Assembly: GCF_000017845.1 (NCBI RefSeq)
Contig: NC_010546.1
Span: forward strand, 1,500,001-1,532,000
Length of the DNA stretch: 32,000 bases
Source of the DNA: Crocosphaera subtropica ATCC 51142
GTDB taxonomy: Bacteria; Cyanobacteriota; Cyanobacteriia; Cyanobacteriales; Microcystaceae
Reading direction: 5' to 3'
Shown here: positions 1 through 32,000 of the stretch, one piece after another
Layout of the letters: every line of letters begins with the position of its first letter
How positions within the stretch are numbered: position 1 is the first letter of the stretch
Notes under the pieces: model-generated
What the model saw: the letters and a program-made list of their open reading frames with translations, nothing else
Told to the model about the DNA's origin: nothing
The model's database searches: none
Made by a program: the position numbers and the translations under genes

Positions 1-456
1 AAACGCTATCTGTTCTTGCGCTTCATCTGCATCCCAATGCTGTTCTATATGTTTCGCATCAATGACAGTTACAACGGCATCTAATTGTATTTTATCCCTC
101 ATATCTTCATCCACAAAAAAGGTTTGAATGACTGGGGCAGGATCGGCTAAACCGGTGGTTTCAATGACAAGATGATCAAATTTATTCCGTCGTTTCATCA
201 AATTACTAATAATCCGAATTAAATCCCCCCGAACGGTACAACAAATACAGCCATTGTTCATTTCAAAGATTTCTTCATCAGCATTAATAACTAATTGATG
301 ATCAATGCCAACTTCTCCAAATTCATTGACAATAACCGCTACTTTTTTACCGTGTTCATGGGTGAGAATACGATTCAAGAGGGTGGTTTTTCCTGCCCCT
401 AGGTATCCCGTTAAAACCGTTACAGGGATACTGTTTAATCCTTCTACGGCTACCAT
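1..456 (-). CDS. COG0523/CobW-family G3E GTPase (putative Zn metallochaperone, paralog A). N-terminal 152 codons only; the C-terminus lies left of the window
   Basis: Hand translation of the minus strand from the ATG at 456 gives MVAVEGLNSIPVTVLTGYLGAGKTTLLNRIL..NEFGEVGID..GCICCTVRGDL..HLVIETTGLADP. It has the P-loop, the CxCC metal motif and the ETTG switch. It is absent from the ORF track because it runs off the edge. Confidence 0.85.
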   Translation of the reverse strand, partial: MVAVEGLNSIPVTVLTGYLGAGKTTLLNRILTHEHGKKVAVIVNEFGEVGIDHQLVINADEEIFEMNNGCICCTVRGDLIRIISNLMKRRNKFDHLVIETTGLADPAPVIQTFFVDEDMRDKIQLDAVVTVIDAKHIEQHWDADEAQEQIAF

Positions 457-478
457 CTTTTTTCTCCTTTTTCTAAAA

Positions 479-493
479 TGATAATCATTTTCA
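479..493. promoter_or_regulatory. Zur-type (Fur-family) operator, 7-1-7 palindrome
   Basis: TGATAATCATTTTCA matches TGATAATNATTATCA at 14/15 positions. It lies 23 nt upstream of the COG0523-A start codon. Confidence 0.6.
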
Positions 494-517
494 TTATTTT
501 AGCGCAACATTTAAGAA

Positions 518-532
518 TAATAATCATTCTCA
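518..532. promoter_or_regulatory. Second, weaker Zur-type box
   Basis: TAATAATCATTCTCA matches at 13/15. It is in the same intergenic region, between the hemB stop and the COG0523-A start. Confidence 0.45.
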
Positions 533-539
533 AAATTGT

Positions 540-1532
<993 letters not shown>

Positions 1533-1545
1533 CTAATTTTAGAAA

Positions 1546-1560
1546 CGATAATCATTATTA
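1546..1560. promoter_or_regulatory. Zur-type box immediately upstream of hemB
   Basis: CGATAATCATTATTA matches at 13/15. It lies 17 nt upstream of the hemB ATG. Confidence 0.55.
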
Positions 1561-1591
1561 TATTGACATATAAAGTAGTCTACTATAATAA

Positions 1592-1606
1592 TGATAATCA
1601 TTATTA
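1592..1606. promoter_or_regulatory. Zur-type box
   Basis: TGATAATCATTATTA matches at 14/15. It belongs to a roughly 60-bp module that is about 85 percent identical to 8022-8082. Confidence 0.6.
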
Positions 1607-1652
1607 TATTTCATCAAACTTTAAAGTATAGTGGTAATCATTAGGATGTTTA

Positions 1653-2654
1653 TTAAGAAATAACTAAACAATCATTTAACTGAGAAATTATGGCTTTTTT
1701 GTCTAAATTACGTCCAATAAAAACCAGTTGATTACTCGGCGCATTTTCCCATTCATCAGCAGTCAGATCGTAGCGAGGACCACTTAATTGAAAAATATGT
1801 CTTAACTCACTATTACTAAACCGAAGTATTCCTTTAGCACGAAATACTTCTAGAGGCATTTGTTCAGTGAGAAAATACTCAAACTTTTCCACATCAAAGG
1901 GTTTATCACTCATAAAAGAAACAGCCATAAATCCATCTGTTTCCAGATGATGACTATAATCTTTATGATCTCGTTGAAAGTTACGAAGTTGTGTTTGATA
2001 AGAATCTTCCTGAGTTAAGCCAATATCCAATAAAAAATTGAGAGGAACTTTCCCATATTCACTTGTTAAAATTCTGGCTCCAAATTTAATATTTTTAATA
2101 AATTTTTCTAATTCTTTTATTTTTAAGGATTTAACTCGATCAATTTTATTGAGGATAACCATATCGCCATAACGAATTTGACTTAAAGCTGCATCACTAT
2201 TGAAATGTTCTGGAGTAAAGGTTTCCGCATCAACCACTGTAATAATGCTATCAATACGAGTCAGAAACTTTAATTCTGTCCCCAAAAAAGTCAAGATAAT
2301 TGGCAAAGGGTCGGCTAACCCTGTGGTTTCAATAATTAGATAATCGACTTTATTTTCTTTTTCTAAAACTCGATAAACTGCTTCGATTAAACTATCATTA
2401 ATAGTACAACAAATACAACCATTTCCTAATTCTACCATATCTTCTTCAACGGATACTAATAATTGAGAGTCAATATTAATATCACCAAATTCATTGACTA
2501 AAACGGCTACTTTCAAACCTTCTTTGTTATCGAGAATTTGATTAAGTAATGTAGTTTTTCCACTGCCCAAAAATCCCGTGATTATGGTGACTGGCATTCC
2601 GGTTTTGGGAATGGTGGGTAGGGTGTCTGAGAGAGAGAATGTTAAAGAATTCAT
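1653..2654 (-). CDS. COG0523/CobW-family G3E GTPase (paralog B)
   Basis: Motifs GFLGSGKTTLLN, GCICCT, ETTGLADP and a CobW_C-like tail (FRAKGIL..LVFIGRNLD). The ORF track begins at a TTG at 2690. I prefer the ATG at 2654 (MNSLTFSLSD) because it aligns with the start of paralog C. Confidence 0.88.
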   Translation of the reverse strand: MNSLTFSLSDTLPTIPKTGMPVTIITGFLGSGKTTLLNQILDNKEGLKVAVLVNEFGDINIDSQLLVSVEEDMVELGNGCICCTINDSLIEAVYRVLEKENKVDYLIIETTGLADPLPIILTFLGTELKFLTRIDSIITVVDAETFTPEHFNSDAALSQIRYGDMVILNKIDRVKSLKIKELEKFIKNIKFGARILTSEYGKVPLNFLLDIGLTQEDSYQTQLRNFQRDHKDYSHHLETDGFMAVSFMSDKPFDVEKFEYFLTEQMPLEVFRAKGILRFSNSELRHIFQLSGPRYDLTADEWENAPSNQLVFIGRNLDKKAIISQLNDCLVIS

Positions 2655-2707
2655 AGCAATTAAATCATGTTTTGAGAGACTATTAATCAAAAAAGCAGAA
2701 AAATCAA

Positions 2708-3703
2708 TTAATGATCATCTATTAGACAAGCTTCTAAATGCGATCGCATCCTGTCGGTATCCAAATTGCGACCAATAAAAACTAATTGCGTTTTCGGGTT
2801 TTCTTTCCAGACATCATCATCAATCATAAATCGTTTGCCACTGAGATGAAAAATATGACGTAAATCACTAATATCAAACCAAATAAACCCCTTGCCTCGA
2901 AAGACAGTATCGGGCAATTGGTTATCGAGAAAATACTGAAATTTCCGAATACTAAAAGGTCGTTCACTCTCAAAAGCTAGAGAAACAAAACCATCGTTTT
3001 CTAGATGATGTTCATGTTTATCTCTTATTTTATAAGACTGAAAAGAGCTATTTTGTTCAAATAATCCGACACTTAAAATCAAAGGTAAAGGCACTTTGGC
3101 TTTAGTGGTTCGTAAAATTCTGACTCCTTCCCTTAGTTCACGAATTTTTGTTTCAATTCTATCAACAACGGAAGTTTCAACTAAATCAATTTTGTTCAGT
3201 AATATAATATCTCCATAGGCAATTTGATTAATGGCTACTTGACTATCTTTAAAGTAGTCTAAGCTAAAATTTTCGCAATCAACCACTGTAATAATTGAAT
3301 CAAGGCGTGTTATTTCTCGCAAATCTGTCCCCAAAAAAGTGAGAGCAAGCGGGCGAGGATCAGCTATTCCTGTCGTTTCTACCACAAGATAATCGAGGTC
3401 TTTTTGACGTTGCCAAATTTTAAAAACTGCCTGAACTAAATCTTCATTAATTGTGCAGCAAATACAACCATTGTTCAATTCCACCATATTATCTTCCGTA
3501 GAGACAATTAATTGATTGTCAATACCAATTTCGCCAAATTCATTCACTAAGACGGCTGCTTTTAATCCATCTTGTTGTGTCAAAATATGATTAAGTAAAG
3601 TTGTTTTTCCACTGCCTAAAAATCCCGTTATTATGGTGACTGGCATTCCGATGTTAGGAATAGTGGGCAGGGAATCTGAGAGAGAAAAGGTTAAAGATTT
3701 CAT
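2708..3703 (-). CDS. COG0523/CobW-family G3E GTPase (paralog C), tandem to B
   Basis: Motifs GFLGSGKTTLLN, GCICCT, ETTGIADP and the tail FRGKGFIW..LVFIGRNLD. Confidence 0.9.
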   Translation of the reverse strand: MKSLTFSLSDSLPTIPNIGMPVTIITGFLGSGKTTLLNHILTQQDGLKAAVLVNEFGEIGIDNQLIVSTEDNMVELNNGCICCTINEDLVQAVFKIWQRQKDLDYLVVETTGIADPRPLALTFLGTDLREITRLDSIITVVDCENFSLDYFKDSQVAINQIAYGDIILLNKIDLVETSVVDRIETKIRELREGVRILRTTKAKVPLPLILSVGLFEQNSSFQSYKIRDKHEHHLENDGFVSLAFESERPFSIRKFQYFLDNQLPDTVFRGKGFIWFDISDLRHIFHLSGKRFMIDDDVWKENPKTQLVFIGRNLDTDRMRSHLEACLIDDH

Positions 3704-3774
3704 CGTAATTAACTCATTTATGGGTGGATCAATTGATATTCACAGTTGCTTATTGAAATAAGAAAAATTATTAT

Positions 3775-4473
3775 TTAATAGGCAACTGTTCTAAACTTCA
3801 GAGCATTGCTATAAGGGTTATACAGGGTATAAATTGCTTGATGGGGGGTTCGTCCCACATTGCCCACCCCAATAATTCGCCGTTGGGTCGTTTCTATGGT
3901 TTGAGAAGGGTGTTGACTATCCAGTGTGGTTACACTGGTGGTAATTGCTGCTTCTTGTAGTTGATAGTCAAAGGTTTGGCCGGAACGTCCACAAAATAAA
4001 GAATTAACCCCCATCCGTTGCAGACGATCTAATAGTTGCCAAGGGGAGGTTTTTGGAGTCAGTTCCTCGCTTACACTGACACTACTGCCATGAATGAGCA
4101 AACAATCTAATTCAACGAAGCCAAAATCTAGGTTTCTCAGCCATTGTATTGTGTCCCGTGAAACCTTATCCCACAATTGTTTAGCAGTATCCACTCCATA
4201 TTGTTCGAGGAGTTCTGTCGGTTCAGCAGTTGCCCCTAACCCATGCAAAATTAAACACTGTTCTTCCCACCATCCCCGACACACTTGGGGGAATAATTCA
4301 TCAGAACGAGGATTACGGATGCGATGAACTAATTGCTCTGTTTCTGGGTGAATTCCCACTAAATCACCCAGAATATATAATTCTTCCACCGGAACCGTTT
4401 GTTCTTGAATATCCTGAATCACCGCCTCATAAGCGGTTAAATTACCTTCAATGCCAGTTAAAATTGCCCACAT
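3775..4473 (-). CDS. Degenerate calcineurin-like metallophosphoesterase paralog (probable pseudo-enzyme)
   Basis: 232 aa. It shares the scaffold blocks ILGDLVG, LIHGSS and LFCG with the neighbouring MPE. The ligand blocks differ: GIE for DxH, RGWW for GN(H/Y)D and GRSG for GHxH. Confidence 0.65.
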   Translation of the reverse strand: MWAILTGIEGNLTAYEAVIQDIQEQTVPVEELYILGDLVGIHPETEQLVHRIRNPRSDELFPQVCRGWWEEQCLILHGLGATAEPTELLEQYGVDTAKQLWDKVSRDTIQWLRNLDFGFVELDCLLIHGSSVSVSEELTPKTSPWQLLDRLQRMGVNSLFCGRSGQTFDYQLQEAAITTSVTTLDSQHPSQTIETTQRRIIGVGNVGRTPHQAIYTLYNPYSNALKFRTVAY

Positions 4474-4491
4474 ATTTCTAAATTTGATGAA

Positions 4492-5307
4492 TTATCGTTC
4501 ACACACATGGGTCGGATCATCCGCTTTTTCTGCAAATTCTAGACCCTGTGCGAGTCGCCAAGCAAAAATCGGAGGCAACCCAACCTCAACGATGGCACGA
4601 CAAGTCTCCTGATAATCATAGGGGACTTCTCGTAAGGTCACTTGTTCTGTTTGAGTATCGTAGATAGCGTAAGTCGCATTGGGACGACCATGACGGGGTT
4701 CCCCCACTGACCCCACATTAATAATGCGTTTTAAAGGAGTTGTAAACTGTAAAACTTGCTCATTTTCAGGGGTAGATTGACTGACTTTGACTTGCAGTTG
4801 TCCTGACTCTAAAGTACGAATATAGGGAATATGAGTGTGACCACAAAATAGAATATCTGCATCGGAGGATAACACCCGTTCTAAAGCAGCAAAAGCATCA
4901 ATTTCTGGTAAAAGATATTCATGGTTACTTTGGGGACTCCCATGAACAAAACAGCAATTTTCTAACTTTAAAGTATGAGGTAATTGGGCAAGATATTGGC
5001 GATTTTCTAGGGTAATTTGTTGCTTTGTCCATTCATGGGCTAATTTTCCTCTTTTTTCAGCTAACAAAGATGGATAACTACATTCACAAGCGTTTAATCC
5101 TTCGACAATATCTTCATCCCAACACCCTTGAACGGTGGGAATATTTAGGTTGCGAATCGTTTCAACGACTTCATTGGGATAGGGTCCATAGCCCACTAAA
5201 TCCCCTAGGCAATAAATTTGGTCACAGGAATAGTGATCAATATCTTTGAGAACCGCTTCTAAGGCTTTCATATTGCCATGAAGACAAGACAAAACGGCAA
5301 TTTTCAT
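4492..5307 (-). CDS. Calcineurin-like metallophosphoesterase with Cys-substituted metal ligands
   Basis: The blocks are SCLHGN (C for D of DxH), CLGDLVGYGP, QGCWDED (C for N of GNxD), FVHGSP and FCGHTHIP. The ATG at 5307 shares one nt with the TGA of the upstream gene. A GTG at 5310 is an alternative start. Confidence 0.8.
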   Translation of the reverse strand: MKIAVLSCLHGNMKALEAVLKDIDHYSCDQIYCLGDLVGYGPYPNEVVETIRNLNIPTVQGCWDEDIVEGLNACECSYPSLLAEKRGKLAHEWTKQQITLENRQYLAQLPHTLKLENCCFVHGSPQSNHEYLLPEIDAFAALERVLSSDADILFCGHTHIPYIRTLESGQLQVKVSQSTPENEQVLQFTTPLKRIINVGSVGEPRHGRPNATYAIYDTQTEQVTLREVPYDYQETCRAIVEVGLPPIFAWRLAQGLEFAEKADDPTHVCER

Positions 5308-6086
5308 CACACTTTCTCCTTTTCTAATACTAAAGATTGTTTAACCTGTTGTTGATAATAAAAAATCGCTTCATCGGAGAGACAAAACTCTCCCAATGTA
5401 TCAGCAATGGCTTGTTTATCTAAATTACGCCCGACAATTTCTAATCCACTAAATTGTTGCGGTCTACCTTCTAAATTAAGGGGAAAGTTTAGAGGACAAA
5501 AGTCTTTTGGATACTTCCCTGATAAAAATTCTCCATAAATCCATTGGCCATCTAAAATAGTGAAAATTCCTTTGATTCTAATCACCTCTCCATAAGCTCC
5601 GTGAATTAATTCTAACCAAAAAGTTTCTAGGCTAGAAAAATCTAAAACCTCTCCTGTTAAAGTAGCCCGATAAATTTGTAAATCTAAACTATTGGGTAAT
5701 ACTAAATCATTTTTTCCATTGATTTCTTCGTTGAGAATAATTTCATCAGTCCACATTTGCCAGTCTTGTTTTTGTTCAACTTTTGAGATGAGCGCAAGGC
5801 GATGACAATTCAGTTGTTTCAGAAAAGAATCAATGGATTTTATCTCTAAATACCAAGGAACTTCTATATAGATATCATGGTGGTTAGATAAATGTCTTAA
5901 TTTATTTTCTTCTCCGTTGGCGAGAATTGAGAGATGTGGAAATTCACTTTTCAAATAAATGGCATCAATAGGAAACAAGTCTGTTTGAGGACTCCAATAA
6001 ATAATTGGAAGAGTAGCCTTTGACATTTTTTCTTTAATTAAGTGGGTTTTACCTGAACTAATGTTTCCCATAATTACAGTAATCAT
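5307..6086 (-). CDS. Divergent COG0523-like P-loop protein lacking the CxCC metal motif
   Basis: 259 aa. N-terminus is MITVIMGNISSGKTHL (P-loop). DIYIEVPWYLE sits where DYLIIETTGLAD would be. The C-terminus (VIRIKGIF..GLEIVGRNLDKQAIADTL) parallels the CobW_C tails of paralogs B, C and D. No GCICCT equivalent is present. Confidence 0.6.
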   Translation of the reverse strand: MITVIMGNISSGKTHLIKEKMSKATLPIIYWSPQTDLFPIDAIYLKSEFPHLSILANGEENKLRHLSNHHDIYIEVPWYLEIKSIDSFLKQLNCHRLALISKVEQKQDWQMWTDEIILNEEINGKNDLVLPNSLDLQIYRATLTGEVLDFSSLETFWLELIHGAYGEVIRIKGIFTILDGQWIYGEFLSGKYPKDFCPLNFPLNLEGRPQQFSGLEIVGRNLDKQAIADTLGEFCLSDEAIFYYQQQVKQSLVLEKEKV

Positions 6087-6163
6087 TGTTAGTTTCTCAT
6101 TTTAAAATTTTCAGGTTAATTTTTGATGGGGATAGACAGAATAATGTGCCAACTATCTTTAAT

Positions 6164-8011
6164 TTAAAAAGCCTTTTTATTCGTAATAGCTATTTTAAAC
6201 CTCTCCCGTAAATCTGCAACAGTTATTGTTCCTAAATCTCCTCCTTGACGAGTGCGAATACTCAGAGTTTGACTTTCAACTTCGCGCTTACCAACAATAG
6301 CAACAACGGGGATTTTTTCCAATTCACTAAGACGAATTTGTTTGCCTAAACGCTCCCCACTTGTATCAACTTCTACTCGATATCCAGCTTTTTTTAACCT
6401 AATTGCCACTGTTTTAGCATAGTCCTGTTGTTCATCACTAACAGGTAATAATCGCAGTTGAATGGGAGCTAACCACAAAGGAAAATCCCCTGCATAATTC
6501 TCAATTAAGATGCCAAAAAATCGCTCTAACGAGCCAAAAATAGCCCGATGAATCATAATAGGTTGTTGGCGACTTCCATCAGCAGCTACATATTCCATGC
6601 CAAAACGTTCAGGTAGATTAAAATCAACTTGAATGGTGGAACATTGCCACAGCCTTCCGATGGCATCTTTAATTTTAATATCAATTTTGGGTCCATAAAA
6701 AGCTCCTCCTCCTCGATCTTCAAGATAATTCCATTGTTTATTATTTAAGGCTTTTATTAATGCTTCAGTTGCTAATTGCCAAACTTGATCACTCCCTACA
6801 GATTTTTCAGGACGAGTGGATAAATTGACTTCATAATCAGTAAACCCAAAATCAGAAAGTATTTTTTCCGTTAAATTTAGGACCCCCAGAATTTCATCAG
6901 CAATTTGTTCCGGTAAACAGAAAATATGAGCATCATCTTGAGTAAACCCTCGTACCCGCATTAAACCATGTAAGACCCCAGATTTTTCATAGCGATAAAC
7001 TGTTCCTAATTCTGCCCATTTTAAAGGAAATTCTCGATAAGAATGCAGGTCATCTTTATAGGTTAAAACATGAAAAGGACAGTTCATCGGTTTAATTTGA
7101 TAAGTTTGATGTTCAACAGCCATTGCCTCAAACATATTTTCTCGATAAAAGTCCCAATGTCCTGATGTTTTCCATAGGTCTAAATTAGCAACATGGGGCG
7201 TATAAAGAAATTGATATCCGTCTTCTAAATGAGCGTTGCGCCAATAATCTTCGATTAAATAACGCATCATTGCCCCTCTAGGATGCCAAAAAACTAAGCC
7301 CCCTCCAGCATCTTCTTGGATACTAAAGAGTTTTAATTGTTGTCCTAACTTGCGGTGATCTCTCCGTTGTGCTTCTTCTTTTTGTGTCAGATAAGCTTGT
7401 AACTGTTCGGGAGTTTCCCACGCTGTCCCATAAATGCGCTGTAACTGCGGTTTGCTCTCATCTCCTTGCCAATAAGCCCCCGCCACACTTTCTAAAGCAA
7501 AAGCCTCCGGGTGAATTTCTCCCGTAAAATTGAGATGAGGCCCCGCACATAAATCCCACCAACAGGTATCAGGAGGCACGAGAACAGGGTTAATTAAAGA
7601 GGGTTGTTGTTCTGGTATATTCCCTCGTCCTCCGTCGGGACTCCCAATAAAATAGCGGGTAATGGACTCTGTTTCAGGAATGCTCTCTAAAATTTCAAGT
7701 TTATAGGGTTCGTTAAGTTCTGCAATTTCTGTCTGAATTTCAGCACGATCTACCACTTCTCGGATAATAGGTAGGTTTGCTTTGATAATTCTTCTCATTT
7801 CTCCTTCAATCTTTTTCATATCTTCTGGAGTAAAGGGGGTCAAGCGGTCAAAGTCGTAGTAAAAACCTGTTTCTGTCCAGGGGCCAATGGTTACTTTTGT
7901 CTCAGGAAACAGAGTTTGAACCGCCATCCCTAAAACATGAGCGCAGGTATGACGGATTTTTACCAGTTGTTGTCGGTCTTTATCTAGGAGTGGGGTGAGT
8001 TGGTTACTCAT
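6164..8011 (-). CDS. thrS: Threonyl-tRNA synthetase paralog lacking the N-terminal TGS domain
   Basis: Class II ThrRS blocks are present: RHTCAHVLG, DLCAGPH, RDHRKLG, KPMNCPFH, FTQDDAHIF, MIHRAIFGSLERF. The start is set at the ATG at 8011 (MSNQLTP). The longer ORF-track start at 8164 would run through the Zur boxes and the divergent gene. Confidence 0.92.
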   Translation of the reverse strand: MSNQLTPLLDKDRQQLVKIRHTCAHVLGMAVQTLFPETKVTIGPWTETGFYYDFDRLTPFTPEDMKKIEGEMRRIIKANLPIIREVVDRAEIQTEIAELNEPYKLEILESIPETESITRYFIGSPDGGRGNIPEQQPSLINPVLVPPDTCWWDLCAGPHLNFTGEIHPEAFALESVAGAYWQGDESKPQLQRIYGTAWETPEQLQAYLTQKEEAQRRDHRKLGQQLKLFSIQEDAGGGLVFWHPRGAMMRYLIEDYWRNAHLEDGYQFLYTPHVANLDLWKTSGHWDFYRENMFEAMAVEHQTYQIKPMNCPFHVLTYKDDLHSYREFPLKWAELGTVYRYEKSGVLHGLMRVRGFTQDDAHIFCLPEQIADEILGVLNLTEKILSDFGFTDYEVNLSTRPEKSVGSDQVWQLATEALIKALNNKQWNYLEDRGGGAFYGPKIDIKIKDAIGRLWQCSTIQVDFNLPERFGMEYVAADGSRQQPIMIHRAIFGSLERFFGILIENYAGDFPLWLAPIQLRLLPVSDEQQDYAKTVAIRLKKAGYRVEVDTSGERLGKQIRLSELEKIPVVAIVGKREVESQTLSIRTRQGGDLGTITVADLRERFKIAITNKKAF

Positions 8012-8021
8012 GCTATAAAAA

Positions 8022-8036
8022 TGATAATCATTATTA
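8022..8036. promoter_or_regulatory. Zur-type box, 11 nt upstream of the thrS ATG
   Basis: TGATAATCATTATTA matches at 14/15. Confidence 0.6.
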
Positions 8037-8038
8037 TC

Positions 8039-8065
8039 TTGACACAAAGAATAGTTTACTATAAA
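8039..8065 (+). promoter_or_regulatory. Sigma70-like promoter for the FAD oxidoreductase gene
   Basis: TTGACA (8039-8044), a 15-nt spacer, then TATAAA (8060-8065). The minus strand reads TATAGT over 8063-8058, a candidate thrS -10. The spacer is shorter than the optimum. Confidence 0.4.
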
Positions 8066-8067
8066 AA

Positions 8068-8082
8068 TGATAATCATTATCA
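8068..8082. promoter_or_regulatory. Perfect Zur-type palindrome
   Basis: TGATAATCATTATCA matches at 15/15 and is a perfect 7-1-7 inverted repeat. It lies directly after the + strand -10 element. Confidence 0.7.
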
Positions 8083-8097
8083 AAAAAGTGACCTGTG

Positions 8098-9315
8098 ATG
8101 AATTCCGCAAACTTAGAAAAGGTGGACATAGCCATTGTAGGTGCCGGTCCGCAAGCGTTAACATTAGTGACTCATATTCTGCAAAAAAAGGCCAAATTTC
8201 GCCGTCGTATGGTGGTTTTAGACCCTAGTGGCAGTTGGTTAAGTCAATGGCGACATCAGTTTGCCGCCCAAAACATCCCCCATTTAAGATCCCCGGCGGT
8301 ACATCATCCCCATCCTAACCCCTATCAGTTGAGAAAATTTGCCGAACATCGTTCAGATGAATTATTTGCCCCTTATGACTTACCAGGGACAAATTTATTT
8401 AATGATTTTTGTGAGGATCTTGTTAAAAGTTGGCAGTTAGAAAATTTAGTTTATTCTGATAAAGTAACTCGAATTTTGCCGATAAAAGTTCGTTCATATA
8501 ATCGATTTCAATTAATGTTAGAAAGTGGTAATCAATTAATTGTTCGTCGAGTTATTTTAGCAACAGGGGGTGGAATTCCTCAATTTCCTGATTGGGTCAA
8601 TAACATTAAAAAAACCTATCCTCAAGATAGATTATTACATTCTCAGCAGATAGATTTAAGAACAGTCAAATTAAAAAATAAACGAATTTTAATTATTGGT
8701 GGAGGCTTAACTTCTGGACATTTAGCAGTGGGGGCAATTGAGCAAGGGGCTAAGGTTATTTTAATGGCAAGACGACAGTTAAAAGAAAAATTATTTGACG
8801 CTGATCCAGGTTGGTTAGGTCCAAAATATTTAAAGGATTTTTATTTAGAATTGGACTGGGAAAAGCGATGGACCCTGATTCATCAAGCCAGAGATGGGGG
8901 ATCAATGACTCCTGCTATGATGTTAAAATTAAGACGGATGACAAGGGATAAACCTTTAACCCTTGAAGAAAATTGTCAAGTGGTTAAAGCTGATTGGAAA
9001 GATAATCAATGGCAAATAAAATGTCAAGATGAAAAACATTTTTCTTGTGATCAAATTTGGTTAGCCACAGGGACACAATTTAGGGTTAATGATCATCCTT
9101 TGTTCACTGATATCCAGAAAAATTATCCGACTCAATTTGTTCAAGGATTACCTATTTTAGATCAATATTTACGTTGGCCATCCTTAGAATTATTTATAAT
9201 GGGAGGCTTATCTGCTTTACAAATTGGTCCCGTTGCCCGTAATTTAGCAGGGGCAATTAAAGGGAGTCAAAGAATTGCTGAAGCCTTAATTAAGCCCAGT
9301 TTAGCTATGCTTTAA
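8098..9315 (+). CDS. FAD/NAD(P)-binding oxidoreductase (two-dinucleotide-fold, N-hydroxylating monooxygenase-like)
   Basis: IAIVGAGPQALT (GxGxxA) lies near the N-terminus and a second fold, ILIIGGGLTSGHLA, lies mid-protein. The start is either the ATG at 8098 or the GTG at 8095. Confidence 0.7.
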   Translation: MNSANLEKVDIAIVGAGPQALTLVTHILQKKAKFRRRMVVLDPSGSWLSQWRHQFAAQNIPHLRSPAVHHPHPNPYQLRKFAEHRSDELFAPYDLPGTNLFNDFCEDLVKSWQLENLVYSDKVTRILPIKVRSYNRFQLMLESGNQLIVRRVILATGGGIPQFPDWVNNIKKTYPQDRLLHSQQIDLRTVKLKNKRILIIGGGLTSGHLAVGAIEQGAKVILMARRQLKEKLFDADPGWLGPKYLKDFYLELDWEKRWTLIHQARDGGSMTPAMMLKLRRMTRDKPLTLEENCQVVKADWKDNQWQIKCQDEKHFSCDQIWLATGTQFRVNDHPLFTDIQKNYPTQFVQGLPILDQYLRWPSLELFIMGGLSALQIGPVARNLAGAIKGSQRIAEALIKPSLAML

Positions 9316-9334
9316 TTATAACAAAAAAGCTAGG

Positions 9335-9349
9335 GTAGGTAATACCTAC
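9335..9349. other. Perfect 7-1-7 palindrome GTAGGTAATACCTAC (operator or weak terminator stem)
   Basis: It lies 20 nt after the oxidoreductase stop codon. No U-tract follows it. Confidence 0.25.
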
Positions 9350-9425
9350 TAAATATCGTAGATCAACAATAAATAATTTGTTAAACTATCAATAGTAGTT
9401 ATTCTCAATCAACAATTTCAGTATC

Positions 9426-9791
9426 ATGAAATCAGCAATCTTCTTCACGCTTATTTCTCTTGGAATAACCAGCCATTCTCTTGTGAATGCTCAAATTCCT
9501 ATCCGAGAACTACAACGAAATACAGGGATCTCAATTTTTGGTGAAGTCAAAGATGTCGTAGGAAACGAATTTATTTTAGATGATGGAACAGGACACATTA
9601 TTGTGGATGCAGGCCCGCGCTGGTATCATCAGATTAATGTAACTTCGGGTGAAAAAATAACCGTTGTTGGAAAATATGATGATGATGATTTTGATGCTTA
9701 CACCATTAGGAAAAATAATGGTGAAGTGATTCAAATTCGTCAACCCGATGGACCTCCTCCTTGGGCTGGTGGTCGTGGTCAAGGAAGATAG
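9426..9791 (+). CDS. Secreted small OB-fold protein (BOF / YgiW-like)
   Basis: Signal peptide MKSAIFFTLISLGITSHSLVNA. The pattern ISIFGEV..FILDDGTGHIIVD..W..V..GEKITVVGKYDDD resembles the YgiW/BOF family. Confidence 0.6.
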   Translation: MKSAIFFTLISLGITSHSLVNAQIPIRELQRNTGISIFGEVKDVVGNEFILDDGTGHIIVDAGPRWYHQINVTSGEKITVVGKYDDDDFDAYTIRKNNGEVIQIRQPDGPPPWAGGRGQGR

Positions 9792-9857
9792 AAATTATCT
9801 GATATCCTAATCATTTTAGAACTGAACTTCCCCATCAAAAAATCGCTGATAGCTGAT

Positions 9858-9900
9858 GGCTGAACGCTTACAAACCAGCGGATTTAATCGAAGGTGCAAG
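9858..9900 (+). repeat. Dispersed intergenic repeat, copy 1 (inverted relative to 25148-25195)
   Basis: The reverse complement cttgcaccttcgattaaatccgctggtttgtaagcgttcagc aligns with cttgccccttcgattaaattagcgagtttgtaagccttctgctgaac. Confidence 0.7.
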
Positions 9901-9940
9901 ATGTAAGTCTTATACAAAATAAGGAAACAGTTTTAACTTT

Positions 9941-10056
<116 letters not shown>

Positions 10057-10066
10057 ATCAATTTCA

Positions 10067-12580
10067 CTACAGAAGAATATTCCATAACCCAATCGCTAAA
10101 ATCGAAGTAGATATATGTTGAACCATTAAATATTGAAAAGGCAATTTAGCAATTTTTTGAGTCAAAATGATTGATAAAACCACTCCAAAAATTAACAAGG
10201 TTTCTTGTAAAAAAGTAATAACAGCCGGATGAGCCACCATAACAGGAACTCCTTGCACAGAAAAGCCAAAGGTAGCTAAAGTAATGGGCAAGATTTGCCC
10301 AGCTTCTCCTAAACCAAGGGGCAAGTAATAAGCCAAATTCCCCGCTAAAACTAAAGGTAAATAACCGTATGCTAATTCCTTGAAGGGGCGAATTTTAACA
10401 GTGGATTGAAACCCGCCTAAAAAACCCATGATTTGATGAAAAACCAGAGGGAGTAATGCCGGCAAACTTAATACTAGAACAGCTAATCCTGAATGTATCC
10501 AAAATTGATTGAGATCCCAGGAAAACCCCAATTGAGCTTGTACCTGTGGCAAGCGATGTAAAAACACTGCATCTAATAATAAAAGCAGCAAAGCCACTTC
10601 ATAACTTCGGGGGACATGAGTGGTCCATAACTCAATCCCAGGTGGGCGTAAATTAAACTCCACAGAACGATGGGGACAAGCTTTTAAACAGGTCATACAT
10701 AAAACGCAATCTCGATTGTCTTCAAGTTGGGCAGGATGTGAATAGAGAGGACAACCATTGGTTTCTAACCCTTCCCCTTTTTGGGGGCCACCTTTGTAAC
10801 ATTGATAAGTCGTGCATTGTGCAGAACAGGTTCCTTGTTGCCCTCGTAATTCTGTCATGGAGAGTTTAGCAAACATTCCATTCATGCCACCAATGGGACA
10901 TAAATAACGACACCAAAAGCGACGTTCAAAAATCGTTGAGCAAATCATTGCTCCAGCCGTGATTAATAACAATAAACAAGAAGATAAATAAGCCGTGTTT
11001 TTTAAATCCCAGAGTTCTTCCCACAACAAAATTACGGCAAATAAACCCCATAAAAACCATCCACCCCAAGTTTCAGCTTCGTGACGGGGCCATTTTTTAA
11101 GTTTTCTCGGAAATAACCATAATGACACTTTTTGAGTGAGTTCTCCATAAATCATAAACGGACAAACAGCACACCACAATCTACCCACAAAGAGAAAACC
11201 TATCAACACCAGTGGCCACCACCAAGCCCAAAATAGATTTAAGGCAAAATTTTCTGCTCTTGTTTGGGGGCCAATCCACAGAATAATATTGATTAGAGCA
11301 AAGGCGATTACAGTAAAACCATAATTAAGTCTGTCAGGATACCATGGACTGCGAAAAAACTGACGTAAGCGAGGATATCCTTTGAGAAGATTAAAGCGAA
11401 ATTGCTGTTTTTTGCTTTGTGATGGCCAAATAATTTCTTCGGTGATTTCCTGATAGCCTTCTAACTGTACCAGCGCCCGTTCGATCAGATTTTCCAGTTC
11501 TCTCAAATTGTTGGGGAAGTCGTAAGCTTGGAGTTTTCGGATAGCTTCGGGAGTAATGCTAACTTTGGCTGTTCCCCTTCTGCGACACATCAAACTGATG
11601 TAGTAAGTCACTAAATCTTCAATGTCTTTTTTGCGAACTCGCAAAGGGGGAACTTTAATAATATTCTCTATCAACCCATCAATATTAGAGAGCTTTTTTT
11701 CAGAGATAACAATAATTCGACATTGACTGGTTTTGGCACTCGAAGGAGTGTTTTCTGAACGGCTTACGGGGTAATAAGTACCATCTTTTAATAATTGAGC
11801 AATGGGTTTGAATAACTCAGGGGAAAGTTCTTGAAGATTATTGAGTATCAGCGTTCCTTTGCCTAATGCTTCAAGTAAGCTCAATTTGCCCCCAACTCGC
11901 CCAAATAATTCAGCCCCACTGGCTTGTAATTGAGAACAGTTAATTTGAATAATTGGCTCTCGACGAAAAGGGGAACTAAAATGAAGTAAGGTGGCGAGAT
12001 TGTCTTTTTGTAGGCCAGGTTCGCCAAAAATCAATACAGGTTGACGATTATCTGAGAAGTTTTTGATCTGCGATCGCAATTTAATAGCGTAACGACTCTT
12101 ACCAATGACTCCCCGTTTCACTTTCGTGACTAAATAAGGACGTAAAATGGTTTGTCGTTCCTGTTGAAAACTTAATTCAGAAGATAATTCTTTAAGTTCT
12201 AAGGCTAATTGTTGCGAAAAGGCTTGAGTTATTTCTGGATATTGTTGGAGTAATGACTTAAAGTCTTCGGCATCTATGCACCATAATTCGCATCGGTTTA
12301 ACGTCACTAATGTTCTGGAAACGGGTTGCTCTAATATTAACGCCCTGAGATTAATTAAGGTTCCTGTCAGTAAACTAGCTTCTGGGGTTCCTTGACTTTG
12401 AATTTGTCCAGATTTGAGAATATAAAGTCTTTCAGGGGCAGTTCCACCTTTAACTAACGTTTGTTCCCCTTCCACCGTAATTAACTTCATGTGAAGGGCG
12501 ATGGCTTCAAGCACCTCAGAAGTTAATACAGTTAGGGGAGTATGTTCTCTTAGCCAAGTGATTAAATCAGAAGTAGCCAT
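10067..12580 (-). CDS. Multidomain protein: cNMP-binding-like domain, degenerate sigma54-interaction AAA+ domain, polytopic membrane 4Fe-4S (NapH/MauN-like) domain
   Basis: The N-terminus has LYILKSGQI..LRALIL..SRTLV. The AAA+ blocks are VLIFGEPGLQKD, AELFG, GTLILNNLQEL, PPLRVRKKDIEDL and FPNNLRELENLIE. The C-terminus has multiple TM helices with CAVCPF, CRYLCPIGG and CVLCMTCLKACPH. Confidence 0.8.
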   Translation of the reverse strand: MATSDLITWLREHTPLTVLTSEVLEAIALHMKLITVEGEQTLVKGGTAPERLYILKSGQIQSQGTPEASLLTGTLINLRALILEQPVSRTLVTLNRCELWCIDAEDFKSLLQQYPEITQAFSQQLALELKELSSELSFQQERQTILRPYLVTKVKRGVIGKSRYAIKLRSQIKNFSDNRQPVLIFGEPGLQKDNLATLLHFSSPFRREPIIQINCSQLQASGAELFGRVGGKLSLLEALGKGTLILNNLQELSPELFKPIAQLLKDGTYYPVSRSENTPSSAKTSQCRIIVISEKKLSNIDGLIENIIKVPPLRVRKKDIEDLVTYYISLMCRRRGTAKVSITPEAIRKLQAYDFPNNLRELENLIERALVQLEGYQEITEEIIWPSQSKKQQFRFNLLKGYPRLRQFFRSPWYPDRLNYGFTVIAFALINIILWIGPQTRAENFALNLFWAWWWPLVLIGFLFVGRLWCAVCPFMIYGELTQKVSLWLFPRKLKKWPRHEAETWGGWFLWGLFAVILLWEELWDLKNTAYLSSCLLLLITAGAMICSTIFERRFWCRYLCPIGGMNGMFAKLSMTELRGQQGTCSAQCTTYQCYKGGPQKGEGLETNGCPLYSHPAQLEDNRDCVLCMTCLKACPHRSVEFNLRPPGIELWTTHVPRSYEVALLLLLLDAVFLHRLPQVQAQLGFSWDLNQFWIHSGLAVLVLSLPALLPLVFHQIMGFLGGFQSTVKIRPFKELAYGYLPLVLAGNLAYYLPLGLGEAGQILPITLATFGFSVQGVPVMVAHPAVITFLQETLLIFGVVLSIILTQKIAKLPFQYLMVQHISTSILAIGLWNILL

Positions 12581-12653
12581 TGCTAAGTTGTCTCAATTTT
12601 CTTTTTATTTTAGAGCTTTTATTAGCCTTCGGGTGGGAGGCAGGAAGCAGGTG

Positions 12654-12686
12654 TTAGGTGTACTTCATGAGTCCGAAAAACACTAT
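12654..12686. repeat. Solitary arm of the 9941-type repeat, in inverted orientation
   Basis: The reverse complement of ttaggtgtacttcatgagtccgaaaaacactat matches 9941-9973 at 29/33. It is preceded by degenerate heptamers (ggaggca ggaagca ggtgtt). Confidence 0.75.
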
Positions 12687-12698
12687 ATCTCCATCATT

Positions 12699-13607
12699 TT
12701 AGACTGAGTTTCCTAAAAATTGTTTAATCTTTTCTGTCACTAATTCTGAGAATTCTTCGTATATTCCTAGGGTTCCAGGTAGAGAAACAGTTTTAACTTG
12801 ATCAATTTCCCTAATTGCTTCCATTTCTTGTTTAGAATAGGGGGGAGATTGTTCAGCAATAATGGTTAAAATTGGTTGAGATAAAGATTTAATTAAACTT
12901 AAAACATCTTCCCTAGTTTCTATGGGATCTAAGTTTCCTGTGACAAAAGCAACAGGCGCAAATCTTGCCCCTTTTTGTTGGGTAATATTGCGTTTATTGG
13001 TAATAAATTCATCGGTTAATTTTGTGCTATCAACATAAACATGACGACGATACATTAACTTAAGAAAACTAGGGGTTGTATTCAGATAATAAAGAAACTG
13101 ACCAATAATAGGCGTTCTGACTAGATTTTTCAATAAATTTCTGATACTTTTGGGAACACCCATTACCCTTAAAGGACCTCGCCAAGTTGGGGCAATTAAA
13201 ATCAGTTTACTAACAGTTTCAGGGGCAATTTTAGCTAAGTCTAAAGCATAACCAACACTATGTCCGGCAGCAATAATGATCACAGGTTTTTGAAACGTAG
13301 CGTTAACAAAATCTTTGAGTAATTGATGATAAAGTTGAGGATTATAATCTACCGCAGGCCGTTGAGAGTCCCCAAATCCTAACCAGTCTAACAAATAAAC
13401 TTGATAGTGTTGGGCTAATAATTGAGCAATTCCTGTCATTTCTGTCCGACTCGAAACGGTACTAAAAGCAGGTAAGAGTAAAACGGGATTTCCTTGACCT
13501 AATGTTTCGTAAGTCACTTGAAATTGCTCATTTTCCCAAGGCCAATTATATTGCTCGATAGTTCCTTGAGTATTGATTTTTGAGGCTTGAATCGTATTCA
13601 TAAACAT
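12699..13607 (-). CDS. Alpha/beta-fold hydrolase
   Basis: 302 aa. It has the nucleophile elbow AAGHSVGY (GHSxG) and the typical LLLPAF..DWLGFGDS N-terminal blocks. Confidence 0.75.
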   Translation of the reverse strand: MFMNTIQASKINTQGTIEQYNWPWENEQFQVTYETLGQGNPVLLLPAFSTVSSRTEMTGIAQLLAQHYQVYLLDWLGFGDSQRPAVDYNPQLYHQLLKDFVNATFQKPVIIIAAGHSVGYALDLAKIAPETVSKLILIAPTWRGPLRVMGVPKSIRNLLKNLVRTPIIGQFLYYLNTTPSFLKLMYRRHVYVDSTKLTDEFITNKRNITQQKGARFAPVAFVTGNLDPIETREDVLSLIKSLSQPILTIIAEQSPPYSKQEMEAIREIDQVKTVSLPGTLGIYEEFSELVTEKIKQFLGNSV

Positions 13608-13719
13608 TAATTATTGTCAATTATTTGTAACAAATATTAAAGAAAATTATCGATTATTGTTTATCTGATGAGCTAATGACCAATAATCACAATTATAACA
13701 AAATTGAGTTATGAATAAA

Positions 13720-13744
13720 CTTAGGTGAGCAATGCCCACCTAAG
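13720..13744 (-). terminator. Probable intrinsic terminator after COG0523-D
   Basis: CTTAGGTG / CACCTAAG form an 8-bp stem, plus an inner GC pair. On the minus strand it is followed by TTTATT. It lies 9 nt after the stop codon. Confidence 0.5.
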
Positions 13745-13752
13745 CACTTTAT

Positions 13753-14778
13753 TTATGCCAAACACTGATTAAGTTGTTGTTTGAGCATTTCCCCATCTAA
13801 ATTACGTCCAATTAACACTAATTGATTTCGGGGAGTGGTTTTCCAGTCATCAGCATTCATCGTATAACGTTTCCCACTCAGTTGAAAAATATGGCGTAAT
13901 TGACTTTCTTGAAACCATAATATTCCTTTTGCTCGAAAAACATTAGTAGTCAAATCATCCACAAAAAAGTTTTGAAATTTCTCTACAATAAAAGGGCGAT
14001 CGCTTTCAAAAGCAATAGAAACAAATCCATCTATGGTTAAATGATCAGAATGGTGATGGTGATGATCGTGATCATGTTCATGATCATGGTGGTGATGATG
14101 TTCAGTTGTGTCTTCTATCCTAAAATTCTCAGCATTATTAACATCAATATCGAGAATTAAAGGAAGAGGAACTTCTGTATATTGACTATGAATAATTCTC
14201 GCCCCTGACTTAATTTGATTAATATCTGTTTCTAATTGTTTAACTTTTTCATCTGAGATTAAATCGGTTTTATTGAGCAGAATAATATCACCATAAGTAA
14301 TCTGACGTAATGCAGCTTCACTTTGAGAATGTTCAGAGGTAAAGGTTTCTGCATCAACAACAGTTAAAATAGAATCGAGTCGGGTCATGTCCCGTAATTC
14401 AGTATTCAGAAAGGTTAAAGCAATAGGCAACGGATCAGCCACTCCTGTGGTTTCTAAAATTAAATAATCAATGTTATCCCCTTGCTCAAGAACTTGATAA
14501 ACGGCCTCAACTAAATCATCATTAATCGTGCAACAAATACAACCATTACTTAATGCCACCATATTTTCATCAATGGAGACTAATAACTGACTATCAATAT
14601 CAATATCACCAAACTCATTGACTAATACGGCAACTTTTAACTGTTGATTATTGGTCAAAATATGGTTAACTAAAGTGGTTTTTCCACTGCCTAAAAAACC
14701 TGTAATAATGGTTACAGGCATTCCCTGTTTAGGAAGATTTAAAGGAGATTTGTTAGGAACGGATAATGTTTGAGTCAT
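13753..14778 (-). CDS. COG0523/CobW-family G3E GTPase with His-rich insert (paralog D)
   Basis: Motifs GFLGSGKTTLVN, GCICCT, ETTGVADP and the CobW_C tail. The insert EHHHHHDHEHDHDHHHHHSDH carries 14 His in 21 residues. Confidence 0.92.
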   Translation of the reverse strand: MTQTLSVPNKSPLNLPKQGMPVTIITGFLGSGKTTLVNHILTNNQQLKVAVLVNEFGDIDIDSQLLVSIDENMVALSNGCICCTINDDLVEAVYQVLEQGDNIDYLILETTGVADPLPIALTFLNTELRDMTRLDSILTVVDAETFTSEHSQSEAALRQITYGDIILLNKTDLISDEKVKQLETDINQIKSGARIIHSQYTEVPLPLILDIDVNNAENFRIEDTTEHHHHHDHEHDHDHHHHHSDHLTIDGFVSIAFESDRPFIVEKFQNFFVDDLTTNVFRAKGILWFQESQLRHIFQLSGKRYTMNADDWKTTPRNQLVLIGRNLDGEMLKQQLNQCLA

Positions 14779-14846
14779 AATTGTATTAAGGGTGAGGAAA
14801 AGAAATCAGAGGCGATGAAGTTAACGCCCCTGTTAGCAGTCATGAT

Positions 14847-15485
14847 TTAACCTTGAAATGTGGGAGAATGACGAATTAAACTCATAAATTCTTGCCGAGT
14901 TTTGGCATCCTCTGCAAATACACCTCGCACTGCACTGGTAGTGGTCCAAGAACCCGGTTTTTGAACGCCACGCATAACCATGCACATATGGGTCGCTTCT
15001 ACCACAACGGCCACCCCTTTGGGTTGTAATAATCCTTGTAAGGCATCTGCAATCTGTGCGGTGAGGCGTTCTTGTACCTGTAACCGTCGTCCGTACATTT
15101 CACAAATACGGGCAATTTTTGAGAGGCCAATGACTTTCCCATCCGGAATATAAGCAACATGAGCGCGACCCAAAATGGGTAAAATATGATGCTCACAGGA
15201 ACTAAAGAGATCAATATCCCTCACTAGAACCATTTCATCGGTATTTTCGTGAAATACTGCCCCATTGAGCAGTTCATCAAGGGATTGATGATAGCCAGAG
15301 GTCAAAAATTTTAGGGCTTTGACCACCCGTTTTGGCGTGTCTCTGAGTCCTTCTCGGTCAGGATCTTCTCCCAGTCCTAAAAGTAGGGTTCGGACGGCCT
15401 GACGCATTTCTTCCTCGGTGACAGGAGGATGGGATGAACTGACAAGTCTCGGCAAAGCAGAATTATATTCCTTGGATAAAGTCAT
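14847..15485 (-). CDS. folE: GTP cyclohydrolase I, type IA (Zn-ligand triad retained)
   Basis: 212 aa. It has SSCEHHILP and [10 protein letters not shown] (the Cys/His/Cys zinc triad positions of FolE) and QVQERLT. Confidence 0.93.
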
Positions 15486-15512
15486 TGATTAAGTGGGGAG
15501 ATAGAGATAAAA

Positions 15513-15527
15513 TGATAATCGTTCTCA
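15513..15527. promoter_or_regulatory. Zur-type box upstream of folE
   Basis: TGATAATCGTTCTCA matches at 13/15. It lies 28 nt upstream of the folE ATG. Confidence 0.5.
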
Positions 15528-15555
15528 ATTTTAGCACAAAGTGACATTCTCGTAG

Positions 15556-15580
15556 GTTGGGTTGAGGAACGAAACCCAAC
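15556..15580. repeat. GTTGGGTT-N9-AACCCAAC stem-loop
   Basis: 8-bp perfect stem with a 9-nt loop, 12 nt downstream of the atpA stop codon. No U-tract follows. From memory, it resembles a hairpin repeat common in cyanobacterial intergenic DNA. Confidence 0.5.
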
Positions 15581-15592
15581 AATATGATGAAC

Positions 15593-17101
15593 TTACATTT
15601 CTAGGGTTGATAATTGATGCAATAATGCCTCTTTATCTGCTTCACTTAAAGAGTCTCCTGATTGAATCTTGTCACAAATGTCGGGAAGTTTTTCTGTTAC
15701 CATCTGACAAATTTTTGTTTCTGCTTCTCTAATATTTTCTAGGGGGACATCATCTAAAATTCCTTCGTTGATAGCAAATAAAACAGCAATTTGTTCAGCA
15801 ACAGAAAGAGGATGAGATTGAGGTTGTTTGAGGATTTCTCGCACTCGTCTACCTCGTTCTAAGGTTTGTCGGGTATCTTCATCTAATTGGGTTCCAAAAC
15901 GGGCAAAAACTTCGACTTCTTGGAATTGAGAATAGGATAAGCGTAAATCTCCGGCTACTTCTCCATAAGCCCGTAATTGGGTTTTTCCGCCCACCCGTGA
16001 CACTGATTTTCCCACAGAAACCGCAGGTAAAATTCCTTTTTGATAGAGATCCGGAGACAGATAAATTTGACCGTCTGTGATAGAAATTAAATTAGTGGGA
16101 ATATAAGCAGAAATACTTTGAGCCTGGGTTTCAATAATGGGTAAGGCAGTTAAAGAACCGCCGCCCCATTCTTCTCGAAGATGGGTAGAACGTTCGAGTA
16201 ATCGAGAGTGAATGTAAAAAATATCGCCGGGATAGGCTTCTCTTCCGGGAGGACGGCGTAATAAGAGAGAAAGCTCTCGATAAGCCCAAGCATGACGGGT
16301 TAAATCATCATAGACAATTAAAACATCCCGTCCCTTTTCCATAAAATACTCCCCGATAGAAGTAGCTGCATAAGGGGTAATATATTGCAAACCGGGGGGA
16401 TCTTCTCCATCGGCTACGACCACGATAGAATAGTCTAGGGCTTCTGCTTGCCGTAATTGTTCGATAACCTTGGCAACCGCCGAAGTACGTTGACCAATGG
16501 CGCAATAAATACAAATAACATCCTTATCCTTTTGATTTAATATGGTATCCACTGCGATCGCCGTTTTTCCAATTTGGCGATCGCCGATAATCAGTTCTCG
16601 CTGTCCCCGGCCGACGGGTATTAACGCATCAACCACTTTTAACCCGGTTTGTAAGGGAACCGTAACCGGCGCACGATGGATAAAAGGGGGTGCTTTGCGT
16701 TCGATGGGAAATTGAGTTTCAGTAGAGATGGTTCCTTGATTATCTAAAGGACGACCTAAACCGTCAACAATACGTCCTAATAAGGCTTCTCCCACGGGAA
16801 TTTGTACAATTTTACCGGTTCGTTTAACTTCTTGACCGGCTTCTAAATGTTCGCTATTTCCTAATAGAATAACCCCTAATTCATCTACGTCTAAGTTAAA
16901 GGCAATCCCTAAAATATCCCCTGGAAAACGCACTAATTCATCGGCTTTAACGTTGGGTAAACCGATAACTTTAGCGACTCCTTGATCAATGGACTTCAGA
17001 ATCCCAATTTCTCGCGGTTGAATTTTGGCTTGATAGTTATTTAATGTTTCGTCAAGCTGAGTAAGGGTATTTTCAAGAACGGTTTGTAAGGTTTTTTCCA
17101 T
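15593..17101 (-). CDS. atpA: N-type ATPase alpha subunit
   Basis: 502 aa. It has the Walker A GDRQIGKT, and F1-alpha blocks are present throughout. The N-type assignment comes from the operon context. Confidence 0.92.
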
Positions 17102-17115
17102 TGTTTATTTTACAT

Positions 17116-17319
17116 TCATTGATTAGTTTCTTCAATTGCTTTGATCACTTGTTTAGTAATTTTAGGATGACGAATTTTTCCAGAGTGGAAAGGAACAACA
17201 ACTCGAATCTCATTTTTAAGATAAATTCGATGACTTCCCTGAGTTCTCAATAAAATAAAATCAGCATCAAACAGCAGTTTTTCTGCTTCTTTAGCGGTTA
17301 ATCTTGGCAGTTTAGGCAA
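17116..17319 (-). CDS. hicA: HicA-family mRNA interferase toxin
   Basis: 67 aa. LTAKEAEKLL..RTQGSHRIY..VVVPFHSGK.I fits the YcfA/HicA pattern, including the GSH catalytic His. Confidence 0.85.
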   Translation of the reverse strand: MPKLPRLTAKEAEKLLFDADFILLRTQGSHRIYLKNEIRVVVPFHSGKIRHPKITKQVIKAIEETNQ

Positions 17320-17536
17320 CGTTAACCTCTATACTCATGGTTAAAATTTCTTGATTAAGTAAAGTTTCCTTTTCTTCCTCAGATAAGGTTGATAAATAGA
17401 GTTCAATGGCTTCTTGAATATTTCTTTTGACTTCTTCGACGGTATCTCCTTGACTCTGACATCCTTCTAATTGAGGACAATAAGCATAATATCCATCTTC
17501 ATCTTTTTCAATAATAATACTAATTTGATATGACAT
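17312..17536 (-). CDS. hicB: HicB-family antitoxin (short, N-terminal HicB fold only)
   Basis: 74 aa. IIIEKDEDGYYAYCPQLEGCQSQGDTVEEVKRNIQEAIELYL is a typical HicB/UPF0150 pattern. It overlaps hicA by 8 nt. Confidence 0.85.
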   Translation of the reverse strand: MSYQISIIIEKDEDGYYAYCPQLEGCQSQGDTVEEVKRNIQEAIELYLSTLSEEEKETLLNQEILTMSIEVNVA

Positions 17537-17558
17537 AATGAGTGATTCCTATTTAATA

Positions 17559-18293
17559 TTATATTTCTAAAGCTTCTACATAGTCCTTTAAATTCCAAGC
17601 AATTTTATAATCGCTGGCTTGTAATTCAATGCCACAAATTAAGTCTGAATTGGTCATAAATTGTACATTATCACCTTGATAAATGTGAGTTTGCTGGAGT
17701 GAACTTAGAAGGCGATTGCGACTTTCAGGGGAAATTTCAAAATGACTACGAATGATTAAACCATTATCTGTTGTGTTAAGAGAGTTGGCTAAATTTTCTC
17801 GCTCTTTTTCTGATAAATTTTCGAGACGATGAATAAATTGATTAATGATTTGTTGTTCTAAAGAAGCATTAGCTAAATCTCCTAAAACATGACCAGTAAT
17901 CTTATAAATTTGCTGCATGATCTTTTCTTGAAACCTATCAAAAAATTGAGCTTTTTCTCGCTCTAGTGATTCGTCCCAAGTCTTGCGTTTTTGTTCAACA
18001 TCTTGACGTGCTTCTTCCACCAAATTATCATATTTTTCATCTGCTTTAGTTTGGGCTTGAATCATTATTTCTTGTTTTTTTTCTTCTAATTCTTGTTGTT
18101 TTTTCTGATAAGAATTAGCCTCATTTTTAGCAGATTTTTTTTCTTTTTCTGCATCTTGCCAACGATTTTCAATTTCCTGTTGACGAGCTTTAATTGTTTT
18201 TACAATCGGTTTATATAAAAAACGATTCAGTAAAAAAACTAAAATGAGGAAATTAATGATTTGAGCAACAATGGTAAACCAATCAATTAGCAC
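17559..18293 (-). CDS. atpF: N-type ATPase b subunit (long form)
   Basis: 244 aa with one N-terminal TM helix followed by a long charged coiled coil. Its position after the c subunit supports the call. Confidence 0.8.
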   Translation of the reverse strand: MLIDWFTIVAQIINFLILVFLLNRFLYKPIVKTIKARQQEIENRWQDAEKEKKSAKNEANSYQKKQQELEEKKQEIMIQAQTKADEKYDNLVEEARQDVEQKRKTWDESLEREKAQFFDRFQEKIMQQIYKITGHVLGDLANASLEQQIINQFIHRLENLSEKERENLANSLNTTDNGLIIRSHFEISPESRNRLLSSLQQTHIYQGDNVQFMTNSDLICGIELQASDYKIAWNLKDYVEALEI

Positions 18294-18296
18294 GAG

Positions 18297-18575
18297 TTAA
18301 CCCCCTGCATTTTGTACAAAATAATTCCAAAAAGGATTAGCAAAAATTAAAATCATCGAAACAACAAAACAATAAATTGCGGTTGATTCTACTAAAGCTA
18401 AACCCACAAATAAAGTACGAGTAATCGTATTAGCTTTATCCGGTTGTTGTGCTAAAGCTCGTAAGGCATTCGCCAAGGCTAACCCTTCTCCAATAGCAGG
18501 GGCAACGGAACCAATAGCAATGGTTAATCCTGCGGTAATAATGGAAACGATACCCGTTAAACCTAGATTGTCCAT
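18297..18575 (-). CDS. atpE: N-type ATPase c subunit with Na+-type ligand set
   Basis: 92 aa hairpin. Helix 2 carries LVESTAIY (the E-S-T..Y motif). Helix 1 carries AIGEG, with Glu at the position of Gln32 in the Ilyobacter tartaricus c subunit. Confidence 0.9.
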   Translation of the reverse strand: MDNLGLTGIVSIITAGLTIAIGSVAPAIGEGLALANALRALAQQPDKANTITRTLFVGLALVESTAIYCFVVSMILIFANPFWNYFVQNAGG

Positions 18576-18613
18576 CTAAAAATCTCCTGATTTTTGTAAT
18601 GAAATCTTTTCTT

Positions 18614-19306
18614 TTATGCGTGATGATTGCCAGTTTTCCGTTGTTGAAGATTCATCCCTGATGCAATATAAACCATTGCCAGAATAGTAAAAACATAGGC
18701 TTGAATCACTCCCACTAATAAACCAAATAAGGTCATCACAGCCGGGAAAAATAAAGGAACAATGGAAATTAAAATAGCCACTAATAAACTGGTACTCATA
18801 ATATTACCAAAAAGACGAATCGCCAGAGAAACAGTGCGGGATATTTCACTGATCAAATTAAAGGGTAACATCACAGGAGTGGGTTGAATATAATGGCGCA
18901 AATAGTTAGTAATGCCGACATTTTTAATGCCATAAATAGGCACAGCAACAAATACACATAATGCTAACGCTGCTGTAGTAGAAAGAGAGCCAGCCGGCGA
19001 CTGATAAACTGGGAAAATGGTTAATAAATTGGCCATAGTAATGAATAAAAATAATGTGCCAATAAAAGGTAAAAATTGATCCGCTTTTTGTTGACTGGCA
19101 TCTCGAATTTGTTGGCGAATTTGTTCAACAATAATTTCTAAGGCAACTTGCCAACGAGATAGAGGGGGTTCGATGGATAAGTTTCTAGTAATTAGCCAAG
19201 ATCCTAACACTAAAATTAGCATTACTAACCAACTAAAAACAATAGTAGCGTTAAGATTTATCCATTGCCATTGCCAATAAATGATACTGTCAGGGGTGAT
19301 ATCCAT
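18614..19306 (-). CDS. atpB: N-type ATPase a subunit
   Basis: 230 aa polytopic protein with the conserved Arg block SLAIRLFGNIMS. Confidence 0.88.
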   Translation of the reverse strand: MDITPDSIIYWQWQWINLNATIVFSWLVMLILVLGSWLITRNLSIEPPLSRWQVALEIIVEQIRQQIRDASQQKADQFLPFIGTLFLFITMANLLTIFPVYQSPAGSLSTTAALALCVFVAVPIYGIKNVGITNYLRHYIQPTPVMLPFNLISEISRTVSLAIRLFGNIMSTSLLVAILISIVPLFFPAVMTLFGLLVGVIQAYVFTILAMVYIASGMNLQQRKTGNHHA

Positions 19307-19383
19307 ATCATGTTAAATTGCTGAATGTTTACTACAAAAGACGGCAGGAGAGCAGAAAGAAAATATATTTGTAGCTTCAATAA

Positions 19384-19680
19384 TTATTTCAAATCGGAGT
19401 TGGATAACTCAGGTTTCAAAACATTAGTTAAGACAATTCTTGCTAAGATAAATCCTCCTAAACAAATTAATATTCGTTGCCACTGTCCATCCATAATGAG
19501 ATAAAAACCAAACAGTGTCACAAAAATACGACCTAAAAAACTACCAATAAATAAACGCACTGGATAAACGGTTGTTGGCAGTTGTCGCACCGTAATCCAA
19601 AGACTACTAAAGTAAAAAGTTCCTAAAATGATGCCAAAAATAAAAGGAATTAAATTCTCTAAAATAAAGCCTATCATCAT
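19384..19680 (-). CDS. atpR: N-ATPase-specific AtpR subunit
   Basis: 98 aa with three TM segments and a membrane-embedded Arg (LWITVRQL). Its position between atpQ and atpB supports the call. Confidence 0.75.
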   Translation of the reverse strand: MMIGFILENLIPFIFGIILGTFYFSSLWITVRQLPTTVYPVRLFIGSFLGRIFVTLFGFYLIMDGQWQRILICLGGFILARIVLTNVLKPELSNSDLK

Positions 19681-19786
19681 AATTTTATCCTCATTAAGTT
19701 ATCAAATAGATAATTATTAATTTGTTAATTTGTTGTGCATTAATCATGGCTTATTTAATACTTTAGTACAAACGTAAAAACGCTTT

Positions 19787-19854
19787 CTCCCTGCTCCCTA
19801 CTCCCCACTCCCCTTCAATCTCAATTAGCAATTTAGATGCTTAATAGCTTAACC
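19787..19854. repeat. Heptamer-plus-tail repeat element inside the N-ATPase operon
   Basis: The heptamers are ctccctg ctcccta ctcccca ctcccct. A tail follows, tcaatctcaattagcaatttagatgcttaatagcttaacc, which is about 75 percent identical to 22318-22358. The element ends 2 nt from the atpQ stop codon. Confidence 0.75.
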
Positions 19855-19856
19855 TT

Positions 19857-20160
19857 TCATTCATCTTGACTCTCTCGTTGTATCCAATACCAAGCATTAA
19901 GACAGCCAATAATCACCCCCAAAAATAACATCATTAACGTCCAAGAATAGGGATCATTCAACTTAAGATCCAGCCAAACACCCACAGCAATACCAATGAG
20001 GGTAGGAATAGCCACGGACCACCCCACAATGCCAAACATACCCAAACCATACCAAATGGTGCGATCGCCTTCTTTTCGAGCAGTCATTTTGCGATTAGCT
20101 TTATCTTTCACGGCTTGTTGAAAGTTGTCTTGTCTTTTGTGATGGGTTTTTCGGGGTTCA

Positions 20161-20174
<14 letters not shown>
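19857..20174 (-). CDS. atpQ: N-ATPase-specific AtpQ (AtpZ/AtpI-like) subunit
   Basis: 105 aa with a basic N-terminus followed by two TM helices (WYGLGMFGIVGWSVAIP..). It overlaps atpC by 14 nt. Confidence 0.75.
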
Positions 20175-22012
<1,838 letters not shown>

Positions 22013-22194
22013 TTAACCAATTTTTATGACTTTTTAGTTTGGATCGTTACGGCCGAATCTTAACTTACATTCCTATCTAACAACAAGGGTTTTCTTCAGA
22101 CAGTCTCCTTAATCTTTTATTTATAATTACAACAGTTATCAGTTATCACTTTTCAGTCGTATATTTAATATAATTTCTTACTTTTTTGAAAATT

Positions 22195-22358
22195 CGGGGA
22201 GTAGGGAATACTGACTAGATTGCAGGGGAGCTACGGAGACCAGAACATGGGAGAAAGAAAATAGGAGAAAAATAAAAAATTGAGGGTTTTTCAGTATTCT
22301 CCCCCGCTCCCCGCTCCCTGCTCCCGTGCAGTCTCAACTAGAAATTTATAAGGATTAA
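22195..22358. repeat. Complex imperfect palindrome containing C-rich heptamers and a tail repeat
   Basis: The heptamers are ctcccccg ctccccg ctccctg ctcccgt (22289-22317), followed by the tail. The left part (ggggagtagggaatactga, ctagattgcaggggagc) is an inverted partner. The element ends 4 nt from the SLH gene stop codon. Confidence 0.7.
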
Positions 22359-22362
22359 CAGC

Positions 22363-23130
22363 TTAAGGCATAATGGGGATTTGTTGTTGATCAAATTGGC
22401 GATCGCGTAAGGTCCCGGGTTGGGTACGAACATAATCCGGATTGCCTGTTAAAGAGGAGTTAAAGGGGTTTACAATGTCTGGGGTGCGGATTCTTGGTCC
22501 GGCAGTTTGCTGTCTGAGGCCATCCCATAACACAGCTTCGATAGTTTTGGCATCATTGGCAATGGTGTTATCAAAGAAAGATCCTGGGGCATATCGCCAG
22601 CCAAAAATCTTATTCATTTGGCCGAACATATCGGTGTTGTCGTAAAACCGTAAGCTTTCGTTATAAAAAGCCCGATCAATAACATGGGTAAAATGTTCTC
22701 CCGGTTCTTCGGGAATGGCTTGAACGGCAGGATTGGTGTTTTGATAAGCTGCTGTTCCGAGGTTACGAGCTTCGAGTAAACGTCTTTCTAGCTGTTCCAT
22801 ACAAGCATTTAAGCCGGCTGCAAACTCATTCCGAGTGAGGGCGCGTTCCCCTCGATAGGTGCGATCGGGATAACCGACAATACAGCCATAATTCTCGACT
22901 AAATTTCTTAATGCCTGATAAGACCAATCTGTGGGAGAAACGTCCCTTAATTGTTGAATACTACTGAGTTGTTCTAAAATCGTCTGATAATCGTAATTTT
23001 GAGCAGGGAGGTTAGGGTTTGGTGTAATTTGTTGGGTTTGTTGAGCCGTTTCAGTGATGGGTTGGGCGTAAGTCCCGTTACTGACTAACACCGACCCGAC
23101 AATTAAAGCAGGTAATAAGGGTTTATACAT
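22363..23130 (-). CDS. Secreted SLH-domain protein, too short to contain an OprB-type barrel
   Basis: It has a signal peptide ending YAQP and an SLH motif (VSPTDWSYQALRNLVENYGCIVGYPDRTYRGERALTRNEFAAGL). Only about 140 residues follow. Confidence 0.7.
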   Translation of the reverse strand: MYKPLLPALIVGSVLVSNGTYAQPITETAQQTQQITPNPNLPAQNYDYQTILEQLSSIQQLRDVSPTDWSYQALRNLVENYGCIVGYPDRTYRGERALTRNEFAAGLNACMEQLERRLLEARNLGTAAYQNTNPAVQAIPEEPGEHFTHVIDRAFYNESLRFYDNTDMFGQMNKIFGWRYAPGSFFDNTIANDAKTIEAVLWDGLRQQTAGPRIRTPDIVNPFNSSLTGNPDYVRTQPGTLRDRQFDQQQIPIMP

Positions 23131-23381
23131 TCTTGTTGCATCTCCTCACAATCAATTTTTAACAAAATTAGGTCATGTTTCCTGGTTTGCTACAGTCAAT
23201 GTATCAATGGATGACCACCCGTATTTTAGCTAATTTTTCTGTTCTGGTCTGGTCTGAATATTTTCCGTCACAGCCTGTGGCAATTTTTCAGGTTCTTTTC
23301 TCGGAGGCACTCACTGATAAGATGTAGTATTTTTGTTCATTAAGTTTTATCATTACTATTGTCATCTGTGAGACTTATTTT

Positions 23382-23966
23382 ATGATTTCCGTTGCTACTG
23401 CCGATTTATCAACGTTACGCACCTATCTTTTAGAGTTATTCGTCAAATTAGCTTACCAAGAAGGAGACTTTACCCTATCTTCGGGTCAAAAAAGTAGCTA
23501 CTATATCAATGGAAAACAGGTGACGCTACAAGCAGAAGGGGCTTTAGCTATTGGTCGTTTATTATTATCGATGTTACCCTCTAATACTCAAGGGGTTGCT
23601 GGACTCACTTTGGGGGCTGATCCCATTGTTAGTGCGGTTAGTGTGGTATCTGCTTATGAAAATCGCCCCATTCCTGCTTTAATTATCCGTAAAGAAGCCA
23701 AAGGTCATGGAACCCAAGCCTATATTGAAGGTCCTACTCTCTCCCCAGGGGCAAGGGTGGTTGTCTTAGAGGATGTGGTCACCACGGGTAAGTCAGCCAT
23801 GTTGGCCGTAGAACGATTACGGGCTGTGGGTTACACTGTTAATACGATTCTTGCCCTAGTGGACAGAGAACAAGGAGGGGCTGCTTTCTACGACAGTCAA
23901 GGGTTAAATTTTCAGGCTCTCTTCTCCATTAGCGAAATACAAACTTTCTATAAGATGTCAACTTAA
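23382..23966 (+). CDS. pyrE: Orotate phosphoribosyltransferase
   Basis: 194 aa. It has FTLSSGQKSSYYINGK and the PRPP loop VVVLEDVVTTGKS. Confidence 0.92.
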   Translation: MISVATADLSTLRTYLLELFVKLAYQEGDFTLSSGQKSSYYINGKQVTLQAEGALAIGRLLLSMLPSNTQGVAGLTLGADPIVSAVSVVSAYENRPIPALIIRKEAKGHGTQAYIEGPTLSPGARVVVLEDVVTTGKSAMLAVERLRAVGYTVNTILALVDREQGGAAFYDSQGLNFQALFSISEIQTFYKMST

Positions 23967-24385
23967 ACAAAATTTTCATTATTGATTTCCCAAAATTTTT
24001 TCACAACCTTATGACTATTTTCCACAACTTTGACTAAGTTTTCCCCAAACTCATCTAACTTTTCAACAACCAAAAACCAAATCATAGACTTGTGGCAATT
24101 GATGGGGAAAAGTATTAAGTAAATGGTTGTTTAAAAAATACTAATCACTTTTTTTGCATCCTATGTTAATATACATAGGTCTGGTGTAATTCCTAGGTTC
24201 ATCAATGTGTTTACTTACGGTAATTAGGTTGTTTAAAACCCAACTTTTTGGAATACTAAATAACGTAAATAAATTACTAATCTTAAGGAAAAATCATCAG
24301 ATTACTGTTAAGTTTAAACTATGCTTTAAGAAATAAGATAATAGCTATTTTCTCCATTTTGTCGTTAGTTTTGCTAGGGAAAGAC

Positions 24386-24604
24386 ATGAAACCTCCTATT
24401 GCTCTCGAAGTTGAAATACCAGAAGAAACCTATATTTTGCTTACAGACTTTATTGAAAATAATGCCCCATTAGGCTTTAACGAAGTGGTTTCTTTAGCCG
24501 TTTCAAATTTCTTAGTTAATCAAAAAGTTCCCTTTAATTCTTGTCAATCTTATTTATCTAATATATACGACTACGCTAACGATTCAAAGGTTTTAGAACA
24601 ATGA
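24386..24604 (+). CDS. Small cyanobacterial conserved protein (DUF2811-like, from memory)
   Basis: The pattern EIPEETYILLTDFIENN..FNEVVSLAVSNFLVNQ is present. The ATG at 24386 is preferred over the TTG at 24359. Its stop codon overlaps the next start (ATGA). Confidence 0.5.
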   Translation: MKPPIALEVEIPEETYILLTDFIENNAPLGFNEVVSLAVSNFLVNQKVPFNSCQSYLSNIYDYANDSKVLEQ

Positions 24605-24816
24605 AAACAAAAAAATTAATTCCCCTTCCTTGGAAAACTAGAGAAAGAATTAAGGCTTTTTCTCAAGTCTTCCCTGATGTTCCTTTATTGGAAAATCCCA
24701 CCACAGGGGATCAATTGTCTCATGTTATTGACCGTCTTCAACCCATCGCAAAATCAGAAAGTGCTGCTTTTTCTTTATTAAGGGAATTAGATTCTTATCG
24801 GTGTTACGGTGAATAA
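24601..24816 (+). CDS. Hypothetical 71-aa protein
   Basis: It is translationally coupled on both sides. I recognise no motif. Confidence 0.4.
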   Translation: MKTKKLIPLPWKTRERIKAFSQVFPDVPLLENPTTGDQLSHVIDRLQPIAKSESAAFSLLRELDSYRCYGE

Positions 24817-25135
24817 CTCTAGGAAACCTAAACAGTCTGTTTTTACTCCAGTTAACCTTATCATTGCAGCCACTATTATCACTATTATTCTAATTATTGG
24901 CCTTGATAACCTCTTAGAAAATCCAGCCAATCGTCAGATTCGACAAACGGCAGAAAAACAACTTAGATTATTCGCCAGAGGGTATAGTCTTGATGCCATT
25001 GACTGTGAAGGAATTGATAGTAATGAGAATGGTTGGGTTAACTGTCGTGCCGACGATCGCCAAGGACAGACTGTTTACCTAGAATGTCCCTATCAGGTGA
25101 CAGATCAAGAATGTCGGTATAGAGAGAAAAATTAG
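24809..25135 (+). CDS. Hypothetical membrane-anchored protein with a 4-Cys ectodomain
   Basis: It has a GTG start overlapping the upstream stop codon, one TM helix (VNLIIAATIITIILIIGL), then C..C..C..C. Confidence 0.4.
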   Translation: MNNSRKPKQSVFTPVNLIIAATIITIILIIGLDNLLENPANRQIRQTAEKQLRLFARGYSLDAIDCEGIDSNENGWVNCRADDRQGQTVYLECPYQVTDQECRYREKN

Positions 25136-25147
25136 CTAAACTCATAT

Positions 25148-25195
25148 CTTGCCCCTTCGATTAAATTAGCGAGTTTGTAAGCCTTCTGCTGAACA
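25148..25195 (-). repeat. Dispersed intergenic repeat, copy 2
   Basis: See 9858-9900. It lies between convergent gene ends. Confidence 0.7.
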
Positions 25196-25217
25196 CTGAC
25201 TACTTACGTTATTAAGT

Positions 25218-28200
25218 TTATTTGTTCTGGTGCAAGATGTCAGTCAATTTAAGGTAAAACGTTGCCCCTTCTCCCACAACACTTTCAGCCCAAATTTGAC
25301 CGCCATGACGATGAATAATACGCTGAACAATGGAAAGGCCAATTCCTGTCCCCTCAAAGTCTTTTTGAGAGTGTAAGCGTTGAAACGCCCCGAATAGCTG
25401 ATCGGCATATTTCATATCAAAACCAACCCCATTATCAGCCACAAAAATAGTGCCATCCTCTAAACAGTTAATTTCGATTTTAATGGGATTCCGTTCCCGA
25501 CTAAACTTGATACTATTTTGTAATAAATTAATAAACACTTGTTGTAATAAAGCCATATCACCTGGGACGGTGGGTAATTGTCCGATCTCAAATTTGATCT
25601 GATCCTCCCCGGAAGAAACCATACTAATAGCAGTTTCCACCACAGCATTGATATTAACATCGTAAAAAACTAACTCCCGTCGGCCTACTCGTGACAAAGT
25701 AAGTAACCCATCAATTAAATGACCCATCTTTTCACTACTTTTTTCGATCACCTCTAAATAATGAATGACTTTGGGATCTTCTTTGGCATCAGTGTCTACA
25801 AGTCTTTGTTTTAAAGCATTCACAAAACCATGAATATGGCGTAACGGCGCACGCAGATCATGGGAAACCGAGTAACAAAAAGAGTCCAATTCTTGATTAG
25901 TGACTTCTAGTTGGGTGGTTCGTTCCATCAACACTTGTTTTGTCCTAACCAACTCTGTCATGTCACGGGAGGTTCCGAGAAGGGCATAAATCTCTCCTTG
26001 GAGATTTTGGAGAGGGACTTTATAGGTATCAAAATAGCGATCACCGTTTGGTAAAGCAATGATTTCTTCAAGATGGAGGGTTTCCCCTGAGTTAAATACT
26101 TGTTGGTTTTGTTGAACAAAATAATCCGCCATTTCAGGGCTAAAACACTCGAAAATACTTGTACCTTGTATTTGCTGATGGCTATCAAAGCCGATCCCTT
26201 GAGCAAAAACTTGGTTACAAAATAACAGTTTCATGGTGTTTCGTTCCACCACAAACACGAAGTCAGGAAGGGTATTCAACAGCATTTCGAGTTCTGCGGT
26301 GCGTTGGGCTACCCTTTCCTCTAATTCCTGATTTTGCTGTTCTAATTGTTCATTTAATCGTTTGATCTCTTGTTCTCTCTGTTTTTGTTCGGTAATATCT
26401 TCTGCTAATCCCGTGACACGAACTAAGTCCCCTGATTGATTTTTCACTGGAAACCCCCGATCTCTAATCCAGTGTAGGGTTCCATCGGGCCAAATAATGC
26501 GATAGTGATAGTCAAATCCTCCTTGAAGTAATTTTTGCAATAAATTCTTTTTAATTTGTTGGCGATCTTCAGGGTGAATGGCTTCTATCCATTGTGTCGG
26601 ATTTTTGTAGATATCCTCTGGATTGTAGCCCCAAATATCTTTACAGGCAGGACTGACATAGAGACTTTTATGATAAGTGGGATCGGTCTTAGAAAGCTCA
26701 ATCATCCAAAAAACTTCATGGATATTTTCTGCCAGTTGACGAAATTTTTGTTCACTTTCTCTTAAAGCTTCTTCTGCCTGTTTTCGTTCGCTAATGTCTC
26801 TAGAATTGGCTACAATTCCTTGTATATTAGGATTATGAAGTTGGTTACTGGCTACGGTTTCCATCCAAACATATTCATTCCTTTTCGTTTGATATCGATA
26901 CTGAACCGTAATGGTTTCTTGAGGATGATGGAGTAGATAAGAAAAAGTTTTGCCTACCCTGGTACGATCATCCGGATGAATTAAATAAAAGGTCTTTATA
27001 TCTTGCATTTCTTCAAGAGAAAAACCATGAATTTTCTCAGCAGCAGGAGAATTATAGATTAGCTGTCCTTCTCTATCGAAAATTGAAACAATATCAGAGG
27101 AATAGGTTAATAAGGCTTGTAATTTATTTTCACTGGCTTCTTTTTCTTGTTCTGCTTGTTTCCGACTCGCATCATTACGATAGGCTTTAATTAAGTTGGC
27201 ACAAGTGGTTAAAAAGGGTTGTAAGTATTCCACTAAATCGTAGTTATAACTCTCTTGAGAATTAGCCACTCCAACGATTCCCACTAACTGCTGATTATGG
27301 TAAAAAGGAAGTCCTAAAAAAGCATCCAGAAACCGATGACCTTTAGGTAAATCTCTTCCTATGGAATCCCTGTTAGGATGATTAGCAATGACCGGTTTTC
27401 CTGTGGTCATGACTGCTGTGAAGAGAGTCTTTAAATTATGAAATTCCATAGCATGGGGCGCATTTTCACTGTAAAATTCTCTCGTGGCTTCATTCCAGGT
27501 AATATTCATGAACGCATGGGTTTTGAGATAAGATTTTCCTCTTACTTTTATATGAGTTTCTTCTAGAGAATATTCCCCTTGATGACTATGACCTATTTCT
27601 GCAATAAAGCTATATTCACTATCGGTTAGGCTTAAAAGAGTTTCTAATAAGTCATTAAATAAAACATTAGGAGGTGCATCGGCAATAAATTGCGATTGTG
27701 CTAGGGTAATTCCTTGTAAAAGATCGTTACTTTTCTTGAGTTCAATTTCTGCTTTTTTTTCTTGGGTAATGTCTTCCGTAATACAAACTAAATATTCAGG
27801 GTTTTTATCCTCATCATACAGGGGAACTTTGACAGTGCGAACGGTTCTTCTGCCTTTATTATAGCTATCGATCAATTCTTCAGGAATCTTTTTAGGAACT
27901 CCTTGGGCAAACACTTCTCGGTCTTGTTGTTCATAAGAATTGGCTTGTTCTGGAGGAAATAAATCATGACCTGTTTTTCCAATAACTTGAGAAGAATTCA
28001 GTCCGACAATATCTTCACAATATTTATTAAGTAGTAAAACTTGACCAAATTTATCGGGTCTAGCATCTTTCACAAATAGAGCAACAGGTAAATAATCAAT
28101 AATCGTTTGTAAAAAAGTTTTAGATTTTTTTAAGTCTAATTCTGCTTTTTTAGTTTGAGTCATGTTACGAACAATGGCAATAATTTGCTGTTCTTTATAA

Positions 28201-29129
28201 GGTACTAATCTCGCTTCATAATGTTCTTCTCCTGTGGACATCTGTAAACTATATTCTAGGGAAACCAAAGTATTGTGTTTAAGGGTATCAGCTATGGCTT
28301 TTTCTACTTTTTTGCTGACCGTAGGAGGTAAAATTTCTGTGAGAGGTTTTTGTAAGAAAATTTCTGGAGAAACATAAAGAAGAGAATTGGCTGAACTTTT
28401 ATAGTCTATAATAGTGCCATCAGCTTTTACTCGAAAAAATAAGTCAGGAATAACATTAAAAATAGCTTCCAATTCTTCTTGATTTTCTCTTAACTCTTTT
28501 TGAACTTTTTTGATTGTTGTAATATCTCTTCCCTCAAAGAGTAAAAAAACAATATCTCCTGCTTCGTCTTTTACAGGTTTTAGAGAAAAATCAACATTAT
28601 TGTTTTGACCATTACTATCAAGATATGTGGTTTCAAACCGAATATTTTCCCCTTGTTTTGCTTCTAGAATAGCTGTTTTTATTTGTGTTTGTAATTCAGA
28701 TGAATCTCCCCACCAAGGATTTTCCCAAAAAAGTGTCTCCCTAATTTCATCTACTTTCAAACCCATAGAATTTAAAGCCGTTAGATTAACTTCGACTAAT
28801 CTTCCTTCTAAATCTAATAAGCCGATAAGTTCAAAGGTTTGATGAAAAATAGCTCTAAATTTTGCTTCTCTTTTTTTGCGTTTTGTGATTTCTTCTGCTA
28901 GTTCAGTTTTAAGCTGTTTTAAGGCAAGCGATCGCCTAATAATTACCAAGAGGACAAGTAGGATGATCATCAGACTGAATAGACAACTAATGATTAAATA
29001 GCTGCTCTCATTTATATATCCATCTAAATAAAATGATAGAGTCTTTAATAAAGCAAAAAAAGATTTCATCCGTAAATGGTTCCAAGTAATCATAAAATCT
29101 AGTAATCGTATTTCATTCATGATACACAT
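25218..29129 (-). CDS. Membrane-anchored multi-PAS/GAF sensor histidine kinase
   Basis: It has an N-terminal TM helix, several PAS/PAC-like repeats separated by coiled-coil linkers, and a GAF-like block (LGLPFYHNQQLVGIVGVAN). It also has the H-box SVSHDLRAPL and the N/G boxes NLLQNSIKF, DNGVGFD and GTGIGLSIV. The exact start codon is uncertain (29129, 29120 or 29069). Confidence 0.88.
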   Translation of the reverse strand: MCIMNEIRLLDFMITWNHLRMKSFFALLKTLSFYLDGYINESSYLIISCLFSLMIILLVLLVIIRRSLALKQLKTELAEEITKRKKREAKFRAIFHQTFELIGLLDLEGRLVEVNLTALNSMGLKVDEIRETLFWENPWWGDSSELQTQIKTAILEAKQGENIRFETTYLDSNGQNNNVDFSLKPVKDEAGDIVFLLFEGRDITTIKKVQKELRENQEELEAIFNVIPDLFFRVKADGTIIDYKSSANSLLYVSPEIFLQKPLTEILPPTVSKKVEKAIADTLKHNTLVSLEYSLQMSTGEEHYEARLVPYKEQQIIAIVRNMTQTKKAELDLKKSKTFLQTIIDYLPVALFVKDARPDKFGQVLLLNKYCEDIVGLNSSQVIGKTGHDLFPPEQANSYEQQDREVFAQGVPKKIPEELIDSYNKGRRTVRTVKVPLYDEDKNPEYLVCITEDITQEKKAEIELKKSNDLLQGITLAQSQFIADAPPNVLFNDLLETLLSLTDSEYSFIAEIGHSHQGEYSLEETHIKVRGKSYLKTHAFMNITWNEATREFYSENAPHAMEFHNLKTLFTAVMTTGKPVIANHPNRDSIGRDLPKGHRFLDAFLGLPFYHNQQLVGIVGVANSQESYNYDLVEYLQPFLTTCANLIKAYRNDASRKQAEQEKEASENKLQALLTYSSDIVSIFDREGQLIYNSPAAEKIHGFSLEEMQDIKTFYLIHPDDRTRVGKTFSYLLHHPQETITVQYRYQTKRNEYVWMETVASNQLHNPNIQGIVANSRDISERKQAEEALRESEQKFRQLAENIHEVFWMIELSKTDPTYHKSLYVSPACKDIWGYNPEDIYKNPTQWIEAIHPEDRQQIKKNLLQKLLQGGFDYHYRIIWPDGTLHWIRDRGFPVKNQSGDLVRVTGLAEDITEQKQREQEIKRLNEQLEQQNQELEERVAQRTAELEMLLNTLPDFVFVVERNTMKLLFCNQVFAQGIGFDSHQQIQGTSIFECFSPEMADYFVQQNQQVFNSGETLHLEEIIALPNGDRYFDTYKVPLQNLQGEIYALLGTSRDMTELVRTKQVLMERTTQLEVTNQELDSFCYSVSHDLRAPLRHIHGFVNALKQRLVDTDAKEDPKVIHYLEVIEKSSEKMGHLIDGLLTLSRVGRRELVFYDVNINAVVETAISMVSSGEDQIKFEIGQLPTVPGDMALLQQVFINLLQNSIKFSRERNPIKIEINCLEDGTIFVADNGVGFDMKYADQLFGAFQRLHSQKDFEGTGIGLSIVQRIIHRHGGQIWAESVVGEGATFYLKLTDILHQNK

Positions 29130-29434
29130 ATTTAAGGGACAAGCAACCGTAAATTTAACAGATTATTTTGTGCTGATTAACCAATAAGAAGTTAGAATTT
29201 CTCCAATCCCAAAAATCCACAATTATTTTGAATAGCTGGTCAATCGTAAAACTTCGGATATTAATTTTTTTGTTTATTTTAATATAATTAATTTAACTGA
29301 AACATAGGCTATCGGTGATCGAAATCACAGTTAATTTTATTCTTTTAACAGTTCAATAGAAGAGAGTTTTAAGTTTTTTTTAAGGTCTTAAAATTTTCTA
29401 TTTATTTTATTTAACTGTTAGACCCTATCGCACT

Positions 29435-29875
29435 ATGATAAGAGGAAATACCACTCGAATGCTACTGGTAGAAGACGACCCTAATGATATCGAATTAATT
29501 CAATTAGCTCTAGAAAATTATCACTTTGTCAATCAAATCGATATTGTAGAAGACGGAGAACAAGCCCTAGAATACTTATTTGGCCAAGGAGATGAGCAGC
29601 CAAGACGACAATTACCAAGATTAATTTTATTAGATTTAAAATTACCTAAAATTAATGGAATTCAGGTTTTAGAAGCAATTCGCCGTGATCCCCGTACCAA
29701 AAATATAGTGGTTGTGGTGATGACCTCATCGGCAGAAGACAGCGACTTACAAGCTTGTTATAATCTAGGAGTTAATAGTTACATTACAAAACCCTTTGAC
29801 TTTCAACAATTCATAGAAATCGCCAGACAAGTCGGTTTTTATTGGATGATGTTAAATCAACCTCCTCTCGAATAG
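29435..29875 (+). CDS. Single-domain CheY-like response regulator
   Basis: It has MLLVEDDPND, LILLDLKLPKINGI, VVVMTSS and YITKPF. Confidence 0.9.
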   Translation: MIRGNTTRMLLVEDDPNDIELIQLALENYHFVNQIDIVEDGEQALEYLFGQGDEQPRRQLPRLILLDLKLPKINGIQVLEAIRRDPRTKNIVVVVMTSSAEDSDLQACYNLGVNSYITKPFDFQQFIEIARQVGFYWMMLNQPPLE

Positions 29876-30118
29876 TCTGTCTTCGTTGTCAAGTCACCCC
29901 CTTTAAAAAGGGATAACAGAGGACGGATCACAAAAAAAATGATTCCTTAAAAATCATTTGCGATCACTATATAATCTAATAATTGATAGGACGATAAATG
30001 ATTCTTCTCAACAAGAATCAGTCAATTCCTATGCTAATGTTCCTGTTCTTTAACTGTTCAAAAGCTTGACTTTTCATTGCAATTGCCTTAAACCCTAATA
30101 CAAAGAGAGTGAGCGTTT

Positions 30119-32000
30119 ATGTCTTCAGACTCCTTTAACTCAACATTATCTAACGGTGAAGTTAATCCCCCTATTAATATATTATTGGTTGAAGATGTGG
30201 CCGAAGATGTAGAGTTAATTCTTCTCTCCCTTGATAACGCTGATCTCAAATTTACTTACGATGTTGCTGAAACTGTCACCATCTATGAAGAAAAACTACA
30301 ACATAACACCTATGATGCGGTACTAGCCGATTATCGCCTTCCTGGATTTAATGGCTTAGAAGCCCTAGCAATTCTACAACAATCAGGGCAAAAAATCCCC
30401 TTTATCCTCGTTACAGGAAGCTTAGGGGAAGAGGCAGCCGTCGAATGTATCAAAGCAGGGATTACAGATTATCTTCTCAAAGATCGTCTATTTCGCTTAC
30501 CGAATATTTTAAAGCGATCGCTGGAGGAATTTGCCTTGCGTCGGCAACAACAACAGGCTACCCTTGAACGACAAAAAGCAGAAACAGCCCTGAGAGAAAG
30601 TGAACAACGGTTTCGGGCCTTGATCGAAAATGCCATCGATATTATCCTTATTGTCTCTTCAGAAGGAAACTTGACTTATCTGAGTCCCTCAGTCAAACGA
30701 ATCTTAGGTTATGATCCCGTCAGTTTAATGGGTCAAGGTTTTTGGGATTTGATTCATCCCGACGATCAAGAGGCTGTCAAACTGGTTTTTGATAGGATTA
30801 AAGGCAAAGCCAATCAATCTACTGCTATATCCGAGTTTCGGGTTCAGACTGATGATAACCGTTGGATAATTTTAGAGGCGATCGCCAAAAACTTAGAGAA
30901 TGATCCCACAGTGGCAGGATTTGTTATTAATTGCCACGATATTACCGAACGTCATTACACAGCCCAACAGCTAAGATATGATGCTTATCACGATAAATTG
31001 ACCGGTTTAGCTAATCGTTCGGCCTTACTAGAACAATTAAAACAAGCCATTACTCGAAACCAACGACGCAGAGAAGATCATTTTGCGCTTCTTTTTCTTG
31101 ATTTAGATCGCTTTAAAGTCATCAACGATAGTTTAGGCCATTTAATGGGAGATGAACTCCTGAAAAACACAGCCCAACGCCTTGAACACTGTCATCGAGA
31201 AGGGGACTTATTGGCAAGATTTGGAGGCGATGAATTTGTTTTTTTATTAAGAGATATTCAACAACCCCAAGAGGCTATTATCGTTGCCCAACGTATTCAT
31301 GAAGTTCTCAAAGCCCCTTTTACCCTCAATAATCGAGAAATTTTTATTTCTGCGAGTATTGGCATTACGATTAGTACGGATCGTTACGATCATCCTGAAC
31401 AAATATTGAGAGATGCGGATGCAGCCATGTATCGGGCTAAGGCAAAAGGAAAAGCTTGTCATGAAATTTTTGCCCCAACAATGCACCTATCAGCCCTCAA
31501 AGAATTACATTTAGAAAGTGATCTCAGACAAGCCATACAACGAAAAGAATTAGTCGTTTATTATCAACCAATTTTTCGTCTAGATACTCAACAAATTATT
31601 GGGGCTGAAGCCTTAGTTCGTTGGCATCCGCCAGGTAAATCGTTGATTCCCCCTAACGATTTTATTCCCATAGCCGAAGAAACCGGCTTAATTATTGATA
31701 TTGATCGTTGGGTTCTTCAATGTGCTTGTCAACAACTGCATCAATGGCAAAAAGAGTTTAAAGATTTAGCCCCCCATTTTATTAGTGTCAATCTTTCTCC
31801 AAAACAGTTTTCTGACCCTTATCTAACAAATACAATTACTGAAATTATCTCCGCAACGGAACTCCCTAAAGAATATTTGAAACTAGAAATTACAGAAACA
31901 GTGTTTTTAAAAAATTCTAATACTGTTTTAGAAATTTTATCTCAATTGCAACAATTAAATATTCAAATCTGTCTCGATGATTTTGGAACTGGTTATTCTT
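30119..32000 (+). CDS. REC-PAS-GGDEF-EAL signalling protein (partial; continues past the window end)
   Basis: Hand translation from the ATG at 30119 gives ILLVEDVAEDVEL..AVLADYRLPGFNG (REC) and ESEQRFRALIENA (PAS). It continues with REGDLLARFGGDEF (RxxD I-site plus GGDEF), GAEALVRW and CLDDFGTGYS (EAL). The frame was checked at three points. It is not in the ORF track because there is no stop codon in the window. Confidence 0.88.
   Translation, partial: MSSDSFNSTLSNGEVNPPINILLVEDVAEDVELILLSLDNADLKFTYDVAETVTIYEEKLQHNTYDAVLADYRLPGFNGLEALAILQQSGQKIPFILVTGSLGEEAAVECIKAGITDYLLKDRLFRLPNILKRSLEEFALRRQQQQATLERQKAETALRESEQRFRALIENAIDIILIVSSEGNLTYLSPSVKRILGYDPVSLMGQGFWDLIHPDDQEAVKLVFDRIKGKANQSTAISEFRVQTDDNRWIILEAIAKNLENDPTVAGFVINCHDITERHYTAQQLRYDAYHDKLTGLANRSALLEQLKQAITRNQRRREDHFALLFLDLDRFKVINDSLGHLMGDELLKNTAQRLEHCHREGDLLARFGGDEFVFLLRDIQQPQEAIIVAQRIHEVLKAPFTLNNREIFISASIGITISTDRYDHPEQILRDADAAMYRAKAKGKACHEIFAPTMHLSALKELHLESDLRQAIQRKELVVYYQPIFRLDTQQIIGAEALVRWHPPGKSLIPPNDFIPIAEETGLIIDIDRWVLQCACQQLHQWQKEFKDLAPHFISVNLSPKQFSDPYLTNTITEIISATELPKEYLKLEITETVFLKNSNTVLEILSQLQQLNIQICLDDFGTGYS

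Follow-up and report, generated by a model that had tools for sequence, protein, structure and literature searches.

Gene organization of the locus

The window that we analyzed, a 32,000-nucleotide stretch of the genome of Crocosphaera subtropica (Cyanothece) ATCC 51142, contains a zinc-starvation cluster in which three minus-strand open reading frames neighbor one another. We refer to them as A (cce_1494), B (cce_1493), and C (cce_1492). The three genes are tightly packed between a thrS paralog and a pair of canonical COG0523 GTPase genes (Table 1). The stop codon of A overlaps the start of B by 4 nt if B begins at its GTG codon, or by 1 nt if it begins at the ATG, and a gap of 18 nt separates B from C. 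A preliminary description of the trio, made from the sequence alone, had reported this packing; the ORF coordinates agree, and its observations proved right in all details.

With the start of thrS moved from 8164 to the ATG at 8011, the apparent operon order is thrS-A-B-C-COG0523-COG0523, and we found no convincing terminators between the operon genes within the window. Downstream of the trio lie the two COG0523 genes and an Asp-rich hemB. On the other side, a flavoprotein gene is encoded divergently from thrS, and Zur-box-like sites are common to both genes: two tandem palindromes occupy the 83-nt spacer between them, one of which, ahead of thrS at 8068-8082, reads TGATAATGATTATCA. Neither a curated family nor a close PDB relative was found for the flavoprotein, and Rfam revealed no RNA elements in the window.

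Table 1 Features of the locus, with coordinates in the window
Feature	Position	Strand	Details
A (cce_1494)	5307..6086	-	259 aa; 100% identity to cce_1494
B (cce_1493)	4492..5310	-	272 aa from GTG; 271 aa from ATG at 5307
C (cce_1492)	3775..4473	-	232 aa; 100% identity to cce_1492
thrS paralog	6164..8011	-	TIGR00418 E 2e-212; heads apparent operon
Canonical COG0523 GTPase	2708..3703	-	GCICC and ETTG; cobW E 1e-59, CobW_C E 7e-22
Second canonical COG0523 GTPase	1653..2690	-	cobW E 2e-55, CobW_C E 1e-21
FAD/NAD(P)-binding flavoprotein, uncharacterized	8095..9315	+	Pfam NAD_binding_9 E 3e-12
Two tandem Zur-box-like 7-1-7 palindromes	8016..8082		8022-8036 and 8068-8082, both overlapped by a weaker match

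We searched for earlier accounts of these genes. No NCBIfam model scored above its cut-off for A, B, or C, literature searches by locus tag (cce_149x) and keyword retrieved no description of the module, and we found no paper in which a phosphoesterase of this kind is connected with Zur or with COG0523. The claim that the trio has no characterized equivalent therefore holds in NCBIfam and the literature. Together with its conservation, detailed below, A-B-C is a real, widely conserved, and uncharacterized module that no paper or curated family describes.

A predicted degenerate relative of the COG0523 GTPases

Standard profiles barely recognize A. Pfam cobW does not match it, and CobW_C reaches only E 0.018 (15.3 bits, under the cut-off of 22). 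Aligning A with COG0523 by hhalign gave a probability of 93% (E 2.5e-7) over residues 147-242, the CobW_C region. A profile search of the PDB with the A family returned P-loop noise only, and structure prediction was therefore needed. The best Foldseek matches of the resulting AF2 model (pLDDT 88.4) were structures of E. coli YjiA (4ixm, 4ixn, and 1nij; E 2.6e-8 to 6.5e-7 for these top three), followed by SRP/HypB/UreG-type GTPases.

The family alignment shows which elements have been kept. The Walker A motif of A is GNISSGKT (G7..G12-K13-T14), in which G12 and K13 are invariant across the family and position 14 is Thr or Ser in 48/48 sequences; D41 and E75 are also invariant. The CxCC motif, present as an invariant C80-x-C82-C83 in the true COG0523 proteins adjoining the trio, is absent from every member of the family. 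So is the NKxD guanine-specificity motif, and the place of ETTG is taken in A by YIEVPW, of which the family keeps one invariant Glu (YIE-x-PW). As A lacks both ETTG and NKxD, it may not hydrolyze GTP at all. The preliminary description had credited A with a P-loop and a CobW_C-like tail and denied it GCICCT and ETTG, and the family alignment, hhalign, and Foldseek agree with this. By sequence and predicted fold, we thus classify A as a putative degenerate P-loop NTPase of COG0523/G3E origin, with two domains including CobW_C, whose own metal-binding motif has been lost.

A shares its SIMIBI NTPase and CobW_C architecture with the COG0523 zinc metallochaperone GTPases (YjiA, ZigA, ZagA, and ZNG1), and it sits in a Zur-type cluster beside true COG0523 genes. 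However, CxCC, the ETTG switch II, and NKxD are theirs and not its own, and it is approximately 70-90 residues shorter than the canonical proteins. MeaB is a metal-free G3E chaperone that has no intrinsic metal-binding Cys motif; since A resembles it in this respect, A could be a gating factor. A further parallel is nitrile hydratase, a two-subunit metalloprotein with Cys ligands whose gene, as in the trio, adjoins that of a G3E-family accessory NTPase. The COG0523-type activator of the alpha/beta nitrile hydratase keeps its metal-binding motif, unlike A, and the system differs from the trio also in its unrelated folds and in having no known zinc-starvation regulation.

A metallophosphoesterase fold with two cysteines in ligand columns

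B matches Metallophos_2 (Pfam PF12850) at E 2.4e-22 (80 bits versus a cut-off of 27). Its AF2 model, with a core pLDDT above 90, has as Foldseek neighbors 3rqz (E 2.4e-20, TM 0.70-0.78), 1nnw/2gju, and SapH (3qfm). Profile and predicted fold thus both assign B to the calcineurin-like metallophosphoesterase (MPE) superfamily.

Two of its ligand positions are changed. In the phmmer alignment with 3rqz (E 6.5e-35), C9 of B is aligned with the SDVHAN Asp and C63 with the GNHD Asn. Motif I accordingly reads SCLHGN, with the His retained, and motif III reads GCWD; both the Asp-to-Cys and the Asn-to-Cys change are found in 121/121 cyanobacterial homologs. Among 136 representatives clustered at 50% identity, the motif-I column holds Asp in 128 and Cys in 6, and the motif-III column Asn in 128 and Cys in 5. 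In the phosphoesterase Rv0805, the Asn of motif III has been proven to bind metal (PMC3776917). The two Cys residues thus occupy ligand columns, as had been proposed, rather than lying outside them, and their pairing is not a matter of chance, since all 121 cyanobacterial homologs keep both. No single-swap intermediates occurred among the sequences examined, and in every clade member examined both swaps were accompanied by a C-terminal Cys tail.

The remaining motifs, namely GD (motif II), the His of HGS (motif IV), and GHTH (motif V), are present in B, in line with the preliminary description. Overall, B keeps 5/7 ligand positions and shares the subfamily motif GSVG-x-PR-x-G with the canonical enzymes. 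The residues invariant in all 121 cyanobacterial sequences are C9, H11, D37, C63, W64, C75, C77, H123, H158, H160, H268, and C270, and E204 and H207 are likewise invariant in the B family. Beyond the two swaps, this set includes four Cys/His residues that the preliminary description had not noted, arranged as C75-x-C77 and a C-terminal H268-x-C270. AF2 leaves both the CxC loop and the C-terminal tail unplaced (pLDDT 36-73), so that any clustering of the extra Cys/His at the active site is conjectural.

The closest characterized structure to B is SapH/Spr1479 of Streptococcus pneumoniae, an asymmetric Ap4A hydrolase and phosphodiesterase (E 1.9e-8 by sequence, E 1.7e-14 by fold), and 3rqz is an uncharacterized Sphaerobacter MPE. 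Both agree with B in the fold of the Metallophos_2 subfamily, in length class, in having motifs II, IV, and V, and in the helical region at the C-terminus. Nevertheless, they have the canonical motif-I Asp and motif-III Asn where B has Cys, they lack its CxC insert, its E204/H207 changes, and its C-terminal HxC/CxC tail, and for neither is a pseudo-paralog, an NTPase partner, or a Zur context known. In a search for fusion proteins that could serve as Rosetta stones, the sole find was an ECF-sigma fused to a canonical relative.

A ligand-poor paralog of B

Although Pfam does not match C, BLASTP aligns it to B at 30% identity (E 8e-27), and the B profile matches C ORFs at 1e-26 to 1e-32. Its motifs read TGIEGN, GWWE, and GRSG. 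The ligand positions are occupied by G7, E9, W68, R163, and G165, and only D37 and H128 are kept (2/7). The BLASTP match and the motif states corroborate the view of C as a tandem paralog of B that has lost most ligands (GIE, RGWW, and GRSG) and kept the homologous scaffold. Across the phylum, members of the C family share 62-72% identity, and they carry an invariant motif peculiar to C, namely C65-x-G-W-W-E-E-Q-C73; these two features rule out a decaying pseudogene. Judged by sequence conservation, C is a pseudo-MPE under strong purifying selection, most likely a non-catalytic partner subunit.

Inactive MPE-fold subunits are familiar from Vps29 and from the B-subunits of DNA polymerases alpha, delta, and epsilon, in which, as in C, the scaffold has been selected though most ligands are gone. 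Pyrococcus PF1291/PH1004 (1nnw and 2gju), which match B at about E 1e-13, likewise lack the Asp and His of motif I (ANIAGN) and the Asn of motif III (GKYD); their partner and function are not known. What sets C apart from other pseudo-MPEs is that its gene adjoins, and appears co-regulated with, that of a ligand-bearing paralog, and that the motif CxGWWEEQC is unique to it.

Conservation of the module across genomes

Of 80 genome loci, most showed synteny of the trio. The stop of A and the start of B overlapped, by 4 or 1 nt, in 53/57 loci, and among the 61 loci with enough flanking sequence, B lay no more than 3.5 kb upstream of C in 54 and was adjoined by A in 50. Recurrent neighbors were hemB, thrS, COG0523, folE, and the flavoprotein gene, which in many Nostocales heads a flavoprotein-A-B-C operon. 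The immediate neighbors vary between genomes; in Nostoc PCC 7524, for example, the trio adjoins dapB. This variation rules out a specific tie to thrS or to the two adjoining COG0523 genes. The conserved core is instead the translationally coupled A-B pair.

The double-Cys clade also has a divergent sister branch, found in loci whose GC content of 39-72% marks them as diverse. In 14/24 of these loci, the gene adjoins FeoB-like/Gate membrane proteins, a pairing that had not been reported in the preliminary description, and COG0523, WD40, Fur-family, and TonB-receptor genes lie nearby. The FeoB-like partner is absent at the cyanobacterial loci, and the flavoprotein gene is absent from the divergent-branch loci and from many cyanobacterial ones.

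Predicted Zur control

Zur-box-like matches are strongly enriched, both in the window (25 versus 2.2 expected from shuffles) and in the loci of other genomes (159 observed versus 4.2 expected). Boxes were scored by their position immediately before A or before a detached C. By this count, a site precedes A in 25/53 cases and a detached C in 22/32. Roughly one A gene in two lacks a box right before it, and such genes mostly stand behind another same-strand gene of zinc-regulon type. The boxes precede A or a detached C despite differing neighbors, as in the PCC 7524 locus. From these boxes, the trio appears to be under Zur control in cyanobacteria. The preliminary description had considered that the trio might prove common and unlinked to such features: Common it is, with relatives of C in 559 species genomes, but Zur-box-like sites and zinc-regulon genes accompany it elsewhere too.

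Published data bear on this prediction. In Synechococcus PCC 7002, where the trio locus is decayed, G0131, a truncated homolog of A that we assigned by gene order, shows induction both in a zur mutant and upon TPEN treatment, and the flavoprotein ortholog G0132 is induced in the zur mutant, whereas G0129 (a remnant of C) and G0130 are not (PMC4628125). In Anabaena, the thrS2 operon was found by experiment to be Zur-repressed (PMC4787780); the supplement on the zur exoproteome of this organism lists All4725, and neither the presumed tags alr4726-8 nor the word "phosphoesterase" appears in it. The trio shares its regulon-type context, Zur-like boxes, and operons with Zur-regulated paralogs such as HemB2, the FolE paralog, Anabaena ThrRS T2, PyrC2, and DksA2. 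Such paralogs, however, typically lose Cys ligands or turn metal-promiscuous (PMC11672702), whereas B gains thiolates and brings two dedicated accessory proteins.

Possible functions of the module

The preliminary description had offered two roles for the trio, a metal-swapped replacement enzyme or a client/chaperone set for the adjoining G3E GTPases, and either may apply. Our preferred reading, to which we assign a probability of about 0.4, is a low-zinc cyanobacterial module for phosphoester hydrolysis, in which A would load or gate a thiolate-enriched B and C would act as its partner. As zinc falls, Zur would leave its boxes, and A, B, and C would be made. In B, a thiolate would have replaced a hard ligand at each of the two metal sites, Asp of motif I at one and Asn of motif III at the other, with four more invariant Cys/His near in sequence, and the site so enriched might retain its capacity for metallation when buffered zinc is very low, or accept a softer substitute metal. 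A would load or gate this site through nucleotide binding or hydrolysis, comparable to MeaB, UreG, and COG0523 proteins with their clients, and B together with C would then hydrolyze a phosphoester, probably a nucleotide-type substrate. The scheme builds on observed homology, ligand swaps, residue invariance, synteny, gene overlap, and Zur-like boxes, and on the published induction of one A homolog; from these we infer which metal is bound, that A and C contact B, and that B is catalytic, as well as the type of substrate. Several points count against it. Thiolates lower the Lewis acidity of a dinuclear site, which disfavors hydrolysis of phosphate esters, zinc-sparing paralogs usually lose the Cys ligands that B gains, and the motif-III His position, which is Tyr in the closest canonical relatives, is Trp in B.

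The missing motif-III His fits better with a protein that is no enzyme at all, and we consider it a serious if somewhat unlikely possibility that the MPE fold of B has come to serve as a metal acceptor or buffer of high affinity, based on thiolates and imidazoles, which would relay zinc or a different metal between importers and G3E chaperones with A and C as adaptors. The six invariant extra Cys/His of B are consistent with this, as is the company of the divergent branch, with its FeoB-like/Gate, COG0523, Fur-family, and TonB-receptor genes. In addition, overexpression of the MPE Rv0805 disturbs the Zur and IdeR regulons in a manner that depends on its metal ligand, for which the authors suggested a metal sink (PMC3776917). 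Nevertheless, a mere carrier would have no need of the 5/7 ligands and the GSVG-x-PR-x-G motif that B retains, MPE-fold metallochaperones are not known, and the cyanobacterial loci lack the FeoB-like partner. It is quite unlikely, in our estimate, that B and C stand in for a zinc-dependent housekeeping member of their own phosphoesterase subfamily once low zinc disables it, by analogy with HemB2, FolE, and ThrRS-T2 in the cluster, with A either incidental or a dedicated maturation factor. This idea draws on the operons and clusters that the trio shares with a paralog-type hemB (Asp-rich site), folE, and thrS, on the Zur-like boxes it has in common with them, and on the general concept of Zur-regulated paralogs (PMC11672702). 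Yet no canonical counterpart was identified in the parts of the same genomes that were searched, the subfamily relatives are not known to need zinc and no metal assignment was found for them, the gain of Cys runs opposite to known zinc-independent paralogs, and an identity of 70-80% within the family over the whole phylum is a tighter constraint than is usual for back-up enzymes.

The flavoprotein gene, lying directly upstream of or divergent from A-B-C in many loci and co-induced in the PCC 7002 zur mutant (PMC4628125), raises the very unlikely alternative that the Cys/His set of B forms an Fe-S or mixed cluster, or redox thiols, for redox work with this co-regulated flavoprotein rather than hydrolysis. 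The five invariant Cys and several His of B, and the CxC loop and tail left unplaced by AF2, would suit such a role; on the other hand, no Fe-S motif spacing is recognizable in B, the flavoprotein is missing from the divergent branch and many cyanobacterial loci, and no precedent is known in the MPE superfamily. We hold it hardly credible that the trio consists of unrelated housekeeping genes brought by coincidence into the zinc island of the Crocosphaera strain. While the differing immediate neighbors, such as dapB in Nostoc PCC 7524, could be read in this way, A-B-C order and the A-B overlap are kept in dozens of genomes, Zur-like boxes precede A or a detached C whatever the neighbors, and the A homolog is induced in a zur mutant (PMC4628125).

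Implications

Zur regulons provide most of the insight into bacterial survival when zinc is scarce, and, to our knowledge, few clients or partners of COG0523 chaperones have been identified. The module offers a well-conserved candidate set of clients or partners with a degenerate G3E protein of its own. B may be viewed as a natural experiment in which a dinuclear hydrolase site has been re-ligated with thiolates, the reverse of the usual zinc-sparing trend, and C as a pseudo-enzyme partner apparently under strong selection. Given the number of species genomes with relatives of C and the spread in GC content of the sister clade, a defined function would annotate many genes. It could also show how zinc or substitute metals are allocated in the cyanobacteria that drive carbon and nitrogen cycling.

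A bolder reading reaches beyond cyanobacteria. The double-Cys clade may, though we think this unlikely, represent an unrecognized class of MPE-fold metalloproteins with a dinuclear site rebuilt from thiolates, a CxC loop, and a C-terminal tail bearing Cys, which would function in metal trafficking or sensing, instead of ordinary phosphoester hydrolysis, as obligate partners or clients of metal-handling NTPases. Equally tentatively, that partner would be a dedicated CxCC-less COG0523 derivative together with a pseudo-MPE in cyanobacteria, and a FeoB-like transporter together with COG0523 in other bacteria. If true, the clade would add a new component to the way in which bacteria of different phyla respond to low zinc, or to low metal.

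Gene organization and Zur-box-like sites

The three genes encoding proteins A (cce_1494), B (cce_1493) and C (cce_1492) belong to a minus-strand run with the order thrS paralogue, A, B, C, COG0523, COG0523 and hemB; cce_1494 and cce_1492 match A and C at 100% identity each. The trio is as tightly packed on one strand as the preliminary description had stated: A runs into B with an overlap of 4 nt if B starts at the GTG, or 1 nt if it starts at the ATG, and B is separated from C by 18 nt.

Coordinates of features in the window (nt)
Feature	Position	Strand	Remarks
hemB	1529..540	minus	Asp-rich ALDPY...GHDG site
COG0523 gene, second	2690..1653	minus	
COG0523 gene	3703..2708	minus	
C	4473..3775	minus	
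B	5310 (GTG) or 5307 (ATG)..4492	minus	
A	6086..5307	minus	
thrS paralogue	true ATG 8011, stop 6164 (ORF called from 8164)	minus	start revised
Perfect palindrome	8068-8082		thrS/flavoprotein spacer
Flavoprotein, FAD/NAD(P)-binding, uncharacterised	8095-9315	plus	Pfam NAD_binding_9; weak Lys/Orn-oxygenase similarity
837-aa protein	10067-12580	minus	odd domain mix
COG0523 gene, third	13753-14778	minus	downstream of folE
folE	14847-15485		
Zur-like box	15513-15527		
Additional Zur-like boxes	479-532 and 1546-1606		flank hemB
Second F-type ATPase gene set	15593-21991	minus	atypical order

Scanning the window for Zur-box-like sites (7-1-7 palindromes resembling the target of the zinc repressor) with up to three mismatches returned 25 matches, compared with 2.2 expected from shuffled sequence. 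Clusters lie upstream of thrS/flavoprotein, hemB and folE (at 15485), with another at 479-532. The 83-nt spacer between thrS and the divergent flavoprotein gene holds two 7-1-7 palindromes, of which TGATAATGATTATCA is perfect. Such clustering at several genes marks the window as a zinc-starvation island, one composed of multiple operons. The mechanically called thrS ORF runs through the Zur boxes, translating them as ...NNDYH...; this artefact recurs in A ORF calls of two comparison loci (L030 and L074) as an NDYHY extension at the N-terminus, indicating a box just upstream of A there.

Other genes in the window include a second F-type ATPase set resembling the N-ATPase operon, immediately downstream of the folE/COG0523 pair, with a 479-aa beta-like subunit, a 133-aa ORF, subunits a and b, and a 502-aa alpha subunit. 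The 837-aa protein combines cNMP-binding, sigma-54-interaction AAA+ and membrane Fer4_5 (4Fe-4S) domains.

Protein B, a metallophosphoesterase with two substituted ligands

B is a clear member of Metallophos_2 (Pfam, E 2.4e-22), and the solved structure closest to it is 3rqz, an uncharacterised Sphaerobacter protein (E 6.5e-35). In the alignment to 3rqz, the motif-I Asp corresponds to C9 of B and the motif-III Asn to C63. A set of 136 full-length representatives, clustered at 50% identity, has D in 128 and Cys in 6 at the motif-I column; at the motif-III column it has N in 128 and Cys in 5. Together, the alignment and the column counts uphold the initial proposal that cysteines of B occupy two canonical ligand columns.

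The alignment further revealed that motif III is soon followed by a CxC and that B has a C-terminal extension with HxC at its end. C9, H11, D37, C63, W64, D65, C75 and C77, as well as H123, H158, H160, E204, H207, H268 and C270, are retained in each of the 121 close homologues from cyanobacteria, so the two ligand swaps form a package with the CxC and the extension. Given the established metallophosphoesterase ligand scheme, a thiolate would replace one O-donor at each of the two metals of the canonical dinuclear site; in Rv0805, experiments have shown the motif-III Asn to be a metal ligand (PMC3776917). The AF2 model of B has a confident core and leaves the CxC loop (pLDDT 60-73) and the tail (36-42) unplaced. 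Among characterised structures, SapH, which is an Ap4A hydrolase/phosphodiesterase, comes nearest.

Proteins A and C

A matched Pfam only through a sub-threshold CobW_C hit (E 0.018). In a profile built from 38 homologues, residues 147-242 aligned with the CobW_C domain found in COG0523 proteins of cyanobacteria (93% probability, E 2.5e-7). The AF2 model is confident (pLDDT 88, pTM 0.86); its best three PDB matches are all E. coli YjiA (E 2.6e-8 to 6.5e-7), followed by SIMIBI NTPases of the SRP, HypB, UreG and ParF types. Across the family, the Walker A motif is kept, G12 and K13 are invariant, and so are two acidic residues, D41 and E75 (the latter within YIE-x-PW). The family alignment contains no CxCC, ETTG or NKxD motif. 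A was originally described as retaining a P-loop and a CobW_C-like tail while having lost CxCC and ETTG, in agreement with both the alignment and the profile comparison.

C shares 30% identity with B (E 8e-27), its paralogue, and Pfam recognised no family in it. Its ligand positions read G7, E9, D37, W68, H128, R163 and G165, matching the earlier view of a tandem paralogue that has lost most of them. Family members are 62-72% identical to C across cyanobacteria and share an invariant motif of their own, C-x-G-W-W-E-E-Q-C, which rules out a decaying gene. Judging from sequence, C is a conserved pseudo-phosphoesterase.

Conservation and genomic neighbourhood

Homologues of B with 70-82% identity (one with 96%) occur in Nostocales, Chroococcales, Oscillatoriales and others, and a genome scan found C-family relatives in 559 species genomes. 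Of the loci retrieved, 61 extend far enough upstream; among these, B lies within 3.5 kb of C in 54 and adjoins A in 50. In 53 of 57 loci the end of A overlaps the beginning of B by 4 or 1 nt, which argues for translational coupling of the two genes. The neighbours of the trio differ by genome and are nearly all of zinc-regulon types: Asp-type hemB, thrS paralogue, COG0523, folE and the uncharacterised flavoprotein.

We detected 159 Zur-box-like sites in 80 loci, versus 4.2 in shuffles. Immediately upstream of A there is such a site in 25 of 53 cases; C genes detached from B have one upstream in 22 of 32. In Nostoc PCC 7524 the trio resides beside dapB, yet a box is located 23 nt upstream of A. 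The flavoprotein gene, which shares its Zur-like boxes with thrS in the window, opens an operon with A-B-C in many Nostocales, preceded by a box, and may be part of the module. Plasmid A of Trichormus variabilis ATCC 29413 carries a large zinc cluster (znuA/znuC, hemB, thrS, DUF1636, COG0523, SAM-dependent methyltransferase and hisI, then A-B-C), showing that the module travels on conjugative plasmids with other zinc-regulon paralogues.

Published zinc responses

The window's thrS operon resembles the Anabaena thrS2 operon, which is experimentally Zur-repressed (PMC4787780). On plasmid pAQ7 of Synechococcus (Picosynechococcus) PCC 7002, hemB-II, folE-II, G0131 and G0132 are up in a zur mutant and by TPEN, and G0129 (annotated phosphoesterase) and G0130 show no such induction (PMC4628125). 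G0132 is the orthologue of the window flavoprotein. The A-B-C locus is decayed in this strain. Gene order identifies G0131 as a homologue of A cut down to 165 aa and G0129 as a 111-aa remnant of C; B has been lost, and an unrelated ORF of 235 aa, G0130, has been inserted. Induction of the truncated A therefore indicates that the promoter before A is zinc/Zur-responsive in this lineage, and the non-induced remnants are weak counter-evidence to the module's proposed zinc control. The sister strains PCC 7117, PCC 73109 and NIES-970 have B and A, and PCC 7117 has an intact trio, which bears on the choice of experimental strain.

A second branch of double-Cys proteins

A representative search and a metagenome scan recovered a divergent branch, 38-47% identical to B, with the same SC-x-HGN, GCWD and CxC plus a C-terminal C-x-C. 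Its contigs span 39-72% GC, pointing to diverse organisms. A and C are missing from these loci; a FeoB-like or Gate-domain membrane protein adjoins the metallophosphoesterase in 14 of 24, and COG0523 (sometimes COG0523-WD40-COG0523), Fur-family and Crp-type regulators and TonB-dependent receptors are often nearby. Thiolate-substituted metallophosphoesterases are thus tied to metal-homeostasis genes in two independent settings, the cyanobacterial trio and the FeoB-linked branch.

COG0523 was also repeatedly paired with a WD40 beta-propeller gene (L003, the Nostoc PCC 7524 locus, 13424-15612; comparison loci L104, 923-4581, and L101, 9798-12787), adjoining znuA in Nostoc PCC 7524 and the divergent metallophosphoesterase in metagenomic loci.

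Proposed function

The best-supported reading is that A-B-C forms a low-zinc module apparently controlled by Zur. In it, B would be the functional metalloprotein and C its non-catalytic partner, and A, derived from G3E proteins, would be a factor dedicated to loading or gating; the thiolates of B might raise affinity for scarce zinc or admit a softer metal. For B itself, a hydrolytic role appears the single most likely, since five of seven ligands and the subfamily motif GSVG-x-PR-x-G are kept and a nucleotide phosphodiesterase is its closest characterised relative. Its main rival is a fold repurposed for metal handling, favored by the synteny of the sister branch with FeoB-like and COG0523 genes and by the unusual gain of Cys. 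Classical zinc-sparing replacement by the trio is possible, although we identified no zinc-dependent counterpart; a redox or Fe-S role of B with the flavoprotein is likewise possible, but no motif supports it.

As first suggested, the trio has no characterised equivalent among curated families, none of which names A, B or C, or in the literature, where our search returned no paper joining metallophosphoesterase, COG0523 and zinc. The word phosphoesterase was not found in the accessible portion of a comprehensive 2024 review of Zur-regulated paralogues (PMC11672702). Source records and plasmid annotation give the proteins generic NCBI names (metallophosphoesterase family protein, metallophosphatase, GTP-binding protein). 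As all three proteins come from known superfamilies, the trio is not a categorically new system; it represents a well-defined, widespread and testable unknown of zinc homeostasis.

The wider subfamily

Canonical (D/N) relatives of B with 34-36% identity adjoin ACR3 arsenite-efflux genes on Bacteroidota plasmids (hits H8 and H15), and a paper on a Deinococcus ars cluster mentions a metallophosphatase (PMC9807832); arsenic clusters may be one setting in which the wider subfamily functions. Another canonical relative (P0423) carries a fused ECF sigma-factor domain (Sigma70_r2 + r4), which hints that some members act in signalling.

Follow-up and report, generated by a model that had tools for sequence, protein, structure and literature searches.

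A degenerate sigma-54 activator-type AAA+ domain fused to a NapH-like predicted Fe-S membrane module in cyanobacteria and green-lineage algae

Introduction

What function can be assigned to a protein that carries the name of a nitrogen regulator and spans the membrane nine times? The gene lies in a 32,000-nucleotide stretch of the Crocosphaera subtropica ATCC 51142 genome (hereafter the window) and encodes ACB50848.1 / WP_009544305.1, which bears the database names 'nitrogen assimilation regulatory protein' and 'sigma 54-interacting transcriptional regulator'. The Synechocystis gene slr1529, a putative ortholog used here as a lead only, goes under this legacy name too ('nitrogen assimilation regulatory protein / ntrX'). 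The literature searched yielded no paper about the family. An original prediction, made from the DNA letters, described the product as an orphan in which a repurposed, probably non-hydrolysing AAA+ scaffold couples a nucleotide-binding sensor to a membrane redox module. Our analysis retains the dead AAA+ domain of bacterial enhancer-binding protein (bEBP) type and its fusion to a NapH-like module, and abandons the orphan status, the nucleotide-binding sensor and a link to the absence of sigma-54.

Results

Architecture and integrity of the gene

The ORF occupies exactly the interval first proposed, and Pfam, NCBIfam and alignments agree that the fusion protein is real. Its 837 residues fall into three parts: a domain of CNB-like type, an AAA+ domain of bEBP type together with its lid, and a nine-TM NapH-like module with 12 invariant cysteines. 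The features are as follows.

10067..12580, minus strand: whole ORF, 837 aa, with an ATG start and a TAG stop at 10067-10069
12179..12520, minus strand: CNB-like (cNMP_binding fold) N-terminal domain, residues 21-134 (Pfam; SthK alignment)
12311..12364, minus strand: degenerate phosphate-binding cassette, residues 73-90, GTLINLRALILEQPVSRT (SthK and family alignments)
12134..12235, minus strand: long predicted helix linking the CNB-like and AAA+ domains, residues 116-149 (AF2 secondary structure)
11681..12109, minus strand: bEBP-type AAA+ alpha/beta subdomain, residues 158-300 (Pfam, phmmer, Foldseek)
12002..12025, minus strand: altered Walker A, GEPGLQKD, aligned with GESGTGKE
11870..11911, minus strand: position of the L1/GAFTGA loop, ELFGRVGGKLSLLE, with the loop deleted
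11834..11857, minus strand: dead Walker B, GTLILNNL, aligned with GTLFLDEI
11654..11701, minus strand: region of the expected FREDLYYRL arginine-finger segment, EKKLSNIDGLIENIIK, with about 9 residues deleted
11408..11641, minus strand: AAA+ lid, residues 314-391, with PPLRVRKKDI (Pfam, family alignment)
11489-11512, minus strand: sensor II region NNLRELEN, inside the lid
10922..11344, minus strand: NapH-like four-helix membrane core, TM1-TM4, residues 413-553 (TM prediction, NCBIfam, AF2)
11159..11173, minus strand: first membrane-edge Cys motif, CAVCP (CX2CP), residues 470-474 (alignment)
10895..10912, minus strand: second membrane-edge Cys motif, CRYLCP (CX3CP), with C557 and C561 invariant
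10646..10855, minus strand: ferredoxin-like insert, residues 576-645 (Pfam, alignment, selection analysis)
10070..10615, minus strand: family-specific C-terminal extension of about five TM helices, residues 656-837 (TM prediction, AF2)

Such a composition might reflect two genes joined by a frameshift or an assembly error, a caveat already raised in the original prediction, or a decaying pseudogene. No point in support of either was found. The ORF is full-length in all 80 of the best cyanobacterial loci of the genome scan, which come from independent assemblies, a single Klebsormidium exon spans the junction between the AAA+ lid and TM1-TM2 (window residues 385-471), and purifying selection acts on every domain (omega 0.00-0.23). 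These three observations rule out both readings, to which we attach a negligible probability.

Mean pairwise identity falls from the Fe-S region (0.93) through the TM core (0.83) and the AAA+ domain (0.63) to the CNB-like domain (0.48). Together with the omega values, this gradient identifies the redox module as the most constrained part, while the omega below 0.25 in each domain indicates that the dead domains are kept by selection. The 118 bp upstream of the gene contain no NtcA-type site (GTAN8TAC), and such sites are no more frequent in the window than expected by chance; promoter and terminator scans around the gene likewise gave counts at chance level.

The CNB-like domain and the linker helix

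Residues 36-114 match the Pfam cNMP_binding model above its cutoff (42.8 versus 27.5 bits), and phmmer relates the domain to the SthK CNBD (E 1.7e-7), in agreement with a CNB beta-barrel fold (PF00027). Although this is the least conserved part of the protein, it remains under purifying selection (omega 0.13-0.22). In the canonical cNMP cassette, F-G-E...R-[ST]-A, the Glu contacts the ribose and the Arg contacts the phosphate. The alignment to SthK (FGEMALILRAPRTA versus INLRALILEQPVSR) revealed that this cassette is not present in the window protein: FGE is changed to I-N-L, with N77 for the Gly and L78 for the Glu, and the position of the phosphate-binding Arg is Val87, in a column of A/T/V across the family. 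Since the Gly-Glu and the Arg are lost, canonical cAMP/cGMP binding is unlikely in the cyanobacterial clade, and the proposed nucleotide-binding sensor is not supported there; the degenerate pocket is thus one more defect than the original list contained. Several distant relatives keep the canonical cassette.

The linker helix ends in a conserved ExERxxxLRPYL motif, and algal orthologs without the CNB domain retain this motif too. Within the family the N-terminal sensors are swapped (CNB, CNB+GAF, AIM24+CNB or none), while the core of AAA+, lid and membrane module is constant, an arrangement typical of an input module.

A bEBP-type AAA+ domain without its catalytic motifs

The central domain was matched by Sigma54_activat (residues 159-298, E 5e-12) and AAA_lid_14 (residues 314-391, E 1e-14) in Pfam, by phmmer to NifA (E 5.6e-20), and by Foldseek to the NtrC1, PspF and FlrC cores (TM 0.77-0.81, rmsd about 3 A). 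These matches place it in the bEBP clade of AAA+ cores (PF00158 fold), as the original prediction had recognized.

Its motifs were examined by residue-level alignment to NifA and NtrC1, in a MAFFT motif table and across 81 orthologs. The family Walker A reads F-G-E-P-G-L-[E/Q]-K-D-N. The Gly preceding the Walker A Lys has indeed been lost, although the Gln of the window protein is a minority state (7/81) at residue 191, where the family consensus is Glu (69/81). Lys192 and the surrounding FGEPGLEKDN are invariant, and binding of a nucleotide or another ligand may therefore persist and matter. At the sigma-54-contact loop, ELFGRVGGKLS--LLE aligns with ELFGhekGAFTGAvsskeGfFE, which corresponds to a deletion of about 8 residues; the GAFTGA motif, already noted as missing, is replaced by a conserved turn, G-R-x-G-G-K-(P)-G-L (GRxGGK(P/L)(G/S)L in 81 orthologs). 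The Walker B acids, likewise correctly flagged, are changed to Asn247 in 80 and Asn248 in all of the 81 orthologs, so that with gaps properly placed neither motif is intact. A further defect, beyond those first listed, is the loss of the arginine fingers: the FRxDLYYRL segment is deleted, and the alignment to bEBPs shows no Arg in this region. In sensor II, Arg360 is kept in the window protein but in only 53/81 orthologs. The absence of a C-terminal HTH was borne out by Pfam, which detected neither HTH_8 nor any other DNA-binding domain, in the C-terminal half even at E <= 10; nine TM helices lie there instead.

With the Walker B acids, the arginine fingers and the GAFTGA loop, the domain has lost all that ATP hydrolysis and contact with sigma-54 require, and its most likely remaining role is that of a pseudo-ATPase scaffold or oligomerisation switch. 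The repurposed, non-hydrolysing scaffold proposed at the outset is thus the best reading, strengthened by the arginine-finger loss and by the purifying selection that acts on the domain despite its degeneration.

Distribution and origin

The cNMP_binding, Sigma54_activat and Fer4_5 domains named in the original prediction were all recovered by Pfam, and the wide distribution of homologs disposes of the orphan status. Full-length orthologs with 60-90% identity occur across cyanobacterial orders; intron-containing nuclear orthologs occur in the green-lineage algae Klebsormidium and Elliptochloris, and in Picocystis by database name only. Distant relatives in Desulfobacterota-type bacteria (28-33% identity) share the same architecture.

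Cyanobacteria lack sigma-54, as stated in the original prediction and in the literature (PMC3162934, PMC2853384), and the degeneration had implicitly been tied to this absence. However, relatives from sigma-54-bearing lineages show the same losses: none of 16 distant membrane-fused representatives has a canonical D-E Walker B, an intact GAFTGA or arginine fingers, whereas the soluble CNB-bEBP-HTH_8 proteins P0324 and P0334 keep all motifs. Inactivation therefore goes with membrane fusion and not with the absence of sigma-54. These soluble activators, from uncultured bacteria, have the same order of CNB, helix and AAA+, and over about 350 aa they share 35-37% identity with the distant membrane-fused branch. 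They differ in keeping the catalytic and sigma-54-contact motifs, the canonical cNMP cassette and HTH_8, and in having no membrane domain. Proteins of this type are plausible ancestors of the N-terminal module.

The membrane module

Two stretches match Fer4_5 (31.4 bits versus a cutoff of 22, Pfam). The best family-level match for residues 459-643 is the NapH/MauN model TIGR02163, which covers TM2-TM4 and the Fe-S part (E about 3e-13), albeit with 50 bits, under the curated cutoff of 213; the NapH equivalog NF007013 gave 31 bits versus 234, and the NosR model E 9e-4 with 17.6 bits versus 1000 (NCBIfam). The fusion to a NapH-like polytopic Fe-S module is supported by the TIGR02163 match. The Cys clusters originally pointed out are all present, as CAVCP, CRYLCPIGG (residues 557-565) and CVLCMTCLKACP (residues 625-636), with the membrane-edge motifs now corrected to CX2CP for the first and CX3CP for the second. 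C470, C473 and P474 are invariant in cyanobacterial and distant bacterial homologs, and all 12 cysteines of the module are invariant even at 25-30% identity. By the positive-inside rule, the Cys-motif loops and the Fe-S insert are predicted to be cytoplasmic. The insert, the most conserved region across cyanobacteria (omega 0.00-0.05), contains eight invariant cysteines (C585, C589, C594, C610-P; C625, C628, C631, C635-P), and is predicted to bind two [4Fe-4S] clusters.

Algal and distant homologs conserve the C-terminal extension right to its end, with P742, L745, A750, L753, Q792 and G799 near-invariant. The C-terminal 187 aa match no Pfam family even at E <= 10. The AF2 model is of good quality, with a pLDDT of 81.7 and a pTM of 0.83; a Foldseek search of the PDB with the membrane module returned nothing better than E 0.23, and thus no solved homolog.

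NapH, NosR and RdhC share a four-TM, two-CX3CP module that has been proposed to oxidize quinol (PMC5928378). NosR and RdhC, too, were initially misassigned to the transcription regulators (PMC5928378). The window protein resembles NapH/MauN, NosR, NirI and RdhC (PceC) in its four-helix core, the two Cys-x-Cys-Pro motifs at helix ends and the two ferredoxin-type 4Fe-4S motifs after the core (PMC5928378). It has the four TM helices, the eight ferredoxin-type invariant cysteines and the CX3CP second motif of a NapH module, but its first motif is CX2CP and its first ferredoxin motif is atypically spaced (C-x3-C-x4-C-x15-CP). It also differs by five extra C-terminal TM helices without a known homolog and by an N-terminus of roughly 400 aa, CNB plus pseudo-AAA+, not described for those families. 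In contrast to NosR and RdhC, it lacks a periplasmic FMN-binding domain (no FMN_bind match, Pfam).

Gene neighborhood

ORFs within +/-8 kb of the gene in the best 80 cyanobacterial loci were clustered all-against-all. No neighbor is conserved in the 80 loci and none of those in the window recurs; the most frequent, a 192-aa family, occurs in 12/80 loci at variable distance and orientation. Two non-cyanobacterial contigs with distant relatives share no neighbors. Neither in the window nor as conserved neighbors in the 80 loci did we find nap, nos, mau or rdh genes, including the napG/napA or mau association that characterizes NapH/MauN members, and no copper or iron genes are linked there.

Discussion

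We consider it somewhat more probable than its opposite (roughly 55%) that the protein is not a transcription factor but a sensor-regulated membrane polyferredoxin of the NapH/NosR type that uses a pseudo-ATPase as its scaffold. The cytoplasmic N-terminus would be a regulatory module with a cNMP-responsive sigma-54 activator as its ancestor. The DNA-binding domain of that activator would have been replaced by the membrane module: a four-helix core with two Cys-x(2-3)-Cys-Pro motifs that face the cytoplasm, an insert with two predicted [4Fe-4S] clusters, and five further helices. The long helix would relay the state of the variable N-terminal sensor to the AAA+ scaffold, which would then alter its assembly or conformation and thereby gate electron transfer through the Fe-S module, with the quinone pool of the membrane at one end and a partner in the cytoplasm or stroma at the other. 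Coupling to quinone is suggested by analogy, given that the NapH match scores 50 versus 213 bits and that the membrane fold has no solved homolog.

Three observations sit less easily with a sensor-regulated polyferredoxin, namely that no conserved neighbor hints at a redox partner, that Lys192 is invariant, and that the CNB pocket is degenerate.

Another possibility, which we regard as unlikely, would be a redox sensor in which the membrane Fe-S/Cys module responds to O2, to ROS or to the redox state of the (plasto)quinone pool and the pseudo-AAA+ ring is the output that recruits or releases a soluble partner, with signal flow opposite to that proposed above. The near-invariance of the GAFTGA-replacing loop (G-R-x-G-G-K-P-G-L) and of the P-loop (GEPGLEKDN) suggests a new interaction surface at the bEBP output site, the relatives NosR, NirI and RdhC have long been tied to regulatory phenotypes (PMC5928378), and the absence of an adjacent partner gene fits a signaling protein. 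However, the redox module is much more constrained than the AAA+ domain, a pattern that fits a catalytic core better than a sensor, and the variable N-terminal domains already provide input. Less probable still is a metal reductase or cofactor-maturation factor, which would supply reduced Cu/Fe or electrons for the assembly of photosynthetic or respiratory metalloproteins. The family is conserved in oxygenic phototrophs, whose thylakoids require Cu and Fe. CcoG, an established cupric reductase, and NosR, linked to Cu-enzyme maintenance, share the class of Fer4_5 plus 2x[4Fe-4S] polyferredoxins, and the cytoplasmic 4Fe-4S clusters of CcoG reduce a cytoplasmic substrate (PMC8456105); moreover, slr1529 mRNA drops to 0.29x on copper excess (PMC4182526) and falls on iron depletion (PMC3516471). 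On the other hand, these expression data come from a putative ortholog, no copper or iron gene is linked, no CcoG model is among the significant NCBIfam matches, FMN_bind is lacking, and so is the C-terminal Ig-like FixG_C domain (Pfam), which with different N- and C-terminal extensions sets the protein apart from CcoG/FixG/RdxA.

That the database annotation is correct, and the protein a cNMP-regulated enhancer-binding or atypical-EBP transcription regulator, is very improbable, despite the given names and the significant Sigma54_activat and cNMP_binding matches. A true EBP was rejected on GAFTGA, Walker B, arginine fingers and HTH, and cyanobacteria have no sigma-54. Atypical EBPs without a functional GAFTGA (TyrR, PhhR, HupR, HsfA, NtrX, VpsR) do act with sigma-70, and the Walker B of VpsR is itself degenerate, DE being changed to ND (PMC6158489); Foldseek also places the structures of NtrX and VpsR among the best matches to the AAA+ domain. 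However, all known atypical EBPs retain a DNA-binding domain (PMC6158489). They are soluble factors with a C-terminal HTH, whereas the window protein is an integral membrane protein with a predicted Fe-S module, and its degeneration is deeper, the L1 loop and the arginine-finger segment being physically deleted. It is therefore no member of the sigma-70-linked class despite its degenerate GAFTGA. The missing upstream NtcA-type site and the nuclear location of the orthologs in eukaryotic algae also argue against this reading.

Many cyanobacterial and several algal genomes label the gene as a sigma-54-dependent or nitrogen regulator, which the evidence contradicts. As it cannot be such a regulator, its inclusion misdirects regulon inferences and knockout screens of transcription factors. 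What is labeled in this way is a well conserved membrane protein with a predicted Fe-S module, present in cyanobacteria and retained as a nuclear gene in chlorophyte and streptophyte algae. Proteins so distributed often serve photosynthetic electron transport, redox homeostasis or cofactor assembly. A broader proposal, which we hold tentatively and think doubtful, is that the family is a so far overlooked, universally conserved membrane component of oxygenic phototrophs, which green algae would have inherited from the plastid ancestor. It would act on the plastoquinone pool as a redox switch or as an electron valve gated by a signal, in which ligand- or redox-controlled assembly of the dead bEBP-derived AAA+ ring would regulate the NapH-like polyferredoxin. 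If true, it would be the first transcription-motor AAA+ domain to have been exapted, as a pseudo-enzyme, for the regulation of electron transfer in a membrane.

With regard to AAA+ evolution, a transcription-activator motor has been stripped of the motifs for catalysis and sigma-54 contact; in the phototroph clade the L1 loop and the arginine-finger segment are physically excised. The resulting pseudo-ATPase, fused to a redox module, has nevertheless been held by purifying selection for a very long time. The hypothesis is open to direct test in tractable models such as Synechocystis, Synechococcus and green algae. The slr1529 knockout shows no growth defect in BG11, and this putative ortholog has an antisense RNA.

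Results

The gene studied, at 10067-12580 (-) of the window, is one uninterrupted ORF of 837 codons, and its product matches ACB50848.1 / WP_009544305.1 of Crocosphaera subtropica ATCC 51142 (hereafter the Crocosphaera protein) at 100% identity. Its database names are 'nitrogen assimilation regulatory protein' and 'sigma 54-interacting transcriptional regulator'. In NCBIfam it matches a series of sigma-54 activators, every one far under cutoff, while residues 459-643 match NapH/MauN remotely (50 bits against a cutoff of 213). No DNA-binding domain was detectable in Pfam domain searches, which returned the following.

Pfam matches of the Crocosphaera protein
residues 36-114: cNMP_binding, above cutoff
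residues 159-298: Sigma54_activat, above cutoff
residues 314-391: AAA_lid_14, above cutoff
membrane half: Fer4_5, above cutoff
residues 620-637: ferredoxin motifs, weaker matches

The AAA+ motifs were compared with those of bacterial enhancer-binding proteins (bEBPs) by residue-level alignment to NifA and NtrC1 and by a MAFFT motif table.

AAA+ motifs of the Crocosphaera protein and of canonical bEBPs
Walker A: GEPGLQKD; canonical GESGxGKE
L1 loop: ELFGRVGGKLS--LLE, with a deletion of about 8 residues and without GAFTGA; canonical GAFTGA
Walker B: GTLILNNL; canonical GTLFLDEI
Arg fingers: deletion of about 9 residues, without Arg; canonical FREDLYYRL

These alignments, together with Pfam, bear out the original prediction that Walker A and Walker B are altered and that GAFTGA and the HTH are missing; proper alignment recovers neither an intact Walker B, which reads NN, nor GAFTGA, as L1 is deleted. 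Among 81 cyanobacterial orthologs, the Walker A region F-G-E-P-G-L-x-K-D-N is essentially invariant (x being E in 69, Q in 7 and G in 5), the Walker B residues N247 and N248 are present in 80/81 and 81/81, respectively, and the L1 position is occupied by G-R-x-G-G-K-(P)-G-L. The AAA+ fold is still intact in the predicted structure, which Foldseek matches to the NtrC1, PspF, FlrC and FleQ cores (TM 0.77-0.81, about 3 A), with the atypical EBPs NtrX and VpsR also among the matches in this range. The invariant Lys192 (in FGEPGLEKDN) and the conserved loop replacing GAFTGA suggest that the AAA+ remnant may have gained a new ligand or partner surface.

The cNMP cassette FGEMALILRAPRTA was aligned to INLRALILEQPVSR of the SthK cNMP-binding (CNB) domain. 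The ribose-contacting Gly-Glu of SthK is replaced by Asn-Leu, and the phosphate-contacting Arg by Val87, in a column where the family has A, T or V; Arg89 is shifted relative to this position and occurs in only 29/81 orthologs. Judged by these substitutions, the cNMP-binding pocket is degenerate too, and the 'nucleotide-binding sensor' proposed for this domain is not upheld. The earlier structural reading was right in large part, but the degeneration, as read from the alignments, exceeds it, the Arg-finger segment and the cNMP pocket having been lost as well.

Hydropathy and the AF2 model (pLDDT 81.7, pTM 0.83) place nine TM helices in the membrane half. TM1-TM4 form the NapH-like core, with CAVCP ending TM2 and CRYLCP ending TM4, followed by a ferredoxin-like insert with eight Cys (residues 576-645) and five more helices. 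The protein differs from NapH/MauN in having CX2CP as its first motif. The soluble N-terminal module is presumably cytoplasmic, and the TM2-TM3 loop and the post-TM4 segment are rich in Lys/Arg, which together predict a cytoplasmic location for the Fe-S insert and for both Cys-Pro motifs. None of the 12 Cys varies when the cyanobacterial proteins are compared with bacterial homologs of 25-30% identity. The C-terminal five helices matched no Pfam family, and a comparison of the whole membrane model with the PDB gave no neighbour better than E 0.23.

Conservation by region (mean pairwise identity, 81 cyanobacterial orthologs; dN/dS against the three closest orthologs)
CNB-like: 0.48; 0.15-0.22
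linker helix: 0.67; 0.03-0.08
AAA+ alpha/beta: 0.63; 0.13-0.23
AAA+ lid: 0.64; 0.06-0.10
TM1-4: 0.83; 0.06-0.07
Fe-S insert: 0.93; 0.00-0.01
C-terminal helices: 0.61; 0.11-0.14

Purifying selection maintains all parts, the 'dead' ones included, with the strongest constraint on the redox module.

The protein had been considered an orphan; it has homologs across cyanobacterial orders and in green algae, as well as distant bacterial relatives. Nearly all of the 120 top matches listed are full-length, at 63-100% identity, from genera including Moorena, Limnospira, Lyngbya, Halothece, Gloeothece and Geminocystis. A scan of species-representative genomes confirmed at least 581 matching stretches, the best 80 of which are 80 distinct cyanobacterial loci from Nostocales, Pleurocapsales, Oscillatoriales, Chroococcales, Leptolyngbyaceae and Pseudanabaenales; the family is also present in Acaryochloris and Thermosynechococcaceae. 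At E <= 1e-30, an exhaustive scan of 1.84 billion representatives yielded about 400 cluster representatives; full-length relatives at 28-33% identity are numerous among them. A cyanobacterial variant with a tandem duplication of the AAA+ module was found in P0020 (1121 aa, from a Trichocoleus desertorum MAG) and likewise in the homologs P0012 and P0014: copy 1 reads GEAGVGK / LVLDHL, retaining the Walker B Asp, and copy 2 reads GEPGLGKDN / LLLNNI.

An intermediate representative, assigned to Picocystis salinarum (Chlorophyta) by database name alone, recovered as query both KFL_007280100 of Klebsormidium nitens (Streptophyta) and WJX81_005394 of Elliptochloris bilobata (organism as named by NCBI). 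These genes, of 10.2 kb with at least 11 exons and 10.0 kb with at least 15 exons, respectively, hold about 820 codons each, and their exons match the Crocosphaera protein at 33-90% identity. Their many exons and eukaryote-type neighbours exclude contamination as the source; both genes are nuclear. The algal proteins retain GEPGL(E/F)K and the Fe-S cysteines, and their Walker B, which reads ENV, NNA or NNV, is likewise non-acidic. The deposited WJX81_005394 model leaves out part of the CxxCxxCxxxCP exon. The DNA contains this exon (JALJOU010000023.1, 13915-14001 of the Elliptochloris locus), 90% identical to the Crocosphaera protein, and the gap is therefore an annotation error. In a neighbour-joining tree of a 661-column core, the algal clade is monophyletic (94/100) and sister to cyanobacteria (100/100), and both, with one deeper-branching representative (P0128), split from a Desulfobacterota-type branch (100/100). 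Endosymbiotic gene transfer would give such a pattern, and we infer that the Ser/Arg-rich N-terminal extension of the algal proteins may serve in plastid targeting.

The MAGs that yielded the distant full-length relatives bear the names Desulfuromonadales, Desulfobacterales or 'Proteobacteria bacterium', and the proteins carry the JGI label 'transcriptional regulator with AAA-type ATPase domain/polyferredoxin'. On one of their contigs lies a canonical sigma-54 activator of the response-regulator type, with HTH_8. Of 16 representatives of this membrane-fused branch, most have a canonical Walker A (GExGTGKE), none has an intact GAFTGA (GAIPSA, GAFAEA, GAFSDE and others), and all 16 lack both Arg fingers; in place of the Walker B Asp-Glu they carry KN, TN, HH, SH, EN or similar pairs, with three partial exceptions. 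Several distant relatives keep the canonical cNMP cassette FGEMALLTxEPRSASV; P0157 and P0250 are examples of relatives in which the cassette is intact. The N-terminal sensors differ within the family (CNB; CNB+GAF; AIM24+CNB; none), around a constant AAA+-lid-membrane core. The distant homolog P0283, on contig WVZF01000601.1 of a 'Proteobacteria bacterium' MAG, has to one side a partner-switching set (STAS, SpoIIE phosphatase with Cache/HAMP, HATPase_c_2 kinase-like) together with a multihaem cytochrome/Ni_hydr_CYTB fusion, and to the other a DAC (c-di-AMP synthase) gene (538-6590 and 9527-10106 of the locus). The other distant-relative contig examined lacks such an arrangement.

The soluble cNMP_binding, Sigma54_activat and HTH_8 proteins P0324, P0334 and P0346, of about 492-497 aa and from uncultured bacteria, are apparently genuine cNMP-regulated sigma-54 activators. 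P0324 and P0334, the two read at sequence level, have a canonical cNMP cassette and all bEBP motifs intact, and proteins of this type share 35-37% identity with the distant branch over the CNB-AAA+ region.

The neighbours of the gene in the window are an alpha/beta hydrolase, a COG0523/CobW GTPase, GTP cyclohydrolase I, a Lys/Orn-monooxygenase-like FAD/NAD(P)-binding ORF, a small BOF-like protein and thrS. In the cyanobacterial loci compared, none of these is a conserved neighbour, even in 90%-identical relatives, and no other gene family recurs beside the gene. An NtcA-type site was not found upstream.

Other features of the window
8095-9315 (+): 406-aa FAD/NAD(P)-binding ORF, lysine/ornithine N-monooxygenase-like (PF13434, PF13454)
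9426-9791 (+): 121-aa ORF, convergent with the gene studied, with a hydrophobic signal-peptide-like N-terminus
13753-14778 (-) and 14847-15485 (-): CobW/COG0523 GTPase with a long His-rich tract, HHHHHDHEHDHDHHHHH, directly adjoining GTP cyclohydrolase I (FolE)
15593-17101 (-): 502-aa ATP synthase alpha/beta-family gene; immediately downstream lies FolE and no atp gene
25218-29129 (-): very large ORF, 1303 aa

The called GTG start of 8095-9315 falls inside the 5' end of thrS, the divergent ORF at 6164-8164, and one of the two start codons is therefore probably over-extended. The BOF (bacterial OB-fold) match of 9426-9791 scores 24.5 bits, just under the Pfam cutoff of 25.8. The CobW/COG0523 and FolE pairing resembles zinc-homeostasis (Zur-regulon-type) arrangements known from other bacteria.

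Discussion

The family is real and well conserved, and combines a NapH-type polyferredoxin with an EBP of atypical kind. The Crocosphaera protein fails most of the defining tests of a sigma-54 activator. Nor does it belong to the 'atypical EBP' class, all members of which bind DNA (PMC6158489), since it has no DNA-binding domain. Cyanobacteria lack sigma-54 and true EBPs, and databases list false EBPs in sigma-54-less species (Francke et al., PMC3162934); the family evidently belongs to these.

Proteins of the P0324/P0334/P0346 type are likely ancestral to the N-terminal module of the family. By parsimony, a cNMP-responsive bEBP would have swapped its HTH for a NapH-like membrane module, and would have lost ATPase and sigma-54 contact at or soon after fusion, in lineages still having sigma-54. 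In the cyanobacterial/algal clade, deletion of the L1 and Arg-finger segments and loss of the cNMP pocket would then have followed. The dead state thus belongs to the fusion family and is not caused by the absence of sigma-54 in cyanobacteria.

The most economical mechanism, to which we give a probability of about 0.55, is a sensor-regulated membrane polyferredoxin: the variable N-terminus would provide the input, the conserved membrane redox module would be the effector, and the pseudo-AAA+ domain would be the scaffold coupling the two. The same parts could work with the signal flow reversed, the protein being a redox sensor, which we consider unlikely; a role in metal reduction or maturation, like that of CcoG/NosR, seems more doubtful still. 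With its spread over cyanobacteria and green algae and a clean history as a pseudo-enzyme, the family is well suited to experimental study.

No published study of the family was found in the literature. Synechocystis slr1529 bears the same legacy name as the gene and is a candidate ortholog. An antisense RNA of slr1529 is co-regulated with it, the slr1529 mRNA is down under iron depletion and 0.29x at 3 uM copper, and the knockout grows normally in BG11 with distinct metabolite profiles at 72 h (PMC3516471, PMC4182526, PMC5318462).

Follow-up and report, generated by a model that had tools for sequence, protein, structure and literature searches.

The window analysed here, a stretch of 32,000 nucleotides from the genome of Crocosphaera subtropica ATCC 51142, holds a toxin-antitoxin (TA) gene pair, hicBA, between the atpF and atpA genes of an N-type ATPase operon. 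We give a probability of about 0.72 to the reading that the pair is a Class 2 hicBA module which, as a selfish or defence-type passenger, settled in a permissive spacer of an operon that is accessory and laterally mobile. An earlier note on this DNA had described the pair inside the atp operon, and both that observation and its core interpretation are supported by the present analysis. The feature belongs to a known kind, Class 2 hicBA, and its location is unusual yet can be explained; it is an evolutionary curiosity and not a new type of system.

The operon was assigned to the N-type from Pfam matches, since AtpR and AtpQ are present, atpH is missing and AtpF is long (Table 1). Comparison of the AtpE sequence with the criterion given for N-ATPases (PMC2881411) revealed the glutamate of helix 1 (...APAIGEGLA...) and the ESTAIY Na+-binding motif (...LVESTAIYCF...). 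Dibrova et al. (2010; PMC2881411) describe the N-ATPase genes as a 'highly conserved atpDCQRBEFAG operon', but this uninterrupted order is not kept in the window, where hicBA separates F from A and atpG is missing. No match to AtpG was found anywhere in the 32-kb window, and the gene following atpA is folE; the gamma gene of ATCC 51142 has been reported at another location in the genome (PMC4154653). When the window was compared with the corresponding genes of Cyanothece sp. BG0011 or C. chwakensis CCY0110, dN/dS values of 0.03-0.29 were obtained for the atp genes, with atpA at 0.05-0.06 against its relatives. The atp genes are therefore under clear purifying selection, which indicates that the N-ATPase operon is in use.

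Table 1. Coordinates within the window of the N-ATPase operon genes, the inserted hicBA pair and the sequence elements around it
Feature	Position	Strand	Basis
Upstream operon part, atpD to atpE	18297-21991	minus	Pfam
atpD	20552-21991	minus	Pfam, ORF listing
atpC	20161-20562	minus	Pfam, ORF listing
atpQ	19857-20174	minus	PF09527, 55.3 bits
atpR	19384-19680	minus	PF12966, 104.6 bits
atpB	18614-19306	minus	Pfam, ORF listing
atpE (c subunit)	18297-18575	minus	Pfam, ORF listing
atpF, N-type long b subunit, 244 aa, ends ...LEI and stop	17559-18293	minus	PF00430 (ATP-synt_B)
TATAAT hexamer overlapping atpF stop, 22 nt upstream of hicB ATG	17558-17563	minus	Read from sequence
atpF-hicB spacer, 22 nt	17537-17558	minus	Read from sequence
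hicB, antitoxin, 74 aa, ATG start (cce_1505)	17312-17536	minus	PF15919, UPF0150
hicA, toxin (predicted RNase), 67 aa, TTG start	17116-17319	minus	PF07927
atpA leader, 18 nt (ATGAATGTAAAATAAACA), includes hicA stop codon	17102-17119	minus	Alignment
hicA-atpA spacer, 14 nt	17102-17115	minus	Read from sequence
atpA, N-type alpha subunit, 502 aa, last atp gene	15593-17101	minus	Pfam ATP-synt_ab

A 'two-gene insertion' had already been recorded for two strains of Cyanothece in the 2010 paper on N-ATPases, whose main text neither names the inserted genes as a TA pair nor says that they differ in family between strains (PMC2881411). A literature search with the locus tags cce_1503-1508 gave no match. 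What is new here is the identification of the two inserted genes as a TA pair, the presence of a different TA family at the same junction in a sister species, which implies replacement of one cassette by another, and the decay of the toxin that is visible across four sister genomes.

The ORFs, the Pfam matches and the invariant G28-S29-H30 of the toxin bore out the claim of the earlier note that a complete, same-strand pair of hicB (74 aa) and hicA (67 aa, with GSH) occupies the atpF-atpA junction, and the lengths that it gave for the two flanking spacers were found to be exact in the raw sequence. HicB, which is 100% identical to cce_1505 of ATCC 51142, matched PF15919 with 40.1 bits (cut-off 27; E 4.7e-10) as well as UPF0150; HicA is likewise 100% identical to a protein of this strain. 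The match spans only positions 3-60 of the 123 in the PF15919 profile, indicating a partial RNase-H-like domain, and no RHH, HTH or Phd match to HicB was obtained from Pfam at E<=0.01. Sequence matches of HicB in the PDB were TTHA1756 (2yzt), HicB3 (4p78) and the HicB proteins of E. coli and Burkholderia (6g1c/6g1n). HicA matched PF07927 over residues 10-62 (37.7 bits, cut-off 27; E 2.2e-9), and its Gly-x-His motif with the catalytic histidine was invariant in 58 aligned homologues. The AlphaFold (AF2) model of HicA (pLDDT 85.9) shows the alpha-beta-beta-beta-alpha HicA fold, with elements H9-18, E22-27, E30-35, E38-43 and H52-66, and its best PDB matches in Foldseek were 1whz (TM 0.75) and HicA 6g26 (0.70), followed by 6hpb and 4c26. 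With 270 homologues of HicA and 348 of HicB at E<=1e-5, the identification goes far beyond chance.

In the Class 2 hicBA loci described by Gerdes (2024; mBio, PMC10865869), hicB lies upstream of hicA and encodes a small HicB of 63-103 codons with no recognisable DNA-binding domain, and the genes are closely linked or overlapping, suggesting translational coupling. Classes 1 and 2 are without experimental test, and their regulation is an open question (PMC10865869). The window pair agrees with Class 2 on all sequence counts, namely gene order, a 74-aa HicB devoid of a DNA-binding domain, and overlap of the genes; judged by these features, it is a Class 2 type II hicBA module. The start of hicA overlaps the 3' end of hicB by 8 nt (TTGCCTAA), and a GAGG lies 8-11 nt before the TTG, inside hicB. 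The hicB-hicA order, the TTG start, the GAGG or GGAGG and the 8-nt overlap were kept in six related loci (L004, L084-L087 and L089).

We surveyed the junction in other genomes by scanning for AtpA in one genome per species, which gave 80 N-ATPase loci, 77 of them with a readable atpF-atpA junction. As the earlier note had recognised, an arrangement universal among N-ATPase operons would have been ancestral rather than an insertion; it proved not to be universal. Among the 77 species-level operons, hicBA was found, besides the window, at a single junction, that of Cyanothece sp. BG0011 (AtpA 99%), where its position and boundaries agree with those in the window, and matches to hicBA were confined to L001-L004 among 83 loci. 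Neither hicBA nor any other TA pair was found at atpF-atpA in distant metagenomic operons (0/60). The atpF-atpA spacer has a median length of 96 nt and is mostly empty over the 77 junctions. Since hicBA was seen at this junction only in ATCC 51142 and BG0011, we regard it as a lineage-specific insertion. A scan of metagenomes with AtpF for closer relatives yielded only operons at <=39% identity, and the larger metagenomic atpF-atpA gaps, considered as candidates for inserted genes, turned out to be Lys/Pro/Glu-rich low-complexity C-terminal extensions of AtpF.

A TA pair of another family occupies the atpF-atpA junction in close relatives. In C. chwakensis CCY0110 (AtpA 97%), ParD (PF03693) and ParE (PF05016, 63 bits) are encoded there, preceded by a region of 86 nt that contains a TGGCA-N15-TGCCA palindrome. 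Crocosphaera sp. MO_192.B18 (AtpA 93%) carries the orthologous parD and, after it, a parE interrupted by a tnpB of the IS605 family (L006), with the C-terminal codons of parE resuming just before atpA. The 18-nt atpA leader is identical in the window and BG0011, which carry hicBA, and in CCY0110, which carries parDE, and it forms the right edge of the cassette. Comparison of the window with CCY0110 by blastn placed the break in homology at 17133-17562. The C-terminus of AtpF reads ...LEI in the window and ...LDI(D/E)KN in the relatives bearing parDE; because of this difference, the left edge of the cassette is placed in the final codons of atpF.

The identity of atpA, 87% for MO_192.B18 as against 93-96% among the other three genomes, marks MO_192.B18 as the outgroup; with atpBEF, the branching of the three closest genomes is close to a trichotomy. 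Because both the outgroup and CCY0110 carry parDE, parsimony over the four genomes suggests that parDE is ancestral. From these sequence comparisons, hicBA most likely replaced the ancestral parDE before the lineages of ATCC 51142 and BG0011 separated; along with parDE, this event would have removed the 86-nt promoter/operator region belonging to it and three codons of atpF. The replacement is something we infer rather than observe, because there is neither a target-site duplication nor a demonstrable remnant of parE. Target-site duplications, which the earlier note had proposed to look for, were not found around the cassette, nor were other flanking repeats: the only matches were short ones of 9-14 nt, attributable to chance. 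A candidate parE remnant beside the conserved 18-mer was rejected, as its local alignment score was equalled in 1399 of 5000 shuffles. Homology of the 'empty' junction spacers of L008-L010 to the left spacer of CCY0110 was likewise rejected, as these sequences were not alignable, and derivation of the last hicA codons from the flank was unsupported, the C-terminal length and sequence being within the norms of the family.

The closest relatives of HicB and HicA outside BG0011, at 75-89% amino acid identity, were found in Rippkaea PCC 8801, Crocosphaera UHCC 0190 and Crocosphaera MAGs. All of them lie in defence or TA neighbourhoods, with type IIG restriction-modification genes, PIN toxins, DUF2281 or a Tn7-like element. 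The family also occurs on a plasmid of Synechocystis PCC 6714 (70.7% nucleotide identity) and in Helicobacter prophages. Upstream of hicB the free-standing relatives have 48-329 nt, compared with 22 nt in the window. The 22-nt spacer between atpF and hicB, with AGGA at -14 to -11, aligns with the leader of free-standing hicBA modules like that of PCC 8801 (L087/L089), and the cassette therefore came with a mere stub of its upstream region. Base composition was discarded as a mark of recent foreign origin, as hicBA, at 31-33% GC, does not differ from atpF; this points to a related cyanobacterium as the probable donor, or to an insertion so old that its composition has equilibrated.

The earlier note had found it odd that a TA pair should sit inside an enzyme operon. 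The location is real, but the surprise is smaller than it seemed, because the N-ATPase operon is an accessory one that moves laterally and its three longest spacers often carry guests. Operons of this type are mobile and in some cases lie on plasmids (PMC2881411). Inserts of more than 300 nt gather at those three junctions whose spacers are normally longest, atpQ-atpR (15 of 55 loci), atpF-atpA (11/77) and atpA-atpG (11/65), and are rare at tightly coupled junctions. Some of the guests are genes for transport: filamentous cyanobacteria carry a Na+/H+ exchanger between atpQ and atpR, and L024 has a P-type cation ATPase. Others are of a selfish or defence type, such as tnpB and the type I restriction-modification genes of L042. 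At the atpA-atpG junction we found Phd/YoeB in a Xenococcaceae MAG (L007), HicA-HicB-Uma2 in L058, and Unstab_antitox with a ParE-like protein in the deltaproteobacterial L036. Among about 80 N-ATPase operons, TA pairs have thus been inserted independently at least five times, and cyanobacteria account for six of the seven operons that carry a TA pair.

This record could also be read as the outcome of addiction, which the earlier note had listed as a possible role next to uncoupling of the alpha subunit and an internal promoter. Post-segregational killing would then keep a dispensable, laterally acquired operon in the genome, and a TA pair at atpF-atpA would be selected and not merely tolerated. 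That all four genomes of the Crocosphaera clade carry a TA pair at this junction, through two successive families, that further pairs were acquired at atpA-atpG and that the operons are mobile and sometimes plasmid-borne would fit such selection. We nevertheless consider it unlikely, since about 90% of N-ATPase operons lack a TA pair, the remaining genes that have entered these junctions are unrelated ones (the Na+/H+ exchanger, the P-type ATPase, tnpB and the restriction-modification genes), and selection for addiction should prevent the damage to the toxins that is described below. Cyanobacterial genomes carry dozens of TA loci, and with so many of them the TA frequency in these operons is, by our estimate, roughly that expected from random landing in permissive spacers. 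A wider version of the idea would make the atpF-atpA spacer of Crocosphaera a dedicated 'landing pad' for TA pairs, occupied by parDE and then by hicBA within fixed boundaries, with mobile N-ATPase operons in general recruiting TA pairs that are selected for stabilising the operon during lateral transfer and afterwards, or for driving or shaping the expression of the distal F1 genes. This too seems improbable to us; if it were true, a promoter-less Class 2 hicBA would be a natural TA system whose regulation had been handed over wholly to the host operon.

The embedded toxins, as far as their sequences can be compared, show signs of decay, being damaged in two of the four related lineages (BG0011 and MO_192.B18) and atypical in a third, the window. 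In BG0011, a CAA to TAA change at codon 57 of hicA creates a nonsense codon that removes most of helix 2. Both ORFs are intact in the window, where HicA has arginine at position 50, which is leucine in 57 of 57 homologues (L50R), and aspartate at position 20, which is glycine in 52 of the 57 (G20D). HicB of the window, by comparison with 60 homologues, did not deviate at any column conserved at >=85%. The dN/dS was 0.22 for hicB and 0.58 for hicA, although the substitutions are too few for firm values. An intact antitoxin beside an eroding toxin is the usual fate of a chromosomal TA pair in the absence of selection for toxicity, and the erosion of the toxin argues against a conserved role for it in ATPase biology. 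The hicBA pair would then have no dedicated role in the ATPase, with a toxin that is being weakened or lost while purifying selection maintains the atp genes.

Erosion may indicate that the pair is already dead, an inactive remnant that drifts neutrally, with a non-toxic HicA and ORFs that are open only by chance. The two substitutions in HicA, the nonsense codon in the sister hicA of BG0011 and the higher dN/dS of hicA, obtained from very few changes, are consistent with this. However, the ORFs, the catalytic GSH, the coupling signal made up of the TTG start, the Shine-Dalgarno sequence and the overlap, and all conserved positions of HicB are intact, and the dN/dS of hicB is low; an intact antitoxin is what would be expected if some toxicity remains. 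We therefore think it quite unlikely that the module is dead.

The earlier note had also held the pair to be almost certainly co-transcribed with the ATPase genes. This remains plausible, in that no terminator-like site was found on the minus strand at 17100-17560, the predicted RNA fold at the junction was unremarkable (z-score +0.99) and only 22 nt precede hicB, but we would weaken the statement to likely. Searching the whole window for Rfam families gave no match. Going by the spacing of the genes and the absence of terminator-like motifs, read-through transcription of hicBA from the atp promoter is likely, and because the module has kept only about 22-30 nt of leader of its own and HicB lacks a DNA-binding domain, hicBA would be transcribed mainly in this way. 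Under the passenger reading, atpA would now be translated from a transcript that extends across hicBA and has atpA as its final gene; HicB would neutralise HicA by direct binding, and the weak TTG start together with translational coupling would hold the toxin below the antitoxin. Preservation of the 18-nt atpA leader through both cassette states suggests that this leader is the part that atpA needs. The TATAAT at 17563-17558 is a candidate -10 box with no good -35, and it was not picked up by a scan for two-hexamer promoters; it could be the minimal promoter of the cassette itself, and it could equally be a chance occurrence in DNA of 31% GC. The promoter scan was in any case uninformative, with 32 sites as against 22 +/- 3.9 expected from shuffled sequence.

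Short Logan contigs (SRR26036484-89) were considered as junction-spanning transcripts and were rejected, as they break at the same spot between atpQ and atpR, at a G-rich repeat. The contigs from the two sides of this break overlap by about 25 nt, which looks more like a break in the assembly graph than the end of a transcript.

That hicBA has been domesticated as a regulator, such that mRNA cleavage by HicA, or an internal promoter or translational coupling provided by the cassette, sets the dose of the alpha subunit relative to the membrane-sector genes, might be suggested by the hicA stop codon 14 nt before the atpA start, the strictly conserved 18-nt leader, the TATAAT just upstream of hicB and the 86-nt palindromic region of the CCY0110 parDE, which could serve as an internal promoter or operator, but it is very improbable, because ParE, a gyrase poison, and HicA, an RNase, have unrelated activities and hence could not both provide one specific kind of regulation, an empty spacer of 45-200 nt is enough for most N-ATPase operons, the toxin genes are decaying and promoter-like sites barely exceed the number in shuffled sequence.

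The insertion of a hicBA passenger leaves the understanding of ATPases and of TA systems unchanged. It does offer a clean and datable natural case in which one TA family probably took the place of another at one intergenic position within an enzyme operon, with successive stages of toxin decay on view in four sister genomes. The 'highly conserved' N-ATPase operon emerges as one with three permissive junctions that gather related transport genes together with selfish and defence genes. This hicBA copy, which has hardly any upstream sequence of its own and lies within a defined operon of a culturable strain, may also provide a simple test case for context-driven expression of TA genes.

With the N-ATPase operon as described (PMC2881411), the window shares AtpR, AtpQ, the long AtpF, the lack of atpH, the Na+-type c subunit and the order D-C-Q-R-B-E-F-A, but differs from it in that atpG is not adjacent and folE lies 3' of atpA. 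The parDE cassettes of CCY0110 and MO_192.B18 resemble the window hicBA in their operon, their junction and their nature as a two-gene type II TA pair on the operon strand, and the right-hand boundary, at the 18-nt atpA leader, is common to the window and CCY0110; in contrast, parDE belongs to an unrelated family, with an RHH antitoxin, ParD, the toxin ParE and the 86-nt upstream region. The classical HicAB systems of E. coli, Burkholderia pseudomallei and Yersinia pestis (Classes 3/4; 6hpb, 6g26, 4p78) have the same toxin fold and Gly-x-His motif, and the N-terminal HicB domain, which is the HicA-neutralising part in classical HicAB, is common to them and the window HicB. Their gene order is hicA-hicB and a C-terminal HTH or RHH domain of HicB autorepresses their own promoter, whereas in the window the order is reversed and HicB has no such domain. 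Compared with the Class 2 hicBA loci as described (PMC10865869), the window module is distinguished by being stripped of nearly all of its upstream region and set inside a host enzyme operon.

In N-ATPase operons of other genomes (loci designated by L numbers), the atpF-atpA junction, which is occupied by hicBA in ATCC 51142, can house a variety of genes. Several Oscillatoriales-type operons encode a protein of ~170 aa at this position, with a signal peptide- or lipoprotein-like N-terminus and no match in Pfam, and the gene is duplicated in tandem in one of them (L015). This family could represent an unrecognised accessory component. A short second AtpF-like ORF follows atpF in each of five cyanobacterial operons, and aligns to the C-terminal part of AtpF (residues ~100-120 to 243) with 35-39% identity. 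Its product may be a b'/delta-like partner. AtpF itself is extended at the 3' end of its gene in six sediment-metagenome operons (L117, L122, L148, L151, L170 and L172), and these C-terminal extensions of 100-180 aa are of low complexity and rich in Lys, Pro, Glu and Ala.

Synonymous divergence between the ATCC 51142 operon and that of Cyanothece sp. BG0011 (L004) was 0.23-0.36 for atpD through atpB and 0.05-0.20 for atpE through atpA, with the lowest value in the operon seen for hicBA. Because divergence is uneven along the operon, the comparison of the two sequences hints at a recombination tract over its distal half.

Within the atpQ-atpR spacer, all independent short-read assemblies (SRR26036484-89) break at the same G-rich repeat run, which suggests that this motif has further copies in the genome. 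The corresponding position in filamentous cyanobacterial N-ATPase operons recurrently contains a Na+/H+ exchanger gene; two of these genes were tested for the PF00999 assignment, and both matched. An exchanger of this kind is a functionally sensible guest beside a Na+ pump.

Features of the ATCC 51142 window and of N-ATPase operons from other genomes
Feature	Coordinates	Position or host
~170-aa family	L011 5302-5811; L015 4875-5396, 5383-5964; L016 5352-5858; L020 5042-5560	atpF-atpA
Short second AtpF-like ORF	L012 5523-5954; L015 4115-4486; L016 4675-5064; L018 5545-5922; L020 4474-4836	3' of atpF
P-type cation-transporting ATPase, 921 aa	L024 3180-5945	atpF-atpA; Pleurocapsa MAG
Phd/YefM+YoeB toxin-antitoxin pair	L007 1756-2350	atpA-atpG; Xenococcaceae MAG
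HicA+HicB toxin-antitoxin pair + Uma2	L058 3584-4688	atpA-atpG; cyanobacterial MAG
Toxin-antitoxin pair of Unstab_antitox + weak ParE-like protein	L036 3984-4516	atpA-atpG; deltaproteobacterial MAG
DUF1816 gene	L017 7530-7787; also L022, L032, L044	3' of atpA; Rivularia/Mastigocoleus operons
Ribosome-hibernation-factor-like gene (PF02482)	L110 7472-7843; L131 4403-4882	atpA-atpG; two metagenomic operons
G-rich repeat run GGGGAGTGGGGAGTAGGGAGCAGGGAG	window ~19785-19812	atpQ-atpR spacer; minus strand
Na+/H+ exchanger gene, ~410 aa	L011 1079-2314; L027 2303-3526; also L012, L016, L022, L032, L044	atpQ-atpR
atpA, then folE	window 14847-17101	107-nt gap from atpA to folE start
atpG of Crocosphaera sp. 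MO_192.B18	L006 7641-8597	opposite strand
Gene cluster	window 540-15485	3' of N-ATPase operon

Most other N-ATPase operons carry atpG, the gene for the gamma subunit, directly 3' of atpA. No N-ATPase atpG was found within the 32-kb window, where atpA is followed by folE, and in MO_192.B18 the gene lies ~1.8 kb away. An N-type gamma of ATCC 51142 with a 50-aa N-terminal extension is reported to exist (2014; PMC4154653).

The cluster downstream of the operon encodes GTP cyclohydrolase I, a threonyl-tRNA-synthetase-like protein, delta-aminolevulinate dehydratase, a metallophosphoesterase and three CobW-family GTPases, one of them with a His-rich stretch. It looks like a zinc-limitation paralogue island, putatively of the Zur type.
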